Shown here: one piece after another, positions 1 through 64,000 of the stretch
How the letters are laid out: every line of letters begins with the position of its first letter
Position numbering within the stretch: the first letter of the stretch is position 1
From: Klebsiella phage KP13-16
DNA length: 64,000 nucleotides
Reading direction: 5' to 3' (one strand)
Sequence record: OP617741.1
Position numbers and translations under genes: made by a program
Notes under the pieces: generated by a model
What the model was told of the DNA's origin: nothing
The model's input: the letters and a program-made list of their open reading frames with translations, nothing else
The model's database searches: none

Positions 1-48
1 TTGCAGTAATCAAAGTATTCCATACGTCAAAAGAGATATGCTTAATCA

Positions 49-324
49 TTATTTTTCTCCAGATGTTTTAAGATCTTGTAAGATTTCTTTGCCTAGTAAT
101 GAAAGTCTTATACTATACCAACTAGATTTAAGTTTCAAACAATCACTACAAAATTCTACTAGACCTTTTTTATAGAGCACAGGGATTGATTTACAGTTTA
201 CCCTATCTACGGAGTATCTTACACTTCGATCTTCTTCACCTTTGAGACCATCACCTCTCATGAAGTATCTTGTACCAGAATTCATTCTACGTAAAGTGTA
301 GATTTGTGCATCTGATAATTTCAT
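49..324 (-). CDS. hypothetical protein (91 aa)
   Basis: ORF track; compact packing with neighbours; no recognisable motif. Confidence 0.35.
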   Translation of the reverse strand: MKLSDAQIYTLRRMNSGTRYFMRGDGLKGEEDRSVRYSVDRVNCKSIPVLYKKGLVEFCSDCLKLKSSWYSIRLSLLGKEILQDLKTSGEK

Positions 325-326
325 TA

Positions 327-632
327 TTAAGCTGCTCCATTACAGGTAAAGAAAAAGTCATAGAATTCGGCTATGATTCCATCATCCATATAATCCTCAA
401 TACCACCTAGAGCACCATCCTCTTCCCAATTATCAAGGCCAGCCCTAGCACCTTTAAGTGCACAAGCCCAAGCTATCGCATACTGATCTTCTGAACAGTT
501 ATTCTTAATCTCATTGGCGTATTCAAATATCTTTGTAGCAGAGATTTCAGTAGTGAACTCATTAAAGATATTAAATTCTTCACTTTTGAAAATGAAATCT
601 TCTGCTTGAAAACCCAGTGTACGTTTCATCAA
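327..632 (-). CDS. hypothetical protein (101 aa)
   Basis: ORF track; no recognisable motif. Confidence 0.35.
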   Translation of the reverse strand: MMKRTLGFQAEDFIFKSEEFNIFNEFTTEISATKIFEYANEIKNNCSEDQYAIAWACALKGARAGLDNWEEDGALGGIEDYMDDGIIAEFYDFFFTCNGAA

Positions 633-676
633 TAAGCCCTCTTATGTTTTGATGAACTGATTATGCCACATTCAAA

Positions 677-1252
677 TCAAAAAGCAACACCTTTTTTAAA
701 GTTTCTTTCTATTGCTAGAGATGCCCTTGGTTCAGCAAGACCTGTACCATACACGTAAGGGATACCTTTTGGTGAGATTCTTTCTCCAAAACTTCCTAAC
801 TCTAAGTCTCCGTACATCACATCATAACCAATATCTGTTTGAATGATGTCTGTTTTTAGATCAAACTCTAGGAAAAACAGAGACATTCTTTTAGCCCAGA
901 AAACTGAATAATCTACTGGACCTTTAGGGTTATAATCAAAAATTTCTAATTTTAAAAAGATGTTAAAATGAGTCTCATCAAGAATTGGTTCGTCTCTATA
1001 ACAAGGCGTCAATGCAATAAGCGGTTTAATCCCATCTGTTATCTCTCCATCTTTCTCTAGCTGAAGGAAAGATTGTTCTGCACTGGCAACGTATTGTTTA
1101 CCATTGTAGTGTGTCATTCTACGATCTACAACACCAGGTGGACAAGTCCACTTCATAATATCTGGGTCCACTAAGTATGGTACGCTTGATAAAACACAAT
1201 CTGTGCTATACCAATCAATAGCTTTTTGAATCAAGTCGAGGTTTATGTTCAT
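677..1252 (-). CDS. class II aminoacyl-tRNA-synthetase-like catalytic core protein (AsnA/AspRS-type, truncated)
   Basis: motif-2-like CYRDE...HFNIFLKLEIF (cf. AspRS CFRDE...EFTQIDVE) and motif-3-like GTGLAEPRASLAIER; only 191 aa. Confidence 0.4.
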   Translation of the reverse strand: MNINLDLIQKAIDWYSTDCVLSSVPYLVDPDIMKWTCPPGVVDRRMTHYNGKQYVASAEQSFLQLEKDGEITDGIKPLIALTPCYRDEPILDETHFNIFLKLEIFDYNPKGPVDYSVFWAKRMSLFFLEFDLKTDIIQTDIGYDVMYGDLELGSFGERISPKGIPYVYGTGLAEPRASLAIERNFKKGVAF

Positions 1253-1500
1253 GATCGATGACCTTCTTTAAACGCACGTTTTGTGATATCTGAGAACTTT
1301 TTAAGATCTGCAATCTTCATGTCAGGAAAGTTTTCTTCCATGAAACCTTCAATAGCACCGTATAAATCAGAGAGTTCTACCAACATCATAATGTAGCTAC
1401 CTTGTTGATGTGCATCTAGAAGTTCTTCTACTTCCTCCTGAATCTTACCTAATGATCCATAACGACGTTTTTCAATTTCTTTAATGTGATAACCAGCCAT
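1249..1500 (-). CDS. MazG-like nucleotide pyrophosphohydrolase domain protein
   Basis: 83 aa; EEVEELLDA and LVELSDLYG helices typical of MazG/dUTPase-like all-alpha NTP-PPase. Confidence 0.5.
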   Translation of the reverse strand: MAGYHIKEIEKRRYGSLGKIQEEVEELLDAHQQGSYIMMLVELSDLYGAIEGFMEENFPDMKIADLKKFSDITKRAFKEGHRS

Positions 1501-1512
1501 TTTTAATCTCCA

Positions 1513-2022
1513 TTATGTATCTGATTTTGGAACATAGAAATCATGGTCTTTATAGCTTGCAACCTTTTTCATTGATTTTAACCAAGCTACTCTTGTACCT
1601 CTCTTGACATAAAAGATAGCACCTTTAGTTCGGTCGTGCAATACCCTCAGAGAAGGATCTTCATTCTCTAATAAAATCAAAAATTTAGCTAAGTTTTTAG
1701 CTTTATTCCAGGTGTCTTTTTCATAAATTCTTACAGGACTTCCTGTTAAGTATGAAAATTGATTCTTTTGATAAACTACTTTTTTGATTTTAGAGGGGTA
1801 ATCTTCATGATTTTTCCTATTTAAAATTACATTACCTACCATCAACATACCTTTTTCACCCTCTCCACGTGCCTCAGCATACATAGAGCACGCCAGAACG
1901 AGCGTGGTTGAATCTTTCTTAGTGCAGGTGTGTAATGGCTTATCTTTACTTGAAGTGCTCGCAGCAGCGTTCTGAAGCGCTAGTATCGCTGTCAACAAAA
2001 TCATTGGCAGTTTCTTTAGCAA
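1513..2022 (-). CDS. SleB/CwlJ-family cell wall hydrolase with signal peptide
   Basis: N-terminal signal peptide (MLKKLPMILLTAILALQNAAA); MYAEARGEG...GNVILNR...QKNQFS matches Hydrolase_2 (SleB) signature. Confidence 0.65.
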   Translation of the reverse strand: MLKKLPMILLTAILALQNAAASTSSKDKPLHTCTKKDSTTLVLACSMYAEARGEGEKGMLMVGNVILNRKNHEDYPSKIKKVVYQKNQFSYLTGSPVRIYEKDTWNKAKNLAKFLILLENEDPSLRVLHDRTKGAIFYVKRGTRVAWLKSMKKVASYKDHDFYVPKSDT

Positions 2023-2040
2023 AAGTCCTCCTTATATTTT

Positions 2041-2072
2041 AAAAATAGTAAAGGGGCAATTAGCCCCTTTTA
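2041..2072 (-). terminator. rho-independent terminator hairpin after telA
   Basis: AAAGGGGC-aatta-GCCCCTTT stem followed by U-run on minus strand. Confidence 0.55.
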
Positions 2073-2086
2073 GTCAATATAAAATT

Positions 2087-3163
2087 TTATACACTACGTA
2101 ATGCATCCTCCATATCTACCAAAGATTTTTCAATTTTTTTGGCATTTTCTTTACGTACATTATTACCATTCTTATCAATCTCTACAACTTCTTTTATAGA
2201 ATTGATAATGACATTAGTAGCTTCTACCATAATATCTACATCAGCAATCCCTCTTTGATTTGCTTTAGCTGAATCTACCATATTTTGTCCTACCTGTTTA
2301 GCAGTTTCTTGAATTAAGTTGTTAGTAAAATCATCCATAACTTTTGCTTGAGCAATTTGTTGTCGCTGATTTTCTGCGTTTAATGCCAGGGACATTTTCT
2401 TTTCCCAGTATGGGATTGTTAACTCAAGAATATCATTGAACTTATTCACATTATTGAAGTTGGTAACTTGCATCATACGTATCTCTGGTGCAGCAATAGC
2501 ACTCAGTTGGTGCATTTTATTTACTTTATCTGCTTGTTTACTTAGTGCATTAACTTTCATTCGAGTTTCTTCGATTTGATCTACAGAGGCATTTGTATTA
2601 ATTAAGTTTTGTAGGTAACTCTCAGCTTGTTCAAGTGCATCATTAACAAGAATTTTATTTTGCTCCCACATACGAACTTCTTCAAGGTTTGCCTTATACA
2701 TAGATTCTAACCACTTACCTTCTTCTTCCATTTCAATAAGTTTCGTCTTAAGGTTAGCTGCAACATCTGTAATTTGTTTACGCACAGTAGTAAATTGAGC
2801 TTTCACTTCAGCTTTACGATCAATAAACTTATTACGTAAACTTTTTAAGAAACCAACTTTGCCATCAGCTAAAGAACCAATATCTACTTTTTCAGATAGG
2901 GCCATAATTTGAGTAAAGCCTTGTGCCATTACACCACTATCTGCAACAAGAGTTTTAGATAAGATTTGATTATTAATTTCCGATTGTTTTGAATTTTTAA
3001 CAATACCAAAATTTTGAATTTCACTCAATTCCATTGCATAAGTATTACCTTCTGCATCTTTTAAAATAGGTAAAGATTTTACAGGCTGAGTAAATGTTGT
3101 AGAGTTTTTGTTTGCAACATTTTCAGCAGCTTGTGTTTTATTGAATAGATTACCATATGACAT
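2087..3163 (-). CDS. telA: TelA (toxic anion resistance) family protein
   Basis: 358 aa coiled-coil protein; GFLKSL...KF, IPYWEKKMSLAL, QRGIADVDIMVE align to TelA/YceH blocks (GFLSKLP, IPLWKNQIVIAL, ERGIIDIETL). Confidence 0.65.
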   Translation of the reverse strand: MSYGNLFNKTQAAENVANKNSTTFTQPVKSLPILKDAEGNTYAMELSEIQNFGIVKNSKQSEINNQILSKTLVADSGVMAQGFTQIMALSEKVDIGSLADGKVGFLKSLRNKFIDRKAEVKAQFTTVRKQITDVAANLKTKLIEMEEEGKWLESMYKANLEEVRMWEQNKILVNDALEQAESYLQNLINTNASVDQIEETRMKVNALSKQADKVNKMHQLSAIAAPEIRMMQVTNFNNVNKFNDILELTIPYWEKKMSLALNAENQRQQIAQAKVMDDFTNNLIQETAKQVGQNMVDSAKANQRGIADVDIMVEATNVIINSIKEVVEIDKNGNNVRKENAKKIEKSLVDMEDALRSV

Positions 3164-3173
3164 AATTTAATCC

Positions 3174-4052
3174 TCAAAGTTTATCAATATCATTAATCAC
3201 GTTAAGCGCTTCAGAATCTAAAGTGCTACTCATTAAGGTTTGGATCTTAGCATACAAAAATGGAATTGTCATGTTTTTTAAGTTCTCGTATGCTTCAAGA
3301 TCTTTCTCAAGAAGTTGGTAAGTATTTTTTAATTGCAATTCTGAAATACTTATTAAACCACTTACTTGTTTTAATTTCTCTAATCTAACAGTTCCCTTAA
3401 AATCATCACTATTTATCATGTAAGTTGCAGCAACAATAGCACACTCCAGGTCACTTTTTAAATCCAAAATTTTAGCTTCTATAGATCTCATTTCTGATTT
3501 TAAAAACATGCTGGTGTTATATTTGGACTTGTTCTTAAATTGTTCCAAGTTTAATTTAATCTCTTGGATAACTTCGGTAATAATTTCCTGAGTTAACTTA
3601 AACTCCTCATTAGAACCTAAAATACGTGATAGTAGGCTAGGCTTCTTTTGCGGTCCCTTTAACTTGGAAACAGTCTGTTTTATATCATTGAAGAGGGTTT
3701 GTACTTGAAGTCTGCCACTAGTAAATTCCATTGCTAAATCTAACTCACATTGTGAAACTTCTTGATTGATGGTAGTGAGTTTCTTGAAGTTATTATCAAA
3801 ATTATCTATCCAGCTTATCACAGCATGGGTACTAATTTTAGCATCAATAGTTTGAATATCTTTTACTCGTGCATCAATTTGTTTTTCAGGGAAAACTGAT
3901 TTTATTTTAGTAACTTCGGGAACAGATACCGAATTGCCAAATATATTTTTATATGACATGTTTGATTCCTGTTTAGTTTGTTTTTGACTGTCAGAGAACA
4001 GATTAGAATAATCTTTTTGTTTATTGAAAAGGTTTTTATAGTCTGCACTCAT
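3174..4052 (-). CDS. TelA-like paralog / coiled-coil protein
   Basis: 292 aa; N-terminal YKNLFNK repeats as in neighbour; C-terminal block IPFLYAKIQ resembles TelA IPLW block. Confidence 0.35.
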   Translation of the reverse strand: MSADYKNLFNKQKDYSNLFSDSQKQTKQESNMSYKNIFGNSVSVPEVTKIKSVFPEKQIDARVKDIQTIDAKISTHAVISWIDNFDNNFKKLTTINQEVSQCELDLAMEFTSGRLQVQTLFNDIKQTVSKLKGPQKKPSLLSRILGSNEEFKLTQEIITEVIQEIKLNLEQFKNKSKYNTSMFLKSEMRSIEAKILDLKSDLECAIVAATYMINSDDFKGTVRLEKLKQVSGLISISELQLKNTYQLLEKDLEAYENLKNMTIPFLYAKIQTLMSSTLDSEALNVINDIDKL

Positions 4053-4065
4053 TTTAATCCCCTCC

Positions 4066-4092
4066 TAATAAAAGGTGGGCATCGGCCCACCT
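4066..4092 (-). terminator. terminator hairpin after terD
   Basis: GGTGGGC-atcg-GCCCACC stem plus U-run on minus strand. Confidence 0.55.
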
Positions 4093-4109
4093 AACAGTTT
4101 AAAATGATC

Positions 4110-4691
4110 TTATTGTACTTGGTAAAGTTCAATCCAGTCAGCAATACTCTTAGGGTATGCTGTACTAACGTTCTCTACTTCAAAACCCGTATCCGTGCGA
4201 TTAACAACCACAAACAAGATAGATGTATCATTACTTGAGAAAGTATTCATCTTAATTTCTGCAAGAAGTTCGTCTGTTTCATGATTAAGAATACGAACCG
4301 TGCCATCTTTCATTTGAGAAAGGTTCTGTTTACGTTCCTTAGCCTTATGAAGATCAACAATAATTGGAATATGTTTACCTTTTTCAGGAACTTTATCTAG
4401 GGTAATCAGGAGAGATTCACCGCCATCATCCCCATTTAAATCATCTCCAGAACTTTTGATTGCTGGAGTTTCCTGTTGGTTGAAGAAACAAAAGTGTTTA
4501 GAACCATCCACAGCCTTATTATCTTTGTCTACAATAACTGCAATTACATCAAGATCATAATCATAGCTCTTAAAGAAAGAACTCGTTTTCTCTGGTGCGT
4601 CCCAAGTCATTTCAACACGCAATACTTTCAAATCAGATGCTTGAAATTTATCTAGTGACAGCTTAGAACCTTTATCCAGACTTAAAACCAT
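4110..4691 (-). CDS. terD: TerD-family stress response protein
   Basis: 193 aa; MVLSLDKGSKLSLDK N-terminus, DYDLDVIAV, GDDLNGDDGGE motifs of TerD/TerE/TerZ. Confidence 0.8.
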   Translation of the reverse strand: MVLSLDKGSKLSLDKFQASDLKVLRVEMTWDAPEKTSSFFKSYDYDLDVIAVIVDKDNKAVDGSKHFCFFNQQETPAIKSSGDDLNGDDGGESLLITLDKVPEKGKHIPIIVDLHKAKERKQNLSQMKDGTVRILNHETDELLAEIKMNTFSSNDTSILFVVVNRTDTGFEVENVSTAYPKSIADWIELYQVQ

Positions 4692-4753
4692 AATATTTTC
4701 TCCTGTTTTCGAGATTAAAAAGTGGCACTATCTCCAATAGTGCCTTTAACTAA

Positions 4754-5335
4754 TTAGTTAGTAAAAACACCTACCCATTCTTGAAAACTCTTATCATAAA
4801 ACTCATTTACTTGATTGTAAATAAAAGTTCCATCTGCTTGTTTCTCAAATACACCAACAAGAAGCGACTCATCTGTAGAAGAACCTTTTTCAGAGATATT
4901 ACAAGAACCAATAGTTTTACCTGAGTCAAGGTCACGAAGAACAACACTAGCACCATCTACCTGAGCAAAACTCTGATTTCGTGCTCGTGCATTGTAGATA
5001 TAAACCAAAACTGGAATACGATCTCCGTCTGAAGACACATTTTCAAGATTAATATCCAGGAACTCATCAACACCATCACCAATACCAGTTTGATTATCAG
5101 GGGAGACGTTAATTGCTTTAGTCTGTTTTTGCCCCCAGTATGCAACTTCACTAGCTGATACAGCTTGCAGATTTTCATTCTTACAGACTGCGCCAAGAAC
5201 ATCCAGATCAAAATCATGTGAAGATGAATTGGTATTAGGATTCCAGGATAACTCTACACGAACTCGTTTTAGTGGAGTTTTGCCATCTTCTTTAACCATT
5301 GGCAATGAAGAACCTTTTTCCAGATTAAGTGACAT
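4754..5335 (-). CDS. terD: TerD-family stress response protein
   Basis: 193 aa; DFDLDVLGA, GDGVDE, RARNQSFAQVDGA align closely to E. coli TerD (DFDLDASAF, GDGDDE, QARRQSFGQVSGA). Confidence 0.85.
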   Translation of the reverse strand: MSLNLEKGSSLPMVKEDGKTPLKRVRVELSWNPNTNSSSHDFDLDVLGAVCKNENLQAVSASEVAYWGQKQTKAINVSPDNQTGIGDGVDEFLDINLENVSSDGDRIPVLVYIYNARARNQSFAQVDGASVVLRDLDSGKTIGSCNISEKGSSTDESLLVGVFEKQADGTFIYNQVNEFYDKSFQEWVGVFTN

Positions 5336-5402
5336 ATTTATTTCCTCTCTTAGTTATTCAGTTTAAATATTATATTCAAAGTAAAATTTAAAGTCAACTC
5401 TT

Positions 5403-6116
5403 TTAGGAGACCTTATTAATCCATGCTGCAAGTTCACCATCAATGATTGCATTATACATTTGCTCATCACTAATATTTAGATTGTTAAAATTAACAAATC
5501 CTACATTATCATAACGTTCAGCAATCTCACGAAGGAAAGTGAAGTAGCTATCTGGACCAACACCTACTGTCATCCAATATACAGGCTCATCTTTGATACT
5601 ATCAAGTAGTCGCAAAGTCTCAACCCGATCACTGTTAGAACCATCGGTAATAAAGAAAACAAGTGCGGGAATATCTGAATCTGTTACAGGGACAGTTTTG
5701 GCTTTACCAAAACCAAACAGACCTTTCTTCTCTTCTTTTCCAAAGTAATGATGATGAATGTCTTTCATCACTGGAGCATAATTAGTACCACCCCACTCGT
5801 TTTTATATTTACCCTTCATGATGACGTTGGAGATGTATCCACCATAGTTTTTAGGTGTTGCAGGTTCAACCTCCATTGAGCGAGTATGGAATAGCCAAGT
5901 ATCAATAGTACCATCATCATCCATATTTGCAGAGACTGGGAGGAGTCGATCAACCAACTCTTCAAATTGACCATTACGATAGAAATCTTCTGCTGATCCA
6001 CTTTTATCCAGTGCAAGCGCTACACGGAGACAAATATCCTTGCGTTGAACACCAGCTTTTTCCAGGGACAGTTTTACAGTCTCAGTACGTTTCTCAAGTG
6101 ATAGTTTATTACTCAT
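5403..6116 (-). CDS. vWA-domain protein (TerY-like) with TerD-like N-terminal leader
   Basis: MIDAS DxSxS motif (LALDKSGSA), FFITDGSNSD; N-terminal KLSLEKRTETVKLSLEK resembles TerD N-termini. Confidence 0.55.
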   Translation of the reverse strand: MSNKLSLEKRTETVKLSLEKAGVQRKDICLRVALALDKSGSAEDFYRNGQFEELVDRLLPVSANMDDDGTIDTWLFHTRSMEVEPATPKNYGGYISNVIMKGKYKNEWGGTNYAPVMKDIHHHYFGKEEKKGLFGFGKAKTVPVTDSDIPALVFFITDGSNSDRVETLRLLDSIKDEPVYWMTVGVGPDSYFTFLREIAERYDNVGFVNFNNLNISDEQMYNAIIDGELAAWINKVS

Positions 6117-6136
6117 ATTAGTGTTTCTCCTCTAAA

Positions 6137-6469
6137 TTAACAAATAAAGCCTGTTACAACTACATAATCAATATCTAAAGATTTTACATCTAAGATATCT
6201 TGATAGTCAATCTTATTTTTAAGATATTTTCCTACTTCACTATCCTGCACACCATATTTACTATACTCTTCCTTGTCAGCCCAAGTAGTCTCACCGTATA
6301 GCTTATAGTACCACCGTGTACAATTGTCAAGAATTTCTTCATTCTCTTCTGCATTAATATAGTGTCCATGAATGACGCTCAGATTTTTGATCTCTTCAGA
6401 ATCAGAAGTTTCAAGAACAAAAAGATCTGTTGTTTCTGGAATATTTTCATAGATAATTAAAAACTTCAT
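6137..6469 (-). CDS. hypothetical protein (110 aa)
   Basis: ORF track. Confidence 0.35.
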   Translation of the reverse strand: MKFLIIYENIPETTDLFVLETSDSEEIKNLSVIHGHYINAEENEEILDNCTRWYYKLYGETTWADKEEYSKYGVQDSEVGKYLKNKIDYQDILDVKSLDIDYVVVTGFIC

Positions 6470-6481
6470 TTCTCTTCCTTT

Positions 6482-6856
6482 TTAATCACAAGAACTTGAT
6501 GAACTAGAGTCACAACTCCCACTACTATAGCTTCCACCATCATCACTACTAGAATATGAACTCTGAATAATTGCATTATGCACGTAGGTATCATCAATGT
6601 CAACAGTTTTACTTGAAGAAATGTTCCTTACAGAATTTGCTATGGTACTTTTAACTCTTTGAGTTTCTATAAGATGCTTTTTCATAGCAGAGGGATCTGG
6701 AATTTTAGTCTGATAGACACCTCCTAAACACTCAGTCTTTTTCACAGTAGATTGTGAGACATTGATCTTATTTCCACTACCAAAGCTTACTACAGAAGCA
6801 CTGGAATTACTAGATTTAAAAAGAGATTTAAACCAAGTGAAAAATTTCTTAATCAT
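6482..6856 (-). CDS. hypothetical protein with Ser-rich low-complexity C-terminus
   Basis: ORF track; C-term SSYSSSDDGGSYSSGSCDSSSSSSCD; start trimmed to MIKKFF. Confidence 0.3.
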   Translation of the reverse strand: MIKKFFTWFKSLFKSSNSSASVVSFGSGNKINVSQSTVKKTECLGGVYQTKIPDPSAMKKHLIETQRVKSTIANSVRNISSSKTVDIDDTYVHNAIIQSSYSSSDDGGSYSSGSCDSSSSSSCD

Positions 6857-7118
6857 GGTCTTTTCCTTTGTAAACATTACCAAGATAAATGAGATTATCT
6901 TTTTTAATATGATCTGTCAACTCTTCTGGTGAAAAATTATAAGCATACCCTACACCACAAAGATAAACTGCATTGATCCCAACTTCTTTTACAAAAAGAT
7001 AGTGATCTGGAGCTGAAAGGAGTCTTCGTTGATTTGGCACTAACCAACAACCATCACCTTTACCTGTAAAGACATCACCAACTTCAAAAACATATTGTTC
7101 AACAATCTTCATCTTCAA
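6849..7118 (-). CDS. hypothetical protein (89 aa)
   Basis: ORF track. Confidence 0.3.
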   Translation of the reverse strand: MKMKIVEQYVFEVGDVFTGKGDGCWLVPNQRRLLSAPDHYLFVKEVGINAVYLCGVGYAYNFSPEELTDHIKKDNLIYLGNVYKGKDHD

Positions 7119-7302
7119 CCTCTTGACCTAATAATTGTTCATACCAATTGACATAATCTTTCGCCATTTCATATAAATTTTCCGCAGAGTTTTGCTCACT
7201 TTGTGAAAAATCTTCAATTGACTCTGCGTTGCCAATTGCATCAAGACATTGACGAAAATCACCTTCTGTATTTCTAAATTGGCAATAGCTCATGTTGGGC
7301 AT
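7099..7302 (-). CDS. hypothetical acidic protein (67 aa)
   Basis: ORF track. Confidence 0.3.
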   Translation of the reverse strand: MPNMSYCQFRNTEGDFRQCLDAIGNAESIEDFSQSEQNSAENLYEMAKDYVNWYEQLLGQEVEDEDC

Positions 7303-7348
7303 TTAACTCTCCTTTTAACCGTATCTAAAAAGCTTGTACGAATCATAG

Positions 7349-8599
7349 TTAATCCTCACACTTTAAAAGAAATTTATTATTAATAACTTTAAAATGAATC
7401 GTTTGATTATTCACTTTATTAATACTTTTATATACATCGCCTTCGGCAATCTTATGTTTGATTGAGGAATGGTCTGCTGATTTCAATGCATCTTGAATAG
7501 AATGATACTCATCAAAGAAGTATACGATATCTCCTTGTGGGACAGTTGTCAACCCGAGAGTTGCACAAAATTCTAAGAAATCACTATCATCCAGAAAACA
7601 TTTGTTATCAATGTCCCATACACGAAAAGCATAAAACTGATGTTCTTCCAACTCTTCACGATTCCCTTGAATACCAGGACCCATACACTCACCTTGAATA
7701 GCAAGTTGACGATTATGCTGTACACAATAATCTTTAAGACGTGCAGGAATATCATCTTTTAATGCTGCTTTCCAAAAATGTGACTCTGGATCAAATTTTA
7801 GTGCCAGATTACGGGAACAAACAGAAATTTGACCATCTTCCCATTGGAAAGGATAAGGCTTCACTTCTACAATATCAAGTTCTCCAGTCTCTGCATTCCA
7901 TTCACGTACCTCATCATCCACTTTTTCAACATAGAATTCAGGATTACTCATAAAAGCAATAGTTTGACTAGAACCATCTAACTTAAGTGATTTACGAAAA
8001 CCAACACCTTTCATCGTTTGGGAATACTTACCAAAAACATTTTGAATACGCTCTTCGTCTGTTTTTGGGATGACAATGGGAAAGTTTCCAGCAGATTTAC
8101 AGTTTTGCAACCCTGTGCCACCATTGCGTTCATCTGGTCTTTCGTATTTTGTTACGTTAAGAAACTCTTCAAGTCCATGACGAGATTCTTCTAGCTCCTC
8201 TAATAATTCTGCCATTGCAGTTTCTACTGAAATAGGATCATCATTATCTTGCCAGATAACAGTTAATAATTCATTCCAGAATGATGAAACTGGGAGTGCC
8301 AAACCTTGTGAAACAACGCCACGAAGTTTTTTAGTCCGAAGCCGAAAACGTTCAACATTTTTATCATCCACTTTGCAGGAACTTCCTGCTAAAAATGCAA
8401 ATTGTTTTGTTTGCACTGGGACGAAAGAATCAATTTCGAAGAAGACACAATAATCTCCGATTTGAAATTCTCCTTTCTTTACTACTACGTCCCAACCATC
8501 TACTGTAGCTTTTACAATAAGATCAGCACCTTCAATAGCTTCAATGTTGTTAATCTTACGGATAGTAACTAAACGACGACCTTCAGTAACTAAATTCAT
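7349..8599 (-). CDS. ATP-dependent RNA ligase with N-terminal OB-fold domain (Rnl-family)
   Basis: nucleotidyltransferase motif I KLDGSS (KxDG), downstream FYAFRVWDID and IQGECMG motif III/IV-like; N-terminal ~110 aa OB-like (Trbp111-type) domain. Confidence 0.55.
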   Translation of the reverse strand: MNLVTEGRRLVTIRKINNIEAIEGADLIVKATVDGWDVVVKKGEFQIGDYCVFFEIDSFVPVQTKQFAFLAGSSCKVDDKNVERFRLRTKKLRGVVSQGLALPVSSFWNELLTVIWQDNDDPISVETAMAELLEELEESRHGLEEFLNVTKYERPDERNGGTGLQNCKSAGNFPIVIPKTDEERIQNVFGKYSQTMKGVGFRKSLKLDGSSQTIAFMSNPEFYVEKVDDEVREWNAETGELDIVEVKPYPFQWEDGQISVCSRNLALKFDPESHFWKAALKDDIPARLKDYCVQHNRQLAIQGECMGPGIQGNREELEEHQFYAFRVWDIDNKCFLDDSDFLEFCATLGLTTVPQGDIVYFFDEYHSIQDALKSADHSSIKHKIAEGDVYKSINKVNNQTIHFKVINNKFLLKCED

Positions 8600-8671
8600 T
8601 TCAACCCCTCATTTTAAATGTGTTTCTCTCAACAAGACAAACTATAAAGCTTGTCTTAGTAAAAGTCAACA

Positions 8672-9037
8672 TTATTCTACTACAGGAACTTCAAAATTAA
8701 CTTCTACATCTTTTTCTTCATCCCAGAAGAACAACGACCATGTTCTAGGAACATCTACTTTAGCATTGGGCGATGTCCAGAATTCAACAAATGTGACGTT
8801 TTCCACTTGACCATCCATGCTTGAAGCAAAAACCATTTCTAAACGTTTCACAGGTATGACTTCACCTGCACCTGTTCCACAACAGGCAACAATTCCTTTT
8901 GGAAGAACCAGATCAGGAACTTTTAGGATTTGAATATTAGCCCCAGGATATCTTTTCTGAAGGAATGTTAAAGCATTTTCTTCATCTAGACTCCAAGCAT
9001 ATTCTTCCATTTCATCAAAAATATCATTCATATTCAA
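8672..9037 (-). CDS. hypothetical protein (121 aa)
   Basis: ORF track. Confidence 0.35.
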   Translation of the reverse strand: MNMNDIFDEMEEYAWSLDEENALTFLQKRYPGANIQILKVPDLVLPKGIVACCGTGAGEVIPVKRLEMVFASSMDGQVENVTFVEFWTSPNAKVDVPRTWSLFFWDEEKDVEVNFEVPVVE

Positions 9038-9045
9038 GCTTCCTT

Positions 9046-9072
9046 TTTAAACTAAAGCCCCTTTCGGGGCTA
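9046..9072 (-). terminator. terminator hairpin after terC
   Basis: AGCCCC-tttc-GGGGCT stem plus U-rich tail on minus strand. Confidence 0.5.
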
Positions 9073-9075
9073 ATC

Positions 9076-10053
9076 TCAAGCTTCTTTTTTCTCAGGAAAA
9101 ACCAGACTTGCAATAATACCCAAGGCCAGAGTCCCAAGCACAATACAAAGACTCACATTTGCTGAGATATCATGTGGCAAGAAAGACCATTTTGCATTTA
9201 GTGTCTCACCAAAAGGATGGTAAATCAGTTTAGCACCTACAAACACTAGAACTACAGCAACGGCTTTTTCCAGATGAACCAAGTATTTAACTGCTACACT
9301 CAGTACAAAGAACAGTGCACGGAGACCAAGAATTGCAAATAACATTGCAGAGTAAACCAGCAGAGGTTCTTGCGTCACACCAATTACAGCCGGGACAGAG
9401 TCAAAGGAGAAAATTACATCAGTAAACTCCACTACAAAGACACACAACAAAGCCGGAGTTGCATACTTGATCCCGTTCTTAATGGTGATAAATTTCTCGC
9501 CATCTAGAGCCGGATGAACAGGAAGAATCTTACCAACCAGACGAGTCGCCCAGTGTTTAGAGTAATCAACTTCATCTTCCTCATCATCACCGCCTTTGAT
9601 AATAGCCAGTGCAGACCATGCTACAATCAGACCGAACAGCACTTGGAAAAACCAGTGTAAATTAAAGATTGCCGTACCTGCTGCCACAAAGATACCTCGA
9701 AATACAATGGCACCAGCAATACCCCAAAGAAGAATCTTATGCTGTAAGTGTGTTGATTTGATCCCGAAGCTAGCGAATATTGCCATGAACACCATCAAGT
9801 TATCCACAGACAATGATTTTTCTAGCACATACCCACTCAGAAACAAAGAGGCAAATTCTTTGCCATACTCTACCCAAATAAAACCATAGTATGCAAATGC
9901 TAATGCGATCCAAAATGCAGACCAAGCCAATGCAGACTTAATACCGATCTCTTTATTTTCCTTGTGTCCAAAGAAATCTACAAGGATTGATAGTGCAAGA
10001 ACTCCAACAAGAACTGCAATATCCAGAAGGGGGAACCCAAAATGATGTGTCAC
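9076..10053 (-). CDS. terC: TerC-family integral membrane protein
   Basis: 325 aa multi-TM; conserved EKSLSVDNLMVF and EFTDVIFSFDSVPAV repeats typical of TerC/Alx. Confidence 0.75.
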   Translation of the reverse strand: MTHHFGFPLLDIAVLVGVLALSILVDFFGHKENKEIGIKSALAWSAFWIALAFAYYGFIWVEYGKEFASLFLSGYVLEKSLSVDNLMVFMAIFASFGIKSTHLQHKILLWGIAGAIVFRGIFVAAGTAIFNLHWFFQVLFGLIVAWSALAIIKGGDDEEDEVDYSKHWATRLVGKILPVHPALDGEKFITIKNGIKYATPALLCVFVVEFTDVIFSFDSVPAVIGVTQEPLLVYSAMLFAILGLRALFFVLSVAVKYLVHLEKAVAVVLVFVGAKLIYHPFGETLNAKWSFLPHDISANVSLCIVLGTLALGIIASLVFPEKKEA

Positions 10054-10081
10054 TATTTTACTCTCCTCAGTTTAAAATAAA

Positions 10082-10288
10082 TTATTTTTGCTTATCAAAA
10101 CAGTACATTGCGTTACTACCTGCATCATTATACACAATATAACAGAATTTTCCATTAATATCATCATTCATGATGTAAATCTTGTTAACAGCAGAGTAGC
10201 CGTTGTACACTCGTTCAACTGTAACGCTATCTTCAGCCATTGTCAAACTACAAAACAGGATCAGACAAAGAGCCATCATTATTTTCAT
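10082..10288 (-). CDS. small secreted protein
   Basis: 68 aa, N-terminal signal peptide. Confidence 0.3.
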   Translation of the reverse strand: MKIMMALCLILFCSLTMAEDSVTVERVYNGYSAVNKIYIMNDDINGKFCYIVYNDAGSNAMYCFDKQK

Positions 10289-10439
10289 TTAACACCTCAA
10301 TTATCGTTTGTTTACATTTACCACAACAAGTGGCGACTGGTATATATCTTTGCACATCCTCTAATGACTTGCAAGAAAAATCTTTTATAACTTTTTGTAG
10401 CATTTTGTCATTAATTTTATTACAAAGACATATAAACAT
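10248..10439 (-). CDS. bfd: BFD-like [2Fe-2S]-binding domain protein (bacterioferritin-associated ferredoxin-like)
   Basis: 63 aa; MFICLCNKINDKML...CKSLEDVQ...TCCGKC matches Bfd CxC...CxxC pattern. Confidence 0.6.
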   Translation of the reverse strand: MFICLCNKINDKMLQKVIKDFSCKSLEDVQRYIPVATCCGKCKQTIIEVLNENNDGSLSDPVL

Positions 10440-10458
10440 AAGACCGCCGTATATTTAA

Positions 10459-10725
10459 TTATGAAGAACCTAGAAATCCTTTCTTCCAAGGATCTGCTTC
10501 ACTGGAGTTTGGAGTATATTCACTTTCTTCTTCAACATAAAGTATACCCATAAACTCAAATGATCGGGTATCGCCTTTGTATGCTGGCTCTTTTTGAGTA
10601 ACAACCCAAGTTGTGACATTCTCACAAACTTTTTCCAACAGAAGGTGATAAGCCAATCGTGGAAGTTTAATAACACGTTTTTGATTTGTATAATGGATCA
10701 TATTTACCTCATTCATAAGTATCAA
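10459..10725 (-). CDS. hypothetical protein (88 aa)
   Basis: ORF track. Confidence 0.3.
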   Translation of the reverse strand: MILMNEVNMIHYTNQKRVIKLPRLAYHLLLEKVCENVTTWVVTQKEPAYKGDTRSFEFMGILYVEEESEYTPNSSEADPWKKGFLGSS

Positions 10726-11122
10726 AATTTTCTGTCTTTAAAGTTTTTTCTAAATTGTTTAACATCTCTTCAGAAATATTTTTACTTTCTTGCATTTTCA
10801 GAAAGACAATCATTGCTGCACGAAGAGAATTCTTATCATTAAAACTGATATCAGAATTATTAGTATCATAACATAACCAATAACTAGGCTCATCAGTAAT
10901 CATCGGGGCTGATACTGTGATGTTATTGTTGTAGATAATATCCCATGCATCTGCGGGATTATTACAAGGATTGAAAACAAGCAAAGATCCATCTTTCCAG
11001 TAGCATAGATTACTGTAATTTTCATCAAGATCCGCCCATTCAAGCTTAATGACGTCTCCAACTCTTTTATTAATCTCAAAATCACTCATTCTGCTGTAAT
11101 CAGTATTGCTCATAAGCTTCAT
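10709..11122 (-). CDS. hypothetical protein (137 aa)
   Basis: ORF track. Confidence 0.35.
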   Translation of the reverse strand: MKLMSNTDYSRMSDFEINKRVGDVIKLEWADLDENYSNLCYWKDGSLLVFNPCNNPADAWDIIYNNNITVSAPMITDEPSYWLCYDTNNSDISFNDKNSLRAAMIVFLKMQESKNISEEMLNNLEKTLKTENFDTYE

Positions 11123-11288
11123 CTTCTCTGTAAGTTAAGACTCTATCTTGTGAGATTAGAGCTTTTGTTTTAGCTTTTATTACCAATCTCTTACAACGAA
11201 AGAGTGTAGTGTGGTCTTCTGGCAACCACAAACTCATCGCAACATAAGCGCCATAGTAGTAAAAGAACTCTTGCCATACCTCTTTCAT
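11100..11288 (-). CDS. hypothetical protein (62 aa)
   Basis: ORF track. Confidence 0.25.
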   Translation of the reverse strand: MKEVWQEFFYYYGAYVAMSLWLPEDHTTLFRCKRLVIKAKTKALISQDRVLTYREDEAYEQY

Positions 11289-11297
11289 TATATCACC

Positions 11298-11681
11298 TTA
11301 ATTTATTGAATTTGATTGTGATTTTATTACTTCTGCATGTATGCACCAACCATTTTCATATCTCTGAAGCAAATATTTCTTATTCCAAGGGTTAAAAGAT
11401 AAAATCTCATTTTTGACTTTCTTAATAACCTTGTAAACTCCAAAAAGATTGGTGGTATCATGGAAATGGTTTAACATTTCATAGTGGCAAGATAACCATT
11501 CCACTTCACTCATCTTTTGCAACGGTTCATAAAATGAATGTGCACCATTATTTCCATTTACATGTTGGATAAGAAAATATGTATTCCCTCTCTTCAAATC
11601 TTCATAACCACCAAGAACAATGTTAAAATTGTAAATATTGTTCAGTACATGGATTTCTAAATCAGCTTTCCCACTTACCAT
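11298..11681 (-). CDS. hypothetical protein (127 aa)
   Basis: ORF track. Confidence 0.35.
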   Translation of the reverse strand: MVSGKADLEIHVLNNIYNFNIVLGGYEDLKRGNTYFLIQHVNGNNGAHSFYEPLQKMSEVEWLSCHYEMLNHFHDTTNLFGVYKVIKKVKNEILSFNPWNKKYLLQRYENGWCIHAEVIKSQSNSIN

Positions 11682-12141
11682 TAACTTTTCTCCATAAAAC
11701 TTGGTTATCAGATCCCCTAAAAGGTTTCTTTGTAGGAAGGTTTTTCACAAACTTCCCATCTATGATGACATCCACTGTATCCAGTATTTGAGCATAAAGC
11801 AAGTTATTTTTTATCTCTTGCATTGTTTGCCCACACCACAGCCAAATACTCTTTTCTGGCATCTCTTGTTTAACAGAATAGCAAAGCTTTAACACTGTGT
11901 CAAAATTTTTTCTTTCTAAAGGGTTTCCTCCCAAGATGCTTAACCCATTAATAAAAGGTTTTTTCAAATCTTTCAACAAGTTGTCTTGAAAATCTTTAGT
12001 AAAAGGTTGCCCATAGTTATAGTTCCATGTCTCTTTGTTGAAGCATCCTTCACAACCTTGTGAACACCCAGAAACAAAAAGGGAGCACCTGGCTCCCTCT
12101 CCATTAACCAAGTCACCAAAAATGTAACCTGAATAATTCAT
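11662..12141 (-). CDS. nrdG: anaerobic ribonucleotide reductase activating protein (radical SAM)
   Basis: 159 aa; CSQGCEGC (Cx3Cx2C) radical-SAM cluster motif near N-terminus, size and context next to nrdD. Confidence 0.85.
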   Translation of the reverse strand: MNYSGYIFGDLVNGEGARCSLFVSGCSQGCEGCFNKETWNYNYGQPFTKDFQDNLLKDLKKPFINGLSILGGNPLERKNFDTVLKLCYSVKQEMPEKSIWLWCGQTMQEIKNNLLYAQILDTVDVIIDGKFVKNLPTKKPFRGSDNQVLWRKVNGKWES

Positions 12142-12296
12142 TACTGCTCCCGATAGTCATCCAATGCATTTGCAATAGTTTCAATAGGATCATGTTCTTG
12201 ATTAATGATCTCATAAATGCTTTCTGCACTCGCATAGTAACCATCATCTCCAAAGTACCAAGCTAAGGCTGTCATAATTTCTTCATATGCACTCAT
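12141..12296 (-). CDS. small acidic hypothetical protein (51 aa)
   Basis: below ORF-track cutoff; strong RBS AGGAGG; stop overlaps nrdG start (TAATG). Confidence 0.3.
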   Translation of the reverse strand: MSAYEEIMTALAWYFGDDGYYASAESIYEIINQEHDPIETIANALDDYREQ

Positions 12297-12305
12297 AAAC
12301 ACCTC

Positions 12306-12596
12306 CTAATAACAGAACCTTGCACCACAAGTAGTACATACCGCACCACCTCTATGAGCACTACCCACGTTCAGATGAATGCAATCGGCAGCACCGTACC
12401 AAAGGTCATTATTCTTTTTATATGCTTCAATAATGGCAGAATAGCCATCTATATAGTTTTCTTTGCCATCAGTAAGATCTATATACTGAAAGTAGTTTTC
12501 ACCGATACCACGCATCCAGTTAATAGCTTCTAAGATAGTTTCAAACTCTCTATATCTCTCAAAAGTATCCATTAACTGGTAGTTAACAATCACCAT
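12306..12596 (-). CDS. hypothetical protein with C-terminal Cys cluster
   Basis: 96 aa; ends CTTCGARFCY. Confidence 0.35.
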   Translation of the reverse strand: MVIVNYQLMDTFERYREFETILEAINWMRGIGENYFQYIDLTDGKENYIDGYSAIIEAYKKNNDLWYGAADCIHLNVGSAHRGGAVCTTCGARFCY

Positions 12597-12600
12597 AAAA

Positions 12601-14721
12601 TTAAACCCTTATATGTTTTACACGTTGAACAACTTCCTGCATCTTCCCCTTGTTAAAAGGTCTACTGTTAGGTGCAGATAAGTAACCTGAGACTCTCCGA
12701 ATGACGTTGATCGTTCCTTCCTCAGTATTGCCACAATCAGGGCATTCAAAGCCTTCTGCTGTTGCTTTAAACTCTCCATGAAAGCCACACTTCAGACATT
12801 TATCAACAGGTTGATTAATCCCAAAGTAATGAATATTTTCATATCCATAGTCAATCAAAGCTTCCAAGCCTTTCATGTTATTTTTGAGATTTGGTGTCTC
12901 GACATAACCTATATTACCACCTGAACTGATAAAGTCAAACCCTGATTCAACATCCCATTTAGTAAAAGGATCAACTTGTTGGTCTACAGGAACATGGAAA
13001 GAGTTAGTCAAGTATTCTCTCTTGATAGTTCCAGGAAATTTCGCATTGATTTTACTGGCAAATTTATAACACAAAGACTCCGCTGGAGTTCCGTAGATAC
13101 CAAAACCAATACCTGTTTTCTTCTTATAAGCCTCTGCCATTTCTGACATAAGACTTAAAATCTTTTTCCCGTAAGCTTTATATTCCTCTAAACTACAATT
13201 TGGATAGAGAATTTGAATTGCTTCATATAACCCTACATAACCAAAACTTGCTGAAGCATAACCTTTGTAGAAAAGTTTGTCAATAGTTTCTTCAGGATCT
13301 AGTCTAGCTAATGCTCCTTCAACAAACATCACAGGATTTTGTTTTGCTTTAGTTCCCTTAAGGCGATTAATCCTCAACATATGTGCTTCATATGCTGTTT
13401 GCATATGCTTATAGAGTTCTTCCAGGAAAAGTTTACCACTACTGACAGAATCTTTAGCTATCATTGGTAAATTCAAAGAAACTACACCAAGATTAAATCT
13501 ACCATCATATTTCTCACCTTGTTCTGTAGCAAAATAAGAAAGGAAACTACGACATCCCATGCTAGTAACGTGACCTTTTGAAGATTTTGTAACCAGTTTA
13601 TTTCTAGGGACTGAAATAAAATCTGGGTAAATTCTTTCTGCACAACACTCCATTGCTAATTGTTTAAGGTCATAATTAGGATCACCAGGATTCATGTTGA
13701 CACCTTCTTCAAGGAAGAAAATTACTTTTGGGAACACAGGCGTTACTTTATCCTTACCTAAACCCTCTTTGTGGATTTTTAGATAGTTACGAGTAATCAT
13801 TCTACCAAATTCTGAGGTATCTAAACCAAGACTAATGGTGATAAATGGAGATTGTCCATTTACACTCATTAATGTGTTAACCTGGTAGATAAGAGTTTGC
13901 ATTGCATCGTAGACATCTTGCTCTGTAAGTTGCATTGCATTTATTTTGACTTCAGCACCAAATAAATTTCTAATAAGTTTTACATTTTTATTATAAGTCA
14001 GTTCTACATATTGCTTTAAACCTGTATCAATATGTGCGCAAGTTTGTCCACCATATTGGCTAGAGGCTACAGCCTGAATAATTTGTGTCAACACTGTAGT
14101 AGCAACACCAATTGATTTAGGTTTTTCAATGAAAGCATTTCCAATATGGAAACCATTTTCTAACATGTCTTGGTAATTAACGAGACAACAGTTGCTGAGA
14201 GGGCTGATTAGATAATCTAAGTCATGAATATGTCCAAAACCGCTTGTATGCCATTCTGAGAGGTCTTTAGGTAGTATTTGAGTCAATGCTACATGCTTAC
14301 TTAAAATCCCTGCTAAGAGGTCTCTATGAGTATTTACAACGTTACTGGGTTTGTTAGCATTCTCACGAGTAAATTCTTCTGCTGTTTGTTCTAAGAAGCC
14401 AGATATGTCATTATAAAGTTTCCCATTACCTTCACGGATTTTATCTCTGTCGTGCCTATACTCAATATAAGTTCTGGCTATGTCATATGTCTTTGGATTA
14501 GACATAAGGAAATCTTCAATCATTTTTTGAACATTTGAGACTGACTTATTCTCATTGAGATTTTTAACAATATATTCTGTAACCTCGTGAGCAACAAGTT
14601 CTGCTGTGATTGATAATGAAGAGTTAGCTAGTGCTGCTTGATATATTGCATTGTAAACTTTACGTTCATCAAATTGTTCTGTGCGCCCGTCGCGTTTTAT
14701 AATTTTATGTTGATACTGCAT
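12601..14721 (-). CDS. nrdD: anaerobic ribonucleoside-triphosphate reductase (glycyl radical enzyme)
   Basis: C-terminal glycyl radical motif RVSGYL, Zn-ribbon CPDCG...C; start trimmed to MQYQHKIIKRDG with RBS GGAGG (ORF-track start at 14748 reads through upstream hairpin). Confidence 0.9.
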   Translation of the reverse strand: MQYQHKIIKRDGRTEQFDERKVYNAIYQAALANSSLSITAELVAHEVTEYIVKNLNENKSVSNVQKMIEDFLMSNPKTYDIARTYIEYRHDRDKIREGNGKLYNDISGFLEQTAEEFTRENANKPSNVVNTHRDLLAGILSKHVALTQILPKDLSEWHTSGFGHIHDLDYLISPLSNCCLVNYQDMLENGFHIGNAFIEKPKSIGVATTVLTQIIQAVASSQYGGQTCAHIDTGLKQYVELTYNKNVKLIRNLFGAEVKINAMQLTEQDVYDAMQTLIYQVNTLMSVNGQSPFITISLGLDTSEFGRMITRNYLKIHKEGLGKDKVTPVFPKVIFFLEEGVNMNPGDPNYDLKQLAMECCAERIYPDFISVPRNKLVTKSSKGHVTSMGCRSFLSYFATEQGEKYDGRFNLGVVSLNLPMIAKDSVSSGKLFLEELYKHMQTAYEAHMLRINRLKGTKAKQNPVMFVEGALARLDPEETIDKLFYKGYASASFGYVGLYEAIQILYPNCSLEEYKAYGKKILSLMSEMAEAYKKKTGIGFGIYGTPAESLCYKFASKINAKFPGTIKREYLTNSFHVPVDQQVDPFTKWDVESGFDFISSGGNIGYVETPNLKNNMKGLEALIDYGYENIHYFGINQPVDKCLKCGFHGEFKATAEGFECPDCGNTEEGTINVIRRVSGYLSAPNSRPFNKGKMQEVVQRVKHIRV

Positions 14722-14737
14722 TATTCCTCCAAAATAA

Positions 14738-14760
14738 GAAGCCAGCATTAACTGGCTTAA
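14738..14760 (-). terminator. terminator/stem-loop between yqeY-like gene and nrdD
   Basis: AAGCCAG-ttaatgc-TGGCTT hairpin followed by U-rich tract on minus strand. Confidence 0.45.
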
Positions 14761-14805
14761 AAGTAGATCCTTATTTTAGCTTTTATTCTGGTTTCAAATC
14801 TTGAT

Positions 14806-15213
14806 TTAAATCAGATAAGTTTGAAGAATAGTCTTTGCTAATTGATTATCTACTGTTTTGCCAGCAGCTTTAGCAACCATGTTAATTTTACCCATGAAAC
14901 TCATAGTGATTTTATCACCATTCTGTACCGCAGTATCCAAGAAATCACGAATCTCTTCTTCACTCAACTGTGCAGGAAGATAACTTTCCATAAAAGCAAT
15001 TTCTTCTTCATACTGTTTCAGTTGTGCTTCATGACCTTCAAGACTTGCACGAGTAGATTTTACAGTAGACTTAATCAAGGCAATAGCATCTTCATCAGTT
15101 GAATTTTTATCTTGTGACAATTTTCCTAAAAGAAAGGTTAGAGTAGCAACCTTTTCTTTATCACCGGATTTACGAAAAGCAAGTTGGTCTTGTTTCATTT
15201 TCTCAATAATCAT
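14806..15213 (-). CDS. GatB/YqeY-domain protein
   Basis: helical ~135 aa; MKQDQLAFRKSGDKEKVATLTFLLGKL resembles YqeY N-terminus; start trimmed. Confidence 0.55.
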   Translation of the reverse strand: MIIEKMKQDQLAFRKSGDKEKVATLTFLLGKLSQDKNSTDEDAIALIKSTVKSTRASLEGHEAQLKQYEEEIAFMESYLPAQLSEEEIRDFLDTAVQNGDKITMSFMGKINMVAKAAGKTVDNQLAKTILQTYLI

Positions 15214-15845
15214 TAATATTCTCCTATTCCACAATAAAGAGTTTCTCTTGTATTATTTAAATCTTCAGAAACTCTATTAATTTCTTTTTGTAAGATATCC
15301 TTATACTGAGGATATTTTTCTATCAAAGTTAAACCTTGATTTATATACAACATTTGCCAAGCTCTATGTGCTTCAACAGGATCTGTGAAACCATGTATGG
15401 CAATATCATGAAACCTAGCCCTATATCGAGGTACTTTCTGATATTTATTTTTCTGTTCAGAAACTCCCAATGGTAAATTATTTTTAGAGTATCTTTTTAT
15501 AATATAATTATTTAAATCTTTACCTACAAAACCACAGGTGCTTGGAGAGTATATTTTACTAACCCCAGATAAGAGATCCTTGTCCAGTTCCTTTCCTTCC
15601 CAATCTTGGGTTTCCATCCAGGCACGAAAATTACCAAATGTCAACCATTCTTCACAAACACTACAACCTTTATAAGTAGGAAATCTTCTTTGGTAATTTT
15701 CACTATAACAACGCCTTAGCATATTCGTCCAACGATCATAATATGGATCTCGCCAAAATACAACTTCTTTACCATTCATACGTTTACTTTTTTGAGTTAT
15801 ATCTTCTAGATCATTGTATCCCTTACCAAAAAGTAATTTATTCAT
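15213..15845 (-). CDS. AP2-domain DNA-binding protein (homing-endonuclease-associated type), paralog of 20239-20901
   Basis: LPLGVS...KYQKVPRYRARF...GFTDPVEAHRAW = AP2 domain; N-terminal W..RW..M..RC..C..CEEW block shared with paralog. Confidence 0.5.
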   Translation of the reverse strand: MNKLLFGKGYNDLEDITQKSKRMNGKEVVFWRDPYYDRWTNMLRRCYSENYQRRFPTYKGCSVCEEWLTFGNFRAWMETQDWEGKELDKDLLSGVSKIYSPSTCGFVGKDLNNYIIKRYSKNNLPLGVSEQKNKYQKVPRYRARFHDIAIHGFTDPVEAHRAWQMLYINQGLTLIEKYPQYKDILQKEINRVSEDLNNTRETLYCGIGEY

Positions 15846-17134
15846 TACAATTCTATCTCAAGTAAGTAATCAAGTCTAACTTGACTCAGGTCAAAGACTA
15901 CAATCTCATCATTTCTCACCCCAGAGTATCCAGCCTTAGCCCAATAAGATTGGTATCCTTTTGGAGGGCGTTGACTTGTTGGTCCTGTTGGGGTATAAGC
16001 ATTTCCAACAGCCACTGAAACTAGAAACATGTAAACTTTTCCATTCCCCTGACCACCACCCGTATAATACATGTTATCACAATATTGGAGACTTTTTGAA
16101 GATTGATTTGCGAAATACAATCCTGTTGAGAACATGGCCCCTGCCTTAACACCAGGACTATCTTTAGGCATCATTAACCCTTTACAGAAAATAGATAACA
16201 AATTAGCTACACGTGTTCCGTGCCACAGTTCATGAACATTACCATACTCTGTGATAGCTTTATCAAATGGTGCTTGCTGATTTCCAAGATTAATTTTATA
16301 GATATTCTTAACTTTAGAACCCATGATGCGACCGCCGTGTTGGGCATTTTTACTTTCATTGTAGTAATTAACAATACGATCAATTGTAGCAGAATCTTCA
16401 ACATGAGAGATACCAAAATTAAAGATTTTTTCTACTTCAACTTCTTCTTTAGGTTTATCTTCCTGATTCTTTTTAAGTTCTTCAATAAGGTCTAATGTTT
16501 CCAGAAGTGCTTTACAGATTTCACGTTGTTCGTCAATGTTTTTGTGACTAAACAGCAAGTGACGTTTATCACGTGTAGTTGCAACTTTATTAGGAATAAG
16601 AACAAAATAAGAATCATTTAAAGTTAAGATCTCATCTTCACCTTTACCACTCTTTTCATATTCATCCAAAAGGGATTCAATATTACCAAGATGGATCATT
16701 GCTTCTTCCACAGCAGCTTTCTTTACAACTCCTAAAGGAGTCTTAAACAGACCATCTTTTTCATCATATTTAATGTTAGTAGAACTGGTGATATTATGGA
16801 TGTTTGCTTTAGCAATTGCTTGAATAAGATTACGACTTGTGTCGTCTTTACAATCAATTTGCTTAAGTGCAATGTCTACTACGTTAACTTTTTGAGTCAA
16901 CCCAGTTTCACCAGAGACAGCTTCTAGTTGTGCTTCTTTATAACCTTTCTTGATTTTAGATGCAACAAGACTGTCAAACTTCTTTTTACCACCAGAGTAG
17001 GAGGTAGTTTGAACCCCGCCACCTACCCGACCAAAACGAACTGCAATATTTCCAACGTCATCTAAGGTTGCTTCATAGAATTTATTGTTATTATTCTTTG
17101 AATCAAACATGATTAGCATTTTACTCTCAGACAT
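15845..17134 (-). CDS. poly(ADP-ribose) polymerase-like protein (WGR + PARP catalytic domain)
   Basis: N-terminal WGR (KFYEATL...RFGRVG); C-terminal PARP fold with H-Y-E triad context: LWHGTRVANLLSI..GL, GLYFANQSSKSLQYC, NDEIVVFDLSQVRLDYLLEI. Confidence 0.75.
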   Translation of the reverse strand: MSESKMLIMFDSKNNNNKFYEATLDDVGNIAVRFGRVGGGVQTTSYSGGKKKFDSLVASKIKKGYKEAQLEAVSGETGLTQKVNVVDIALKQIDCKDDTSRNLIQAIAKANIHNITSSTNIKYDEKDGLFKTPLGVVKKAAVEEAMIHLGNIESLLDEYEKSGKGEDEILTLNDSYFVLIPNKVATTRDKRHLLFSHKNIDEQREICKALLETLDLIEELKKNQEDKPKEEVEVEKIFNFGISHVEDSATIDRIVNYYNESKNAQHGGRIMGSKVKNIYKINLGNQQAPFDKAITEYGNVHELWHGTRVANLLSIFCKGLMMPKDSPGVKAGAMFSTGLYFANQSSKSLQYCDNMYYTGGGQGNGKVYMFLVSVAVGNAYTPTGPTSQRPPKGYQSYWAKAGYSGVRNDEIVVFDLSQVRLDYLLEIEL

Positions 17135-17149
17135 TTCACCCCCTGTTAA

Positions 17150-17175
17150 GTGAATAAAAGGGCTTTCGCCCTTAA
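17150..17175 (-). terminator. terminator hairpin upstream of PARP gene
   Basis: AAGGGC-tttc-GCCCTT hairpin; U-run on minus strand. Confidence 0.5.
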
Positions 17176-17609
17176 AGTTTTTCGAGAAGTTTCAACACAG
17201 CTTCTTTATCAAGAACAGTTGAACCGAGGAGTGCTTCAACCTCTTCAATTTGGAATACATCTCCAAGTTGGTGGGTATTGACTGGAGGACGGATCTTATC
17301 TTTGTGGTTCAGAAAAAGATCTTCTTCAAATCCATCTCGAACATATTTCCCTTTCAAATCTGTAATTTCAACAAGCTTAATCAACTTATGAAGTTTTTCA
17401 ACACGAAACTCAGGTGCTACTTTAGCTTCAACTTCTTCACGGAGGTCATCCAAAGAGCTTCGAACAGTATCAAGTTTCTCATAAACTTCTTCAAAGAAGC
17501 TAGAATCTAAAATATATTCCATATCTTTAAGAAACTCTTTGGGAGAGTTTTCAGCATACTCTTTAAGATCTTCAAACCAATCATTAATTTTATCAAACAG
17601 TGGATTCAT
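17172..17609 (-). CDS. hypothetical acidic helical protein (145 aa)
   Basis: ORF track. Confidence 0.35.
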   Translation of the reverse strand: MNPLFDKINDWFEDLKEYAENSPKEFLKDMEYILDSSFFEEVYEKLDTVRSSLDDLREEVEAKVAPEFRVEKLHKLIKLVEITDLKGKYVRDGFEEDLFLNHKDKIRPPVNTHQLGDVFQIEEVEALLGSTVLDKEAVLKLLEKL

Positions 17610-17636
17610 AAATTACTCCTCTAATTAGTACTACAA

Positions 17637-17996
17637 TTATACCTTTTCAAAATCAATATCATCGCAATCGTTGACATCTTCATAAACGTCACCAAAGTCT
17701 TTAATTGCATCTTTAATAATCTCCATATAGATTTGGTGGTCTCCCCAGTGACCTATGCTAAAGATAATCTTCTCCCCATCATAAATCTCTTTATAATCTA
17801 CAGAACATGAGTGTGTCATAAAGATGATCCTAGACTCTTTTGCAGTAACAAAACCTAACCAAAAATGGTTAAAATCTGAGGTAGAAATTTCTCCTTTAAT
17901 TCGAGTGAAATCTCGTAGAGCAGAATACACTGCCCCATAAACTTCTAAAGCTTTATCTTTTGAACAACAAACAAACACTTTATGATCAACACTCAC
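17637..17996 (-). CDS. hypothetical protein (119 aa)
   Basis: ORF track. Confidence 0.35.
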   Translation of the reverse strand: MSVDHKVFVCCSKDKALEVYGAVYSALRDFTRIKGEISTSDFNHFWLGFVTAKESRIIFMTHSCSVDYKEIYDGEKIIFSIGHWGDHQIYMEIIKDAIKDFGDVYEDVNDCDDIDFEKV

Positions 17997-18008
17997 AATA
18001 TGCCTCCC

Positions 18009-18656
18009 TTAAAAGGTCTGATTTAGCTCCGTTAGAGTCATAACAGAACCTTCTTGAGTCAGAATAAACTCATTGTCTCCAACAGAGTCAAGAGTATAAC
18101 TTCCTTTTGGTGTTTTTACAAGGAAAGAATCCACATTTACAGTAGTGAAACCAAAAGAATTTTCCTCAAAATATCCATTTTTAACCTCTGGAGTCAAACC
18201 AATGCAGATAGCATCACCTTTAACACATAAAGCTTTTACATTTTTAATGGTATATTTTTCACCTGTTGAATAGTAAACGGTAATGTCAGTTTTCTTACGA
18301 ACTGGGACTGGTTTACGCTTCTTGTGAAAACGTGGTTTTGCTACTTTAATTTCTTTATTCATTTCTTCTCCTAAAAGTGCATTAACAAATTCTTCTGGTT
18401 TAACATAATAGTATTCATTATTAGACATGGCATCTAAGTGCCATCCGGTGAGTGTAGTCCCGGCATTATGACTTACAAGACACCATATATCTTTTTCATC
18501 ATAACTATTGAAATTATTGAAAAATCTAATAAAATCTTTATAACTCCAGTCTTCTGAAACATCAAGAGAAAGAAATATTTTTCCTAAAATACTACGATAA
18601 TTATCTTCACCATAAAATTTAACAAATTCATTTTTTAAAACATAGCCTTTATACAT
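18009..18656 (-). CDS. hypothetical protein (215 aa)
   Basis: ORF track. Confidence 0.35.
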   Translation of the reverse strand: MYKGYVLKNEFVKFYGEDNYRSILGKIFLSLDVSEDWSYKDFIRFFNNFNSYDEKDIWCLVSHNAGTTLTGWHLDAMSNNEYYYVKPEEFVNALLGEEMNKEIKVAKPRFHKKRKPVPVRKKTDITVYYSTGEKYTIKNVKALCVKGDAICIGLTPEVKNGYFEENSFGFTTVNVDSFLVKTPKGSYTLDSVGDNEFILTQEGSVMTLTELNQTF

Positions 18657-18775
18657 ATTCTATTTACCTATACGATCAATTAAAGTTAAGTCCAATACCA
18701 CCGGAAGGAATAACAACCATCCAGGATAATCTTCTTGAAATAAGTGTCTTAAGACAATATAACTAATTACTGTAA

Positions 18776-19705
18776 TCACTTCTTATCTCCACTTTTACTT
18801 TTCATAATAGAGCTTAAAGATACAAGCGGGGTTTTGGGTACAGGTTTCTTTCTAGGGACATAATTTTTGACAAATGGATTAAGATTTTTAGCAATCTCTG
18901 GGATGGACATTCCTAAGAGTTTGCTTGCTTCTACCATTTTTGATCCCACCTCTTTTCCTACAATTACCATGTTATCTTTAGTATAACCTTGGGTTTGGTC
19001 TAACAGGATAAAGACTTTTTGAGACAGTTCAATTGTCTCTCCTGTTAATTTGCACTTAGTTCCTGAAAACTTAGCTTTAAACTCTGCAAAACTAACTGTA
19101 AACTCTTTCTTTTCCGCAGAGGCATGTTTAGCCATATCAGAATAGTAAGAGGCAATGCGTACATCTGGGGCAATCTGTTTATCTGACATCTTCAGGACTC
19201 CTTGATCATTACGGGATAGTTCAATTTTTTGTGTTAAGACACCATTCAAGTTATCATAAAAATTTGTATAGTCAATATCTTTAAAATAATTTTTATAAAC
19301 ATTAGATTCAAATTTAATTAAATGGTTGTATTTATAAGATAAAAACTTTTTATACCCTGGTGTAACTTTCTCTTGAACCACTCTCAAGATTGCTTCAGAT
19401 GTTTCATTGATCCTTACTACTTGTACTTCGGTTTTGTCAAGAGCATAATCTTTTATTCTATTTACTGCTGCTGAAGTTAAACAAACATTCCCTCGTTCAT
19501 AACCGAGTTTATCATCTAAACGTTCAATGGATATCTTATGTTTATCCTCATCAAAGGTAACACCAGTATAATCACACTTACCGTCATTCCGTAAGAAAAG
19601 TACTTTCATATCTTCAAGGGTTAATTTGAAATCAATACCACGCTTCCTGGCATCTTTTTTCTTAGATTCAAAACGTTTTTTGAGTTCTTGTTCGTCTAAC
19701 TTCAT
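18776..19705 (-). CDS. HNH-family putative homing endonuclease
   Basis: GKCDYTGV...SIERLDDKLGYERGNVCLTSAAVNRIK resembles phage HNH (CxxCG...SxDRID..GY..NV...N..K) variant; extended C-terminal DNA-binding-like tail. Confidence 0.45.
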   Translation of the reverse strand: MKLDEQELKKRFESKKKDARKRGIDFKLTLEDMKVLFLRNDGKCDYTGVTFDEDKHKISIERLDDKLGYERGNVCLTSAAVNRIKDYALDKTEVQVVRINETSEAILRVVQEKVTPGYKKFLSYKYNHLIKFESNVYKNYFKDIDYTNFYDNLNGVLTQKIELSRNDQGVLKMSDKQIAPDVRIASYYSDMAKHASAEKKEFTVSFAEFKAKFSGTKCKLTGETIELSQKVFILLDQTQGYTKDNMVIVGKEVGSKMVEASKLLGMSIPEIAKNLNPFVKNYVPRKKPVPKTPLVSLSSIMKSKSGDKK

Positions 19706-19714
19706 ATAGACCTC

Positions 19715-20230
19715 TTATTTGATCACAGTGGCATTTTCAGGGATTTCAGCTTCATCAAGTACATAGATGGTAACATTGTACCCGGCTTCACACAATGTCT
19801 TTTTGATAATATCTTCAACAGAAGACCACTCTGCTCCTCCAAGACCTGCACCAAGTTTGGGAAGTCCAATTTTAAGATCCTGATTTTCAAAAAGCATTAG
19901 CTGTTTAGACATAGCTTTGAAAGAAGATTCAAGCTTATCTAAATCTGTATTTGGTTTTCCATCCTCACGTTTCCACCAACCCCACCGTCCGTATAAATTA
20001 TAAATACTTAAATTATACAATGGAGAATGGGCATATGAGAAATCTCCAAATTTTTTAGGGTCTCCTTTAATAGTTGAATCATCTGCAATAGCGACTTCCG
20101 GGAAAGCTTTATCTAAAAGTGGGGCAATCCCACGTTTACGTGCATTAAAACAGTTACATTGTTGTGCAATAACATTTACTTCTCCACTTTTTGCAGCCAA
20201 TAACAAATCCATCACTTTATATTTCAACAT
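19715..20230 (-). CDS. macro domain protein, TARG1/OARD1/DarG-like ADP-ribose hydrolase
   Basis: NVIAQQCNCFNARKRGIAPLL, LPKLGAGLGGAEWSSVEDII and C-terminal ITIYVL parallel TARG1 blocks AHCISEDCRMGAGIA, MPRIGCGLDRLQWENV, ITVYTL. Confidence 0.6.
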   Translation of the reverse strand: MLKYKVMDLLLAAKSGEVNVIAQQCNCFNARKRGIAPLLDKAFPEVAIADDSTIKGDPKKFGDFSYAHSPLYNLSIYNLYGRWGWWKREDGKPNTDLDKLESSFKAMSKQLMLFENQDLKIGLPKLGAGLGGAEWSSVEDIIKKTLCEAGYNVTIYVLDEAEIPENATVIK

Positions 20231-20238
20231 ATTACCCC

Positions 20239-20901
20239 CTATAATTTTAATGTCTCTCTATTTAAACTTATATCTTCTTTTATATCTTGGATCCTATCAA
20301 GTAAGGCAGTTTCAACAACCTTATTAAAGTGTGCAGATTCTTTATATTTTTGTAAGCTTTCCTTGATTGCAATAATTTTATAATCTTGCCACTGTTTATG
20401 AGCAAGGTCTGGTGAGTTATGATAACCTAGATAAACAATCTTACCAGATACATGACAATAAGCTTGGAACCTATCCCTATGATGAGGCTTTTTCTTCTTT
20501 TTAAGACTTACCCCTAGTGGGAGGTGTCCTCTTGCAGATCTACTATCTGTTAATAGGCAGTTAATATAGTTCGGAACCATAACGCAAGTCTCTTTACTAT
20601 AAAGCTTATTACCTTTAATTAATATATCCTTATCAATGCATAAATTATCAAAATCCTTAGATATGGCCCAAGCTTTAAAATTTGAAAAGTATTTCCACTC
20701 TTCACTTACAGTACAACCTTCATAGACAAAATAATATGGATCTTTTTGTTTTAAATTATAACATCTTCTAAGAATGTCTTTCCATCGGCTATATATCGGA
20801 CAGAGCCAAATTTGCTTCCATTTACCATCTTCAAATCTATTTATAGAGACAGGGTCTACACTATCATTAATGCCATAGTTATGTACAAGTTTTTGTTTCA
20901 A
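20239..20901 (-). CDS. AP2-domain DNA-binding protein, paralog of 15213-15845
   Basis: LPLGVSLKKKKKPHHRDRFQAY...LGYHNSPDLAHKQW AP2 domain; shared N-terminal W..RW..ILRRCY..C..EEW block. Confidence 0.5.
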   Translation of the reverse strand: MKQKLVHNYGINDSVDPVSINRFEDGKWKQIWLCPIYSRWKDILRRCYNLKQKDPYYFVYEGCTVSEEWKYFSNFKAWAISKDFDNLCIDKDILIKGNKLYSKETCVMVPNYINCLLTDSRSARGHLPLGVSLKKKKKPHHRDRFQAYCHVSGKIVYLGYHNSPDLAHKQWQDYKIIAIKESLQKYKESAHFNKVVETALLDRIQDIKEDISLNRETLKL

Positions 20902-20915
20902 TCAAATCTCCAACT

Positions 20916-21299
20916 TTATAGACTAACTTGTTCTGCATCCTTCATCTCCATAAGTTTATCTAAATAATCTTTTGCCATCTTCTTATAATCTTCCGGGAAG
21001 TATTCACGATAGTAGTCTTCAAGAAGCATCATGATGCTTGGCTCTGGTCCACTTTCAATACTTGCACATTGCGGGCGCAAGTCGAAGAAATTCTTTTCTT
21101 TCTGTAACTTTGCTTCTTCGATTAACTTATCAACTTCTTTAATTTCAAGTTTAATCTTATGACAAGTTTTACTGAAATAACTTTGATCCATCTTTTTCCT
21201 GTTCACCGAACATTTTCGAAAGGAATGCAAATCTCTGATAAGTTCATTTCTAAAATTATTCAAAGCTATAACTAGTTTTTTGTTTTTATTCATTACCAA
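20916..21299 (-). CDS. hypothetical protein; paralog of 23683-23958
   Basis: shared block FR...VNRK.....FS.T......EI.E.DKLI...KL with ORF 23683-23958. Confidence 0.35.
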   Translation of the reverse strand: MVMNKNKKLVIALNNFRNELIRDLHSFRKCSVNRKKMDQSYFSKTCHKIKLEIKEVDKLIEEAKLQKEKNFFDLRPQCASIESGPEPSIMMLLEDYYREYFPEDYKKMAKDYLDKLMEMKDAEQVSL

Positions 21300-21532
21300 G
21301 GTGCCTCTTCTAATTGGGAATGGGAGATGCCCATCATATCTGCCAGATCGTCTTTTGTCAACAATTTTCTTTCAAACAAATTTGTAACCAGCAAAACAAA
21401 CATCTCACCTACGTTATTATTAGATTGCTCTAATAGTAACTGCTCAAGGTTAAAAGTTTTAGTATCACTATAATCCTCATTCGTAAGGAAGAAATGCTTT
21501 TGTTGTGGGTTTAGCATAGGTCTTTTCCTCAA
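21293..21532 (-). CDS. hypothetical protein (79 aa)
   Basis: ORF track. Confidence 0.3.
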   Translation of the reverse strand: MRKRPMLNPQQKHFFLTNEDYSDTKTFNLEQLLLEQSNNNVGEMFVLLVTNLFERKLLTKDDLADMMGISHSQLEEAPW

Positions 21533-21740
21533 ATCTCAGTTCGCCGTTAAGTTTTTCAATTCTATGTGGGAGAACATCCTGGCCCCACCAAGGCTTTTCA
21601 TGAATACGATAACTCCAGACTGTCATGAAAGAGTCTTCTTCAGTGCCTTCTCCTTTGATTCTAACAGTCTTATTATAGATATCCCGGATAGTAGCTTCTA
21701 TCCCATCTACTAAGACAATCTCATGAATTCTGTAAGGCAT
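21477..21740 (-). CDS. hypothetical protein (~87 aa)
   Basis: ORF track; start trimmed to MPYRIHE to limit overlap with nadR-like gene. Confidence 0.3.
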   Translation of the reverse strand: MPYRIHEIVLVDGIEATIRDIYNKTVRIKGEGTEEDSFMTVWSYRIHEKPWWGQDVLPHRIEKLNGELRFEEKTYAKPTTKAFLPYE

Positions 21741-21754
21741 CTGGTATTCATTAG

Positions 21755-23356
21755 TCACAAATATGCTCCAAGAATATGTTCTGAATAAACCTCTTCTAGA
21801 AAATCTTCCCAAAATTCCTTATCTACTGAAGAAGGATAATGAGAGTTTTCTGCTAAAATTTCAACTTCCTGTACAACCTTCTCAAGTTCTTCCTGAACCT
21901 CATTGAAAGGCATGTTACCAGTCTTAACAGATAAAATCAAGGGATTTTGTTCCATAGGATAAACAAGATCACCATGCTTATAAATGTTAATAAGTTGATA
22001 TCCACCACGAAGAGCGTGGCTCAGAGCTTTCCAATCCACACCTTGATTAGCCTCAGCCAAACGTGCTCTATCGCCATATTCTTCCCACAGTTTAAATAAA
22101 GACGTCTTCATTTCTTTTACTGAGACTGTTTGTTGAAACTTTCTTCCAAGAACTTCATAAAAGATTTGATTTACACCATTTTTATCCGTAGCAAAGATCC
22201 AATATGCAAACTCATTGAGTGGAAAATATTCTTTGAAATCACCAACCTTTTTAGAATCATCTATTGTTTTAATACATTCTACAACTTCACGTAATGCTGC
22301 AAGCCTGGAGCCTTTAATTCCATACTTAGATGCTTGTTTCCTTACATAACCAAAAAGCCCTGTCAGCTTTTTAGTATAAAAACGGTGACGATTGTCACGA
22401 ATATATTGCCACGTTTCAGAATTGGTTACGAGCTTACTATCTGTATCTTGCAAACGGAGAGGATCAGCCACCCACTCAACTTCTGGGGAAAGGTATAGCA
22501 CCATGTCGTAGAAGTTATGAGCTTCTTCAACAGCCAACGACATAAACATACCATCATTGTAGCTCACTTTACCAGCACAAATTGCAGAAAAATGTGTTAT
22601 AAGATTGGTTGTATCTGAAATATGCACCACATGTGCCTGATTTGAGTTACTAAATTCCTCAATACGGTGGATCATAGCAATCTTAAGATATGCTTCACGA
22701 TCCATTAAAAATTCACTGCCATTGTACATCTGTTCGCAAATATGCCGCCCTACTTCGGGTGTTGATGTTGTTCCATAGTGCTGTGCTAGAAGCTCAGTCA
22801 TAGTGGATTTGCCAGTGCTCTCAACACCAATGATAGCTACACGTTTTACAAAACGAGGACGAGCTTGATCTGAAAGATACTCGAAGTTATCACGTAGATT
22901 AGTACGAATACGTGTTGCAGAGATATCCACTCCTGTACGCTCTGCATCCAACACAACATGCTCCACCTCTGGGAAATGCTCAGAGAAGTACTCAGTATAC
23001 TCCGGCTCAGAAGAGAAAGCATGTGTCAACACTTCCCCTTCTGGGATTTTAGCACGAATCAACTCAGCATAAGCCTTACCACCTTCTGGATAACCAGGAA
23101 TATCAGACTCATCCACATAATCTACAATCACTTTGTGTTGTAACCCTGAGTCTTGAATTAAAGATTTAAGATCCAATAAACGCTGGGTTAAACCTAGACG
23201 GTCTTGCATCCAAGGTGTTTGAGTGTCGTTAAACTTCTGGTCAAACGACAGAAACAGGTATAGCCGATCAATACCTGAATCTACAGCCATACGAATGAAG
23301 TTGACGTGTCCTGCTGTCAGGGGTGCAAATTTACCTAAAATTAAGCCTACGTTCAT
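21755..23356 (-). CDS. nadR: NadR-like bifunctional NMN adenylyltransferase / ribosylnicotinamide kinase with C-terminal extension
   Basis: N-terminal GKFAPLTAGHVNFI (HxGH-type nucleotidyltransferase); central P-loop IIGVESTGKSTMTELLA of RNK domain; ~150 aa unassigned C-terminus. Confidence 0.75.
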   Translation of the reverse strand: MNVGLILGKFAPLTAGHVNFIRMAVDSGIDRLYLFLSFDQKFNDTQTPWMQDRLGLTQRLLDLKSLIQDSGLQHKVIVDYVDESDIPGYPEGGKAYAELIRAKIPEGEVLTHAFSSEPEYTEYFSEHFPEVEHVVLDAERTGVDISATRIRTNLRDNFEYLSDQARPRFVKRVAIIGVESTGKSTMTELLAQHYGTTSTPEVGRHICEQMYNGSEFLMDREAYLKIAMIHRIEEFSNSNQAHVVHISDTTNLITHFSAICAGKVSYNDGMFMSLAVEEAHNFYDMVLYLSPEVEWVADPLRLQDTDSKLVTNSETWQYIRDNRHRFYTKKLTGLFGYVRKQASKYGIKGSRLAALREVVECIKTIDDSKKVGDFKEYFPLNEFAYWIFATDKNGVNQIFYEVLGRKFQQTVSVKEMKTSLFKLWEEYGDRARLAEANQGVDWKALSHALRGGYQLINIYKHGDLVYPMEQNPLILSVKTGNMPFNEVQEELEKVVQEVEILAENSHYPSSVDKEFWEDFLEEVYSEHILGAYL

Positions 23357-23682
23357 GGGGTCTCCTTTGTCTAATCAGTTTGTATCTTAGATTACTATTA
23401 AGTAATTGTCAACTGTTAATTGGTTAATTAGGTATGTAGTTTGTTTTACACTTACAATGATACACCTCTAGGTAGGATAATCAAGGAAATAATAGTAAAT
23501 CGTATAACTACTATGGACATAGTATCCATAATACCTCCTATAAAAGAAAAGCTATCCGTCCCTTCCTATCTAACGATAGTCAGGAACGAATAGCTATAGA
23601 ATCTCCCCTCGCTTCGCTCGGCACCTTGTAGGGTTAGGGTAGCATATTTTTCAGCGAAAGTCAATATCCCTGAGACATTTAT

Positions 23683-23958
23683 TTAAGGCAGTGGAAAGTA
23701 AATTGTGTTGGACTCGTAATCGTAGTAGTATTGTATTCCAGTTTCACGAGATACACGTAGCGCCAGCTTAACTCCTGCAATGAGTTTGTCCATTTCAGCA
23801 ATCTCTTTACGGAAGCGTGTTACTGTGTGAGAGAATGCACTATGTGGCACCCATTTACGGTTTACACGATCACGTTTGAAGTGACGGAAATCTTCAATGA
23901 CGTTATTGCGCTGTTTACGCAGTACAGCCATCAGGTGGTAATACGGATGTTTGTTCAT
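23683..23958 (-). CDS. hypothetical protein; paralog of 20916-21299
   Basis: shared motif block with 20916-21299; GC-richer codon usage. Confidence 0.35.
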   Translation of the reverse strand: MNKHPYYHLMAVLRKQRNNVIEDFRHFKRDRVNRKWVPHSAFSHTVTRFRKEIAEMDKLIAGVKLALRVSRETGIQYYYDYESNTIYFPLP

Positions 23959-23969
23959 TATTTTACTCC

Positions 23970-24248
23970 TTACTTAGGGAACACAGAACCGGGGGTAGCT
24001 TCTTCCATTTGCAGAAGCTGTTCACACATACCATACACCTCTCCGTATGTGATCTCGGTTATACCTGTGTCGTCACAAATCATTTCACACAGTTTATTAA
24101 TGTCTATGCCACCGCAACGCTGCTCGGACTTACGCATCCCTTCACCTTCTTTCCAGTCAACTGGAGACTGGAGAAGAATCAGTTCTCCATTACCCAGTTC
24201 AACCAGGTAATCTGCAATATTTTCGCGTGGGGTATATTGTTCAGTCAT
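23970..24248 (-). CDS. hypothetical acidic protein (92 aa)
   Basis: ORF track. Confidence 0.35.
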   Translation of the reverse strand: MTEQYTPRENIADYLVELGNGELILLQSPVDWKEGEGMRKSEQRCGGIDINKLCEMICDDTGITEITYGEVYGMCEQLLQMEEATPGSVFPK

Positions 24249-24670
24249 TTTATCTCCTTAACAAAATCAGATGCACGATCAAACCAGAATGTGCAATGTT
24301 TTTCAGTGGCTTCTATTAAAGCATCAAATGCTTCTTGTGTCAACTCCACAGGGGTATACCGATTTGGACGCTCATAGTATAAACCAGTATAAGTCCTTTC
24401 AAAGTCTTTCTGGCGTTCTTTCAGGCCTTCCACGGTTAAGCCTACCATATACCCATCCTGTTTACTACCCCAGCCTGCTTCAGATTCGATAACAGGGATA
24501 CAGAAGCCATAAAAACGCTCTGTATCGCTCTCCACCGGGTTTTTAGCAGAAGCCGCACCGTTTTCCCATCCCTCTTTAAAAATCGTATACAGCTTCTCGT
24601 AGAGGCTTCTATTCGAGCCTTCTTTGTATGGGTGAAGTTCTTCAAACTTCGCACGAATAGTGTTTGTCAT
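24245..24670 (-). CDS. hypothetical protein (141 aa)
   Basis: ORF track. Confidence 0.35.
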   Translation of the reverse strand: MTNTIRAKFEELHPYKEGSNRSLYEKLYTIFKEGWENGAASAKNPVESDTERFYGFCIPVIESEAGWGSKQDGYMVGLTVEGLKERQKDFERTYTGLYYERPNRYTPVELTQEAFDALIEATEKHCTFWFDRASDFVKEIK

Positions 24671-24810
24671 AAAAGCTCCTTACTCCATTAATGAAAAAAT
24701 CAAACAAAGAATTTGTCCACCAATACAAATAAATCCTGCGGTAAGGTTATCAAAACCCCAAATGAAAACATTTGCTAAAATCATCAATAAAATATTAAGA
24801 CCAAACCACA

Positions 24811-25137
24811 TCATTCACCTCCTTTAGGGATGTATTGCGGCATAGGCATGTATGCCACTACAGGCTCCCAGTCAAAGTAGAAACGACCATTAATCACTGC
24901 AAACTTACCACTACCACCCTGTACAACTTGGCAAACACCGTATTCCCCATCAGCCATGATGACAACCCAGTTGCCGAATGGCATGTTGTGGATACCATCA
25001 ACATCAATCCAAGGATGTTGTAAACTGTAAATCTTGTTTACGACCTCTGTGAAGTCTGGATCATACAAACCGAGGTCATGCGCAATGTTCAACAACATTT
25101 CTTTGTACAGTTCTTCACGTGTCATAGATTCAGCCAT
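24811..25137 (-). CDS. hypothetical protein (108 aa)
   Basis: ORF track. Confidence 0.35.
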   Translation of the reverse strand: MAESMTREELYKEMLLNIAHDLGLYDPDFTEVVNKIYSLQHPWIDVDGIHNMPFGNWVVIMADGEYGVCQVVQGGSGKFAVINGRFYFDWEPVVAYMPMPQYIPKGGE

Positions 25138-25514
25138 TAGCGTACTTCCAAGCTTGGGATTAAGGTTTGTGGAGCAAAGATAACACGAGTGTGATCAACA
25201 CTCACCTGAGCACCATCAATTTGCTCAATGAAATAGGTGGTATCCGTAGAGAGTCCCATATAATGTTTCTTCACAGAACCGTTAGCCTTATCACGACAAG
25301 TGATGATCAGTGTACGATCAGTGCTACTGTTATCTTTCGCACAGTAACCTTCAATACGCATTAACTCTTTGTCTGTACGAGTGTTGATGAAGTGGGTGGA
25401 ACGCAACACTTCGAAGTTATCGCCAGCGGTGGCGATGTTACGACTTGCAACGTCAGCAGCTTGTTCACAACCAGCCAAACCCAAGCATAAAGCAATCAGC
25501 AGAATCTTTTTCAT
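25137..25514 (-). CDS. lipoprotein
   Basis: lipobox MKKILLIALCLGLAGCEQ. Confidence 0.5.
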   Translation of the reverse strand: MKKILLIALCLGLAGCEQAADVASRNIATAGDNFEVLRSTHFINTRTDKELMRIEGYCAKDNSSTDRTLIITCRDKANGSVKKHYMGLSTDTTYFIEQIDGAQVSVDHTRVIFAPQTLIPSLEVR

Positions 25515-25753
25515 TTTACTCTCCTTCTTTATTCACAATTTTGTAGTATGGAAGTTTCTTAATCAACTCTTCCGGTATACCGCTTTCAGACCAAGTGGCT
25601 CCACCGTCTGTAGAGGCGTAGCCCTTGTTGCCAACGTACTTACGCATGATAGCACGAAACATGTTTTGATAGATAGTCATTTACAAATACACCCACCAGA
25701 GAAAATACTACCATAACATTTCTCGCACATAACATCTTCAATAAATAATATTT

Positions 25754-26215
25754 TCATTTCTTCTTCCTCCTTTTAAGTTTGTTGTGACCACGACCTTTCG
25801 TGATACGGAAGTTGTAGTTCTCCTTCTCACGAGGCAGTGTAGGAGATCGTGGAGAGATACCTACCCAGTAGTCCATAGTATCAGCAGTGTAGCATCCTCC
25901 TGTGAACAAAGCAATAACCCTACCCTCTAGTGCAGAGTAATTGTCACATAAAACTACCGCTTTAACTTTCTGACGGTCTTTCCCCGTAGATGCTCCAATA
26001 ACACGCAACTCATCTTTTGTCTCACTTTCAAGAATCATCCATCCTTCATGCTGCCAATCATAGCCTTTGTCCCAACCAGCCATAGGGTAGCCATGCTCAT
26101 CGAAAATTTTACCATCTTCCATATAGAAGAACTCCTCGCTGGTAAAGTGACGGTTCTTAACACGTTTACCTTCACGCATTGCTTCTTGGGCTTGAGTCCA
26201 GGTTAATTCGTACAT
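25754..26215 (-). CDS. hypothetical protein with DUF2829-like N-terminal motif
   Basis: start trimmed to MYELTWTQAQEAMREGKRVKNRHF (RBS GAGAGG); resembles MxxFSEALEALKxGKKVRR motif of DUF2829. Confidence 0.35.
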   Translation of the reverse strand: MYELTWTQAQEAMREGKRVKNRHFTSEEFFYMEDGKIFDEHGYPMAGWDKGYDWQHEGWMILESETKDELRVIGASTGKDRQKVKAVVLCDNYSALEGRVIALFTGGCYTADTMDYWVGISPRSPTLPREKENYNFRITKGRGHNKLKRRKKK

Positions 26216-26216
26216 T

Positions 26217-26456
26217 TTACCCTCTCTTTTCAATTTTAGTAACATTACGAGGCCAGATGATATCTCTGCTATTATAACTAATTGTATCACCTCCTCGGAT
26301 GAAACGATAGTTATTTCCCCACCCTTGTTCCCAAGCGAGGGCAACTTTAAAACGTTCACCATCTTTTGTTTCTATAAAGAAAGTTTCTTCATAATCTGGG
26401 TTGTCATAAATATTATCACAAGCCTGCTCTGTACCACTAAAATTCTTAAAATCCAT
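26217..26456 (-). CDS. hypothetical protein (79 aa)
   Basis: ORF track; stop abuts next start. Confidence 0.3.
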   Translation of the reverse strand: MDFKNFSGTEQACDNIYDNPDYEETFFIETKDGERFKVALAWEQGWGNNYRFIRGGDTISYNSRDIIWPRNVTKIEKRG

Positions 26457-26458
26457 TA

Positions 26459-26836
26459 CTATACTCCTTTACAGAAGTTAACCACATCTTCATACGAGAG
26501 TCCAGCACGCTGGACCGCGTTCCGAATAGTTTCCTTTGCTGATTGAATGGCTTGCTCTTTTTCTTTCAAAAGTTGAGCGTTAGTTTTAACTTTACCAACC
26601 CAACCACCATAAGATTGCTGTCTGATTTCTGCAAACAGATGTTCTAATTCATTAGCTGGTTTAGCTATGAGTACTGGATTACCTACCTGAGTAATACTAT
26701 ACTCATAATATTCATTTTTACCAATACTTTTCAAGTACTTAATTGCATGTTCCGGGTTGTCTGCTTCAACATAGCCAAGATGCTTGATAGTACGGCCTTC
26801 GCAATCACCTTCAGTAGTTACTTTATAAATAGGCAT
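26459..26836 (-). CDS. hypothetical protein (~125 aa)
   Basis: ORF track; start trimmed to MPIYKVTT. Confidence 0.35.
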   Translation of the reverse strand: MPIYKVTTEGDCEGRTIKHLGYVEADNPEHAIKYLKSIGKNEYYEYSITQVGNPVLIAKPANELEHLFAEIRQQSYGGWVGKVKTNAQLLKEKEQAIQSAKETIRNAVQRAGLSYEDVVNFCKGV

Positions 26837-26924
26837 CTTTTCTCTCCTCTTGTTTGTATGCAACAATCTTAGCAAACTGAAAATTAAAGTCAATAGTTGA
26901 CATCAAATATTTTTAGAGTAAAAT

Positions 26925-27230
26925 GTGTGTATCTTAACCAAGAAAGCAGGTCAATCTCATAATGAGTACCTTTCAGGCATTTTGTATTCTTCTGATGCGT
27001 GTCGTGTGAAGCTGGCTGACCTTCGTCACAACATAGATATTCGTCGTTTAAAAGGTTTGCGAGAAAAAGACTTTGCAAGAATGCAAAAGTATCTTAAGAT
27101 GTACAAAACTATTGAGATGATGCTTGAATGGGATGTTTTGCATAGCCCAGCAGCTTACTTTTCTCTTGGGGATTATTATGAACATCGTGTTAGTCACATT
27201 GAGGAACTCTTGAATGATAAAGGCAACTAA
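26925..27230 (+). pseudogene. 5'-truncated HD-domain (SpoT/small alarmone hydrolase-like) remnant
   Basis: contains RVKLADLRHNIDIRRL (cf. SpoT KLADRLHNMRTL) but lacks upstream His-Asp half; sits at a strand-switch point. Confidence 0.35.
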
Positions 27231-27501
27231 AAACATTTCAGAAACTGTTGACGGTTATGGGATCATAATTGCTGTCCATGGTGACAATGAAAAGTGGTTA
27301 GCTTCTTTTGAGGAGGACGAAGACCGTAACATCCGTCTGGATGCACCAATCAAGGTTTTGCATCAAGTTGGTGAACAGAAAACATGCTTGAGGTCTTACA
27401 AAGAGTATAGTGTGACGAATGATCTAATAAAAATGCTTGACTTTGTAATTGAGTTGTTCGAAAATGCACCAAAAGACATCAAACGTGTACTTGCATTCTG
27501 A
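27214..27501 (+). CDS. hypothetical protein (95 aa)
   Basis: ORF track. Confidence 0.35.
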   Translation: MIKATKNISETVDGYGIIIAVHGDNEKWLASFEEDEDRNIRLDAPIKVLHQVGEQKTCLRSYKEYSVTNDLIKMLDFVIELFENAPKDIKRVLAF

Positions 27502-27512
27502 GGAGAACTAAA

Positions 27513-27782
27513 ATGTCCATTGGAAAACTTGAGGTTGGAGATTTACTTTTAACACAGACTTATAGTGGGAAAGAGATTGTTGAGATTTGCCAGTACCGTG
27601 GAGAGACAGGATCTTTAATGTATACGCTTTATCATCCAGATTTACTGTTAAAATCAAATCTTGAACGTTTTGTAAAAGATACAGATTCAATGCCATACTG
27701 TATGAGTATTGTTCGTAAGAGTAACGCAGAAAAATATCAATATATTATTGATATGATTTTAAAAAGTTCTCAGGAGGGATAA
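27513..27782 (+). CDS. hypothetical protein (89 aa)
   Basis: ORF track; RBS GGAGAAC. Confidence 0.35.
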   Translation: MSIGKLEVGDLLLTQTYSGKEIVEICQYRGETGSLMYTLYHPDLLLKSNLERFVKDTDSMPYCMSIVRKSNAEKYQYIIDMILKSSQEG

Positions 27783-28249
27783 TGGCTATTCCAGATTATG
27801 CAGATCAACGTTCCTACAACCGTTTTCGTAAAAGTTTTGTAGGTAGTTTTCATGGTGAAAATGGCAGTAGTTATAGGATGTATTGGAGTCCTGAATGTAA
27901 CACACAACCAACTAAGATGGTCTTTAGCTCAGGTGCTCCAATTTGTGCATACTGTGGTCATGAAGGTTTACCTTTACAACCTTATATTGAAGAAGGTGAT
28001 TATCAGGTTTACGGTTATGCTTGTGTATGTAAAGGTGCCATGGATGAAGAAGCTTGGCAACAAGAACAAGCTACATTGATAAGCAACCATCAAAAAGAAA
28101 TGGAACTACTTTTAGAACGTAAACCCAAAACAAATCCTGCTGTGATTAAGGGTTTAATTAATACTCTGACTCGTCGTCTCCAAGAAGCTGAAACTTTAGA
28201 TGACGTCAACACAATCTTAGATAAATTAAAATCTATTCACGAAGATTGA
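27782..28249 (+). CDS. hypothetical Cys-rich protein (155 aa)
   Basis: ORF track; CAYCGHEG...CVCKG. Confidence 0.35.
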   Translation: MAIPDYADQRSYNRFRKSFVGSFHGENGSSYRMYWSPECNTQPTKMVFSSGAPICAYCGHEGLPLQPYIEEGDYQVYGYACVCKGAMDEEAWQQEQATLISNHQKEMELLLERKPKTNPAVIKGLINTLTRRLQEAETLDDVNTILDKLKSIHED

Positions 28250-28275
28250 TTTTTATTTAAATTCAGGAGTTTATT

Positions 28276-28644
28276 ATGAATGGTTACTATGTACCGATTA
28301 AAGTTCAGATTGTACAAGATAAAGATCTGATTAAACAAGAGTTTGATTCCATTAACCCAGATGGGCGTTATAGTTTAAATGAGTTATTCCCTGGTGTTAC
28401 TTCTGGGAAATTTGTCAAAATTGATAGTTTCTTTATCAATGAAGATGATGAACAAATCCTTACTGTTTCTTTCTTCAGGGATGGTGGTCAAGGTACACCT
28501 TACAAAGAAGTTTTATGCAAACAAGAAGCAAAACTTTGCATGGACCACAGTAAACGTAAATTTTATATTGACACTCGTTTTGGTGTGTATTATCTTTCTA
28601 AAGGGGATTTAGACATCGTTCATAAGTTGAAGAGTAGAAAATAA
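28276..28644 (+). CDS. hypothetical protein (122 aa)
   Basis: ORF track; RBS AGGAG. Confidence 0.35.
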   Translation: MNGYYVPIKVQIVQDKDLIKQEFDSINPDGRYSLNELFPGVTSGKFVKIDSFFINEDDEQILTVSFFRDGGQGTPYKEVLCKQEAKLCMDHSKRKFYIDTRFGVYYLSKGDLDIVHKLKSRK

Positions 28645-28865
28645 TGAATCAAAATACTTTTGTTTGTCCGGGAATGATTGTAAAACTACCATATAAGCTA
28701 GGTGATTCCGTAGTGTATGCTCACTGTGTAGTTGTTCAAGTTTTTAGGTATACAGTTGATATGGAAAATCTTAAAACACGAAATATTTTCCCTGTTGACA
28801 TTTCTTCACTTAGGCAACACGGTGAATTAATTGGCTATAGTTATAAGGAAAAATGGAATGATTAA
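28644..28865 (+). CDS. hypothetical protein (73 aa)
   Basis: ORF track; ATGA overlap. Confidence 0.3.
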   Translation: MNQNTFVCPGMIVKLPYKLGDSVVYAHCVVVQVFRYTVDMENLKTRNIFPVDISSLRQHGELIGYSYKEKWND

Positions 28866-28952
28866 ACCTTTAGAGTATCATGGGACGAATAAACCTTACA
28901 CAGCAATGGATTTAATCCTTGCTAAACAAAAACTTATGAATGAGGTAAAATA

Positions 28953-29108
28953 ATGAAATTACTTATTACTGATATCCGTGCATTTGAAAATTACGGTGCT
29001 GCTTTATCCTGCTTAGGTGCATATTCTGTTGGTGATATTTTAGAATACAATGAACATATGCCAATCTTTGAAATCTTAATTGAAAGAGGCTGGGTGGCTA
29101 AAGTATGA
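28953..29108 (+). CDS. small hypothetical protein (51 aa)
   Basis: below ORF-track cutoff; translationally coupled (ATGA) to next gene. Confidence 0.25.
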   Translation: MKLLITDIRAFENYGAALSCLGAYSVGDILEYNEHMPIFEILIERGWVAKV

Positions 29109-29302
29109 TAACTTTATCTGGTTGGGTTGTAGTTGCTACTTTGAATGGTAAGCAAGAAATAGACCAAGCACAAATTTATAAAACTCCTGCAGAATGTTAT
29201 GTAGCTTTGCATTGGCCTACTACTCAAGGAGATAAAGCTTCATATGATTGTTTTTATATTGAAGGTAAGCCCGTCAAATTAGAAGTTAAGGAGATAAAAT
29301 GA
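29105..29302 (+). CDS. hypothetical protein (65 aa)
   Basis: ORF track. Confidence 0.3.
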   Translation: MITLSGWVVVATLNGKQEIDQAQIYKTPAECYVALHWPTTQGDKASYDCFYIEGKPVKLEVKEIK

Positions 29303-29493
29303 GTATTGTTAGCAAAGAGACACTTGATTATATTAAGAAAAAACGTTCAGATGCTTTAGCTAGAACCTATTATGAAAACAAATATCATAATGCAATGCGT
29401 GGTTTAGATTCAGCAATTGCTATCTTAGAGCAAATTGAGCATACCACACAAGGTTTGTCTATTGAGACTAAAATTACATTGAGTAAGGATTAG
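29299..29493 (+). CDS. hypothetical protein (64 aa)
   Basis: ORF track. Confidence 0.3.
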   Translation: MSIVSKETLDYIKKKRSDALARTYYENKYHNAMRGLDSAIAILEQIEHTTQGLSIETKITLSKD

Positions 29494-29501
29494 GAGGAAA
29501 T

Positions 29502-29750
29502 TTGACTAAAGAAAATATTCAAGAGAACACTATTGACTTCTCTGCACACATCTATGATAGTCCACATTTTGATGCCTGGCGTTATTCAGTTAAAACTTCT
29601 CCAGATTTTCCTGATGTTGTCGTCCTTTCATATGAAGAATTTAATGAAAACTTAAAAGACTATGTAAGTAATGGTGAGATCTCTTTTGATCTTGAAACAT
29701 GGAATAAAATTCAACATGCTGTAGATGTTTTATTCAAAAACAATAAGTGA
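29502..29750 (+). CDS. hypothetical protein (82 aa)
   Basis: ORF track. Confidence 0.3.
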   Translation: MTKENIQENTIDFSAHIYDSPHFDAWRYSVKTSPDFPDVVVLSYEEFNENLKDYVSNGEISFDLETWNKIQHAVDVLFKNNK

Positions 29751-29758
29751 GGAACTAA

Positions 29759-31111
29759 ATGAGTAAAGAATTTGTTATTGAGACTGTATTAAATACATTT
29801 AAATATGAAAAAGCTCTTTTCAAAGAGTGTAATATGATGATTGCAGGCGGTGTTTTTACTTCCCTTTTTACCAAGAAAGAAGTAAATGATGTTGATTGCT
29901 ATTTTCGATCTAAAGCTGATCTTGTTCGCTTTCTGAATTATATTTCTGAGTACGGCGATAATCGTTTTTGTATCTCTATTACTGATAAATCTGTGACGTT
30001 GGTTGGTGGAAGTGTACCAATTCAATTGATCTATTTTAAGTATTTTGAAGATCTTCAAGATGTTTTCAACACTTTTGACTTCACAATCTCAATGTGTGGA
30101 TATGATTTCAAAACTGAAAAACTAGAATATCATCCTGATTTCTTTAGTGATTTATCACAACGCCGTCTGAGTTTTAATAAAAATACAGCATATCCTTTGG
30201 TTAGTGCTTTACGTGTAAATAAATTTAAAGATCGTGGGTATCAGATTTCTCGTAGTGAAATGATTAAGCTTCTTTTAACTGTTTCACAGCTTGAAATTAA
30301 AACACCCCGCCAGTTTATTGAGCAGATTGGTGGTTTCTATGGCAACAGTGCTTTGGCTGCGCTTTCCAAACTGGATGATAAAGATTTTGATCTTGAAAAA
30401 GGTCTGAAGGTCTTGCATGAATCTTCTGAAGGAAGTAACCCAGAAATCAATAAAGTTATTTCTAAACCTAACGAATCTAAGCTTGCTGTTCATCAACTTG
30501 CTCGCTTGATTGATTCAGATAATCCATTAGAGGGTGGTTGGTATCGAGAAGATAATGTGGCCTATTATAAATCTAAATATGGTCGTCATAGTATTCCTTT
30601 GGATATTGCTTTGCTGTTTGCACCTCAAAATGAAGTCTTTGAAAATGTAAACCCAGAAGAGCCTACTAGTGGAATGTTTTATAAATGGGTGCATAAAACA
30701 GAGAATCCAAATATCTTTAAATCTATTCACCGAGATTCTTTCTTATACGAACTGGGTAAAGATGCCGTAGATGAGCAATCTGGCTTATTCTTCTGCAAGG
30801 ATACAGATATTAAAGACCACTACTTTGCAAATCGTGAAGGCGTTGTTATGTTGATGTGTCTTGCAGAAATTAAAGATCGAACGGCTCACAGATCTAATGA
30901 ACTTCGTTTCACTAAGGTTAAAGTTCTGAGTGTTGTTAATGAGCCTTATGTCAAATCTCCTGACCTGTCTACTGTAGATATTAGTAGTAAATTTAATATC
31001 AAAGTCTCAGAGAATCATTGTCGAAATGAAGAACTGGATTTGGAAGATTTGCCTGAAGAAAATGAAGGGAGTACTGTTGAACCCCTCAGTGTAACCGGAC
31101 CAGTGTTTTGA
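29759..31111 (+). CDS. putative pol-beta-superfamily nucleotidyltransferase-fold protein (450 aa)
   Basis: N-terminal MIAGGVFTSLFTKKEVNDVDCYF (GG..x9..DVD) and downstream FDFTISM resemble hG[GS]..Dh[DE]h plus third-Asp strand of minimal/CD-NTase-type nucleotidyltransferases; rest unassigned. Confidence 0.3.
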   Translation: MSKEFVIETVLNTFKYEKALFKECNMMIAGGVFTSLFTKKEVNDVDCYFRSKADLVRFLNYISEYGDNRFCISITDKSVTLVGGSVPIQLIYFKYFEDLQDVFNTFDFTISMCGYDFKTEKLEYHPDFFSDLSQRRLSFNKNTAYPLVSALRVNKFKDRGYQISRSEMIKLLLTVSQLEIKTPRQFIEQIGGFYGNSALAALSKLDDKDFDLEKGLKVLHESSEGSNPEINKVISKPNESKLAVHQLARLIDSDNPLEGGWYREDNVAYYKSKYGRHSIPLDIALLFAPQNEVFENVNPEEPTSGMFYKWVHKTENPNIFKSIHRDSFLYELGKDAVDEQSGLFFCKDTDIKDHYFANREGVVMLMCLAEIKDRTAHRSNELRFTKVKVLSVVNEPYVKSPDLSTVDISSKFNIKVSENHCRNEELDLEDLPEENEGSTVEPLSVTGPVF

Positions 31112-31248
31112 TAATCAAAAATTAGCGGTCTAGAAAGCAATATGAGAGGTTTTTAGAGAGAAGATATCCGTATGGGTTACTTTAAACTAAAACCTCTCAA
31201 AATCGTTTCTAGGTGTCTTAAATTTGATCTGTAGTTTTAAAGGAAAAT

Positions 31249-31533
31249 ATGAGACGATTAACAGATAGAGAACAGATAGAATTCCTTATGGCTTACTTAC
31301 CTTCTGTAGGACATACAAAAGGTACACCATTTGAAGAGGCAACTCTTACTCTGGATAGTGGAAGACCTTTTGACATCTACTCTATGAAAGAAATTTTAGA
31401 GCTTTTGCACCATATGAACATAGTTGCTGCAACAGGTGCTGTATCACCCACAGATAAATTTGTTTATATTTGGTTAAAGCATCATGGAATTATTGATGCG
31501 TTTTCTTACCTAAATGAACATATAAATAGTTAG
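31249..31533 (+). CDS. hypothetical protein (94 aa)
   Basis: ORF track. Confidence 0.3.
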   Translation: MRRLTDREQIEFLMAYLPSVGHTKGTPFEEATLTLDSGRPFDIYSMKEILELLHHMNIVAATGAVSPTDKFVYIWLKHHGIIDAFSYLNEHINS

Positions 31534-31720
31534 TAACCACTATACCTATATGTTGTGTGTTTTGTCTTTTACAGACACTATAAAAGTCATGAACTTTGAT
31601 CGGGCTGGAAGCCTTGGTATCTCTGGCCTGGAAGCAAAACAGTATTAGGATGGAGTATAGTACCCTCCCAGAAATTATAATAATTATAATTAATCATATT
31701 AATATTAAGTAAGGAGTTAG

Positions 31721-33001
31721 ATGAGTAAGATAGAATATGAAACATCTTATGAAAGGATCCTAAGATTAGATAATAAAAGAATTGGTCAGATGTACCCTAT
31801 AATCTTCAGAGGAAGAAAAGATGGGTGTCATGATATTGTAGAAAATATCTTAGGGTTAATTACAGATCATACTACTAAGCAGAAAGAGATTGAGTGTTAC
31901 AGAACTTTACTTTATAATCTAGTTTATTCTTATTGTTACAAAGGTTATGAAGGTATAGTTTTTTCTTCTAATAAAAATAATTTTAAGAGTTATTATGTAC
32001 TGAATGGAACTAAACATAAAACTAAAATTTATTATGATGGATCCAGAAGATTCTTGGACAAGATGAAAAACCTAGGATACCTAACTTCAGCCCCAGGTGG
32101 GAGTTTAGGTGTACATGGATACAAACCAGGTTATATTCTTTTCACTGATAAGTTCAAAAGAGAAGTTGGAGAATATGATCTTGTAGAGATCGTTCCAGAA
32201 AAGAATTTAGTCCGTATGAGAAACAGAAAAACAGGAGAGTATATGATCTTTAAGGAAACAGATGAAGTCATTGAAATGATAAAGTTGACTCGTGAGTATA
32301 ACCAGATGATGGAACAATGGAATGTTGAACTCAATGGTGTCCCTATCAACAGTGACATTTATCGTCTCTTTCTGGACTCTATGGATTACTATGCAAGATG
32401 GCATGGTGAATTCCAGATTATTCCTTCTGAACAACGGCAGGATATAACGTTTGATTTAAATCCTACTAAAGAGATTGACTTTCAGGCTAGTCACATCACC
32501 ATTATGTATGCTATGAAAGGTCTTCAGATCACTGATTCAGATCCTTATGATCCTCAAAAGGTTATGGCAAATATTGACTTGGATGAGGTGGACTTCAATG
32601 GTTGTAGTCTCACTAGAAAAGATCTTAAAACCTTTGTCATGATGATGATCAATTGTAAATCTCATACCTCTGCTGTCAAAGCACTTGCAAACGAGGAATC
32701 TTTGAGTTATAAGTATGGGAAAGGTCATACTTTCTATAGCAGTATCCTTCTTGCTCTCGAAATGATCCACCATGAGATCTCTGATTTATTCTATGTTCCT
32801 GGCTTCTCTATGACGTTGATGAAACAAGAATCCGAGGTTATGGCAGAGATTTTAAGAAAATGTGTAGAAAATGAGTTGCCTGTTCTACCAATTCATGATA
32901 GTGTTGTCTGCATGGAAGAACATGTGAGAGAGGTCAATCAAATCATGCTTGACAGTTTCTTTGAAAAGTGGCATGTTCAATGTACAACTAAGATTAAGTG
33001 A
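31721..33001 (+). CDS. hypothetical protein (426 aa), AT-rich island
   Basis: ORF track; preceded by very AT-rich promoter-like tract with ATTATAAT repeats. Confidence 0.4.
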   Translation: MSKIEYETSYERILRLDNKRIGQMYPIIFRGRKDGCHDIVENILGLITDHTTKQKEIECYRTLLYNLVYSYCYKGYEGIVFSSNKNNFKSYYVLNGTKHKTKIYYDGSRRFLDKMKNLGYLTSAPGGSLGVHGYKPGYILFTDKFKREVGEYDLVEIVPEKNLVRMRNRKTGEYMIFKETDEVIEMIKLTREYNQMMEQWNVELNGVPINSDIYRLFLDSMDYYARWHGEFQIIPSEQRQDITFDLNPTKEIDFQASHITIMYAMKGLQITDSDPYDPQKVMANIDLDEVDFNGCSLTRKDLKTFVMMMINCKSHTSAVKALANEESLSYKYGKGHTFYSSILLALEMIHHEISDLFYVPGFSMTLMKQESEVMAEILRKCVENELPVLPIHDSVVCMEEHVREVNQIMLDSFFEKWHVQCTTKIK

Positions 33002-33011
33002 GGTATTTACT

Positions 33012-33521
33012 ATGGTGAGTATTAAATTAGATACATATGCAGTTCGTCAGTTGTTCCCAGAAGGAACTCAAGCTTATGTAGATTTGCAACAATCAGTTAT
33101 TTCAAATATTGCTAAAGACCTTATCATTAAGGATACTGGCAATAAAGTTCGTAAACTGATTCAAGACGAAATCAATGCTTATGGACTAGTTGTTCCTGAT
33201 GTATCAGACATTGTCAAGAAAGAAGTCGATACTTGGTTCGAATCCCGTGGTTATGGCTCTGTTTATTATAATGTGTCAAATGTCTTTAAAGGACGTATGC
33301 AAGAAGCAGCAGATCGTGAAGCACGTGCAACTATTGACGCTGTTATCAGTGATGTAATTAAAACCGCTACTGATAGAGCAATGAAAGATATTGAATACAA
33401 AATCGAAGCTGCTACTCAACGTATTGAGAAAATCATTGTTGATCGTGTTAACCAGAGCTTTGCTTCAATCATCGATCAGGCTGTAGCAGAGAAAATCAAG
33501 AAAGCTATCCCAGGATTATAA
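33012..33521 (+). CDS. hypothetical protein (~170 aa)
   Basis: ORF track; start moved to ATG 33012 (MVSIKLD) after RBS GAGGT to avoid overlap. Confidence 0.35.
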   Translation: MVSIKLDTYAVRQLFPEGTQAYVDLQQSVISNIAKDLIIKDTGNKVRKLIQDEINAYGLVVPDVSDIVKKEVDTWFESRGYGSVYYNVSNVFKGRMQEAADREARATIDAVISDVIKTATDRAMKDIEYKIEAATQRIEKIIVDRVNQSFASIIDQAVAEKIKKAIPGL

Positions 33522-33655
33522 ACTAGAGTGCAAAATAACACGTCTAGAATCAAATCTGAGGTGTTTAATATCTAAAAATGAGTTACCCTACAGCTTAAAA
33601 TAATAACGTCTTATAATCGCTTATAGAAGCTTTAAAATAATATAGGAGTTAATTA

Positions 33656-33838
33656 ATGAGTAAGACTAAAGTTTGTGTAAGTTCATTTGATAACCCAAAA
33701 ATTGCTGCTTGTGGTGGCCCCTATAATGACTTTTACATTACACCCTATTGTAGGGAAGTAATTACATGCAAAAAATGTCGTAAAACAAAAGAGTTTAAGA
33801 ACTTACCAAATGCTCATGCAAAGGGGTTTAAGAAATGA
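33656..33838 (+). CDS. small Cys-rich protein (60 aa)
   Basis: ORF track; CVSS...CGGP...CKKCRK zinc-ribbon-like. Confidence 0.3.
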   Translation: MSKTKVCVSSFDNPKIAACGGPYNDFYITPYCREVITCKKCRKTKEFKNLPNAHAKGFKK

Positions 33839-34245
33839 ATAAAACTATTGAAACTTGGATTAAAAATGTAAAAACATACCCTCCTGCTGAGATCTTCTTT
33901 GAAAAGTATGGAAAAGAGGCCAAATCAGAGAAAAGAATCCAGGATCTTTGTGAAGAAGTTTATCGGTTTTGCTTCCCTGAAGGAGAGAAGAATCCATTAT
34001 CAGATCTTTCTCAATCATATCGAGAACTTGAAGTAGCTTATATTCTTGGTTTTGAGGGAATGAAGAAAGAATATCTTCAAAAGGTTAAAGATAAATTTCT
34101 TGAAGATGCCAAGTATGCTATTAAAGCATTAGACAACCTCTTCAAAAAAGATCAATTACTTCAAAAATATTATGTAGACTGGAAACTTAAATATTCTGAA
34201 TTGGAAACAGAAGTATATAAAATGACTAAGGGGTATTTGCAATGA
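33835..34245 (+). CDS. hypothetical protein (136 aa)
   Basis: ORF track. Confidence 0.35.
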   Translation: MNKTIETWIKNVKTYPPAEIFFEKYGKEAKSEKRIQDLCEEVYRFCFPEGEKNPLSDLSQSYRELEVAYILGFEGMKKEYLQKVKDKFLEDAKYAIKALDNLFKKDQLLQKYYVDWKLKYSELETEVYKMTKGYLQ

Positions 34246-34484
34246 AAGTTATTATTACAGCAGAGGCACGTGTTCATCTTTCTAAAATTGTAGAAATGAG
34301 TGAAGAAGATTATGAAAAATATAAAGAAATTGTTGTTGATTCTACGGGTTTAACTTATAGAGAAATAGATCAAGAGATTGCAAAACTCGCAGATAAATAT
34401 GATTTTGGTTATGGTGACGATATAGAGGACATGGAAGACCCGGAAGAGGTTACTTTTCAGGTTTTTAAAGAGGGTTCAAATTGA
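34242..34484 (+). CDS. hypothetical acidic protein (80 aa)
   Basis: ORF track. Confidence 0.3.
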   Translation: MKVIITAEARVHLSKIVEMSEEDYEKYKEIVVDSTGLTYREIDQEIAKLADKYDFGYGDDIEDMEDPEEVTFQVFKEGSN

Positions 34485-37400
34485 AAAAATTTTCACCTAC
34501 AAAAGAGCAAAAAGAATCTTTAAATGTTTTTGAAATTGAACAGATTCTAAAGATTTCAGCAAAGGCTGGTACAGGTAAGGCCCAACCACTCACAGCAGTA
34601 GTAAAAACCCCAAACGGGGATGTAGAATTAGGAAAAATTAATATTGGAGATTCTGTATTTAGAAAAGATGGCAGTATTGGTAAAGTAACAGGAGTTTTTC
34701 CTCAAGATGGACTTCAACCAACATATAAAGTAACGTTTCGAGATGGATCTAGTACAGAATGTAATGGTGAGCACATTTGGAGTGTATATGGAGGGAAATA
34801 TAAGGATAAAATTGTTAACAGAACTTTAAATGAAATGCTTGAAAAAGGCTTATATAATTCTCTGGGAGATATGAAGTATAAGATTCCTATGGCAGAACCA
34901 GTCCAATATCAAACAAAAGCCTTTGATATTGATCCATATGTTTTAGGAGTTTTAATTGGTGATGGCTATCTTTGTGGAACAACACCAGCGTTTAGTGTAG
35001 GAGAAAAAGATAAAGAAATCTTAGAGTTGGTTCAAAAAATTTATCCAAATTGGATTTATGGGAAACATATTACAGGTAAAAATTGTATCCAGTATAGTAT
35101 CTCAGAGCCAACGAAAGGTAGAGTAAATAATATTAAAAATAAAATAGAAAATCTTGGTTTAAATGTAAAATCAAGCTTTAAATTTATACCTAATGAGTAT
35201 TTATATGGAGATGTCCGCCAAAGAATCCAATTACTTAGAGGGTTAATGGATACAGATGGAAGTTGCGTTAAAAATAGAACAAGTTTTACATCAACATCAA
35301 AAAACTTAATATTAGACTTAAAGACTCTTGTTCAAAGTCTTGGTGGAACAGCCATTGAAACTTATGTAGATGTGAGGAGTGAAAATTCATGTTATACATT
35401 GAATATTAAAACTCCAATGTGTCCTTTTAAGGTTAAAAGTAAAGCTTCACTTTGGACTAAAAGCAGTAAAAATCCTCCATCAAGATATATCAAGAGTGTT
35501 GAGTATGTAGGTGAAAAAGAACAAGTCTGTATCTCCGTTGACAGCGATGACCAATTATATTTAACAGATGAGTTTATTGTTACACATAATACATCAACAC
35601 TTAAATTTATTGCTGAATCTCATCCTGAGTTGACTTTCTTATATGTAGCTTTTAATAAGAGTATGGCAAACGATGCAGCCAAGAAGTTCCCAGATAACGT
35701 GCATGTTATGACCATTCATTCACTGGCATATCGTAACATTGGTAAGCACTATGCTCATAAATTGACTCGCCCAACTGGTCGTTATATTAATATGGCTGGG
35801 ACAGGATCTGAGATTGCACAACATTACGGTATTTTTGATATGAAAGACCATAATGGGGCGGTCTTGACTAAAAATTATCTTGGATTAATTGTAAAAGATA
35901 CAGTTAATACTTTTGAAAGGTCTGATAAAGATAAAATTACAGAATTTCATATTCCTAAGTTCCATATGGATGATGTCAAACGTCGATTTGCTCTTAAAGA
36001 ATCTAAAGTTAAAAAGGAAATTTTGAGTGTTGCTAAAAAACTTTGGGAAGATCGTTGTGACAAAGAGGAACGAATCCTTTGCACACATGATACTTATCTA
36101 AAACTGTATCAGATGAGTAAACCTAAGTTTGAAACTTATGACTGTGTTCTGATTGACGAAGCACAGGATACTAGTGATGTAATGATTTCACTTTTCTCTA
36201 ATATTAAACCTAAAATCGTCTATGTTGGTGATAAACACCAATGTGTTTCTGGAGAAACTGTACTTGAGACACCTTGTGGTAATAAGCTTATGCAAGATCT
36301 TTCCATAGGAGATGAAGTAAAATCTTACAGAAACGGTCAACAAGTCTATCGTAGAGTGTTGAATAAAACTTTATCAAATCGTACAGAAGGATTAAGTGTT
36401 GCTACTCGGAATGGTAATATCCTAGATATGACACTAAATCATAAAATTTGGGCTACCAGTTTTAATTTACAAGAAAAACAGATGATTGTATATCTTATGT
36501 GGAGAAAAGACCTTGGATTCCGTGTTGGTATTACCAATAAGATAAAAGATAGTTATGGTAATATTAGTTTTGGTCAGAGAACTTTACATGAACGTGCACA
36601 AAAATTTTGGATTCTAGATGTTGTAGCTAATCGTGAGGAAGCTCTTGAAAAAGAACTTACATATAGCTTACAGTATGGTATCCCAATGTGCGTATATGAA
36701 GCAAAATCACGAGGTCTGAATCAAGATCGTATTAATAACATTTTTAAAATTTTTGGCAAAAATGGTTTCATTTTATTATCAGAAAAAGATTACTCTTTTG
36801 AATACCCGCATTGGCACAATATCAATTCACGCTCAGTTAACCGTAAAATGTTAACAGTACATTTGACAGCACATTGTGTCAAAGGTAGCCAAGTTTCTTT
36901 TGAGTGGACAGAGGAAGACATGCCAATTACTTCTACTTTAGAAGATGCTGGAATTAAAGTTACATATGCTAAAAAGAGTGGAAGATTTCGTGTACGTAAA
37001 TGGTTTAGTAGCTACATTGAAGCATTAGAGTTTTCTAATGATATTTGTGATTTAGTACCTTATGCATCAATTACAGAGCGAATGGCCTACACATCTGAGC
37101 ACAAGTTAAATTTATTACCTGCGGCTTGTCTGTTTGAAGGGATGTCTGTACTAATAGATGATGGATGTGGAAATACTGTAATAGATGAGATTATCTCTAT
37201 TACCCCACATAAAGGTGAGTATTTTGATATTGAAGTAGAAGATACTGCTAATTTCTTTGGTAATGGAATTCTTAGCCATAACTGCATTTACGGTTGGCGT
37301 GGATCAGTTAACGCTATGGAGAAAATCAGTGCACCAGAAGTTAAATTAACTCAATCATTCCGATTTGGTAAAGATATTGCAGATGTAGCAAAATTGATTA

Positions 37401-38077
37401 TTGATGAAGAGGTAACAGGACTGGAATCTATTAAGTCAATTGTTGGTGAGATTGATCCTAATAAGCCTTATACTGTCCTTTATCGTAAGAATGTGACCTT
37501 AATTTTTGAAGCACTTGAGATGATTGCAAGAGGTGAGAAAATCTTCCTGAATATTGATGTAAGGGACTTTGTCTCTATGCTCGAATCTGCTCTATATCTT
37601 CACAATAAACAAATTAAGAAGGTTAAACATGAGCTTATTGTACCATACGCAACATGGGGAGATTTAGTCAATGAAGCACAATCTGATCCAAGTATGGGTA
37701 AACTCGTTAAAATTGTCCAGGAAGGTCGTGCTCAAGAAGTTATCAACAATTTAAACTTTAGTGAAAAGAGTGAAGCGACTGCTGATGTTATTTTGACAAC
37801 TAGCCATAAAGCGAAGGGTCTTGAATGGGATCAGGTTGTCCTTGCAGATGATTTTAAGTCTTGTTATGACAGTAAAGGTAAACTTCAGAAAGTTGACCAA
37901 GAAGAAGATAACCTACTTTATGTAGCTTGTACTCGTGCACGTAAAGTCCTGAAACCAAACAGTGTTGTTGAAGAAAAATTTCTGTTAAAAGGAATCCCTA
38001 TCCCTTATAAAATTGCACATTTTGGTGTAGGCGATAGTGAAAGTATTGACCAATTTTTTGTTACTGAGGAGCAATAA
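34481..38077 (+). CDS. UvrD/PcrA-like SF1 DNA helicase interrupted by two inteins (extein ~514 aa)
   Basis: Walker A reconstituted as AKAGTGK|TSTL across intein 1; motif III reconstituted as VGDKHQ|CIYGWRGS across intein 2; C-terminal ILTTSHKAKGLEWDQVVL and LLYVACTRARKVL (motif VI-like). Confidence 0.7.
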   Translation: MKKFSPTKEQKESLNVFEIEQILKISAKAGTGKAQPLTAVVKTPNGDVELGKINIGDSVFRKDGSIGKVTGVFPQDGLQPTYKVTFRDGSSTECNGEHIWSVYGGKYKDKIVNRTLNEMLEKGLYNSLGDMKYKIPMAEPVQYQTKAFDIDPYVLGVLIGDGYLCGTTPAFSVGEKDKEILELVQKIYPNWIYGKHITGKNCIQYSISEPTKGRVNNIKNKIENLGLNVKSSFKFIPNEYLYGDVRQRIQLLRGLMDTDGSCVKNRTSFTSTSKNLILDLKTLVQSLGGTAIETYVDVRSENSCYTLNIKTPMCPFKVKSKASLWTKSSKNPPSRYIKSVEYVGEKEQVCISVDSDDQLYLTDEFIVTHNTSTLKFIAESHPELTFLYVAFNKSMANDAAKKFPDNVHVMTIHSLAYRNIGKHYAHKLTRPTGRYINMAGTGSEIAQHYGIFDMKDHNGAVLTKNYLGLIVKDTVNTFERSDKDKITEFHIPKFHMDDVKRRFALKESKVKKEILSVAKKLWEDRCDKEERILCTHDTYLKLYQMSKPKFETYDCVLIDEAQDTSDVMISLFSNIKPKIVYVGDKHQCVSGETVLETPCGNKLMQDLSIGDEVKSYRNGQQVYRRVLNKTLSNRTEGLSVATRNGNILDMTLNHKIWATSFNLQEKQMIVYLMWRKDLGFRVGITNKIKDSYGNISFGQRTLHERAQKFWILDVVANREEALEKELTYSLQYGIPMCVYEAKSRGLNQDRINNIFKIFGKNGFILLSEKDYSFEYPHWHNINSRSVNRKMLTVHLTAHCVKGSQVSFEWTEEDMPITSTLEDAGIKVTYAKKSGRFRVRKWFSSYIEALEFSNDICDLVPYASITERMAYTSEHKLNLLPAACLFEGMSVLIDDGCGNTVIDEIISITPHKGEYFDIEVEDTANFFGNGILSHNCIYGWRGSVNAMEKISAPEVKLTQSFRFGKDIADVAKLIIDEEVTGLESIKSIVGEIDPNKPYTVLYRKNVTLIFEALEMIARGEKIFLNIDVRDFVSMLESALYLHNKQIKKVKHELIVPYATWGDLVNEAQSDPSMGKLVKIVQEGRAQEVINNLNFSEKSEATADVILTTSHKAKGLEWDQVVLADDFKSCYDSKGKLQKVDQEEDNLLYVACTRARKVLKPNSVVEEKFLLKGIPIPYKIAHFGVGDSESIDQFFVTEEQ
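34580..35590 (+). mobile_element. intein 1 (337 aa) in helicase P-loop, with LAGLIDADG homing endonuclease domain
   Basis: block A-like AQPLTAVVKTPNGDVELGKINIGDSVF starting with Ala; two LAGLIDADG motifs (YVLGVLIGDGYL, LLRGLMDTDGSC); C-terminal IVTHN followed by Thr+1; length divisible by 3. Confidence 0.65.
36242..37282 (+). mobile_element. intein 2 (347 aa) in helicase motif III
   Basis: canonical block A CVSGETVLETPCGNKLMQDLSIGDEV, block B TLNHKIW, C-terminal GILSHN followed by Cys+1; central insert domain of unrecognised type. Confidence 0.65.
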
Positions 38078-38079
38078 AA

Positions 38080-38325
38080 ATGCGATTAATTTCCCCATAC
38101 CCAAGGCCACAAAAGCCAGGTAGAGCCTACTATGAATCTGTGTATAAAGATTGTGTTATGGTTTATGCAGAAGATTTGGCAATTGGTGATACCCTCCGCT
38201 ATGGAGGGATTGTTGAAAGTGTAGTCGTTTATAGACAGACAGGAAAGGTTCAATTTTCTATAGCAGGAAAATCTAATAATATTGAAATTTCTGTTGGGTC
38301 AATGATAAATCTTAAGGTGAATTAA
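38080..38325 (+). CDS. hypothetical protein (81 aa)
   Basis: ORF track. Confidence 0.3.
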   Translation: MRLISPYPRPQKPGRAYYESVYKDCVMVYAEDLAIGDTLRYGGIVESVVVYRQTGKVQFSIAGKSNNIEISVGSMINLKVN

Positions 38326-38805
38326 ATGAGTAATGAAATATTAATTGAAGTGAATAATGAGTTAGTAGCAACTATCGATAAGTGTCGTGAAATTGTCAAC
38401 TGTCCGAAGGGTATAGATTTGCAGGACCATCTGCGACAGTTGGCTGCGGAGAATATGGCGCTATCGAAGGATGCTCAGCGTTATCGCTTTATCAGAGAAA
38501 GGGACATGTTCGGTTCAGACAATGAATCTGGATTGTTGAGTTGGGAGGAACTCACCGAGCTTGAGTGCAAAGAATTCGATGATGCACTTGATGCAAGAAT
38601 TAACCATCCAAATACTGGTTTTATAGAGTTTGACGCCAAGCTGCAAGCTCGCGAAACCCTCGCCACCGATCGGATCCTAGCCGGGATTAAGGCTGATGGG
38701 GTAGAGGAGTTTGCAAAGTACATCTCACTCTATAATAGCGGTGCTAAACATCATACGATTAATTTTGCAAAACATCTGCGTGAGGGTCTGACAAATGAAT
38801 TTTAA
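38326..38805 (+). CDS. hypothetical protein (159 aa), GC-richer codon usage
   Basis: ORF track; noticeably higher GC than flanks. Confidence 0.35.
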   Translation: MSNEILIEVNNELVATIDKCREIVNCPKGIDLQDHLRQLAAENMALSKDAQRYRFIRERDMFGSDNESGLLSWEELTELECKEFDDALDARINHPNTGFIEFDAKLQARETLATDRILAGIKADGVEEFAKYISLYNSGAKHHTINFAKHLREGLTNEF

Positions 38806-39142
38806 TTTTAAGTCAGGTACTGGTAAGATTACTATCAATGGACAGGATTATATTGGTGGTAATATGTATATTAATGGTGATAAAGTTGTGATAGATGGAA
38901 AAGTTATCATGGATAGTCTTGTTGGAGACCTAAATATCACTATTCATGGAGACGTCGATAAGCTTGAGACGGGTTCAGGAGATGCTACTATTTACGGAAA
39001 TGTTGAGAGTGCTTCGACCATGAGCGGAGATCTTTTTTGTGAAACAGTTAAAGGAGATGCAAGCACTATGTCAGGGGATATCAATGCTAAGACAATTCAT
39101 GGTAAAGCTAAATCAATGTCTGGAGATATTAACTATAAATGA
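38795..39142 (+). CDS. small protein with tandem GD/MSGD beta-strand repeats
   Basis: repeated STMSGDLF / STMSGDIN / KSMSGDIN and GDxxIxG units; bactofilin/beta-helix-like repetitiveness. Confidence 0.35.
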   Translation: MNFNFKSGTGKITINGQDYIGGNMYINGDKVVIDGKVIMDSLVGDLNITIHGDVDKLETGSGDATIYGNVESASTMSGDLFCETVKGDASTMSGDINAKTIHGKAKSMSGDINYK

Positions 39143-39816
39143 ATAAAGTCATCTATTGTATGTATGACGGATCTGGAATAGCAGGATTGCCATGGGCAGA
39201 AGCAGGATTTAACGTCTATTGCTTTAATGCCGATGAAGGTGATCATGGTGAATACTTCATTAAAATGCAACACCCTAATCTTCATTATATTAATATCTGG
39301 ATTGATAAAGATTTTAGACTAAAAGTAAAAGATATGGGAATACCTGATCCTAATTTTATTTTTGCTTTCCCAGACTGTACTAATGTTGCTGTAAGCGGTG
39401 CTCAACATGAAAAGACATCTGAACAAAAGAATGATGTAGTCCGTTCAGCTAAGTATGTAGAGTGGCTAGGTAATTATTATAATTGTCCTTGGATTGTCGA
39501 GAATCCTGTTTCTCAATTAGCAACTAAGTGGAGAAAACCAAATTCATATTTTGACCCGTATGAGTACGGCGGCTATCTCACAGGTGAAGAAGAACAGTTT
39601 CATCCAAAAATGCCAAAGTTTGATGCTTATACTAAGAAAACATCTCTTTGGTATGGAAATGGCTTTAAAGTTCCACCTAAGAAGCCAGTGCAACACATTG
39701 GCTATTGTTGGTCTTGGAGACATCTAGGCGGGAAGGGCAAGAAAACTAAAATTTTACGTTCTTTAACTCCACGTGGATGGGCGAAGGCTGTTTTTGAAAG
39801 TAACTCAGGATTGTGA
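39139..39816 (+). CDS. short C5-cytosine DNA methyltransferase-like protein (225 aa)
   Basis: motif I-like CMYDGSGIAG, motif IV-like FPDC, motif VI IVENPV; lacks a full-size target recognition region. Confidence 0.4.
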   Translation: MNKVIYCMYDGSGIAGLPWAEAGFNVYCFNADEGDHGEYFIKMQHPNLHYINIWIDKDFRLKVKDMGIPDPNFIFAFPDCTNVAVSGAQHEKTSEQKNDVVRSAKYVEWLGNYYNCPWIVENPVSQLATKWRKPNSYFDPYEYGGYLTGEEEQFHPKMPKFDAYTKKTSLWYGNGFKVPPKKPVQHIGYCWSWRHLGGKGKKTKILRSLTPRGWAKAVFESNSGL

Positions 39817-39980
39817 TATTTTATTGATCAGAGCTTTTATATTTTGACTTAAAAATCTGCACAAGAGAAGGCTTCACCTAAAATCTATGAGAAATTACGG
39901 TCTAGCTTTCTTTATATTAGGTGTATATTTAGTTTAAATAAAGTTTCATGTTAAAAGCATGTTCGATCTAGCATTTTTGA

Positions 39981-40225
39981 CATTTCGGATTTTAAAATCC
40001 ATAATTTTTTAGTGAAAAGTCAATTCCATGTTTTTAAAAGTGACATTTACAATGCAATGCAGTATAGCAAATACAGATTTTTATTCAAAATGTTTAATAT
40101 TCAAACCGTTTTAAATTTTATGAAAATTTTTTGTGGCAAATCGGGAAAAATTTGTAGCATTTTGGACATCCCTATTTTCAAAATCCATAATTTTCTGGTT
40201 CACATCATACCCATGTTTTTATCCA
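39981..40225 (+). repeat. imperfect ~60-bp direct repeat pair in AT-rich intergenic region
   Basis: ACATTTCGGATTTTAAAATCCATAATTTTTT...CCATGTTTTTA (39981-40045) vs ACATCCCTATTTTCAAAATCCATAATTTTCT...CCATGTTTTTA (40161-40225). Confidence 0.5.
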
Positions 40226-40251
40226 GGCAGTTTCTTGGGAATATCTCTAAG

Positions 40252-40330
40252 TGAGAATGGTTCTCATTTGAGAAGTTGAATGATAATCATTCTCATTTAT
40301 AAAACGAAATAAGACTCATTCGCATTTGCG
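40252..40330 (+). promoter_or_regulatory. cluster of Fur-box-like palindromic operators overlapping a sigma70-like promoter
   Basis: TGAGAATggTTCTCA (40252-40266); TTGAAT(40276-81)-GATAATCATTCTCATT-TATAAA(40298-40303), box 15/16 to Fur consensus core AATGATAATCATTATC; third half-site AGACTCATTCGCATT. Confidence 0.5.
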
Positions 40331-40583
40331 GAATGACGGGCAGGTTCGGTGTTTGTCTCGCGATTCCCGTTACCCCTCGCCATGTAGAAATAATAACATA
40401 ACCAACACTAGGATCAAGCGTCTTTACATTTCTTTACAAAACTATTCAAGGCGAGCTACCGGCGATTCACCTTCCGACCTGGCCCCCGCGCCTGGTACGT
40501 TAGCCCCGCCTTTTCGCCGTGGGGTGGCGTGTCCTCTTCTTTATGGATACATTATGCCCCATTCCCTGGGGCGTGTCAACACA

Positions 40584-40793
40584 TTAAACACCATATTTGA
40601 TAAAATCCCTGGCGGCTTGTGTAGGCTGATATTCTACGCCGTAAGCGTCATCCACCTGCACAAGAAAACCTTTCTTAATCAAGCCCGTTATTGCCCGGCG
40701 AGCTGCTGTATAACTGGTGAAATGTGAATCATTGCTAAAAGTGAAACCGTGTTTAATAGCTATTTCAAGAGTGAGTTTTTCTGTTTTGGTCAT
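40584..40793 (-). CDS. small hypothetical protein (69 aa), GC-rich
   Basis: ORF track; coherent composition; possible winged-helix-like. Confidence 0.35.
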   Translation of the reverse strand: MTKTEKLTLEIAIKHGFTFSNDSHFTSYTAARRAITGLIKKGFLVQVDDAYGVEYQPTQAARDFIKYGV

Positions 40794-40898
40794 TGTCCGA
40801 TCCTCGTTATGCCTCCACCGTGGCGGCTTGTTAATTACTATATACTAATGAAGGGAAAACGCAAGCGAAAAATTTAGAAAAATATTTGCATCCAAGTA

Positions 40899-40927
40899 TT
40901 GACGGGAAGATCAAGAGGGACTATTAT
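40899..40927 (+). promoter_or_regulatory. sigma70-like promoter
   Basis: TTGACG-N17-TATTAT upstream of ORF 40991. Confidence 0.4.
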
Positions 40928-40990
40928 TCACTACACAAGGCGAGGCGATAGGCGCACCGTGAGAGCAACGATAACCAGGAAGAAAAGAAA

Positions 40991-41212
40991 ATGGCAACAT
41001 TACACGTAGTAGTTTATAAGCACGCGGTAACGGGCGATGATATGATCCAGGTGCTTGTTAATGGCTTTTGTGAAATGGAACGAGAAGGCGATTTCAACGG
41101 TTATTGCATTGTGTGTGCTTTCCTTGATTCCCTGGTTGAAATGTGTGTTATCACTCATGAGCAGCGCGAAGCGAAGATCAACCGCCTGAAAAAACTTTTA
41201 GATATCGAATAA
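40991..41212 (+). CDS. hypothetical protein (73 aa)
   Basis: ORF track. Confidence 0.35.
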   Translation: MATLHVVVYKHAVTGDDMIQVLVNGFCEMEREGDFNGYCIVCAFLDSLVEMCVITHEQREAKINRLKKLLDIE

Positions 41213-41219
41213 AAACCGC

Positions 41220-41278
41220 TTGACAGATTCGCACAGTAACGTATAATTCACTTCATAGGCAGCGGGAATGGTTCCCGC
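41220..41278 (+). promoter_or_regulatory. PeSL-like cassette: consensus sigma70 promoter + stem-loop
   Basis: TTGACA(41220-25)-N16-TATAAT(41242-47) followed by hairpin GCGGGAA-tgg-TTCCCGC (41262-41278). Confidence 0.55.
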
Positions 41279-41301
41279 GCCGATATAAAGAGATTTGAAA
41301 A

Positions 41302-41592
41302 ATGAAAATTTCAGAGAACAAAGATTTAATTTTCACCGTTAAAAATTATATCCGCCACCCGTATGAATTTGGCGGATATCCGAAAATTTTAATTATGCGT
41401 GATGGTAGTTGCCTTTGTTCAAAGTGTACGCATGAAAATTTTCCCCGCCTATTGGAAGAATTAAGAGATGAGAGTGATCTAGCATGGATGCCCGCGGACG
41501 TGGATGTTTTCTGGGAAGGTGCGGATTTCCCGTGTGGTAATTGCCAGACTCCGATCCATAGTGCATATGGAGATCCCGAAGAAGAAGAATAA
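41302..41592 (+). CDS. hypothetical Cys-rich protein (96 aa)
   Basis: ORF track; CLCSKCTHE...CGNCQ. Confidence 0.35.
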   Translation: MKISENKDLIFTVKNYIRHPYEFGGYPKILIMRDGSCLCSKCTHENFPRLLEELRDESDLAWMPADVDVFWEGADFPCGNCQTPIHSAYGDPEEEE

Positions 41593-41595
41593 ATA

Positions 41596-41652
41596 TTGAC
41601 AAGCATCTAAAAGATAGTAAACTGTTAATCAAAGGGCGGGAATGGTTCCCGC
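41596..41652 (+). promoter_or_regulatory. PeSL-like cassette: TTGACA + same stem-loop
   Basis: TTGACA(41596-41601) and identical hairpin GCGGGAATGGTTCCCGC (41636-41652) in 5' leader of next ORF. Confidence 0.5.
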
Positions 41653-41672
41653 CAAAACAAAGAGAGAAAATT

Positions 41673-41834
41673 ATGATTGCTATGAATACCCGCGAAGCCG
41701 CTCGCAACGTAGCCCGTAAAGTTAATGCCGTTGCACCTGCTAAATTGAAAGCACCAGTGAAAGGCGAAAACGGCTGGATCTTCCCTGGCTTGTCTCATGC
41801 CGACAACAAAGGCACTTTGAGCCTGAAAAAATAA
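41673..41834 (+). CDS. small hypothetical protein (53 aa)
   Basis: below cutoff; RBS AGAGAG. Confidence 0.3.
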   Translation: MIAMNTREAARNVARKVNAVAPAKLKAPVKGENGWIFPGLSHADNKGTLSLKK

Positions 41835-41835
41835 G

Positions 41836-41872
41836 TTGACTTTTCGTTATAGCGCCTTATAATGGGCGCTAT
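41836..41872 (+). promoter_or_regulatory. sigma70-like promoter with inverted repeat flanking -10
   Basis: TTGACT-N16-TATAAT(41858-63); TATAGCGCC / GGCGCTATA palindrome around -10; first 15 nt identical to promoter at 42841. Confidence 0.5.
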
Positions 41873-41898
41873 AGAGAAGAGAAACCAGGAGTAGAAAA

Positions 41899-42051
41899 AT
41901 GAAAATGTATAACGTGGTAGTAGTGAACAATAAAACAGGCGTCAAAGTGATCATGAATGCTTCACCGTTAACCCATTTAGAAGGTTGCACTATGTTAGCT
42001 AAACTAACCAAATACACCTGGCGAACAGAAAAATTAGAAGAAATTTGTTGA
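41899..42051 (+). CDS. small hypothetical protein (50 aa)
   Basis: below cutoff; RBS GGAG; stop overlaps next TTGACT. Confidence 0.3.
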   Translation: MKMYNVVVVNNKTGVKVIMNASPLTHLEGCTMLAKLTKYTWRTEKLEEIC

Positions 42052-42085
42052 CTTTCTGTGATGCCTCTTTATAATAAGGGGCATT
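42048..42085 (+). promoter_or_regulatory. sigma70-like promoter with inverted repeat flanking -10
   Basis: TTGACT(42048-53)-N16-TATAAT(42070-75); ATGCCTC...GGGGCAT imperfect palindrome. Confidence 0.45.
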
Positions 42086-42120
42086 GAAGAGAGAAGCCAA
42101 ACAATCTAACGAGGTGTAAA

Positions 42121-42342
42121 ATGGTTACATTCGCAATTATTTCTCTGGTAGCTGGTAACGTGTTTATTAATGACACTTTCCCGGCGGATGATAGCAAACC
42201 TGGCGAGATCAGCACAGTTTATGCAGATTGTAAAGCCGCCGAACGTATGTTATCACCTTGCTTGCTGATGAGTGAACGCGACGACGGGAAGATCGTATTC
42301 ACGAACGTGGAAACATGGTATCAATTGGTAGTAGAAAAATGA
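42121..42342 (+). CDS. hypothetical protein (73 aa)
   Basis: ORF track. Confidence 0.35.
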   Translation: MVTFAIISLVAGNVFINDTFPADDSKPGEISTVYADCKAAERMLSPCLLMSERDDGKIVFTNVETWYQLVVEK

Positions 42343-42488
42343 ATCCTAAGCATAAAATGATGATGGAAGCAAGCCGTTTCATCAATAAAACAGAAAAAAG
42401 AAAATGTTTTGTTTTATGTCTTACAACGCTTGCAATTGGTTTAGTGTGTGTTATTATTACTTACACGAACATTGAAGCAGGAAATTAA
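42339..42488 (+). CDS. small membrane protein (49 aa)
   Basis: below cutoff; one predicted TM segment; ATGA coupling. Confidence 0.3.
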   Translation: MNPKHKMMMEASRFINKTEKRKCFVLCLTTLAIGLVCVIITYTNIEAGN

Positions 42489-42490
42489 AA

Positions 42491-42835
42491 ATGGCTAAAA
42501 ATATTAATAAAGCAGAAAAAAGTTTTGTTAAATTGTCGGATGTTGAATGCGTACATATTAATGCACGCCGATGGTTTCAACGTTCATATGGTAATACATA
42601 CTTTTCTTTAAAAGTAGACGTAGAAGTTAACGGACAGATTATTAATATTGTTAATGTGCCTTTTGAGTATGGTTATGGGGATCATTATGATTCTGTAGCT
42701 TTAAAAGAATTTAAAGAAGCTGTTATATTAGATGAAAAATTGGAGGACTACTGCTATTTATCACGTGCCCTTAAAGAATCTGGTATTTTAGTTTATAATC
42801 ATTGCTCTGATGTAGACCGTAAAAAAGATTTATAA
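42491..42835 (+). CDS. hypothetical protein (114 aa)
   Basis: ORF track. Confidence 0.35.
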   Translation: MAKNINKAEKSFVKLSDVECVHINARRWFQRSYGNTYFSLKVDVEVNGQIINIVNVPFEYGYGDHYDSVALKEFKEAVILDEKLEDYCYLSRALKESGILVYNHCSDVDRKKDL

Positions 42836-42840
42836 TTTAT

Positions 42841-42880
42841 TTGACTTTTCGTTATGCCCTGTTAGAATATAGGGCATAGA
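42841..42880 (+). promoter_or_regulatory. sigma70-like promoter with inverted repeat flanking -10
   Basis: TTGACT-N16-TAGAAT(42863-68); TATGCCCT / AGGGCATA palindrome. Confidence 0.45.
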
Positions 42881-42913
42881 GAAAAGAAATAACACTAACC
42901 AGGAATATCTAAA

Positions 42914-43114
42914 ATGACTAAATCTACTTTTGACTTTTCAAAAATGGTTGTTGAATCTACCGAATCCTTGAAAGGATTCAGAAAAGAAAGCGGCTATTAT
43001 AAATCATTGTCACTTGTTGGTTTACATGATAATCAAATTAAATCATTTGCCGAGATCCGCCATTATGCAACAAAAGCAACTACGTTTGTTTTTGGATTCA
43101 TTCCCCTATCTTAG
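42914..43114 (+). CDS. hypothetical protein (66 aa)
   Basis: ORF track. Confidence 0.3.
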   Translation: MTKSTFDFSKMVVESTESLKGFRKESGYYKSLSLVGLHDNQIKSFAEIRHYATKATTFVFGFIPLS

Positions 43115-43319
43115 GTTTATATGGTCAAGTAGGCGCAAAGGCTGGCGGTTATGGTTATAATAGATCTGAAGCAGCTATTTCTCAGGCAGCAAGAAAATTT
43201 AATATTGATGTCCCTAGCTGGTGCGATCAGCAAACATTATTAGAAGAACTTGCAAAATATTTAGGTTTAGAGGTATATTCTGTAATTGAAACAAATGCTT
43301 AAAACTTAAAGGTAGCATT

Positions 43320-43610
43320 ATGTTAAAACAGGCGAAAACTTATGTATTGAGTAAGTTTATTAAACGGGTATTAAATGACCCAGTTTATAAAACTTACTAC
43401 TGTTACAAAATACTTGATAACAAAGGTGATTATTTAATTTCTTCTGTGATGTGCCATGAGCAAGCGATGATCTTTGAAATAGGTTTAAGACAAAAGAAAG
43501 TTTTAAACGAAATAATTTCATTTGAAATTATTGCTCAAGGCGGCGAAGATGAAGTAACAGAAGAAAAATATCATGAAGAAAATTATATTAAACAAACATT
43601 GGAAGATTAA
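43320..43610 (+). CDS. hypothetical protein (96 aa)
   Basis: ORF track. Confidence 0.35.
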   Translation: MLKQAKTYVLSKFIKRVLNDPVYKTYYCYKILDNKGDYLISSVMCHEQAMIFEIGLRQKKVLNEIISFEIIAQGGEDEVTEEKYHEENYIKQTLED

Positions 43611-43612
43611 AG

Positions 43613-43744
43613 ATGCAAAGCAAAAATTTTGAAAAGATTAAGAGCAGTAAGCAACGTTTAGAATGTAATGAGACAGATGAACGCCGGGAGCGTAGTAATA
43701 AACGCAATAAGCCGCAGCGTAAGCGTTTTAATTGGGAAGAATAG
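43613..43744 (+). CDS. small basic protein (43 aa)
   Basis: below cutoff; TAAAGATG coupling. Confidence 0.25.
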   Translation: MQSKNFEKIKSSKQRLECNETDERRERSNKRNKPQRKRFNWEE

Positions 43745-43877
43745 GGAAACCTATTAATAAAGATTAAAGCCTCTTAGAATGGATTTTAGGGGCTTTAAAT
43801 TTGATTTAAATTTTTCTTGCTTTTTCCATTTTGTTGATCTATTCTCTTAATCAGGCAAACAAAGAGAGATTTACAAA

Positions 43878-44138
43878 ATGGAAACATTAAACATTTTAAA
43901 TGATAGATTCTGTTTTGATTTAATAGGTCTGTTAATTATTTCACCTGTAACTATTATTTACGCTATCCTAACTTTTAAAGGTCTAACTATGAAACAAAAT
44001 GTAATGAAGATCCACACTAACACCGGATCTACAATTGTTACCCCGTTTCATTTTGCAATGAAAAGCCGTTGCAAACGTCTTAAAAGTGAGTTAAAATCTA
44101 ACACAAATACAGGTTTTAAACGTTGGGGTAAAATCTAA
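43878..44138 (+). CDS. hypothetical protein (86 aa)
   Basis: ORF track. Confidence 0.3.
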   Translation: METLNILNDRFCFDLIGLLIISPVTIIYAILTFKGLTMKQNVMKIHTNTGSTIVTPFHFAMKSRCKRLKSELKSNTNTGFKRWGKI

Positions 44139-44440
44139 TGAAAGCGAATGATTCTTTTTTCTTCTCAGAATGTAAAGATCATGTTTTAGTTGACATTCAG
44201 TCATTTTCTAATACTATGAATTTTAGATTCACTAGTGAAAGAATAGTTGACAAAGGTCTATTGTTGACTATTACAACAAAGAAAGAAAAAGGTTGTTTTG
44301 AATTAAATTATAAGCTTTCACAAGACAATCAATTATTAGCCCAGGATGGCGGGAAAAATATTCCACCGAAAGATCTATTCTATGTCATTAGTGACATTGT
44401 TAATGATGCTTTTTCTTGCGAGATAAGATTAACAGCTTAA
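44138..44440 (+). CDS. hypothetical protein (100 aa)
   Basis: ORF track. Confidence 0.35.
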   Translation: MKANDSFFFSECKDHVLVDIQSFSNTMNFRFTSERIVDKGLLLTITTKKEKGCFELNYKLSQDNQLLAQDGGKNIPPKDLFYVISDIVNDAFSCEIRLTA

Positions 44441-44487
44441 AAAGAAAGTCAATAGCTTTTCCAATTATTTTTCATTTTTGCGTTATG

Positions 44488-44580
44488 CAAAAAAGTGAAT
44501 TTAAAGACTTCTCACACAAGATGATTAAGGGTATGGCAAACGGCTAGAACCTCTTAGAATGCGTTTTAGAGCGTTTTACG
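44488..44580 (+). repeat. repeated intergenic element copy (CAAAAAAGTGAAT ... CCTCTTAGAATG)
   Basis: shares 13-mer CAAAAAAGTGAAT and 12-mer CCTCTTAGAATG with 46531-46635; 12-mer also at 43770. Confidence 0.5.
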
Positions 44581-44795
44581 GGGTATTGACTTTTACCGAA
44601 AGGCTCAAAACGTCATATAGTTAGTTTCATCGTGCGATTGTTGCGGTACGAAATTACATGGCGACCGCTACAAATGGGACAATGCTGGATTAAAATAATG
44701 TGCATTATTTACGCCCTGGGGCTTGATCTCCCTGGGGCGTTTTGCTATCCTTATTTTGTGGCGGCAATGATGCCAACCACTAACGAGGATTTAAC

Positions 44796-45095
44796 ATGGA
44801 ACCTTTACAACTTCTTTCCACTTTACGCGCTATTGCCAACAACACTTTGATCGCTTGCCAGCGCCAGGAGTTTAAACCGGAATTCATCTATAAGAATCAT
44901 AACCAGCAGTTAGCCACCATTGAACAGGCGATCAGCGGTTACAATATGGGGGCAAAGGTTAACGCGAAATATAAAGCGGAGATCAAGAAAATAATGCTTG
45001 CACCAATGAAAGATAAGAATTATTATCTTATCTCAGAACAAGTAAAGCAAGGCGTAAATAAATTATCAAGCGCTATTGACTTTATGAAACGATAA
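44796..45095 (+). CDS. hypothetical protein (99 aa)
   Basis: ORF track. Confidence 0.35.
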   Translation: MEPLQLLSTLRAIANNTLIACQRQEFKPEFIYKNHNQQLATIEQAISGYNMGAKVNAKYKAEIKKIMLAPMKDKNYYLISEQVKQGVNKLSSAIDFMKR

Positions 45096-45140
45096 ACTAC
45101 AAAGGCGGCAGCAATGCCACCAATGTTAGACAGGTGAAAA

Positions 45141-45434
45141 ATGTTACAATCTAACAAAAATTTAAAATTACGTCAATCCCTCGTAAACATGGCGATCAAT
45201 GTCGAGCCGTACAAACGAAAGGAACCTAAGCAAGATATGCGAGGGAGAAAAATCACTTGGACAGATCAACAGGTATTAGAGATCCGCGCCCTACATAAAT
45301 TTACAGCAATGAAACCAGCGGAGATCGCAGAAAAATATAATACAACAAAAGGCGCGATCACCTATTTACTAACATATAATACTCGTGTACTCTTAGAGCC
45401 AGAAAGAAAACATTTACCAATTGAGGCGAAATAA
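45141..45434 (+). CDS. hypothetical protein with HTH-like C-terminus (97 aa)
   Basis: KPAEIAEKYNTTKGAITYLL resembles helix-turn-helix. Confidence 0.35.
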   Translation: MLQSNKNLKLRQSLVNMAINVEPYKRKEPKQDMRGRKITWTDQQVLEIRALHKFTAMKPAEIAEKYNTTKGAITYLLTYNTRVLLEPERKHLPIEAK

Positions 45435-45741
45435 AATGGCTAAAGTATTGAATAGTAAACAATTGTCTGATACAATCTCAATTACTGAATGCACAGATGG
45501 ATTCTGGCTATATGACGAAACGCGCGGGATGAATCTGTCAATGCGGGCAAAGAGCAGCGAGGCGGCATTATTTGAGGCGCTGGAATATTACCAGGAGCGT
45601 TTCCAGGAAGTGCAAAACAATTACAACAGCCTTAAAGCGAAAGTAGATCATTTTGTCGGGCAGGTGGTAGATCATGATTGCGGTGATTATTATTGCAATC
45701 GTTGCGGATCATCCAGTGAGATAGAATATCACGGCAATTAA
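45421..45741 (+). CDS. hypothetical protein (106 aa)
   Basis: ORF track; C-terminal CGDYYCNRCG. Confidence 0.35.
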   Translation: MRRNKMAKVLNSKQLSDTISITECTDGFWLYDETRGMNLSMRAKSSEAALFEALEYYQERFQEVQNNYNSLKAKVDHFVGQVVDHDCGDYYCNRCGSSSEIEYHGN

Positions 45742-45817
45742 CAGCACTTTTTGCTAAAACAGAATATCTCTTTGTGTTATTATCTTTATAGAAAGAAAAT
45801 TAACCGGAGAGAAGAAA

Positions 45818-45955
45818 ATGGGACTTGTAACAGCTTTTATTATCTTTGTTGTTTTAAGCGCTGTATTTGGTGGCGGAAAAGGCAAGAAAGGCAAACGTAA
45901 GAGCCGCGCTGGATCTGGTCAGAATGGCTATGTTTACTCTCATAAAAATCATTAA
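45818..45955 (+). CDS. small membrane peptide (45 aa)
   Basis: RBS GGAGAGAAG; hydrophobic N-terminus then Lys/Gly-rich tail. Confidence 0.3.
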   Translation: MGLVTAFIIFVVLSAVFGGGKGKKGKRKSRAGSGQNGYVYSHKNH

Positions 45956-45969
45956 TAGGAATAATTATC

Positions 45970-46212
45970 ATGAATGCTGTAGATATCTTTTTAGCGGCTT
46001 ATGTTAAAGCAATGTTGTGGAGTAGTAGCGGCACAGACCAGGACGGCGAAGATCTGGAAAGTCTGGAAGGGTTCGAACTTTCCACCGAATCGCTGAAAAA
46101 AGCTAAAGAAGATTGCGAATCATTCTTATTTGCATCAAAAGCGCTTTTCGCTGATTTGCCTACCTGGTACGGGAAAGGCGACGGCGGGATCTATGCTTAT
46201 CTCAGAGCATGA
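45970..46212 (+). CDS. hypothetical protein (80 aa)
   Basis: ORF track. Confidence 0.35.
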   Translation: MNAVDIFLAAYVKAMLWSSSGTDQDGEDLESLEGFELSTESLKKAKEDCESFLFASKALFADLPTWYGKGDGGIYAYLRA

Positions 46213-46379
46213 TTAATGAGATTGATTCTCGTTATTCAATGGCGCTTGAATATCAAGCACAAGCACAATACTTACAGCTTGATATTGAAGAGCAACAAGA
46301 TCAAGACGCTTTTTGGGAACACCAGGACGCTCAAGCGGATTTTGATGCAAAACTCAATATGTATTATAACGAATATTAA
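46209..46379 (+). CDS. small acidic/Gln-rich protein (56 aa)
   Basis: protein-like composition; preferred over overlapping ORF-track 46216-46482 frame. Confidence 0.3.
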   Translation: MINEIDSRYSMALEYQAQAQYLQLDIEEQQDQDAFWEHQDAQADFDAKLNMYYNEY

Positions 46380-46530
46380 TACAACAGGGGGCCGCTATGG
46401 TTCCCCGCTTTTTATCCAAATAAAAACCATTTCAAATAGGGCGCACAAAGCGCCCTTTCTTTTTGCCTGTTATTCTCAATAACCCTTAATAGCGTGAATC
46501 ATAGATTCTGCCTATTGAAATCATTCACAG

Positions 46531-46635
46531 CAAAAAAGTGAATAAATCGCGTTATAAGGTTTTCTAAGCTAGATTGACTAACTACCAGGGGTAAGCGGTA
46601 AACCTCTTAGGATGGCTTACAGGAGCTTTAAGGGC
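46531..46635 (+). repeat. repeated intergenic element copy (CAAAAAAGTGAAT ... CCTCTTAGGATG)
   Basis: see 44488-44580; includes ATTCAC-n9-GTGAAT inverted repeat. Confidence 0.5.
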
Positions 46636-46927
46636 CATATGACTATACAAAACAGAGCTTATTTTACAATTTTTGATTGAAATTAATTAAATAATAACTA
46701 TTATCATCTAAGTATGTATAATTATTCACTTTATTGCATAAGTAAGATCAATTCTCATTAACTCTAACCTTCCTAACCTTATTCAATTCTATGTAATAAA
46801 CTTTATATTAATTAGAAAACTAATCATTTATTATTTATAAATTGCGAAGCAATAAATAACGGTTCCCGATTGCAACATTTATTTAAATTATGTTATTATA
46901 AACAATTAAAACTAATAGGAAGTATTT

Positions 46928-47410
46928 ATGGCACTATTGAAAACAGATCACATTATTAAAACTTTTGAGAATTGGTATATTTGCAAATGTGAACTTTGTA
47001 ATGATTTATTTGCTATAACTATTGATGGAAGAAGAAAAAGTTATTGCTCTTGTAGTCTAAGTATAAGTAAGTTAAATAATAAACAAAATATTGTTTATAT
47101 ATTAGAAAACGGACAATCTTTTTATAAAATAGGCTTATCCTCTAAATCAAGTTTAGATTATAGAATAAAGGTTATAAACGAGGGATTTATTAAGTTAAAT
47201 TTAAAACCATTTTATTGTATTAAAACCTTAAATATTAAATCAAGATCTATTGCATATTCTATAGAGAGAATGCTTTTATATTCATTTAAAGATTTAAAAG
47301 CCTTTCCTATTAAACCTTATATTTTTGAAGGTCAAAGAGAAATAATTAAAGATTTAAATATATTTGCTTTAAATAATAGAATAAAAACTTTAATTTCTCT
47401 TTTCAAATAA
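46928..47410 (+). CDS. T5orf172/GIY-YIG-superfamily domain protein with N-terminal zinc-finger-like motif
   Basis: IVYILENGQSFYKIGLSSKSSLDYRIK resembles GIY-x10-YIG/T5orf172 core; CKCELC...CSCS; extremely AT-rich gene. Confidence 0.4.
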   Translation: MALLKTDHIIKTFENWYICKCELCNDLFAITIDGRRKSYCSCSLSISKLNNKQNIVYILENGQSFYKIGLSSKSSLDYRIKVINEGFIKLNLKPFYCIKTLNIKSRSIAYSIERMLLYSFKDLKAFPIKPYIFEGQREIIKDLNIFALNNRIKTLISLFK

Positions 47411-47439
47411 AAATGTTCGCGACGAAGTTTTAACGAGGA

Positions 47440-47620
47440 GCGAACATATATAGAGTAAAGTAACACCCTCCCTTTGGTCGTGAGTTCCTCTCTATATTGT
47501 TCGCTTGAGAACATTATGAGAGAATATCTCACCTTATAAATTATCGAACAATATAGAGAGTGATCCTAAAAGCTTTCAGTTGAAAGCTTTAAGTCTCCCT
47601 TTACTCTATATATGTTCGTT
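47440..47620 (+). repeat. nested perfect inverted repeats (potential ~180-nt cruciform/structured RNA)
   Basis: CGAACATATATAGAGTAAAG (47441-60) / CTTTACTCTATATATGTTCG (47599-618); inner CTCTATATTGTTCG / CGAACAATATAGAG; plus AAAGCTTTCAGTTGAAAGCTTT palindrome. Confidence 0.55.
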
Positions 47621-47929
47621 TTCTGAATGATTGCAAGTGCAATCAATTGCTACGCAATCAAATATGTTCGATAATGCTTTGTCAAGAATATAATGGATAA
47701 TGTTATAAATAAATATCTTTACTTTTAATAAAATTTGCCTGTTTACAGGTGGGCATAGCCCATCCCGGAAGGGACAAAATTTATGTGTGCAAATCCATTA
47801 AAATACTAAACAAGATTTTGATTGACTTTGTCAATTTGATGCGGGCATCAACTTAGCGAATAGCTAAGCATTGTTTTCTCTTTTCACTTGACAAGGCACC
47901 TTTTCAAAAATTTTTTCTTATGCGTAAAC

Positions 47930-48120
47930 GCAAATGAGATTTATTCTCACTTGACCATGAATGAGAATTATTCTAAATCTGATAATAATTCGTATTTGTT
48001 ATTGATTGCGCGATGTCGCAGAGCCGACAGAAAGCGCGAGGATCCTACGTGTAACAGTTATCAAACAGGCGGTTGACCTGTTATAAAGCTTGATTGATAA
48101 TCATTCTCATTCAAGATTTG
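47930..48120 (+). promoter_or_regulatory. second cluster of Fur-box-like palindromic operators overlapping sigma70-like promoters
   Basis: AATGAGAtttATTCTCA (47933-49); TTGACC(47951-56)-AATGAGAATTATTCTAAAT; TTGATT(48090-95)-GATAATCATTCTCATTC-AAGATT nearly identical to 40276-40303. Confidence 0.5.
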
Positions 48121-48149
48121 TTTTAGAGCAGAACTTGCAGAAAATGTCA

Positions 48150-48520
48150 AGAATCTGGGAGGAAATATATTTTTTATTTTGCTTGATATTTTAAAATTAT
48201 CAGGGTTCAAAATCTGGCACAACTTCGGCTATTAAGCACTGAGGACATAGAGCTTGAGCACTGTGGATGTAAATCCTAGAAGTAGATATATTCTGGGAGG
48301 GTTATGCCTTTTGTTAATTGAATCAATACTTTATAGATATTAAGGTTGCGTAAAGCAACTCAGACGTGAACGTCCATTATATTTTCTGGGAGGATATTTT
48401 AAAGATGGTGCCCCTGTTTTTAATTCTGAAATTTGGGGGAGGGGTGTAAAATTGAGTGGAAAACAGAGGTTAGTCAAATTGACTATTAATTAGTGGTTAA
48501 ATTGACTATTAATGAATAAT
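48150..48520 (+). repeat. short dispersed repeats in ~1-kb non-coding tract
   Basis: TCTGGGAGG x3 (48150, 48290, 48386) plus TTTGGGGGAGGGG; tandem AAATTGACTATTAAT x2 (48474-48512). Confidence 0.45.
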
Positions 48521-48634
48521 TATTCAGGGGTGTTTGATGGTAAGCAGGTTAGATGTTTATGCTATCGACACATTAGAGGAATATGTTTAAGAAATGTCAT
48601 TTTATCGACATATTGATGAGAATAGTAACTAATC

Positions 48635-49012
48635 TTATTTGGTATATGACGGGCAGATCTGGTGGTTGTTTCGTGTAGCATCAGCAACATATAAAATCTC
48701 ATTAAAAGATGAGAAGATGTTTTCATCTCGGAATGTAAAATCTACACCTTTATACGTGGTATCTAAGGGATAGAATTTATGATGTGATACACCCTCAGAA
48801 TAATGGATTATATCACCTTTAATAAGATAAGGTTGCAAGCGCTCTAAGAATTCTTCATGAAATTCTTCACTAAGATTGGTAACATAGGTATTGGGCAAAG
48901 GTAACTTTTTAATAACCATTGGCCTAGATACCTTCTCAAATGGGATCGTGTACCAATTACGCTCGCCATTACGTTGACGTGGTTCTACTGCAAAAATTTT
49001 AAAATCAGACAT
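48635..49012 (-). CDS. hypothetical protein (~125 aa)
   Basis: ORF track; start trimmed to MSDFKIF. Confidence 0.35.
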   Translation of the reverse strand: MSDFKIFAVEPRQRNGERNWYTIPFEKVSRPMVIKKLPLPNTYVTNLSEEFHEEFLERLQPYLIKGDIIHYSEGVSHHKFYPLDTTYKGVDFTFRDENIFSSFNEILYVADATRNNHQICPSYTK

Positions 49013-49250
49013 TTTGTTCTCCTGTTTTATTTTCAAGGTAAGCATCAATCACTCCGTACACACTAGAGTAATCCATGTCAGGGTACACATTTAAAATATT
49101 GTTGTAACAGTCTGAGGTTGTTTTATTTTTAGACTTTTTAGTCCCAAAAACAGTAAAATAGCTCTTACATGTCATTCGTGCTTGTTTAACCTGTTTACGA
49201 TCCCCGGTATCTTCAAAATTTAATTCTTTAATCATGGTTGTCATCTCCAC
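49005..49250 (-). CDS. hypothetical protein (81 aa)
   Basis: ORF track. Confidence 0.3.
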   Translation of the reverse strand: MEMTTMIKELNFEDTGDRKQVKQARMTCKSYFTVFGTKKSKNKTTSDCYNNILNVYPDMDYSSVYGVIDAYLENKTGEQNV

Positions 49251-49582
49251 TTTCTCATGGATTGCATACTGTTTTCCATCTCATCAATAAGAGTCTGTTC
49301 GTCAGGTGCAATACAATCCCAGATTGGTTGAAGCATTTCAAACCAACTGTCGATAGAGGTGTTTACCACAACAATTACATAGTTACCTTTAGGATCAACA
49401 TAGTGAACCAATCCAGTTGTACCATGACAATACTTACCATGATCATTTTTGCAATATGCAATCACTTTCCCTTGTTGAGCAAAAGACAGGACATCTTTCC
49501 AACCAGGATGCTGAAGACAAAGTGGTGAATAGTTTGGCACCTTAAAACAACTCTTATCTTTTGTATGATATTCTAATTTCAT
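49241..49582 (-). CDS. hypothetical Cys/His-rich protein (113 aa)
   Basis: ORF track. Confidence 0.35.
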   Translation of the reverse strand: MKLEYHTKDKSCFKVPNYSPLCLQHPGWKDVLSFAQQGKVIAYCKNDHGKYCHGTTGLVHYVDPKGNYVIVVVNTSIDSWFEMLQPIWDCIAPDEQTLIDEMENSMQSMRKWR

Positions 49583-49806
49583 TCTTTATCCTTATACCAA
49601 ACAAGAACTACAAAAGGAACCCAAGAACTAGCCCAACCCATAATTGCAGCTAATACCAGTGCAGCAGACCAATTCCATACCAGATCAAATCCCAGAATGT
49701 ATTTAAGTCCAAGATAAGTCACTCCCCAAGAGATAAATGAGGAAACCATCATCAAAATTAGACTATTAATAGCAAAAACAACACCTTTCATCTTATAACT
49801 CCTCAT
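49579..49806 (-). CDS. small two-TM membrane protein
   Basis: 75 aa, two hydrophobic helices. Confidence 0.4.
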   Translation of the reverse strand: MRSYKMKGVVFAINSLILMMVSSFISWGVTYLGLKYILGFDLVWNWSAALVLAAIMGWASSWVPFVVLVWYKDKE

Positions 49807-49818
49807 TATGTTTTAAAC

Positions 49819-50241
49819 TCATTTATCAAGCCTCTCCAAAAGAATCTTAATTTCTTCAAGATCTACATCTTGCCAACTTTGTTGTATGAAGTCAAGTGTT
49901 CCACGAGAATTTTTACGTGTAGTGGTACATTTTCCACCTGATGCTAATCTATCTGAAATATTCTTAATGAGTTCATCTTTTGAACTCTTAGTCAAACAGC
50001 TATCGAAGCTCCCATGAAGGACGCCTTTAATTAATCCCATATTGTCACCAAACATTATGATGTTATGGTAAACTATAGAACCTCTAAGACCTTCTTCAGT
50101 ATTGAAGATTGAGTCTTTGTCAAACTTAACTAAAGGAGTTCCATCAATAGCTCTTTTATAGACTTGAGTAGATCTGCACTCCTCAATGTCAAATAGCCAT
50201 TTAAACAGATTGTTTACAACACTTTTACCTAAGCTTCTCAT
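49819..50241 (-). CDS. hypothetical protein (140 aa)
   Basis: ORF track. Confidence 0.35.
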   Translation of the reverse strand: MRSLGKSVVNNLFKWLFDIEECRSTQVYKRAIDGTPLVKFDKDSIFNTEEGLRGSIVYHNIIMFGDNMGLIKGVLHGSFDSCLTKSSKDELIKNISDRLASGGKCTTTRKNSRGTLDFIQQSWQDVDLEEIKILLERLDK

Positions 50242-50440
50242 GTAGATTTTCTCTTACTTTACGTATAATGTGATTGGGTATAAACAATAAAACAAGAATA
50301 AAAGGCCATATAATTATGCAAATTGTACTATAGAGAGCTTTTAATAATAAAGACCCTCCATCCTTGATCATCATAACAGAAATAAATTCAATAACACCTA
50401 AAACTAAACCTGTAAAAAGATAGATCTGTAATATCTGCAC
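50225..50440 (-). CDS. small two-TM membrane protein
   Basis: 71 aa hydrophobic. Confidence 0.4.
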   Translation of the reverse strand: MQILQIYLFTGLVLGVIEFISVMMIKDGGSLLLKALYSTICIIIWPFILVLLFIPNHIIRKVRENLHEKLR

Positions 50441-51591
50441 TATTCTTTACCTTCTGCAATACGAAGGAGTTTAACAACACCTTCAATTTCTCGTCTTGGT
50501 TTAGAGTATAGACGACGCTTATGCTTTGTCAAGAATGATTCCAGAAAATCTAGTGGTTTAAATGACAAAATCTGTTCTACTTGGTGATCAACATCATAGG
50601 AATTCTGAACCATACGATAAACAGCTTGTTTTACAGTCACTGGAGTCCAACCTTTCGCAATGGCAGTCTCGGTCACAACACGCCTCTTACCTTCAGACCA
50701 ACCTTCATTAATTGGGTAAGCATTTTCACCGTATTTCTTTTCAAACAACTCTACGGCTTTGTCTGCTAACTGGTCTTCTTCGTCTTCTGTGCGGGAATAG
50801 CTATAAAATGAACTGTTTTTCTTCCTACGACCACTAAACAGAGCAAGATCATCATAGTTTTCTAGGGCAAGTTGTGCCAGCAGTTCAATGTCATCACTTT
50901 CTGACAGAAGGTTGTTAGCATTGTACTTGAGTTCATATTCATTAACAGAATCACGATCCCGGTCTAACACAAAAGTCTCTGGTTTGAAGTCATAATCGAA
51001 CTTATATTTACCATTTCTTAACGTGGTTACATACAAACCATTTACAAACAGTGTACACTCTTGGTTGTTTGAGTCTTTTGCATAAGCTTTCCCACGAGAA
51101 TTCTCAATAATGATATCTCGTGATGTTGTAGGGGCATAGTTATCTTTAATTTCATCCATAGCCCAAGAAGGGATGTTGTAGATATTGACCTCAACGTAGT
51201 CTTCTCCACCTTCAAGGCACCCTTCGTCAATCTCAATAGCTAAAACCTTTGATTCAAACATATCATCGTAAACAAATTTTGGTTTCCATCGGTCTACTCC
51301 GTTCAGCACCTCAATTTCTGCACCTTCACGAAGTAAAACAAGAAAGCCCAACTTCATACCTTCACCAAACTTTCCAATTGTAGTTGGATCCTCTTTTTTA
51401 GAGGATTTTCCCATCAAAAGTGCGTTAACAGGGATCTTACCACCATGAGAGATAATATGCAAACTATCGTGTTTAAAGTTAACATCAAACTTACCTGTGT
51501 CGATAGCATTTTGCAGTAATTCACGAGCACCCTGCCACCAGGACCAGTGTGAGACATAATCTTCTGTAAGACTAAGTTTAACTAATTTCAT
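50440..51591 (-). CDS. GHKL-superfamily ATPase-like protein (Hsp90/MutL/MORC-type Bergerat fold)
   Basis: N-box ARELLQNAIDTG, G1-like ISHGGKIP, G2 box IGKFGEGMKLGF. Confidence 0.45.
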   Translation of the reverse strand: MKLVKLSLTEDYVSHWSWWQGARELLQNAIDTGKFDVNFKHDSLHIISHGGKIPVNALLMGKSSKKEDPTTIGKFGEGMKLGFLVLLREGAEIEVLNGVDRWKPKFVYDDMFESKVLAIEIDEGCLEGGEDYVEVNIYNIPSWAMDEIKDNYAPTTSRDIIIENSRGKAYAKDSNNQECTLFVNGLYVTTLRNGKYKFDYDFKPETFVLDRDRDSVNEYELKYNANNLLSESDDIELLAQLALENYDDLALFSGRRKKNSSFYSYSRTEDEEDQLADKAVELFEKKYGENAYPINEGWSEGKRRVVTETAIAKGWTPVTVKQAVYRMVQNSYDVDHQVEQILSFKPLDFLESFLTKHKRRLYSKPRREIEGVVKLLRIAEGKE

Positions 51592-51604
51592 ATCTTTCCT
51601 TATC

Positions 51605-52225
51605 TTATCCTAACATTGGGAGGAATAACCTGTTGTTACTCAGAATTAACTCTTTTTGAATAAGTCCATAAATGACAAAGGCATGACCACACTTCTTATC
51701 TTCTGCATGGATCACATCGAAGTAAGTCATACCCAGTTCCTGATAGTAGTACCCATCAAAATCAAGTAATGCGATCTTATCACCACTGGCTACACGAGTC
51801 CATAAATCTTTAAATGTTTCTGTCTTGACGACTGCACGTGCGTACATAGGGAAGTAGAGATTCCTTCGTGCTGAGATGTAGTCTAATTTTTTGCCATCCC
51901 AAATACTATACAAAGGTTTTCTGCCTTTTCCCATAGGATATCTTTCCGCTCTCCAGTTAGCCCAACCTGTTTTAGCCCACTTATAATACTCTTCAGTAGG
52001 GTTTCCATTTTCATCTACGTGTTCTTCATAGACTTTACTGAATTGCCAAGCGTTTTCCATGTTCTTTGCTACAATACCATTATACATGGGAATGTCACGA
52101 AGATAGAAAGGGCTAAGTTGCTGTCCATAACCTTCTTTATCACGGCTTGTAGTGTTGACTACTTTAAATCCCTCTGGAACTTTATCACGCATACCAACTA
52201 CAATGAGATTATCAAACTTCATCAT
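51605..52225 (-). CDS. hypothetical protein (206 aa)
   Basis: ORF track. Confidence 0.35.
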   Translation of the reverse strand: MMKFDNLIVVGMRDKVPEGFKVVNTTSRDKEGYGQQLSPFYLRDIPMYNGIVAKNMENAWQFSKVYEEHVDENGNPTEEYYKWAKTGWANWRAERYPMGKGRKPLYSIWDGKKLDYISARRNLYFPMYARAVVKTETFKDLWTRVASGDKIALLDFDGYYYQELGMTYFDVIHAEDKKCGHAFVIYGLIQKELILSNNRLFLPMLG

Positions 52226-52457
52226 TATCTCCGTAGTTATTATGATAGTATTGGATAGCCTCCTCTAGGTCCATTCCACACATACCTGTTTCATTGATAC
52301 TCACAGTATATTTATTCTGATATCGCTCGACAACATTACCTTCCTCGTCATGTCGTGTCCACCAACCTCCTCCTGGGATAACAGTAACCACATTATTCAG
52401 TATGAAATCAAACATCTGTTCTTTAGTTAGTTTCATCAGTTTTCTCCGTAATCTCAT
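52212..52457 (-). CDS. hypothetical protein (81 aa)
   Basis: ORF track. Confidence 0.3.
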   Translation of the reverse strand: MRLRRKLMKLTKEQMFDFILNNVVTVIPGGGWWTRHDEEGNVVERYQNKYTVSINETGMCGMDLEEAIQYYHNNYGDNDEV

Positions 52458-52692
52458 CCAAGAAGCCTAGAAGTGCCTTACCTGTTTCATCACAATTCTT
52501 CATTGATCGTTCAAGATTCATCGTTATGAGTTCTCTGACACTCGGATCCTCACTATTGTCAAACTTCCACATGTGACTAAACACTTCATATTGTGCCTCG
52601 CTGACTAAGACGTTCTCAATTAATCTCATTAAAGTATTACGCTGCCGTTTTGTGATCATATTACCACCATAAACACTGATAATACTTACCAA
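52423..52692 (-). CDS. hypothetical protein (89 aa)
   Basis: ORF track. Confidence 0.3.
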   Translation of the reverse strand: MVSIISVYGGNMITKRQRNTLMRLIENVLVSEAQYEVFSHMWKFDNSEDPSVRELITMNLERSMKNCDETGKALLGFLDEITEKTDETN

Positions 52693-53131
52693 ATAAAACT
52701 AAACCTTCTTCAACTTTAGTTCTATATAGGGCTTCATCAACCTTGTAACGAGAGTATTCATTCTCGTTTGTTGCTTTTATGTTGACTGAAACATTACCAT
52801 CTTCTCTCTGTTGGGTTACATGATTGAATTTAAACGCATAATCTTTTAGATTAGGTTCATTCTTAGTATTAAAAGCATAGATCATTTTATCAATAATTTC
52901 AATCCAAAGTTTCGAACCTTCCTCTAGTTGTTCATCTGAATAATTTCCTTGATGTTCTGGATAGAGATCACCTAAAACAAGACTTGGTACACCTACCCAA
53001 TCTTTACGAGAAGGGTGTGTGATAACTTCTTTAAATTTTTTCAGTGCAGAGAGTATAATTGGATTAAGGGTGCTATCTAAGCTCCAAGTGTCTTTTACAC
53101 CAAACTGAATACCTTTACGATTCATATACAT
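52661..53131 (-). CDS. hypothetical protein (156 aa)
   Basis: ORF track. Confidence 0.35.
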   Translation of the reverse strand: MYMNRKGIQFGVKDTWSLDSTLNPIILSALKKFKEVITHPSRKDWVGVPSLVLGDLYPEHQGNYSDEQLEEGSKLWIEIIDKMIYAFNTKNEPNLKDYAFKFNHVTQQREDGNVSVNIKATNENEYSRYKVDEALYRTKVEEGLVLFGKYYQCLWW

Positions 53132-53231
53132 TATTCTTTCTCCTTCTCTTTTTCTTCATTTTGTTTCTGCATTCTTTCACGTAAGATTTTAGCTTGTTCT
53201 TCTGTTAAAGGTCCATAACTCATAAATTACC

Positions 53232-53480
53232 TCACAGGATTAAATATAGAATAAAGACTATAGCAAGAAAAATCCAAATAGTCTTACCAGAAACTTTAGA
53301 TCGTTTAGTTTCATAACTAAGACCAGTTCCATGTGCACCGATTGTATTCTTTACTCCATCTTTGTTGATATTTGAAGTAAACCATCCTGCCCGAACACTG
53401 GTTGAATTAATACCTTTCTTCCCAAGATTGATGTAAACTCCAGGTAGTATTTTAATACGTTGTCTAAATCTGAATCCCAT
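53232..53480 (-). CDS. DUF4236-like protein with C-terminal TM anchor
   Basis: MGFRFRQRIKILPGVYINLGKKGINSTSV matches DUF4236 N-terminal motif; C-terminal hydrophobic helix. Confidence 0.45.
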   Translation of the reverse strand: MGFRFRQRIKILPGVYINLGKKGINSTSVRAGWFTSNINKDGVKNTIGAHGTGLSYETKRSKVSGKTIWIFLAIVFILYLIL

Positions 53481-53488
53481 AATTTTCC

Positions 53489-53767
53489 TTAAGATTTATT
53501 CCACTTTTTAAGTAATTTAGATGCAAGTTGATAATTACCATTTGCATGACCATCTGTCTTTGCGGCTTCCCGAAGATAGGGTAGAGATTGTTCAAGAACA
53601 TCTGCAAGTTCAGGAGAAATAGCGATAACTTTGGCAAGCTCTTTCGTTTCTGCCTCACAAATAGGTTGGCATGAAGTAAAACCAGGACCAAGGCGCTCAA
53701 AACTTCCTTTTCGAATAACACGATGTTCATCACCAAACTGTTTATATTCCCACTTTTCTTTAGTCAT
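53489..53767 (-). CDS. hypothetical protein (~92 aa)
   Basis: ORF track; start trimmed to MTKEKWEYK. Confidence 0.3.
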   Translation of the reverse strand: MTKEKWEYKQFGDEHRVIRKGSFERLGPGFTSCQPICEAETKELAKVIAISPELADVLEQSLPYLREAAKTDGHANGNYQLASKLLKKWNKS

Positions 53768-53777
53768 TTTATACACC

Positions 53778-54104
53778 TTAGAATTCGTTATTGTAACCTT
53801 TGTACATCCCAGTATTGGCAATTGCATCTTTGATTAATCCATCAAAGAGTTTTACAAACTGAGTGGCTGTTGAATTATAATCCCAATAATAGTCAGCAGT
53901 ATCATTATAAGCACCGACACACAAAGAAGATCCGTTTCCGAAGTTTTCATGTTCAATAAATAGATAATCATTAAAGAATTGTTTTAGTTTCTGGTTATCA
54001 GTCTCAATGAAACGCCCCCAACCACAATAAGGACCTTCATCATCACCTAAACCACGAATTTCATTAACAAACTCATTTTTCTTAATTTTGTACTTTATTT
54101 TCAT
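53778..54104 (-). CDS. hypothetical protein (108 aa)
   Basis: ORF track. Confidence 0.35.
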   Translation of the reverse strand: MKIKYKIKKNEFVNEIRGLGDDEGPYCGWGRFIETDNQKLKQFFNDYLFIEHENFGNGSSLCVGAYNDTADYYWDYNSTATQFVKLFDGLIKDAIANTGMYKGYNNEF

Positions 54105-54429
54105 ATTTTATTTTTGCCCATTCGATTGCCGCAAGTATCACATCACAATGACATGCCACTTCTTTGTTCGGCTGTTTACAGAAGCATACAAGGTCTTTAC
54201 CATCTAAGTCAAGCAGATCTTGAATAGTAATTTTACCTGTACGGATTTGTTGCCACAACCACACTCGGTATTGTTCAATAACCTCAGCACGATTTGAACC
54301 GTCTTTATTCAATCTAAATTTATTAGCAAACTTAGATCCCTTCAAACCAAGATGGGGCATAGCTCGCCCCATATATTCAGCATTCTCAGGGATCACTTTA
54401 CCGATGTGGTAAAAGTTTAATACTCTCAT
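54082..54429 (-). CDS. DUF4326-like protein
   Basis: GKDLVCFCKQPNKEVACHCDVIL matches DUF4326 C.C....CH..vL signature. Confidence 0.4.
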   Translation of the reverse strand: MRVLNFYHIGKVIPENAEYMGRAMPHLGLKGSKFANKFRLNKDGSNRAEVIEQYRVWLWQQIRTGKITIQDLLDLDGKDLVCFCKQPNKEVACHCDVILAAIEWAKIKYENKVQN

Positions 54430-54490
54430 TTCTTCCTCTTAAAGATAACGTCTGTTGCCCAGATAATCAACAGAAAGATAAATACACTTA

Positions 54491-54736
54491 CTATGATATT
54501 AACTGTCTCCCAGTCCATACGTCACCTCCAGGATCTGTTGAGATTAAATTATACTCAATACCCTCTATGATTGCTACATCTTTTTCATAGATAACCAACC
54601 ATTTATCATCGACACAAGAGGGTTTACAGATAGGTGTGTAACCTAATAATGCCGTCATAGTGTCTACTGCAAGTCTTCTGGTATTGAACTCTTTTACAAC
54701 TATGTCTTTCTCAGATTTAATAGTGCATGTTAACAT
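54491..54736 (-). CDS. small protein, paralog of 54804-55025
   Basis: shared FNTR..AV.TM.ALL...DKWLV.YEK block. Confidence 0.35.
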   Translation of the reverse strand: MLTCTIKSEKDIVVKEFNTRRLAVDTMTALLGYTPICKPSCVDDKWLVIYEKDVAIIEGIEYNLISTDPGGDVWTGRQLIS

Positions 54737-54803
54737 AAAACCTCCTAAAGTGTTATACTACTATTTTACCGTAGTATTGACCTTAAGAGGTTAAGAATCA
54801 TCC

Positions 54804-55025
54804 CTATTGTGAATTATCTGTTAATTTTTCAGCATCGTCTGCTTCAGCCCTAGTAAACTCCCCATCCATAATGATAGAGGTCTCTTTTTCGTAAGAGACT
54901 AACCATTTATCCTGCATCTTGTTTATCTGAAATTTATCTTCCAGCAACGCAGACATTGTTGAAACTGCTTTGCTCCTGGTATTGAAGATTTTTCCTACAA
55001 CTTCTCTCTGATTAATTATTTCCAT
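54804..55025 (-). CDS. small protein, paralog of 54491-54736
   Basis: shared block as above. Confidence 0.35.
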   Translation of the reverse strand: MEIINQREVVGKIFNTRSKAVSTMSALLEDKFQINKMQDKWLVSYEKETSIIMDGEFTRAEADDAEKLTDNSQ

Positions 55026-55031
55026 TAGATC

Positions 55032-55700
55032 TCACTCAATATTTAAACGTTTACACATACGTTGAACTTGAATAGGTGAATATTCACCACCATTACGTGC
55101 TTTGATCCCTTTCTTGTTAAAGTTATCTGCAATCTGTGCATAGGTTAAACCAATGGAGCGCATGGTGTCAAGCTTTTCTTTGTACTGCTCTGCAAAATTT
55201 GTAGCAGATTTGGCAAGACGTTGACCGAACACTTTACTACTTTTGTTTCTGTGTACCGCAGCACCAATAAGAACACCTTTTGATTTAGCAACACTCAGGG
55301 CTGCTTTGGTTCGGGATGAGATAGCTCGTGCCTCTTCCTCTGCCATTACAGACATAATCTGAATAACCATGTTAGTGGCACTTGGCATTGTAGCAATTCG
55401 TACATTGATTCGGTTTAACAGGTGGCTGACAGACTCTACCTGACGACCAAGACGGTCAACTTTAGAAACCAGAAGAGTTGAGCCAGTCTCCTCGCAGAGT
55501 TTAACTGCCTTTACTAGCTCTTTACGCTCAGTCCAGATAGACTTACCGGAATATGTCTCTGAAAACTCTGCAATTACTTCTGCCCCTGGAATCTGTTTAA
55601 GGAAACATTGGATATCATGGTCCTGTGAACCAAAACCATACTGATTACCTTCAACTTTTTCTTTAGAAAGACGTTTGTAAACTACAAATTTCTCTGACAT
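55032..55700 (-). CDS. serine recombinase (resolvase/invertase family)
   Basis: VVYKRLSKEK...GNQYGFGSQDHDIQ catalytic Ser region, LLVSKVDRLGRQV motif, C-terminal HTH. Confidence 0.7.
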   Translation of the reverse strand: MSEKFVVYKRLSKEKVEGNQYGFGSQDHDIQCFLKQIPGAEVIAEFSETYSGKSIWTERKELVKAVKLCEETGSTLLVSKVDRLGRQVESVSHLLNRINVRIATMPSATNMVIQIMSVMAEEEARAISSRTKAALSVAKSKGVLIGAAVHRNKSSKVFGQRLAKSATNFAEQYKEKLDTMRSIGLTYAQIADNFNKKGIKARNGGEYSPIQVQRMCKRLNIE

Positions 55701-55769
55701 TTTAAAACTCCGATTTGTTCTGTTCTTGTTATGTAGTTTGGCCTAGTCTCAGACTTTTGTCAAGTCTAA

Positions 55770-55797
55770 AAATGAAAAAAGCACCCGAAGGTGCTTG
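55770..55797 (-). terminator. strong rho-independent terminator
   Basis: AAGCACC-ttcg-GGTGCTT (UUCG tetraloop) followed by UUUUUCAUUUUU on minus strand. Confidence 0.65.
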
Positions 55798-55806
55798 TAT
55801 AAAGTT

Positions 55807-56025
55807 TTAGGTTGTCGTTGGTGTCTCAGATTCCAGTGTGGTTTCTACTACAGTCAGTGTGTTAGGATCAATCGTTACACCGAAAGCCCTTTGAAGAAGA
55901 ACTGCTGCAACTTGTTTAGCTTGGTCTTCTGTTGCTGCATAGACACCTACACCACGTCTGGTATTTGAACCAGAATCAATATAACAAACTTCAAAATACA
56001 TGATATTTTCCTTTTTAGTGATCAC
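55807..56025 (-). CDS. hypothetical protein (72 aa)
   Basis: ORF track. Confidence 0.3.
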   Translation of the reverse strand: MITKKENIMYFEVCYIDSGSNTRRGVGVYAATEDQAKQVAAVLLQRAFGVTIDPNTLTVVETTLESETPTTT

Positions 56026-56044
56026 TATAGTATTTTAACATATT

Positions 56045-56551
56045 TCACACAAAATAGAAAGTATCTTCTAGTCCTAATCTGTTCTTTCTGTCCCAGATGT
56101 AGTAACAGTATTCTGTCATATCATTTCTGCTACCTTTAAATTTTGGTCTTTTTGTTAAAGTAATTAGTGCATCTGGTTTATTAGCATTCCAGAATTCTTT
56201 ACGTTTCTTAGAACCAAGAAAATTAGCTCTTTGAAGGTAGATTATCACATCTGCTTCAGTAAAGCTCTTTTCAAGAAAAGGTACAGATAAGCTGAATGGC
56301 GGATTTGTTATAATGCAATCAACGTGTTCAAATTTTGTAGTTAAATAATCTACACCTTCACTCAACTCTGCCCATTGCGATCCTTCTGGCATATACTTAT
56401 AAAAAGATTTAGCTTCACCACGACAAGGTTCAAGATAAGTCCAATCCTGTCTCATAGGGATTACTTCAAAAAGATCTAGGACAGTATATTCTGGAGTGGG
56501 GTAATATTCGTTACTAGGTTTGTCATAATTATTTGCCAACATCACCTCCAT
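56045..56551 (-). CDS. small amino-methyltransferase-like protein (N6-adenine/N4-cytosine DNA MTase-type motifs)
   Basis: motif X YYPTPEYTV, motif I WTYLEPCRGEAKSF, motif IV DCIITNPPF; only 168 aa, no recognisable TRD. Confidence 0.45.
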   Translation of the reverse strand: MEVMLANNYDKPSNEYYPTPEYTVLDLFEVIPMRQDWTYLEPCRGEAKSFYKYMPEGSQWAELSEGVDYLTTKFEHVDCIITNPPFSLSVPFLEKSFTEADVIIYLQRANFLGSKKRKEFWNANKPDALITLTKRPKFKGSRNDMTEYCYYIWDRKNRLGLEDTFYFV

Positions 56552-57107
56552 AAATCTTTCTAAACTCTGTCAAAACCTCTTCCCTACTTCTATCTCTAAT
56601 ATTGATACATGGTATATGAAGACTCTTTGCAAGATTCCAGGCAGTAGCCGTGCCACCTTCCACACGTTCGATATTATACTGGTCAAAATTAAAATCAGCA
56701 CAAGCAATAAGGATTTCAGATGGTGTGTTTAAGTCTAAACCTAAAACTTGATGGATATTCCTCTGGTGGAGTTTAAGAGCACCTTGAGTCAATCTATTAA
56801 AAGCTGGATGGATCTTTTTCACATATTCCAATGTCTCATCTGGCATAGGTAAGACAATTTCATCACCAATTAAAGCACTTCCACCTTTAAAGTTCTCCCA
56901 AGGAATATAAATTTCAGGTTTTAAGTATGTACCTTCTCTAAATCCAAGTTCTCCTGCCGTATCAGCACCATTTGCTTTACCAGAACGAATAATATATCCA
57001 TGTTGAGCAAAATATTTAGCAATTCCAAATAGAGTTAAATATTCTTTCTCTGAAATATTCCTACTCCCCACTAAAGTAAAATATTTATTCATATTAATCA
57101 AATCCAA
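56529..57107 (-). CDS. DprA/SLOG-like Rossmann-fold protein
   Basis: LVGSRN...YIIRSGKANGADTAGELG resembles DprA GSR...SGlArGIDaaAH core. Confidence 0.4.
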   Translation of the reverse strand: MDLINMNKYFTLVGSRNISEKEYLTLFGIAKYFAQHGYIIRSGKANGADTAGELGFREGTYLKPEIYIPWENFKGGSALIGDEIVLPMPDETLEYVKKIHPAFNRLTQGALKLHQRNIHQVLGLDLNTPSEILIACADFNFDQYNIERVEGGTATAWNLAKSLHIPCINIRDRSREEVLTEFRKIYGGDVGK

Positions 57108-57372
57108 TCACCTGAGATTTAGGTTGATTTAACCAATACTCAATTCCACCAAAAGACCCAGGTTTCCACTCGGTAGGTTTATATATGGGATTTTCCCTTT
57201 TCCGTAACTCTTTAATTATTTCTTCAAGTTCTACTTTGGATTCAACCTCGACTTTATCCTCTTCTCTATCTTTTGCTATAAAAGATTCTACAAAACTCTT
57301 ATCTTCTGTCTCTATTTCATATGTGACTGAAATATCACCAATAAGCCGAGTAATTTTTACTTTATATATCAT
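57094..57372 (-). CDS. hypothetical acidic protein (92 aa)
   Basis: ORF track. Confidence 0.3.
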   Translation of the reverse strand: MIYKVKITRLIGDISVTYEIETEDKSFVESFIAKDREEDKVEVESKVELEEIIKELRKRENPIYKPTEWKPGSFGGIEYWLNQPKSQVIGFD

Positions 57373-58145
57373 TCTTCATCTTCTCCTGTGATATAATGAT
57401 TAATATTATCGCCATCTAACCATGTGAAACACAATTTACCATTAAATACTGAGCCTGTATCTGTATAAATCCTATTTTCAATGTGCAATGGTTTTTCTAC
57501 ATAGGAGTGTCCATGGAAAACATAATCAATACCCAAGACAGGTTTAACTTTACCAGAACCTTTTGGATTTTCTTTATGGTAAAAGAAAGCTTCTAAGGTA
57601 TTACGATCCCACATTAAAGACTCTCTGCCTTTGTCAGTTTTTAGCATTGATAAAACTTGATCCCAAGTAGTGTCAAGATACTCAAACCCTACAGACTCAT
57701 ATTTACAAGGAATTCCACCATGAATGAATCCTAGTTTTTTACCTCTGTGGTGGACTTCAAGTACAATAGGTTTCTGATTAAGCCATTTACACAAAACTTC
57801 CATTCCAGACTCACCCACTTCATCTAAGACACTATGTCCACCATTCTGATACCAACAATGATACCAGTTTCGGTCTGATAAAGCATCCATCATCATCTTC
57901 TCATGGTTTCCTAAAACCATGTATCGATTTTCTTTCTGAGTAAACTCTACAAACATCTTTAGATTTTCTTTTCCGCGATCACCTAAATCACCGAGAGAAA
58001 TAACTACATCAGAATCTTTGATGCCGAGTCTTTTACAGCCCTCCTTATAGAGGGCATGCATACCATGAACATCAGAGATGATGTAAAGATCTTTCTCATC
58101 AGGAATTATCAGTTTCTGATAGAACGGTTGGTAATTTTGAAGCAT
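57369..58145 (-). CDS. calcineurin-like metallophosphoesterase (lambda Ser/Thr phosphatase / ApaH-like)
   Basis: LYIISDVHGM, SLGDLGDRG, VLGNHE motifs; start trimmed to MLQNYQPF (RBS AGGAGA). Confidence 0.7.
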   Translation of the reverse strand: MLQNYQPFYQKLIIPDEKDLYIISDVHGMHALYKEGCKRLGIKDSDVVISLGDLGDRGKENLKMFVEFTQKENRYMVLGNHEKMMMDALSDRNWYHCWYQNGGHSVLDEVGESGMEVLCKWLNQKPIVLEVHHRGKKLGFIHGGIPCKYESVGFEYLDTTWDQVLSMLKTDKGRESLMWDRNTLEAFFYHKENPKGSGKVKPVLGIDYVFHGHSYVEKPLHIENRIYTDTGSVFNGKLCFTWLDGDNINHYITGEDEE

Positions 58146-59013
58146 CTGAATGTTTCTCCTGAATCTCAACAAGTTTACTGTGAAGTTTAATTTTAAGATC
58201 TGACTTAAGTGATTTTTCTTTTGCAATAACACCAAACGCTTGTAGGTTATCCAAAATGTCTTTCTTGCTTAAGATTTCTAAGCATCGTTTCGCATCACCT
58301 TGAATTTTTATATTCAAGCACTCACCTTTTAAAGTTTCTCCATCACTAGAGAATACTTGAAGGAAGCCATCTTTAAAGAGTGCTAATGTAGCTGTTTCTG
58401 CAATAATCTGATCATCGTCATCTTCCTTATCTAGAATTTCAGATTTAACATCTTCATTAACAGGTTCCTCACCAAAGATATACTTAACCAACTCCTCTTT
58501 GGTCATCTCTTCAGCTTTTTCTTTCGTCAGTTCTTCTGGTTCTTCATCCAAATGTTCAATGAAAAGCTCTCCACCAGTAAAAACATCACGTTTAATTGCT
58601 ACTTTAACTGCATCTTCAGCAGATGCCCCAGCATCCATAGCAGATAAGGCAAAATCTGCACCAGAACCAATAGCATAATACTCAGCCCCAACAATTTCAT
58701 AGCAACGTTTACCACCTTCGTACATGAAGATAACTCCATCAGTAAAGACAACAATACCAGTGAAATCTTCATCGTCGATATTTTCAGGAATAAAAACTTG
58801 TACATGTGGTGACTCACCCTGGACAACTTGTGCATCACTCCATTCTTCAAACCACTTAAAGAATTGAAGTACACTGGAGAGTCTACCTGCACCACCAACT
58901 AAACAACCATTAATCTTTCTTACTTTTTTTAGATTTGTTTGATCAATACGATCACCCCAACTAACTTGACCGTCTGAAACCATCACCCCATTACGTGTTG
59001 CAATTGTAGTCAT
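58099..59013 (-). CDS. HslV/proteasome-beta-like Ntn-hydrolase domain protein with acidic C-terminal extension
   Basis: MTTIATRNGVMVSDGQVS (Thr2 nucleophile), AIGSGADFALSAMDAG (cf. HslV IGSGGPYAQAAARAL); extra ~150 aa Glu/Asp-rich tail. Confidence 0.55.
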   Translation of the reverse strand: MTTIATRNGVMVSDGQVSWGDRIDQTNLKKVRKINGCLVGGAGRLSSVLQFFKWFEEWSDAQVVQGESPHVQVFIPENIDDEDFTGIVVFTDGVIFMYEGGKRCYEIVGAEYYAIGSGADFALSAMDAGASAEDAVKVAIKRDVFTGGELFIEHLDEEPEELTKEKAEEMTKEELVKYIFGEEPVNEDVKSEILDKEDDDDQIIAETATLALFKDGFLQVFSSDGETLKGECLNIKIQGDAKRCLEILSKKDILDNLQAFGVIAKEKSLKSDLKIKLHSKLVEIQEKHSDASKLPTVLSETDNS

Positions 59014-59052
59014 TGTACTCTCCTCTTTATGGGAGTCCTTTCCCTTGTTAAT

Positions 59053-59514
59053 TTATTCCTCTTCAATATAACTTAAGAGTTCCCACATACCTTTTTTATA
59101 CTTCAAGAGATACTCTAAAGCACGTACTGTATCTTTGTCTGCCACGATACTGCCTGTAACAAGATTAGACTTATTTAAATCACCTAAATCTCTAACTAAA
59201 GATGCTTTTTTAAATGCTACGTCAGAAAGAACAAGTAACCTGACATCATCAATATCTATAAGTAAGCTTTCATCTTCTTTATAAGCTAAATCAAGGATAG
59301 CTTCAGATAAATTCTGGTGTTGATTATCTTTCAAGTAGTATTGTGAAACAATATCCTTACCGAATACAAATTTATGCAGTAAATCCTCTGTTCTCAAGAA
59401 AATTTCACGCATAATTATATTATCCCTGATATAAGCATATTCATTAGGTTTTACTAGGCCAAATCTATAAGCCTCGTCAATTTTCTCCTTATCTATAGTT
59501 GCATATGTTGCCAT
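59053..59514 (-). CDS. hypothetical protein (153 aa)
   Basis: ORF track. Confidence 0.35.
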   Translation of the reverse strand: MATYATIDKEKIDEAYRFGLVKPNEYAYIRDNIIMREIFLRTEDLLHKFVFGKDIVSQYYLKDNQHQNLSEAILDLAYKEDESLLIDIDDVRLLVLSDVAFKKASLVRDLGDLNKSNLVTGSIVADKDTVRALEYLLKYKKGMWELLSYIEEE

Positions 59515-59521
59515 CTATACC

Positions 59522-60268
59522 TCATGCATAAAGTTCTGTGATGAGTTTAGAGAGTTCACTACGTTGGTTTTCATCGGTTGTTAATTTAACATAGTGGATA
59601 AGTTCTTGAGTACTTTCTACAAACCCATCTTCGGCTTGTTCTGTTACTTTAGAAATCAAATCTGAGAAACCATCATCGCGTTTCTTGACAGAATATCGCT
59701 GCCGTGAATCTCCACAAACAACCACTCGACTACCCTCACCTGCACGTTCGAGCACAAGTTTCATTGTATTAGGTGAGAATGTTTGTCCTTCATCCACAAT
59801 AATAATACAGTTATCAAAAGTTGTACCAAGCAGATAGTTTGGGATTGTAAATTCAAGTTTTGTACCTTCATCACTTTCTAACTTACCTTTAGATACAAAA
59901 TTCAGGAAAATTCTTTTCATTTCAGAGAAATGGACAGCTAACTTATCCTGGACTTCTCCTTTAAGATAGCCGATCATATCATCGCCAGCTTCTGTAGGGT
60001 TTTTAATAAACACAATTTTGCGGTAATGTCCCTGTTTAAGATCCATCAAAGCTTTCCATACAGCAGTTGAAGTCTTACCAGTCCCAGAAGGACCATCAAC
60101 AATGGTTAAGTCATGATTATTCATACCGTAGACAATCTCACTCTGTGCTTCACTAGGAACGAACCAATCTAGCTTCCAGTCATTGTTTACTACAGCCTTT
60201 TCCTGGTATGCACTATGAACTTTCACTGCTTTACGATCAATACGATCACGACGATTTTGCTTAGGCAT
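59522..60268 (-). CDS. phoH: PhoH-family ATPase
   Basis: P-loop VDGPSGTGKTSTAV, DEGQ (Walker B IIVDEGQ), typical 248 aa. Confidence 0.85.
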   Translation of the reverse strand: MPKQNRRDRIDRKAVKVHSAYQEKAVVNNDWKLDWFVPSEAQSEIVYGMNNHDLTIVDGPSGTGKTSTAVWKALMDLKQGHYRKIVFIKNPTEAGDDMIGYLKGEVQDKLAVHFSEMKRIFLNFVSKGKLESDEGTKLEFTIPNYLLGTTFDNCIIIVDEGQTFSPNTMKLVLERAGEGSRVVVCGDSRQRYSVKKRDDGFSDLISKVTEQAEDGFVESTQELIHYVKLTTDENQRSELSKLITELYA

Positions 60269-60345
60269 ACTACTCTCCTTTTGTTATGCCCACCAAACTA
60301 GTGGGCTAATTAACTTATATCAAATCTTCAATCAGAAGTCAAGCT

Positions 60346-60840
60346 TTACCATCTAGAATAGATGCCTTTTGTGTAAACATTCCACTCTGCATTTCTTCTG
60401 TTCAGTACACCTTGATTAAATTTACCTTGAGATTTATTCCAAGCTTTCCATGCAGCCTCTAAAGTTCTGTATGAGGTTGGCAAACCATTAACCATCTTAA
60501 CAACAGATGAATTCTTAAACCCACTTATCCCAATGTTATAGCAAAGCATGACTAAAGCATCAAACTGAGACTGAGAAATTTTAACCTTAATACTTGAATT
60601 AACTGCATCCACATAAGGTTTGATTTTAACATCATATAGTGCATTAGCTTGTTCTACTGTGATCCCATTCTTATATTTATCCCATTCAGCCTGTGAAATC
60701 AAATAACCATACCCAATAGTAGCACCCTTAACCCAGGATTTAATAGGTGCGGATTTAATTCCTTTCTGATCATCATAAGGTTGTGTTGACAACACTTCTA
60801 TACTTTTTAGGAGGTTTTCACCTTTCTCACTTAAGTTCAT
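60346..60840 (-). CDS. GH24 lysozyme (phage endolysin, P22/T4 type)
   Basis: LLKSIEVL (catalytic Glu region), SQSQFDALVMLCYNIGISGFKNSSVVKMVN (cf. P22 NQNQYDALCSLIFNIGKSAFAGSTVLRQLN). Confidence 0.75.
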   Translation of the reverse strand: MNLSEKGENLLKSIEVLSTQPYDDQKGIKSAPIKSWVKGATIGYGYLISQAEWDKYKNGITVEQANALYDVKIKPYVDAVNSSIKVKISQSQFDALVMLCYNIGISGFKNSSVVKMVNGLPTSYRTLEAAWKAWNKSQGKFNQGVLNRRNAEWNVYTKGIYSRW

Positions 60841-60848
60841 GTATTACC

Positions 60849-61250
60849 TCAATGTACCAGTTTCTTTTCTTGATTATGAATTAGATGTTTAGCAAGCTCA
60901 ATAAAATGTTCATGAGTTGAGTCTTCTAATTTATAAGAGATCTCCATACCTCTTTTCATGATTTCATAATCCTCTTCTGTAATCGTAGCCTTAATAAGCT
61001 TAATACCTTCAGTTAAGAACCACTCGCGAAGTTTAGGATTTTTTGCTTTTTCAATACCCTGTTTGATATTTTCAATGGTAACTTCAACTTCAGCTAGGTA
61101 ATCTCTTGCTTCTTCCACTGTAAAATCTGAAGCATCTTTATATGCCCTTTGGAGTTCTAGGTAATCCTCTAGTGATCGTTCTAACTCTGCTCTTACTGCC
61201 TCATAAGAGATAGTAAGTTGGTCTTCTAAAATTTTATCAAAGTCTGACAT
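60849..61250 (-). CDS. hypothetical helical protein (133 aa)
   Basis: ORF track. Confidence 0.35.
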   Translation of the reverse strand: MSDFDKILEDQLTISYEAVRAELERSLEDYLELQRAYKDASDFTVEEARDYLAEVEVTIENIKQGIEKAKNPKLREWFLTEGIKLIKATITEEDYEIMKRGMEISYKLEDSTHEHFIELAKHLIHNQEKKLVH

Positions 61251-61390
61251 TATTCTTCACCTTTATCCAACTGCTCAAACAGTTTATGTTCTACGCTACC
61301 AGCTTTTTTAGGTTTAGTTTTGTTAACTTTGGAACGCAGTTCTTTAGACATTTCAATTGCCATCATTTTACGACGAGTTTTACCTTTCAT
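61250..61390 (-). CDS. small basic protein (46 aa)
   Basis: below cutoff; MKGKTRRK...; stop overlaps next start (TAATG). Confidence 0.3.
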   Translation of the reverse strand: MKGKTRRKMMAIEMSKELRSKVNKTKPKKAGSVEHKLFEQLDKGEE

Positions 61391-61400
61391 ATCTTTCCCC

Positions 61401-61676
61401 TTAAATATCAAACTTAATTGCTTTTTCTAACTCTTCAAATCCACCGATGTAATCCATTTCACCAAAACTATCACAGAAAATTTGTGGTACTGTTCTTGGA
61501 ATTACTCCAAACTCTTGACAGAATTCAAGGAGTTCTTCTTTTGTGGTGTCAACTCCAATTTGTTTGTAAGTGTATTTCTTTCCTTTTGCATCCAGTAGAT
61601 TCTTCGCTGCCGTACAGAACTTACAGTTTTCTTTGCCATAAACTAAATAACTCATCAAGTCTCCTATGTTAATCAA
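61401..61676 (-). CDS. nrdC: glutaredoxin (NrdC/NrdH-like thioltransferase)
   Basis: 91 aa; CKFC active site, ...VPQIF...IGGF glutaredoxin fold signature; adjacent to nrdAB. Confidence 0.75.
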   Translation of the reverse strand: MINIGDLMSYLVYGKENCKFCTAAKNLLDAKGKKYTYKQIGVDTTKEELLEFCQEFGVIPRTVPQIFCDSFGEMDYIGGFEELEKAIKFDI

Positions 61677-62793
61677 ATTTCAATTTAGATAAAAAGTCTT
61701 CTGTGACATTAGTATCTAAACTACCAGTTAAATATGAATCTAATTCCCTTTCTTGTGGTGTAACCTGCACCATATTTGAATTAAGATAACTACTAATCCA
61801 GCTTATTGGGTTTCTTGTAGTTTGGAATGGTAATTCTAACCCTACTGCTCGTGCTCTTTGTTCTGCGATATATTCAACATAATTTTTAAGGATCTGCGAG
61901 TTTAAACCAATCAGAGAACCATCCTTAAATAAATAATCTGCCCAATCTTTTTCTTGATTAACACATTCTAAGAATAGTGCTTCACATTCTTCTTTATGAT
62001 CTTCAGCAACACGTGCCATTAAATCACCTTCATTACCATTCTGGAATTGTTTGATGATATACTGAGTTCCAGATAGATGCAGTGCTTCATCACGAGCAAT
62101 AAGTTTGATGATACTCGCATTACCTGTCATTAAACGTAGCTGATCAAATGCAAAAGAGCAAGCAAAGCTGACGTAGAATCGAATAGCCTCAAGTGCGTTA
62201 ACAGAGTGCATACAAAGATACAGTGCTCTAGCATGTGTATATGGATCTACTTTATCACCATACTCTTTTTTAATGTTAAGCTTGTACAGAGTATCATATG
62301 CTTCAGATACAGATTTTGCCCTAGCCATAATCTCTTTAGATGTCAAAATATTATCAAGGATTTCTGTTGGATTTGGGAAAGCATTTCTCAGAATATGAGT
62401 GTAACTTCTTGCATGAATTGTTTCACTAAATGTCCAAGTTTCAATCCAGTTTTCAAGGGCTGGGTCAGAGACAATTGGTAGGAATACCGCATTTGGTCCA
62501 CGTCCTTGAATACTATCTAAGAGTGTTTGATATTGCAAGTTCGATGTGAAGATGTGCTTTTCATGTGCTTCAAGACTTTTAAAATCTGATGCATCCTTTG
62601 AAACGTTAATCTCCTCCGGTCGCCAGAAAAAACCTAGTTGCTTGGTTGTAAGCTTTTCAAATTTTGGGTGGCGTTGCTGGTCAAATCTGGCAACGTTTAC
62701 TGATTCACCAAAGAACATTGGTTGTTTCATAAAATCAAAGGTATTTTTATTAAATGCTGTGAAACTCAATTTTATCTCCCATAATATGCCCAC
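61669..62793 (-). CDS. nrdB: ribonucleotide reductase class Ia beta subunit
   Basis: near full-length alignment to E. coli NrdB (PMFFG..VNVARYDQQ, EKHIF.SNL.YQTLLDSIQGR, NALEAIRFYVSFACSFAF, ARDEALH); first codon in track is GTG. Confidence 0.9.
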   Translation of the reverse strand: MGILWEIKLSFTAFNKNTFDFMKQPMFFGESVNVARFDQQRHPKFEKLTTKQLGFFWRPEEINVSKDASDFKSLEAHEKHIFTSNLQYQTLLDSIQGRGPNAVFLPIVSDPALENWIETWTFSETIHARSYTHILRNAFPNPTEILDNILTSKEIMARAKSVSEAYDTLYKLNIKKEYGDKVDPYTHARALYLCMHSVNALEAIRFYVSFACSFAFDQLRLMTGNASIIKLIARDEALHLSGTQYIIKQFQNGNEGDLMARVAEDHKEECEALFLECVNQEKDWADYLFKDGSLIGLNSQILKNYVEYIAEQRARAVGLELPFQTTRNPISWISSYLNSNMVQVTPQERELDSYLTGSLDTNVTEDFLSKLKFD

Positions 62794-62803
62794 CGAAGTG
62801 GGC
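62788..62803 (-). promoter_or_regulatory. UUCG-tetraloop hairpin between nrdA and nrdB
   Basis: mRNA GCCCAC-UUCG-GUGGGC overlapping nrdB initiation region. Confidence 0.45.
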
Positions 62804-62813
62804 TTTTAAAAAT

Positions 62814-64000
62814 TTAAATCGCACAAGAATCACAATGTTCAGGTTCTTGAGGTTTAGTCTCTTCTGAAGGTTTGCTTACCTCTTGTTTTTCTTCTTGGAT
62901 ATTCCCGTCCTCAGTTTCATGATAATAGAGTGTCTTAATACCATGAGCTTTAGCAAAAACAATATCCTTAATAATCACAGCAAGTGGAAGTTTACTATCT
63001 TTAAAAGTATGTGGTTTGTAAGGAGTATTTGTTGAGATTGATTGGTCAACAAATTTTTGCATAATTGCTGCTAGTTCAAGATATGATCTACAGCTATGCA
63101 TATCCCATTTGTACTCATACACATCTTTCAGTTTAGAGACTTCTGGAACAAGCTGTTTAACCGTCCCACTCTTACTGGATTTAAACGACAGTGCAGATCT
63201 TGGTGGTTCGATACCATTTGTTGCATTGCTTACTTGTGAGCTTGATTCTGATGGCATTAATGCACTAAGTGTACAGTTCCTTAAACCATGAACCTTAATC
63301 TCCTCTCGTAATGCATCCCAATCTAACTGTAATTCAGCATCATGTAAGTTGTCAACCTTTTTCACATAACGATCTACAGGCATCACACCATCAAAGTAAG
63401 TTGTCTTATCAAATTCTTTAGCTGCACCACGCTCTTTAGCTAGTTCCAATGACGCAGTAAGTAATGCATATTGAATCTTTTCAAATAATTCATGGGTTAC
63501 TGTTTTAGCTTTTCTGTCAGAGTAACGCAAACCTTTTTTAGCTAAGAAGTATGCGTAGTTGATAACACCAACGCCAAGATTTCGCCAGTCTTTTCCTTTT
63601 TCAGCAGCTTTAACAGGATAATTCTGGTAGTCTAGGAGGTTATCCAATGCTCTGACAATAATCTTAGCCAAGCGAAGAATTTCTTCATATTTATCTACTT
63701 CACCAAGGTTAAATGCTGCTAATGTACATGTTGAAACTAATCCATCACCTTCATAAATATTATTCATTGGTGAGGTAGGCAATGTGATTTCTACACACAA
63801 ATTAGACTGTTTAATCGGAGCTTTATATTTATTGAAAGGACCAGTGTCATTAACTGTGTCAACATTCATAATATAAATTCTTCCTGTTTGAGATCGTTCC
63901 AGTAAGAGATTTTTCCAAGCTTCAAATGCTGGCATGGTTTTCTTCTTCACATTAGGATCATTTTCAAGTTGAACATAAAGTTGTTCAAATTTATCCTGAT
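62814..64000 (-). CDS. nrdA: ribonucleotide reductase class Ia alpha subunit (3' portion; gene continues past window end)
   Basis: C-terminal ...EHCDSCAI tail, PSESSSQVSNATNGIEPP (cf. NrdA C-terminal catalytic region); ORF open to window edge. Confidence 0.85.
   Translation of the reverse strand, partial: QDKFEQLYVQLENDPNVKKKTMPAFEAWKNLLLERSQTGRIYIMNVDTVNDTGPFNKYKAPIKQSNLCVEITLPTSPMNNIYEGDGLVSTCTLAAFNLGEVDKYEEILRLAKIIVRALDNLLDYQNYPVKAAEKGKDWRNLGVGVINYAYFLAKKGLRYSDRKAKTVTHELFEKIQYALLTASLELAKERGAAKEFDKTTYFDGVMPVDRYVKKVDNLHDAELQLDWDALREEIKVHGLRNCTLSALMPSESSSQVSNATNGIEPPRSALSFKSSKSGTVKQLVPEVSKLKDVYEYKWDMHSCRSYLELAAIMQKFVDQSISTNTPYKPHTFKDSKLPLAVIIKDIVFAKAHGIKTLYYHETEDGNIQEEKQEVSKPSEETKPQEPEHCDSCAI

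Follow-up and report, generated by a model that had tools for sequence, protein, structure and literature searches.

The ORF at positions 34481..38077 (+ strand) of the window, i.e. of the whole analysed stretch of 64,000 nucleotides, most probably codes for a UvrD-like SF1 helicase of 514 aa in the form of a 1198-aa precursor with two independent mobile inteins, one of class 3 and one of class 1, each with its own homing nuclease. Judged from the sequence, we assign this reading a probability of about 0.85. The inteins are located in the two most conserved ATPase motifs of the helicase, and helicase activity would require both to be spliced out. The DNA originates from a phage related to Klebsiella phage vB_KpM_FBKp34, whose helicase gene is intein-less. 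Both inteins belong to already known kinds; only one part of the two-intein gene lacks a previous description, namely the conserved domain in the middle of the second intein, probably its homing nuclease.

Precursor gene and insertion sites

The precursor ORF consists of 1198 codons plus stop. Its TTG start codon overlaps the stop codon of the upstream ORF and is preceded by AGAGGG about 8 nt 5′ of the TTG. All features described in the following are located on the same (+) strand. The N-extein (33 aa; 34481..34579) carries the Walker A sequence AGTGK at its end, and the middle extein (217 aa; 35591..36241) extends from Thr+1 of the Walker A GK-T to VGDKHQ of motif III; both are collinear with the FBKp34 helicase. 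The C-extein (264 aa; 37283..38074), assigned by Pfam and by collinearity with FBKp34, begins at Cys+1 (CIYGWRGS, motif III) and includes UvrD_C. The junctions read KISAKAGTGK/AQPLTAVV...DEFIVTHN/TSTLKF for intein 1 and KIVYVGDKHQ/CVSGETVL...GNGILSHN/CIYGWRGS for intein 2, and the length of each insert is a multiple of 3.

As intein-less reference, the helicase of Klebsiella phage vB_KpM_FBKp34 (QQV91751.1, annotated as 'putative DNA helicase') was used. Deletion of positions 34580-35590 and 36242-37282 yielded 1545 nt that aligned without gaps to its gene with 97.7% identity. The remaining sequence differs from it at 36 nt and the spliced product at 7 amino acids (7/514; 98.6% aa identity), and such a collinear, gap-free fit after the double deletion far exceeds chance. 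Removal of intein 1 rebuilds AGTGK/TSTL, for which FBKp34 provides an existing intein-less allele, and removal of intein 2 rebuilds VGDKHQ/CIYGWRGS, the UvrD motif III, where FBKp34 reads KHQ/AIYGWRGS. With matches to the Pfam families UvrD-helicase, UvrD_C, UvrD_C_2 and AAA_19 in addition to Walker A and motif III, the exteins qualify as a UvrD/Rep-like SF1 helicase. A previous sequence-only reading had proposed a UvrD-like helicase split by two inteins whose excision restores Walker A and motif III. The junctions are exactly those claimed, and Pfam and the FBKp34 alignment support the proposal.

Splicing domains of the two inteins

Intein 1 (337 aa; 34580..35590; Ala1...His336-Asn337) was delimited by its junctions, Pfam and PDB matches, and its relatives. 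Its position 1 is Ala (GCA codon at 34580) and thus no Ser, Thr or Cys, while the +1 residue is Thr. By alignment to solved inteins, block B was found as EHIW (34769..34780) with His65 (B:10) and Trp67 (B:12), block F as VCISV (35525..35539) with Cys317 (F:4, codon 35528-35530) as predicted initiating nucleophile, and block G as VTHN (35579..35590) with Thr335 (G:5), His336 and Asn337. In this alignment EHIW corresponds to (A/Q)HQW, vCISVD to rCVEVD, and THN to THN; Trp67 aligns with Trp67 of MchDnaB1, and Cys317 with the block-F Cys of MchDnaB1, MsmDnaBi1 and gp41-1_WCT. Also, phmmer searches against the PDB matched the Hint halves to gp41-1, M. chimaera DnaB1 and M. smegmatis DnaBi1 (6riz, 6qaz, 6rix, 6bs8), with E values of 1e-10 for gp41-1_WCT and 2e-5 to 5e-5 for three DnaB class 3 intein chains. 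Without an N-terminal nucleophile and with the complete WCT signature Trp67/Cys317/Thr335, intein 1 classifies by its residues as a class 3 intein (definition and mechanism: PMC2807308, PMC3196547, PMC7664689). The insert also matches Pfam LAGLIDADG_3 (E 1e-7), and its two LAGLIDADG motifs, identified by Pfam and family conservation and both intact, are YVLGVLIGDGYL (residues 120-131 with Asp128; 34937..34972) and LLRGLMDTDGSC (residues 218-229 with Asp226; 35231..35266).

The family of intein 1 was analysed in 120 listed relatives, found in P-loop ATPases, with denominators varying from site to site. In nearly all of them the insertion follows the GK of a P-loop. Position 1 is variable and mostly non-nucleophilic in the 120 relatives listed (among others Ala 62, Glu 9, Gly 5, Pro 2), and the +1 residue is Thr in 88 and Ser in 17 of those listed. 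Among the listed relatives, Trp B:12 is conserved in 102/105, Cys F:4 in 109/112 and Thr G:5 in 108/111, and the catalytic LAGLIDADG residues Asp128 and Asp226 in 110/114 and 115/120, respectively.

A class 2 (KlbA-type) mechanism, in which the +1 residue directly attacks the N-terminal junction and a block F nucleophile is not needed, would also suit an intein that starts with Ala as KlbA inteins do (PMC2807308). However, class 2 inteins use Cys+1 and have no WCT residues (PMC2807308), whereas intein 1 combines Thr+1 with Trp67/Cys317/Thr335. Class 2 is moreover known only in KlbA (PMC3196547, PMC2807308), and in the listed relatives of intein 1 Cys F:4 is kept (109/112) while position 1 is free to vary. 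A class 2 assignment is therefore highly improbable, and intein 1 is placed in class 3 because Trp B:12, Cys F:4 and Thr G:5 are present. Thereby, the Walker A intein with Ala1, two LAGLIDADG motifs and HN/Thr+1 described in the sequence-only reading was recovered, and the non-canonical, class 2/3-like mechanism suggested there is narrowed to class 3 by the WCT residues and Thr+1.

In the proposed class 3 reaction, Cys317 of intein 1 (precursor residues 34-370) would attack the Lys33-Ala34 peptide bond, resulting in a branched thioester at block F. The N-extein would then be transferred to the hydroxyl group of Thr+1, cyclisation of Asn337 would free the intein, and an O-to-N shift would re-form the GK-T bond of Walker A. 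The LAGLIDADG domain would serve as homing endonuclease and, in co-infected cells, cleave intein-less alleles such as the one in FBKp34.

Intein 2 (347 aa; 36242..37282; Cys1...His346-Asn347) was delimited by its junctions, Pfam, its family and an annotated homologue. Block B is TLNH (36431..36442), a TxxH motif with Thr64 and His67, block F is FDIEV (37223..37237) with Asp at F:4 as typical of class 1, and block G is LSHN (37271..37282). Pfam Hint/Intein_splicing and TIGR01443 intein_Cterm both match. With Cys1, T64-x-x-H67, FDIEV and SHN/C all in place, these residues identify a canonical class 1 intein, as had been read from Cys1...HN/Cys+1 and the TxxH block B. An AF2 model of intein 2 reached a pLDDT of 91.5. 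Its family comprises 93 full-length members in UvrD-like helicases, inserted at GDxxQ/[S/C]IYxFRGA, in which Cys1 is present in 92/93, 82 members end in HN and 11 in SN, and position +1 is occupied by Ser (76), Cys (16) or Thr (1). Intein 2 (precursor residues 588-934) would follow the standard path with an acyl shift at Cys1, trans-thioesterification to Cys+1, cyclisation of Asn347, and an S-to-N shift re-forming motif III.

It was also considered that one of the inserts, or both, might be dead inteins which do not splice, with the helicase function lost or provided by the host or a co-infecting phage. Splicing-dead class 3 inteins exist, e.g. Arsp-FB24 Arth_1007 (PMC3196547), and the WCT motif alone is no proof of activity, because its grafting onto a class 1 intein was insufficient for splicing (PMC7664689). 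Against this stand the intact 3.6-kb reading frame, the presence of all known catalytic residues in both inteins, exteins 98.6% identical (7/514 aa differ) to an orthologue of working length, and the retention of the helicase across the phage group. In addition, the dead Arth_1007 intein has no Cys F:4 and an extein of only 66 aa. Hence, loss of splicing is considered unlikely, and splicing-competent inteins are the preferred interpretation.

Central domain of intein 2

The splicing module of intein 2 encloses a central domain of about 215 aa (residues ~76-290; 36467..37111) with two beta-beta-alpha-beta-alpha subdomains, a putative homing nuclease. An unrecognised insert at this place had been noticed before; it is real and absent from the domain databases searched, while its size is nearer to ~215 aa than to the ~250 aa given then. 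Sequence and profile searches with the domain gave no match in Pfam, PHROGs, NCBIfam or the PDB; matches to calmodulin kinases (E ~0.09-1.1) were put down to chance. A profile search for the domain's own family yielded 1395 cluster representatives at E<=1e-3, corresponding to at least 1395 clusters at 50% identity. The rarity of intein 2 indicated by a homologue search with 6 matches was an artefact in view of this exhaustive search.

Subdomain 1 (intein residues 81-153; 36482..36700) has a predicted GIY-YIG-like fold. Its residues Tyr84, Arg94, Gly96, Arg113, Glu117, Trp123 and Glu138 are near-invariant (92-94 of 94), equalling the splicing residues in conservation. In comparison with the catalytic set of GIY-YIG nucleases, Tyr84, Gly96, Arg113 and Glu138 are invariant and collinear, whereas the Tyr of YIG is replaced by Arg94, the His/Tyr by Glu117, and the Asn is present in only 44/94. 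An HHalign alignment (probability 1.4%) brings Tyr84, Gly96 and Glu138 into register with Tyr, Gly and Glu of UvrC, and resemblance of the fold to GIY-YIG nucleases is weak but recurrent. In profile comparisons, none of 20 central-domain members matched GIY-YIG (PF01541) in a Pfam scan even at E<=10, and HHalign was not significant (probability 0.4-1.4%, best P = 0.036) with a thin GIY-YIG profile (Neff ~2.2-2.6), which was seeded by an I-TevI search and contained only 9 near-identical fragments.

There is nearly an even chance that the domain is not GIY-YIG but a very divergent LAGLIDADG-like endonuclease, a nuclease of new fold, or a module without catalytic activity that binds DNA or has a regulatory role. 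Besides the non-significant GIY-YIG profile tests, its arrangement in two pseudo-repeated beta-beta-alpha-beta-alpha halves and the LAGLIDADG meganucleases as top Foldseek matches in the PDB (E ~0.02, probability ~0.2, TM ~0.2) point in this direction; the meganuclease matches themselves were judged too weak at TM ~0.2. For the GIY-YIG-like assignment, the near-invariant residues and the register of Tyr84, Gly96 and Glu138 with those of UvrC were counted.

Probably, the central domain is the homing nuclease of intein 2. A divergent GIY-YIG-like core would then form its basis, and the second alpha/beta subdomain behind it would probably bind DNA. Copies of the domain were also found as free-standing genes directly downstream of intein-less helicase genes, with the splice residues gone. 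Tentatively, and as less likely than not, we suggest that the domain could be the founding example of an undescribed family of intein-borne homing nucleases with a GIY-YIG-derived core (Tyr84/Arg94/Arg113/Glu117/Glu138), which would be widespread in bacterial and phage UvrD-type helicases and able to escape as a free-standing gene beside its target helicase.

Distribution and comparison with known systems

The statement that double-intein helicases with an Ala1 intein are uncommon holds insofar as no phage record with both inteins was found among 50,697 phage genomes at >=80% coverage of the precursor. It does not hold for the single types, which were matched in 842 (intein 1) and 54 (intein 2) phage records, nor for the pair as such, since both sites are occupied together in the metagenomic proteins P0169 and P0180. 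The rarity had been overstated: class 3 inteins are abundant in phage P-loop ATPases and have been known there since 2010, and an orthologue in a Vibrio phage has an Ala1 intein at the identical site. Local profiles detected no further inteins and no GIY-YIG genes elsewhere in the window. Intein 2 shares 60.5% identity with the copy of Escherichia phage PaulScherrer, while the host helicases share 40.9%; this better conservation of the intein than of its host was counted for mobility. Near each of the two junctions there are mismatches to FBKp34 (positions 86 and 101 at junction 1; 725 and 749-752 at junction 2), a hint of co-conversion.

For annotation, the 1198-aa ORF should be described as intein-containing helicase precursor with two mature inteins instead of a giant helicase or a fusion protein. 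FBKp34 with neither intein, the Vibrio phage and the phi92-like phages with one each, and the window with both form a natural allele set, in which the homing and co-conversion that take place between related phages could be measured. Also, with inteins of class 3 and class 1 in one precursor, their splicing could be compared side by side. The point of wider reach is the central domain of intein 2, which occurs in large numbers, shows enzyme-like conservation, has no match in the domain databases searched, and may derive from GIY-YIG nucleases. If a GIY-YIG-derived family is confirmed, it would add a new nuclease type to LAGLIDADG and HNH, known inside contiguous inteins.

Intein 1 most closely resembles the class 3 DnaB inteins, i.e. 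those of mycobacteriophage Bethlehem (MP-Be), M. chimaera (DnaB1; 6rix/6riy) and M. smegmatis (DnaBi1; 6bs8), in having no N-terminal nucleophile, in WCT, His B:10, the final HN and Thr+1, in the P-loop site within a phage or helicase ATPase, and in the LAGLIDADG endonuclease inside. The numbering is nearly equal to that of the prototype MP-Be DnaB intein with 341 aa, His65, Cys320 and Thr+1 (PMC2807308), compared with 337 aa, His65 and Cys317 here. In contrast to the DnaB inteins, intein 1 resides in a UvrD-like SF1 helicase from an enterobacterial myovirus and has Ala instead of Pro at position 1; it shares little sequence identity with the solved Hint domains. The 'putative DNA helicase' of Vibrio phage 424E50-1 (CAH9012234.1; also K412, K460, K470) is an orthologue with 40.7% extein identity. 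Its Walker A is interrupted at the identical position by an Ala1 LAGLIDADG intein of class 3 (GSGK/AQP...VCISVD...FIVTHN/TTT), which is 46.8% identical to intein 1; the helicase has no motif III intein, and the record is without intein annotation.

Conversely, the phi92-like phages (Escherichia phage PaulScherrer, phi92 gp198, VEcB, ECGD1, and Klebsiella phage KP2025) have an intein of the intein 2 type, about 60% identical, at motif III only, in exteins about 41% identical to those of the window. Some of these records already mark the intein, and PaulScherrer bas60_0082 is annotated as 'intein-containing UvrD/Rep family helicase precursor'. Its intein shares with intein 2 the motif III site GDxxQ/C...SHN/CIY, the class 1 residues, the central domain and 60.5% identity. 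It measures 346 aa from Cys1 to Asn in the translation, while the intein feature of the record covers 347 codons; intein 2 has 347 aa.

The central domain differs from GIY-YIG domains by its in-frame fusion within an intein, an arrangement described as not known by Dassa et al. 2009. With I-TevI, the N-terminal domain of UvrC and SLX1 it shares the beta-beta-alpha-beta-alpha order, the association with mobile elements, weak fold matches, and the placement of Tyr in strand 1, Gly in strand 2, Arg in helix 1 and, following strand 3, Glu halfway along helix 2. It deviates by an invariant Arg in place of the second Tyr, by Glu instead of His/Tyr at Arg+4, and by profile similarity that is not significant. 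Yeast HO endonuclease derives from the VMA1 intein and is free-standing. P0003 and P0006, which are free-standing relatives of intein 2, are comparable to HO in having kept Hint remnants and the central domain while the splice residues were lost; unlike HO, they are bacterial or phage genes directly adjoining the intein-less target helicase gene.

The helicase precursor and its empty allele

The UvrD-like helicase precursor is encoded by an ORF of 1198 aa at 34481-38077 (+ strand), with a TTG start that overlaps the stop of the preceding ORF. It is interrupted by two in-frame segments on the same strand, intein 1 at 34580-35590 (337 codons; AGTGK↓AQPL...VTHN↓TSTL, arrows marking the junctions) and intein 2 at 36242-37282 (347 codons; GDKHQ↓CVSG...LSHN↓CIYGWRGS). 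Pfam assigned the flanks to UvrD-helicase, AAA_19, UvrD_C and UvrD_C_2, the first insert to LAGLIDADG_3 and the second to Hint/Intein_splicing. The closest public relative of this region, Klebsiella phage vB_KpM_FBKp34 (Stephanstirmvirinae; 95.5% identity over 70% of window 30000-45000), encodes a 'putative DNA helicase' of 514 aa (QQV91751.1; MW394390.1 28001-29545) without either insert. After removal of both segments, the remaining 1545 nt could be aligned to this gene without gaps, with 36 nucleotide and 7 amino acid differences, several of the nucleotide differences falling right at both junctions. Hence, a natural empty allele exists and both insertion points are set to the codon level. 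The sequence-only reading of a UvrD-like helicase split by two inteins was thereby essentially confirmed, its coordinates and junctions being exact.

At the +1 codon of motif III, the empty allele of FBKp34 has Ala (GCA), whereas the window carries the obligatory Cys+1 (TGC). At this position (window 37283-37285; L001:4745-4747 in FBKp34; also the helicase of locus L005), Ala was observed in intein-less alleles (KHQ↓AIYGWRGS, CNQ↓AIYSFRGA) and Ser, Cys or Thr in intein-bearing ones, a difference that may stem from co-conversion or from the empty site being resistant. The FBKp34 record (MW394390.1) matched window 30000-45000 in 14 pieces with only 70% covered, and thus the phage studied here differs from FBKp34 by several other indels in addition to its inteins. 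Shortly after the helicase gene, an ORF of 115 aa with a repeated (S/T)MSGD(I/L) motif was found at 38795-39142 (+ strand).

Among 50,697 phage records, none covered ≥80% of the double-intein precursor, so that a helicase with both inteins is absent from this collection. The statement that double-intein phage helicases with an Ala1 intein are uncommon holds only in part. Among metagenomic proteins, the same pair of sites is occupied in P0169 (1703 aa; GSGK↓AQP...FIVTHN↓T plus a motif III intein) and in P0180, in which a mini-intein form of the first accompanies the second. Two or three inteins each are also present in the UvrD-like proteins P0127-P0131, P0184, P0192 and P0216. The metagenomic multi-intein proteins, P0169 and P0180 among them, measure 1100-2500 aa, and their intein sites include motif III, DEAQDLN↓C, the P-loop (class 3, or class 1 at the same position) and possibly AN.LI.HN↓C.

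A class 3 intein in the Walker A loop

Class 3 inteins are defined by the lack of Ser, Thr or Cys at position 1 and by the WCT triplet consisting of Trp B:12, Cys F:4 and Thr G:5 (PMC3196547, PMC2807308, PMC7664689). Intein 1 has Ala at position 1, His65-Ile-Trp67, Cys317 within VCISVD, and Thr335-His-Asn337 followed by Thr+1. In a search of PDB sequences, its Hint halves matched gp41-1, with the WCT-engineered variant 6riz as best match, and also the class 3 inteins M. chimaera DnaB1 (6rix/6riy) and M. smegmatis DnaBi1 (6bs8); its Trp, Cys and Thr align residue to residue with these structures. From the homologue search, 120 of 122 relatives were aligned using MAFFT. Position 1 varied within this family (Ala 62, Ser 12, Glu 9, Gly 5, Cys 2, Pro 2, and others), while Trp B:12 was present in 102/105, Cys F:4 in 109/112 and Thr G:5 in 108/111 sequences. 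The +1 residue was Thr (88) or Ser (17), nearly all insertions lay directly after the GK of the P-loop, and the ATPase hosts comprised PhoH, RecD-like AAA_30, AAA_24, SNF2, DnaB, IstB and terminase proteins. In PhoH-like ATPases (P0032, P0033, P0037, P0040, P0051 and other PhoH-family matches), a second site of this family outside the P-loop was observed (…LAYLRGR↓…THN↓TF).

A first residue that varies while the block-F Cys stays invariant is the signature expected of the class 3 mechanism. Judged from its sequence, intein 1 is a class 3 intein. Its initial Ala had already suggested a non-canonical, class 2/3-like splicing, which the WCT triplet narrows to class 3. Class 2 inteins need Cys+1, lack WCT and are known only from KlbA (PMC3196547, PMC2807308), which excludes this reading. 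The two LAGLIDADG motifs (residues 120-131 and 218-229 of the intein) have kept the catalytic Asp128 and Asp226, so the endonuclease looks intact.

The motif III intein and its middle domain

Intein 2 exhibits Cys1, block B T64-x-x-H67, block F FDIEV, the terminal His346-Asn347 and Cys+1, and is by these residues a canonical class 1 intein, as had been proposed; related phages already have annotated members of its family. A word-indexed homologue search provided only 6 relatives, among listings with almost no proteins above ~600 aa, while in an exhaustive search with a profile of the middle domain 1395 cluster representatives matched at E ≤ 1e-3, of which 590 reached E ≤ 1e-10. All nine hosts scanned with Pfam were UvrD-type helicases (9/9). 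The 93 full-length copies are all inserted at motif III (GDxxQ↓[S/C]IYxFRGA); Cys1 is present in 92 of them, the C-terminus is HN in 82 and SN in 11, and the +1 residue is Ser in 76, Cys in 16 and Thr in one. Four records of 146 kb designated 'Campylobacter phage' (MG065639.1, MG065645.1, MG065656.1, MG065689.1) contain a phi92-type helicase with the intein at an identity equal to that of the E. coli phages, and their host label looks doubtful.

The only part without an existing explanation is the middle domain (~215 aa, intein residues ~76-290). The view that this central insert is unrecognised was borne out to the extent that neither the domain alone nor a profile of it gave a match in Pfam, PHROGs, NCBIfam or PDB sequences. 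AlphaFold2 gave confident models (pLDDT 91.5 for the whole intein, 87.6 for the middle domain alone), in which the domain is composed of two beta-beta-alpha-beta-alpha subdomains linked by two helices. Among 94 representatives with pairwise identities of ≤50%, Tyr84, Met86, Gly92, Arg94, Gly96, Arg113, Glu117, Trp123 and Glu138 were kept in 92-94. These residues, as invariant as the splicing residues, are all located within subdomain 1 (residues 81-153), a pattern that points to an active site and not to a decaying insert.

Of the top 50 BFVD matches to the middle domain, at least seven bear the name of a GIY-YIG or a group I intron endonuclease, one of them with a probability of 0.99 over 73 columns. 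HHalign against a small GIY-YIG profile brought the entire core into register, pairing VYLM with GVYIF, FRVG with IYIG and EALEKE with EAFILE, and placed Glu138 on the metal-binding Glu of UvrC, at a probability of 1.4% and P = 0.036, i.e. with no significance. Foldseek against the PDB returned LAGLIDADG meganucleases instead, with very poor scores (TM ~0.2, probability ~0.2). The domain is therefore best read as a GIY-YIG-like nuclease core with a second, probably DNA-binding subdomain, but it is not assigned to the GIY-YIG superfamily. GIY-YIG endonucleases were stated as not known inside inteins by Dassa et al. 2009 (PMC2677866), and no later description of this domain was found in the literature. 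A further Foldseek match of the central domain (E 1e-6) is BFVD A0A8S5TZY8, a protein from a phage that bears the name 'adenine specific DNA methyltransferase', so that the domain may not be confined to helicase hosts.

Two relatives, P0003 and P0006, consist of a truncated Hint part and a full middle domain, with Cys1 and the terminal HN lost, and their genes are each located directly downstream of an intein-less UvrD-like helicase gene. At L005 (L005:425-2929) the upstream helicase is complete (VGDCNQ↓AIYSFRGA), and at L008 (L008:2-1270) only a C-terminal fragment of 59 aa is present at the contig end. Such arrangements occur in two separate lineages (L005, L006, L007, L008). They look as if an intein had become a free-standing homing-endonuclease gene; such genes typically adjoin their target, which matches the position of P0003 and P0006 and provides independent support for a mobility function of the middle domain.

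Predicted splicing and homing, and comparison with known inteins

What the sequences show directly is the anatomy, the points of insertion, the signatures of the families and the series of alleles; actual splicing, nuclease activities and homing are inferred. The precursor would undergo two independent autocatalytic splicings, by the class 3 route in the Walker A loop and by the class 1 route in motif III, releasing the 514-aa helicase (~58 kDa) and two free inteins. In intein 1, Cys F:4 would attack the N-terminal junction and the N-extein would move to Thr+1, followed by cyclisation of Asn and an acyl shift completing ligation. The predicted site-specific nuclease of each intein would cut the matching empty site when a relative such as FBKp34 infects the same cell, and recombinational repair would transfer the intein along with flanking changes close by, for example the Ala-to-Cys codon.

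Compared with known inteins, intein 1 is not very unusual. Relatives were detected by tblastn in 842 of the 50,697 phage records, all at ≤47.5% identity, the best matches being Vibrio phages. Their orthologous helicase (40.7% extein identity), labelled only 'putative DNA helicase', is interrupted at exactly this position by a WCT intein with Ala1 (GSGK↓AQP...VCISVD...FIVTHN↓TTT). In a recent survey, 287 of 784 actinobacteriophage inteins were class 3 (bioRxiv 10.1101/2025.01.02.630785), and the P-loop is a well-known hotspot for intein insertion (PMC4760082). Intein 2 is found at the same site with ~60% identity in phi92, VEcB, ECGD1, Klebsiella phage KP2025 and others, and the record of Escherichia phage PaulScherrer explicitly names the product 'intein-containing UvrD/Rep family helicase precursor' and gives its intein feature 347 codons. 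Intein 2 is 60.5% identical to the PaulScherrer intein, the exteins only 40.9%, as horizontal spread by homing would produce. Both inteins belong to populous, already described kinds, one being annotated already in sister phages. What merits pursuit is the middle domain of intein 2, which is abundant, invisible to the databases and enzyme-like.

Follow-up and report, generated by a model that had tools for sequence, protein, structure and literature searches.

The stretch of DNA analysed here (the window, 64,000 nt) is part of a Klebsiella myovirus genome, whose closest public relative is vB_KpM_FBKp34 of the Stephanstirmvirinae, with 91% identity across 39802-40544. Its plus strand encodes an intein-bearing UvrD-type helicase, followed by a DNA methyltransferase (39139-39816) and a long run of small genes; in FBKp34, the whole corresponding arm is transcribed one way and ends in a convergence zone. 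A gap of about 770 bp without credible open reading frames (ORFs) separates the methyltransferase gene from a minus-strand gene of 69 aa. Within this gap sits an array of three 19-bp palindromes, separated from centre to centre by 29 and 29 bp, which we term box A (40250-40268, AGTGAGAATGGTTCTCATT), box B (40279-40297, AATGATAATCATTCTCATT) and box C (40308-40326, AATAAGACTCATTCGCATT). Each of the three is at most three mismatches away from the degenerate palindrome AATGAKAATNATTMTCATT; box B matches it with no mismatch and is a single position off the fully symmetric Fur palindrome AATGATAATCATTATCATT. Past box C, the hexamer CGGAAT (40329-40334) stands at a conserved nAGAAT motif in which GAAT is invariant across the alignment of 19 sequences, and it may be either an extra Fur half-site hexamer or a weak -10 element.

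A sequence-only reading of this DNA had likened the centre of the array to the Fur consensus core, and the likeness holds: AATGATAATCATTCTC (40279-40294) is identical to AATGATAATCATTATC in 15 of 16 positions. All of the strings quoted in that reading are found, with coordinates off by a base or two, and the two half-palindromes that it saw on the flanks are present, although they are better described as the full 19-bp palindromes of boxes A and C. The classical Fur 19-mer GATAATGATAATCATTATC is matched at 15 of 19 positions at 40276, which lies beyond the reach of a search that allows three mismatches, and the array conforms to the Fur-box consensus (GATAATGATAATCATTATC, or the 7-1-7 form TGATAATnATTATCA). 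With up to three mismatches, AATGAKAATNATTMTCATT has 12 matches in the 64-kb window compared with 0.58 expected by chance, a number reached in none of 100 shuffles.

A symmetric weight matrix built from 115 unique phage boxes only, with the consensus AATGA[G/T]AAT[C/G]ATT[C/A]TCATT, gives boxes A, B and C scores of 23.9, 31.1 and 21.8 bits, respectively. Applied to 290 kb of E. coli K-12, picked to include known Fur targets, the same matrix reaches at least 12 bits at just 15 positions in nine loci. Seven of these are the control regions of fepA-fes, fepD-entS, fepB-entC, fhuA, fecA, fecI and sodA, all of which are established as Fur-regulated; map-rpsB and yojI-alkB, the remaining pair, are putative targets only. 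Native Fur operators and phage boxes are thus recognised by one matrix, on which fur's own operator, a weak one, reaches only 8.6 bits. The array boxes (21.8-31.1 bits) compare with at most 22.3 bits for native K-12 sites, the best of which is fecI, and sites of at least 20 bits number nine in the 64-kb window versus one in the 290 kb of E. coli. The 19-bp dyad AATGA[G/T]AATCATT[C/A]TCATT is likewise that of the Fur operator at the aerobactin (iucA) promoter, GATAATGAGAATCATTATT.

The arms of the palindromes vary independently of each other. Among 145 boxes, the observed complementary fraction equals that expected at all nine position pairs, and positions 6 (G/T) and 14 (C/A) are uncorrelated (odds ratio 0.99, p = 1), which points to the site of a dimeric protein rather than to an RNA hairpin or a cruciform. 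Every box is self-complementary and transcription could reach the array from both sides, as would suit RNA hairpins (terminators, processing sites or the repeats of a structured RNA) or DNA cruciforms; against this explanation, which we regard as scarcely credible, stand the independence of the arms, the imperfect palindromes of the window's own boxes, and AT-rich stems with no U-tract architecture and no terminator call. The distances from box to box cluster at 17, 23, 29, 35, 41 and 47 bp, and 57 of 72 equal 5 modulo 6, counts that, being taken from related sequences, lack independence. Successive classes differ by 6 bp, the unit of Fur arrays.

The boxes form the left edge of a non-coding block of about 330 bp (approximately 40250-40580) that occurs in 279 phage records, in 189 of them at nearly full length, and almost always without annotation. 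Its carriers are Stephanstirmvirinae (phi92 and phAPEC8 types) and Vequintavirinae (Certrevirus phiTE, CR3 and CR9, Mydovirus KB57 and Seunavirus). Across the aligned relatives, the boxes are retained as palindromes and keep their positions while the spacers between them drift. In the alignments, box A is conserved in both the Stephanstirmvirinae and the Certrevirus lineages, and of the three positions, that of box C is conserved most widely, with scores of 24-31 bits in the relatives. When the box cluster alone (40252-40333) is used as a blastn query, it also matches the T5-like phages Sealy, Spivey, S147, Gostya9 and others, in a sequence similarity to the DRC and pal repeats of that group. 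Derivation of the cluster from a host or a prophage was rejected, as a search of 5,426 E. coli genomes gave no match.

Candidate readers encoded by the phages themselves fared poorly. A phage-encoded Fur and a common T5 pre-early DNA-binding protein were both rejected, the 64-kb window encoding neither a Fur homologue nor one of any T5 pre-early protein. The 69-aa neighbour was also rejected as a cognate binder; it matches no family and is present in 34 records only, none of them T5-like. Without a co-distributed phage binder, a host factor common to all of the hosts is the economical reader, and Fur fits this description. A phage repressor whose specificity resembles that of Fur might nevertheless own these operators, given that early regions are rich in small uncharacterised DNA-binding proteins, that the DNA analysed is 64 kb of the genome, and that G at position 6 (GAGAAT, in 57% of phage boxes) is commoner than in the textbook Fur consensus. 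We consider such a repressor improbable, however: the boxes occur in three unrelated phage groups with no common candidate binder, the matrix cross-recognises native operators, including those of fecI and fhuA that contain GAGAAT/ATTCTC, and the T5 boxes belong to the DNA that enters the cell first, when no phage protein is yet present. The identity of these palindromes as Fur boxes is well supported in silico, and the segment is probably an array of sites that host Fur binds.

To the right of the boxes, the conserved block holds two leftward sigma-70 promoters set among GC-rich segments. The first segment (40335-40389) is, on the minus strand, a leader of about 55 nt that extends from promoter P2 to the boxes. 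P2 (40390-40417, minus strand) reads TTGATC-N16-TATTAT with TG immediately before the -10 hexamer; KB57 and phiTE have TTGCAA-N17-TATATT at this place, so that the hexamers are kept and the spacer varies. Transcription from P2 is expected to start near 40383, which puts the boxes at +57 to +133. The second segment (40444-40550), of 49-56% GC and C-rich on the plus strand, has no ORF and no stable fold. It is followed by promoter P1 (40551-40579, minus strand; TTGACA-N17-CATAAT, 11 of 12 consensus positions), which abuts the stop codon of the 69-aa gene. A GC-rich hairpin makes up the P1 spacer; it stays self-complementary from lineage to lineage as its sequence changes. Both promoters are found in the window, KB57 and phiTE, and the scan of phi92 lists P1 only.

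Directly upstream of P2 lies a CpxR-type motif (40421-40443), where the minus strand reads TTTTGTAAAGAAATGTAAAGA. It contains GTAAA-N5-GTAAA (40423-40437), the CpxR~P consensus, 5 nt upstream of the P2 -35 hexamer, so that the predicted CpxR box is placed just upstream of a sigma-70 promoter. This strict pattern has its single match in the window here, on the minus strand, and two matches in 290 kb of K-12, one of them in the cpxR-cpxP intergenic region; it also adjoins an annotated promoter in FBKp34. The most invariant stretch of the whole right-hand region, TCTTTACnnTTCTTTACAAA (40421-40440), overlaps it and recurs in 97 viral contig stretches, some of which (a family with the context CATTGTGG...CTCTTTACC) look as if they lay within a conserved coding sequence and were not promoter-associated. 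In T5-like phages, TCTTTACnnTTCTTTACAAA lies directly upstream of the -35 element of the promoter of the pre-early gene T5.009. In E. coli, the longer phage motif is matched best upstream of ldtD, a Cpx-regulon gene, and in micF-rcsD. OmpR was dropped as a reader of the 21-nt motif when the ompF and ompC sites were not recovered; by its strict matches, the motif fits CpxR.

The left side of the array is occupied by lineage-specific tandem repeats and an AT-rich trough (23-27% GC). KB57, phiTE and phi92 each have repeats of their own directly beside the boxes, in three copies of about 63 nt in KB57 and phi92 and of a shorter GGGTCTCGATC type in phiTE. The window has two plus-strand copies of a 45-nt direct repeat (39969-40013 and 40155-40199), each bearing a strong promoter aimed at the boxes: TTGACA-N17-CATAAT in copy 1 (39977-40005, plus strand), with the palindrome GGATTTTAAAATCC in its spacer, and TGGACA-N17-CATAAT in copy 2 (40163-40191, plus strand). 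From the expected start of the latter, near 40198, the boxes are at +52 to +128.

A further promoter-like element overlaps the array itself. On the plus strand, TTGAAT (40276-40281) and TATAAA (40298-40303) flank a 16-nt spacer (GATAATCATTCTCATT, 40282-40297), which box B fills, and box C covers the expected start near 40310. The architecture of a Fur-repressed promoter that had been proposed for this site therefore exists as far as TTGAAT-N16-TATAAA with a box in the spacer is concerned, but the promoter itself is weak and unconserved. The element (40276-40303) matches the consensus in 9 of 12 positions and lacks the nearly invariant T at the last position of the -10 hexamer (-7 T), which is why the promoter scanner did not list it, although FBKp34 has a 'promoter' annotated at the homologous place. 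Seventeen of the 19 aligned relatives lack a rightward promoter at the boxes; 9 of 12 positions are reached only by the window, if the -7 T is waived, and by the distant relative L042 (TTGAAT-N18-TAGAAT). Since T5 boxes, too, overlap no annotated promoter, occlusion of a promoter cannot be the conserved function of the array.

The stretch to the right of the boxes is, as had been noted from the letters alone for one strand, without a convincing ORF, and it is conserved; alignments mark it as non-coding through indels of 1 and 3 nt. The further suggestion of an iron-regulated small RNA (sRNA) or antisense RNA in this stretch is possible, but it is not indicated by the fold analyses, by the weak and unconserved promoter or by the conserved promoters, which are on the opposite strand. 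Neither 39000-42000 nor the window as a whole gave a hit in Rfam and tRNA scans, with no Rfam match at E ≤ 1. A structured RNA in 40336-40545 was rejected, as folding is no better than that of shuffles (z = +0.57 and +0.56 for the two strands). When the alignment of the right-hand region is folded, the energy is about -20 kcal/mol and covariation is nearly absent from both strands (covariation terms of -0.26 and -0.99 kcal/mol). No terminator is called in the window; a weak hairpin with a T-rich tail is present on the plus strand in KB57 and phi92. No minus-strand ORF was found to be conserved downstream of P2 and the boxes, nor was a conserved gene or structured RNA found downstream of the array in either direction. 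The region is similar to the loci of the Fur-repressed RyhB and PrrF sRNAs in that conserved non-coding sequence lies beyond a promoter-like element with boxes, and dissimilar in that it shows no Rfam match, fold signal, covariation or terminator, so that neither a described RNA family nor a conserved structure of the RyhB/PrrF type was detected.

The reading that we prefer, while putting it at slightly less than an even chance, is that the array may act as an iron-dependent operator or roadblock for host Fur at the left end of a conserved regulatory hub. The sites are non-random, conserved and indistinguishable from native Fur operators, or even better, and they vary as dimer sites do; binding by Fur, and all of the consequences that follow here, are inferred. 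In an iron-replete cell, Fe2+-Fur dimers would occupy all three boxes. Bound Fur would then occlude the weak embedded rightward promoter, with box B in its spacer and box C over its start, and would stand as a roadblock between converging transcription, leftward from P2 with its CpxR box and rightward from the repeat-borne promoters at 39977-40005 and 40163-40191. The roadblock would in this way keep the leftward transcription of P2 apart from the early-gene arm that runs rightward. At low iron, Fur would leave and transcription would pass through the array, which would couple hub activity to the iron status of the host. Roadblocking within a transcribed region is not the usual mode of action of Fur.

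A second cluster of putative Fur boxes is located at 47933-48111, with boxes at 47933, 47960 and 48093 (21.9, 21.5 and 27.0 bits). It lies in a non-coding zone of about 1 kb at the end of the rightward arm, where two transcription arms converge, and is shared with FBKp34 only, with no wider conservation seen. The box at 48093-48111 covers the -10 element and start site of a plus-strand promoter (TTGACC-N17-GATAAT, 48073-48101, 10 of 12 positions), and the cluster includes one DRD-like and two DnaA*-like motifs. Both clusters are similar to enterobacterial Fur boxes in having several adjacent sites and a box in the spacer, or over the -10 element, of a putative sigma-70 promoter. They differ in belonging to a virulent phage, where no iron-related gene lies near the array; in consisting, at the array, of discrete palindromes 29 bp apart rather than of the overlapping hexamers at 6-bp offsets of native sites; in the greater strength of the array boxes (21.8-31.1 versus at most 22.3 bits); and in a promoter overlap that is not conserved among relatives.

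The fact that these sites are stronger than native ones and present in several copies per genome fits equally well with the main rival, a Fur sink, in which the arrays would sequester the Fur of the host during phage genome replication, as a 'natural Fur titration assay'. Such titration would de-repress the iron-uptake and iron-sparing regulon of the host together with the Fur-repressed NrdHIEF reductase, and would in this way aid phage DNA synthesis. The position of the boxes relative to promoters would be irrelevant, and the two explanations are compatible. A sink is favoured by boxes of super-consensus strength (21.8-31.1 bits against no more than 22.3 for native operators), by their density (nine sites of at least 20 bits per 64 kb compared with one per 290 kb in E. 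coli) and by the inconsistent overlap of the arrays with promoters. By rough arithmetic, about ten palindromes binding up to two dimers each on 100-500 genomes would roughly equal a Fur pool in the thousands. On the other hand, a sink does not require the fixed place of the array beside the P2/CpxR module across two subfamilies, nor the placement of the best box of the second cluster exactly on a -10 element; titration would be effective late in infection only, and de-repression of FhuA would be counter-productive to T5 progeny. We regard the sink as an unlikely main function of the array.

A parallel to the array is found in T5 itself. The T5 boxes, at 9552-9715 of NC_005859 and inside the annotated injection stop signal (iss), score 17-31 bits on the phage-box matrix, up to 31.1. 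They correspond to the DRC repeats and palindromes that Davison described in Repeat Region 3 of the left terminal repeat, which comprises the injection stop signal, DRC repeats and the palindromes palE-palJ (10.1101/866236). A 2026 T5 preprint describes the region simply as 'rich in repeats and palindromes', and Fur is mentioned for these palindromes neither there nor by Davison (10.1101/866236). Repeat Region 3 resembles the array of the window in its 29-bp spacing and its large non-coding region adjoining tandem repeats. It differs in that the T5 array resides in a terminal repeat, where DnaA-box pairs, nine DRD repeats and a nick accompany it, and in that it has no link to the GC-rich P1/P2 module. 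Near the first cluster of the window, no DnaA box, LexA box or DRD repeat was found, and in these elements its surroundings differ from those of the T5 array.

Alternatively, the array may belong to a cis-acting DNA element, for instance an iteron-type, transcription-activated replication origin or an element like the T5 injection stop, in which the boxes would be accessory sites for a host factor and Fur would be architectural. Consistent with this, tandem repeats precede the boxes in KB57, phiTE and phi92 and, as two 45-nt copies, in the window; GC content falls to 23-27% at the repeats; two tandem promoters are aimed at the region; the T5 boxes lie in the annotated iss, adjoining nine DRD repeats, DnaA boxes and a nick; and the second cluster of the window has DRD-like and DnaA*-like motifs. 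Against it, no architectural or replication role is known for Fur, the Davison preprint (10.1101/866236) places the origins of T5 mid-genome, and the first cluster has no nearby DnaA or LexA box. Closeness to a physical genome end was set aside as uninformative, as no terminal repeat is annotated in those relatives whose records start near the element. We consider a cis-acting element of this kind quite unlikely.

The stx1 promoter of Shiga-toxin prophages is Fur-regulated, and Fur operators and host-factor boxes in phages are already known as kinds (stx1, Pho and CtrA). Among lytic phages, boxes for host regulators have been described as Pho boxes in cyanophages (PMC10976474) and as CtrA boxes in alphaproteobacterial phages (PMC9437464). 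The array is like all of these in being a phage-borne set of sites for a global regulator of the host, through which phage activity tracks host physiology. It is unlike them in that they precede identifiable genes (pstS, stx1 and late genes), whereas the Fur boxes here form multi-site arrays alongside a CpxR consensus and, in T5-like phages, alongside DnaA and LexA boxes as well. A literature search, with most subscription journals outside its range, yielded neither a description of Fur boxes in phages of the T5, rV5 or phi92 type nor transcriptomes of these phages.

Viewed across these groups, it is conceivable, although on balance doubtful, that virulent phages of the T5-like, phi92-like and rV5-like types possess common non-coding hubs of sites for host regulators, in which Fur arrays would be functional parts. 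Such hubs would carry sites for Fur and CpxR, and in T5-likes for DnaA and LexA too, and would allow host iron to gate early infection. The Fur arrays could form the cis-element of the T5 injection stop signal, or they could be a sink that reprogrammes the iron and dNTP metabolism of the host. The presence of predicted Fur boxes in the T5 iss makes the injection-stop problem concretely testable.

If Fur does bind, many well-known virulent phages would be wired to the iron sensor of their hosts, among them the model phage T5 and phages considered for therapy of infections with Klebsiella, E. coli, Salmonella and Cronobacter. Iron limitation is normal in the infected animal, so that such wiring would bear on phage performance in vivo. 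More broadly, the occurrence of these predicted Fur sites beside a CpxR consensus suggests that the early control regions of phages may integrate host stress signals, namely iron and envelope stress, by means of borrowed operators.

Direct repeats stand in tandem immediately left of the Fur boxes in the window and in the three relatives examined, KB57, phi92 and phiTE (tandem-repeat coordinates 1240-1442 in stretch L005, 1256-1460 in L011 and 2249-2420 in L002). The repeat unit measures 63 nt in KB57 and phi92 and is shorter in phiTE. In the window, two 45-nt copies were found at 39969-40013 and 40155-40199, each of which carries a strong rightward promoter, with the palindrome GGATTTTAAAATCC occupying the promoter spacer of copy 1 (39987-40000). 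The sequence of the repeats differs by lineage, whereas the boxes, like the P1/P2 module, are shared; at the sequence level, such lineage-specific repeats beside shared elements are an iteron-like pattern. At promoter P1 (40551-40579, minus strand), the 17-nt spacer is a GC-rich hairpin that changes in sequence between lineages while keeping its self-complementarity. This hairpin may also serve to terminate transcription of the minus-strand gene upstream of it, and in phiTE and phi92 it was classed as terminator-like.

The 69-aa orphan gene adjoining the module (40584-40793, minus strand) has no Pfam or PHROG family match, and its homologues, at 50-54% identity, are found in jumbo coliphages of approximately 350 kb (121Q, G17 and phAPEC6) and also in phages of Bordetella and Burkholderia. 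The gene is accessory and mobile, and is sited at an insertion hot spot. The UvrD-type helicase ORF (34481-38077, plus strand) is 1198 aa long, whereas that of FBKp34 is 514 aa, and it holds two insertions with matches to LAGLIDADG_3 (aa 249-292) and Hint/intein-splicing (aa 585-934). On the basis of these matches, the ORF is probably interrupted by two inteins.

Across all box arrays, the centres of neighbouring boxes lie 17, 23, 29, 35, 41 or 47 bp apart, and 57 of the 72 spacings (drawn from related sequences, so that the counts are not independent) equal 5 modulo 6. Any two spacing classes thus differ by a whole number of 6-bp steps, 6 bp being the length on which Fur arrays repeat. Elsewhere in the window, two candidate sites with strong Fur-box matches, at 46112-46130 and 46215-46233 (21.9 and 23.2 bits), fall within or at the junction of the small ORFs 45970-46212 and 46209-46379. 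A second non-coding zone of about 1 kb (47540-48560) contains three more boxes (47933, 47960 and 48093), one of which covers the -10 element of TTGACC-N17-GATAAT, along with a T5 DRD-like TGTGCAAATCC at 47786, DnaA*-like GTTATCAAACAGG and CTGTTATAAAG, and repeated TCTGGGAGG motifs. Apart from the window, this zone occurs only in FBKp34, where it is the convergence point of two transcription arms. In E. coli K-12, the phage-derived matrix returned candidate Fur sites in the map-rpsB/tff (L111, position 44581; 18.6 bits) and yojI-alkB (L114, position 18671; 15.8 bits) intergenic regions, which resemble genuine Fur operators in score.

The injection-stop-signal region of T5 (NC_005859, 9552-9715) holds at least four palindromes that resemble Fur boxes, with scores of 17-31 bits, including AATGAGAATCATTATCATT at 9656. 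In the literature they go by the name of DRC/pal repeats, and neither bioRxiv 10.1101/866236 nor the 2026 T5 preprint mentions Fur for them. In the T5-like phages Sealy (Klebsiella; approximately 1610-1740) and S147 (Salmonella; approximately 1640-1770), about eight copies of TCGGATTTGCACA precede the Fur boxes, and beyond the boxes come DnaA boxes (TTATCCACA and variants) and a perfect LexA box, TACTGTATATTTATACAGTA. One non-coding region of these phages thus brings together predicted sites for several host regulators.

Abutting the P2 -35 element, at 40421-40443, is the 21-nt motif TCTTTACnnTTCTTTACAAA, which on the opposite (minus) strand reads GTAAA-N5-GTAAA, the CpxR~P consensus. The motif also abuts the -35 elements of two other sigma-70 promoters, the pre-early T5.009 promoter (T5, 5077-5096) and one in FBKp34 (15231-15245). 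Further occurrences were found in 97 IMG/VR stretches, with five copies in a single 84-kb metagenomic phage. Through this predicted CpxR motif, these observations suggest that early promoters of phages are coupled to the envelope-stress response.

Follow-up and report, generated by a model that had tools for sequence, protein, structure and literature searches.

Klebsiella phage KP13-16 is a virulent myovirus of the Stephanstirmvirinae which carries, in non-coding DNA, two clusters of short palindromes resembling the operators of the host regulator Fur. The clusters lie about 7.8 kb apart in the stretch analysed here (64,000 nucleotides of sequence record OP617741.1, referred to below as the window). 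They raise the question of what sites of this type are doing in such a phage and why they are placed where they are. A first-pass annotation made from the sequence alone had offered two readings: that the clusters are iron-responsive control sites, and that they are direct repeats which could be the recombination borders of an acquired cassette of higher GC content.

Fur boxes are textbook elements, and they have been met before on phage DNA. The stx1 gene is a Fur-regulated cargo gene of a temperate phage. The sitABCD genes carried by lambdoid prophages are likewise Fur-regulated cargo (PMC6969025). In the literature that we searched (Fur in combination with phage genomes, with T5 and with the taxa treated here), Fur boxes on phages appear only before cargo genes of temperate phages, the arrays described below are not described as Fur sites, and arrays of such boxes in the terminal repeats or at the early-region boundaries of virulent phages are undescribed. 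The two situations have in common that a Fur box on phage DNA ties phage-borne transcription to host iron. They differ in that temperate-phage cargo has a single box before an iron-related or toxin gene, whereas KP13-16, a virulent phage, has arrays in non-coding terminal and boundary DNA: its boxes are found in a probable terminal repeat and at the inner edge of a variable early-gene region.

The palindromes and their likeness to Fur operators

Six main palindromes of 19 bp follow the pattern AATGAKAATNATTMTCATT, three in a left cluster and three in a right cluster (Table 1). When up to 3 mismatches are allowed, this pattern is matched 12 times in the 64-kb window, where 0.58 matches are expected (no more than 3 in any of 100 shuffles); separate block shuffles averaged 0.63, again with a maximum of 3. 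Ten of the 12 matches fall within 40250-48111. In the left cluster the three boxes are evenly spaced with a period of 29 bp, box L2 starting 29 bp after box L1, a regularity which was not spotted in the first-pass annotation. What had been noticed there was a "near-identical 27-nt promoter/operator unit" repeated 7.8 kb apart. The two 23-mers concerned are indeed found at 48090-48112 (TTGATTGATAATCATTCTCATTC) and 40276-40298 (TTGAATGATAATCATTCTCATTT) and are identical at 21 of 23 positions, but the length given to the repeat was generous: a repeat search returns copies of 22 nt (95% identity) and 26 nt (85% identity). Two further palindromes that it listed (47933-47951 and 47960-47978) are present, as are TTGACC (47951-47956) and TAAATC (47974-47979) separated by a 17-nt spacer. 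One of four weaker candidate boxes, that at 46690, overlaps a predicted promoter at 46677-46704.

Table 1. Boxes, promoters and other features of the KP13-16 window (positions are those of the window)
Feature	Position	Strand	Sequence or form	Remarks
Box L1	40250..40268		AGTGAGAATGGTTCTCATT	14/18 of the Fur 9-1-9 consensus; 16/18 with K/M allowed
Box L2	40279..40297		AATGATAATCATTCTCATT	17/18; 18/18 under the relaxed consensus
Box L3	40308..40326		AATAAGACTCATTCGCATT	degenerate in KP13-16, yet the best-conserved box in relatives
Box R1	47933..47951		AATGAGATTTATTCTCACT	kept in FBKp34 (extracted-region position 16874)
Box R2	47960..47978		AATGAGAATTATTCTAAAT	kept in FBKp34 (extracted-region position 16901)
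Box R3	48093..48111		ATTGATAATCATTCTCATT	consensus match 16-17/18
Weaker Fur-like candidate boxes	45954, 46112, 46215, 46690 (span 45954..46708)			some within coding sequence
Strong sigma-70 promoter	39977-40005	+	TTGACA-17-CATAAT	upstream of left array
Strong sigma-70 promoter	40163-40191	+	TGGACA-17-CATAAT	upstream of left array
Promoter-like unit	40276..40303	+	TTGAAT-16-TATAAA	spans box L2; -10 without final T
Second leftward promoter	40390..40417	-	TTGATC-16-TATTAT, extended TG	equivalent in about 10 of 16 relatives
Leftward sigma-70 promoter	40551..40579	-	TTGACA-17-CATAAT	scan 11/12; at the far end of the 260-nt element
Promoter-like unit	47951-47979	+	TTGACC-17-TAAATC	encloses box R2; weak -10, final T missing
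Promoter	48073..48101	+	TTGACC-17-GATAAT	scan 10/12; box R3 over -10 and start site
Conserved non-coding element	40327..40583		about 260 nt, GC-rich	directly right of left array
Variable "slot" gene	40584..40793	-	69 aa	ends at the element
Equivalent of short direct terminal repeat	~47868..48234			ends in KP13-16 placed by alignment with FBKp34
Bacterioferritin-associated ferredoxin (Bfd-like)	10248..10439	-	63 aa	PF04324, above curated cut-off

The criterion used for a Fur box was a 19-bp inverted repeat matching GATAATGATAATCATTATC, or AATGATAATnATTATCATT in the 9-1-9 register. Compared with the Fur consensus AATGATAATNATTATCATT, the six main boxes agree at 13-17 of 18 positions, and at 15-18 of 18 under a relaxed consensus that admits G/T at position 6 and C/A at position 14. 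With 82 boxes drawn from 17 sources, the phage consensus is AATGA(G/T)AATnATT(C/A)TCATT; at positions 6 and 14 the phage boxes favour G/C, where the textbook Fur consensus has T/A. The fully symmetric form, GAGAAT...ATTCTC, is rare in E. coli chromosomes. A BLAST search of E. coli genomes with a 30-nt box, which is an insensitive search, returned 9 matches, among them one between yhhX and yhhY and another in a prophage, beside a terminase gene.

The genomic context of this class of sequence in bacteria was examined with exact matches to AATGAKAATNATTCTCATT, taking one genome per species (at least 120 loci). Open reading frames starting no more than 350 nt from a box were compared with those at control positions 3 kb off and, among the matches listed, 120 lay beside boxes against 69 at the controls. 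The box-flanking genes, again among the matches listed, include TonB-receptor Plug (9) and barrel (8) domains, FUR (6), iron-type solute-binding proteins (5), ECF sigma factors (4), FeoB (3), ZnuA (3), the siderophore-binding family Peripla_BP_2 (3) and FecCD (2); the list of the 25 commonest families of the 69 control ORFs contains none of these families. Sequences of the AATGAKAATNATTCTCATT type would thus seem to be Fur operators wherever they are found in bacteria. The term "Fur-box-like" used in the first-pass annotation is well founded at the level of sequence, both in the agreement with the consensus and in the occurrence of the same 19-mer class at iron-uptake and fur promoters.

In many ways the phage boxes resemble the Fur boxes of Enterobacterales, such as those of the aerobactin iucA operator and of fur autoregulation: they belong to the same class of 19-bp palindrome, and some overlap with an offset of 6 bp, an arrangement which is a hallmark of natural Fur operators and is found in T5 (9577/9583 and 9612/9618) and in phage BME3 (53/59/65). 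As in iron-regulated Fur promoters, the box at 48093 covers the -10 element and start site of a sigma-70 promoter. Unlike bacterial Fur boxes, they are found in the non-coding DNA of virulent phages as arrays of 1-5 with a 29-bp period, both in terminal repeats and at the boundary of a module, and most of them have neither a conserved overlapping promoter nor a downstream iron-related gene.

Since the same 19-mer class marks Fur-regulated bacterial genes, the abundant Fur protein of the host would be expected to bind the phage copies. A tblastn search with E. coli Fur as query found no Fur homologue encoded in these phage groups. With neither a Fur homologue in these phage groups nor, in the window and the extracted FBKp34 and anhysbys regions, a homologue of the T5 pre-early proteins as a phage-encoded candidate, a host factor is left as the common binder, and that host Fur binds these boxes at all seems probable to us.

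Conservation of the clusters and the probable genome end

The closest relative of KP13-16 is Klebsiella phage vB_KpM_FBKp34 (Stephanstirmvirinae, 141 kb), which matches the window between 39.0 and 49.5 kb at 92.7% identity over 64% of the length, in 15 pieces. The left array occupies the same place in all 16 relatives compared, which belong to two subfamilies and include phi92, PVP-SE1, anhysbys, CR3, phiTE, GAP31, BIS47, NDO71 and ChuuTotoro. It is composed of 1-5 boxes, mostly with a 29-bp period, and its spacers and neighbouring genes differ from one relative to another. The sequence of box L2 is the commonest box among the relatives, the same 19-mer being found in anhysbys, phiTE, GAP31, BIS47, NDO71 and Gostya9. 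In the alignment of the relatives, the proximal box and the stretch which follows it (...CATTTGCAGAATGAC) are almost invariant. More widely, an 86-nt array query matched 473 phage records from the Stephanstirmvirinae, the Vequintavirinae (including rV5) and the T5-like Demerecviridae; in these three lineages the phages carrying the array infect Enterobacterales.

The right cluster is present in the relatives examined at that place, FBKp34, anhysbys and BME3. The FBKp34 counterpart of box R3 is AATGAGAAGCATTATCATT (extracted-region position 17034). Genes in the KP13-16 window run rightward between positions of about 27 kb and 47.4 kb, and leftward past 48.6 kb, and the right cluster therefore lies in a 1.2-kb non-coding gap towards which transcription converges.

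This gap coincides with a known terminus in the closest relative. The direct terminal repeat of FBKp34, described as "T7-like", was mapped with PhageTerm as 367 bp at record positions 12,982-13,347 (PMC8386662). It corresponds to positions 16809-17174 of the region that we extracted, holds all three right-cluster boxes of FBKp34 and aligns without gaps to 47874-48229 of the window, at 93.3% identity. A terminal repeat of 342 bp has been reported for BME3, a Justusliebigvirus (PMC12210895); in its record the first 342 nt are the same as the last 342 nt, and the two boxes which they contain, at positions 53 and 248, correspond to the right cluster of anhysbys. The annotation of the repeat in the BME3 record is shifted by 73 nt relative to the sequence.

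The mapped repeat of FBKp34 and the duplicated ends of BME3 together suggest that the coordinates of the right cluster fall within a physical genome end. The right cluster of KP13-16 would accordingly be contained in a short direct terminal repeat, the ends of which are positioned from the FBKp34 alignment, and the "border" of the first-pass annotation can be re-placed as the probable physical end of the genome. The repeats of FBKp34 (367 bp) and BME3 (342 bp) are comparable to the short direct terminal repeats of the T7 type; we know of no host-regulator boxes inside the T7 terminal repeat. The authors of the FBKp34 study described a T4-like terminase and considered the packaging mode unclear (PMC8386662). 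The DNA near the terminus carries other repeats as well, including four copies of CTGGGAGG and a 23-nt tandem repeat.

These observations bear directly on the proposal that the clusters are direct repeats forming the recombination borders of an acquired, higher-GC cassette at 40.3-48.1 kb, which we now regard as very improbable. A direct repeat with 21 of 23 positions identical and copies 7.8 kb apart is what such borders might look like, but the right-hand copy lies in the probable terminal repeat, and both clusters, together with the segment which they enclose, are kept in FBKp34, anhysbys and BME3, at a spacing that ranges from 7.8 kb (FBKp34) to 11.7 kb (anhysbys). The intervening region is highly variable among relatives, as an exchangeable cassette would be, and exchange between subfamilies has occurred at the slot gene adjoining the conserved element described below. 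The variation is, however, gene-wise: in the comparison of related genomes that had been suggested as a check, no relative lacks the whole block. FBKp34 keeps most of the intervening genes in order with single-gene gains and losses, and anhysbys shares only four of them. This plasticity also continues past the right cluster, where the ORFs at 48.6-50.2 kb, to the right of the terminus, are without FBKp34 counterpart. Finally, GC content is raised in only part of the supposed cassette, at 40-42 kb (0.40-0.42), and ranges from 0.28 to 0.38 between 42 and 48 kb, the window as a whole being at about 0.35.

Promoters, the conserved element and a possible Fur gate

The designation "promoter/operator unit" stands less firmly than the boxes themselves. 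Two of the three -10 elements involved (TATAAA and TAAATC) are without the final T. The third promoter, at 48073-48101, is the only good one to overlap a box but is absent from FBKp34, which has GAGAAG in place of its -10 element. The unit at 40276..40303 is absent from the promoter-scan list and its hexamers vary among the relatives; indeed, no overlapping unit is conserved across them. As the promoters which overlap boxes are weak or unconserved, even in FBKp34, classical promoter occlusion cannot be the conserved function of the boxes.

Other promoters are directed at the left array from outside. The two strong rightward promoters at 39977 and 40163 sit in a 45-nt repeat and, among the 16 relatives, are shared by KP13-16 with FBKp34 only. 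An equivalent of the leftward promoter at 40551..40579, which points to the array over some 250 nt, is present in all 16; its hexamers are conserved and its spacer is a variable GC hairpin. The second leftward promoter (40390..40417), within the same element, is likewise oriented towards the array. Selection keeps the boxes and the promoter aimed at them.

The element of about 260 nt across which this promoter fires is found at 72-92% identity in 279 phage records, with conserved blocks of primary sequence, and is among the few stretches of the region that match at the nucleotide level across two phage subfamilies. No consistent gene has been placed there in the annotated phage records, and a hidden small gene was ruled out from the alignment, in which indels are not multiples of three and no start codon is conserved. 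A known RNA family was also discarded as an explanation: there was no Rfam match in the whole window at the gathering threshold and, at E-values up to 10, searches of 40200-40650 and 47850-48700 gave only meaningless microRNA-type matches on the palindromes; a tRNA search found none. Nor does the element behave as a structured RNA. Consensus folds are weak on the two strands (-18.8 and -14.1 kcal/mol) with covariation terms of about 0, single-sequence folds are not significant (z-scores of -0.9 and -0.13) and covariation is limited to short local hairpins (for example CCCC/GGGG replaced by CCAA/TTGG). A host origin was rejected, with no match in 5,426 E. coli genomes. In a scan of viral contigs with exact 15-mers of the element, 5 of 48 matches were true relatives, the matches being mostly due to chance.

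The gene which ends at the element occupies a variable slot, filled by at least four unrelated protein families across the relatives. The KP13-16 slot protein belongs to no Pfam or PHROG family and shares 97% identity with its counterpart in the Mydovirus phage NDO71, a member of another subfamily. A conserved partner protein encoded beside the array was therefore rejected, the slot being occupied by unrelated genes in different phages.

We propose a model, towards which we lean slightly, in which the boxes are host Fur operators at two landmarks of the genome where they gate transcription. The sequence identity of the boxes to Fur operators, their conservation, their positions and the geometry of the promoters are observed; Fur occupancy and any effect on transcription are inferred. 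In iron-replete cells, Fe2+-Fur dimers would sit on the boxes as a barrier to RNA polymerase. On the left array they would form a roadblock to the conserved leftward transcripts from 40579 and 40417 which, if unblocked, would run antisense into replication and methylase genes; they would also halt the lineage-specific rightward transcripts from 39977, 40163 and 40276. At the terminal repeat, Fur would occlude the promoter at 48073-48101 and bar transcription across the genome end, by occlusion or as a roadblock. Under iron limitation the gates would open. That the gate acts as a roadblock rather than by promoter occlusion is put forward tentatively, as the less secure part of the model; roadblock action of Fur is documented less well than promoter occlusion. 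Counting against the gate model, the function that matters could reside in the strongly conserved 260-nt element itself, which might be an origin or serve in packaging. The departure from the textbook consensus at positions 6 and 14, the rarity of the fully symmetric form in E. coli chromosomes and the T5 boxes, which have neither a -35 element nor a gene downstream, also speak against it.

One alternative, which we consider unlikely, is that the palindromes bind a phage-encoded or other protein, as replication iterons with an AT-rich unwinding region or as a terminase/packaging or end-processing site, and that their likeness to Fur boxes is incidental. The location in the terminal repeat would suit such a role, as would the conserved element with its tandem promoters, which recalls primer-RNA origins, the regular and iteron-like 29-bp period, and the presence near the terminus of both CTGGGAGG and the 23-nt tandem repeat; G/C at positions 6 and 14 is also a departure from the textbook Fur box. 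It would nevertheless have to be reconciled with the occurrence of the same 19-mer in three lineages which share no T5 pre-early proteins, and with the differences between phages in the proteins encoded next to the array. DnaA boxes are absent from the vicinity. In addition, the 19-mer class marks Fur-regulated genes across bacteria, so that the abundant host Fur could be expected on these sites anyway.

A second alternative accepts Fur as the binder but makes the boxes a decoy without a part in controlling phage transcription: 6-9 high-affinity sites per genome, multiplied by replication, would sequester Fur, so de-repressing iron uptake and the release of stored iron in the host, and together with a phage Bfd would supply the phage ribonucleotide reductase and Fe-S enzymes with iron. 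The Bfd-like gene at 10248-10439, cited in the first-pass annotation as a further iron link, is real (Pfam Fer2_BFD match, E = 2e-11), and FBKp34 carries a matching annotation, bacterioferritin-associated ferredoxin. As an iron link it stands at another place in the genome, and no connection between it and the boxes has been demonstrated. A Fur-like match near bfd, at 10822, was set aside since it falls within coding sequence and is probably due to chance.

Apart from this gene, the decoy idea draws on the classical titration assay, in which multicopy Fur boxes de-repress the Fur regulon, and on the phage sites being several per genome and nearer to the consensus than many native operators, lying in non-coding DNA that shows no consistent promoters or downstream genes, and being present twice per virion DNA where they are in the terminal repeat. 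Titration would, however, be working against an abundant protein (Fur is present in thousands of molecules per cell), and it leaves unexplained the fixed positions of the boxes, their 29-bp period and their coupling to the conserved element and its promoter. T5 breaks down host DNA early in infection, so that de-repressed host genes would be useless to it and a role dependent on host gene expression cannot be general. We consider a decoy function quite unlikely.

The same palindrome in phage T5

Five boxes with the same palindrome are present in T5, at 9473, 9508, 9531, 9577 (17/18) and 9612, within 9473-9630, and coincide with the annotated copies 1-4 of direct repeat C and with palindromes E, G and I. 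As in KP13-16, therefore, this palindrome is carried by T5 "Repeat Region 3" (DRC copies 1-4, palindromes E/G/I and the DRE repeats), a candidate injection-stop region. The T5 boxes have no -35 element and no downstream gene, and they adjoin the 7.9% nick. In T5-like phages generally, the arrays are found within annotated terminal repeats and BLAST matches the KP13-16 array to them directly. The calculated shear point of first-step transfer, 9618, is at the boxes; in the same work, the latest on this region, DnaA boxes were proposed for the stop signal, and the functions of the repeats and palindromes of the IRD'spacerIRC'-DRE cluster were considered "impossible to guess" (bioRxiv 10.1101/866236).

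The arrays of T5 and KP13-16 are also alike in position. Each marks the inner limit of a highly variable block of early genes and lies at a distance of 8-12 kb from a physical end, and in KP13-16 the array (40250-40326) is found 7.9 kb from the end of the predicted terminal repeat, as expected of the array in an injection-stop region of the T5 type. In other respects the phages differ. The terminal repeat of T5 is 10 kb long and its DnaA boxes are paired (IRD'-spacer-IRC'), whereas KP13-16 has a predicted repeat of about 370 bp and no DnaA boxes near either cluster, in the window between 39 and 49.5 kb. T5-like phages are without the 260-nt GC-rich element of KP13-16. No homologue of A1, A2 or other T5 pre-early proteins was detected in the window or in the extracted FBKp34 and anhysbys regions, and relatives of A1 turned up only in T5-like phages and in some others, marine phages among them. 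Lacking DnaA boxes and homologues of A1, A2 and the other pre-early proteins, KP13-16 is not a member of the T5 system, although the cis element is shared. To our knowledge, DNA transfer in two steps has been described for neither phi92-like nor rV5-like phages.

A broader proposal would make the Fur-box array a shared cis checkpoint of early infection, delimiting the first 8-12 kb from one physical end in T5-like, phi92-like and rV5-like phages alike, with host Fur, instead of or together with DnaA, as the long-sought host component of the T5 injection stop and early-to-late transition and with an analogous, iron-gated staging of entry or expression in the big enterobacterial myoviruses. We offer this as a speculation and think it improbable. 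Should Fur bind the boxes, the T5 repeats of the injection-stop region would gain a concrete and testable identity, and therapeutic and model phages of three large enterobacterial groups, the T5-like, rV5-like and phi92/PVP-SE1-like phages, would read host iron at their genome ends, which would be of relevance to phage therapy at iron-starved sites of infection.

A conserved element and its neighbouring gene slot

The conserved non-coding 260-nt element (40327-40583), which lies beside the left array of Fur-type boxes, adjoins a 69-aa ORF at 40584-40793 (-). Its product shares 97% identity with orf199 of the Klebsiella phage NDO71 (Mydovirus, Vequintavirinae), in which the adjoining 3' part of the element is near-identical as well. 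Together, these similarities indicate a recent exchange between subfamilies at this position, with the conserved element as the crossover point. Across the relatives, at least four unrelated genes occupy the same slot.

The element includes an invariant block, CTACCGGCGAT (40456-40466), within which phiTE carries a substitution. On the strand that the conserved leftward promoter transcribes, the block reads ATCGCCGGTAG, which may resemble the core of ops, the element that recruits RfaH (GGCGGTAGCGTG). A partial copy of the first conserved block of the element (see table) is located 0.4 kb past the inferred terminal repeat, where it overlaps the 3' end of an ORF (48635-49048). It is also found in the closest relative, FBKp34 (about 17490-17520 of our extract).

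Promoter-hairpin modules and repeats around the terminal repeat

Two families of hairpin units are found between the two clusters of Fur-type boxes. In the 56-nt modules, the loop of a GC hairpin holds the -10 hexamer of the promoter. In T4-like phages, promoter-stem-loop units have been associated with the shuffling of genes in hyperplastic regions, and the 56-nt modules appear, by analogy, reminiscent of these.

Table. Repeated features of the window
Feature	Position	Description
56-nt module, 3 copies	41829-41884, 42041-42096, 42834-42889	near-consensus early promoter TTGACT-16-TATAAT in each
Second hairpin-unit family	43765, 44545, 46598	
Nested perfect inverted repeats	47441-47618	outer pair CGAACATATATAGAGTAAAG / CTTTACTCTATATATGTTCG, 138 nt apart
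(T)TCTGGGAGG-like motif, 4 copies	starts near 48153, 48291, 48386, 48435	span 48153-48450
23-nt tandem repeat	48473-48518	GTCAAATTGACTATTAAT..., after the four motifs
Partial copy of the element's first conserved block	48637-48673	37 nt, 76%; ATGACGGGCAG..GGTG.TTGT.TCG

The nested inverted repeats, whose inner pair is CTCTCTATATTGTTCG / CGAACAATATAGAGAG, are directly downstream of the last early gene and have a nearly identical counterpart in FBKp34. The (T)TCTGGGAGG-like motifs and the 23-nt tandem repeat lie across the terminal repeat's inner end or beyond it. Both are retained in FBKp34 and could serve as signals for packaging or replication; the tiny ORFs that follow the GGGAGG motifs show no conservation.

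Related features in other phages and a phage Bfd homologue

In phage T5 (AY587007), the sequences annotated as 'direct repeat C copies 1-4' and 'palindromes E, G, I' (9473-9630) are Fur-type boxes by sequence, for example AATGAGAATCATTATCATT at 9577, which matches the consensus at 17/18 positions. Pairs among them overlap, offset by 6 bp, and the group adjoins both the shear point calculated for first-step transfer (9618) and the nick at 7.9% (9661). A sequence agreeing with the phage-type box at 21/23 positions also occurs inside a prophage of the E. coli YPE10 chromosome (positions 2501-2523 of our extract). This box is intergenic, directly upstream of a small ORF preceding the terminase large-subunit gene and neighboured by an HNH endonuclease gene, and could be a further instance of a Fur-type box close to a phage packaging region.

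In phage BME3 (PP239276), the annotated 'DTR-L' (146957-147298) is 73 nt off the true duplicated sequence, 147030-147371, which is identical to 1-342.

The gene at 10248-10439 (-) encodes a homologue of bacterioferritin-associated ferredoxin (Pfam Fer2_BFD, E = 2e-11). The only deposited phage that matches this region at the DNA level is FBKp34.
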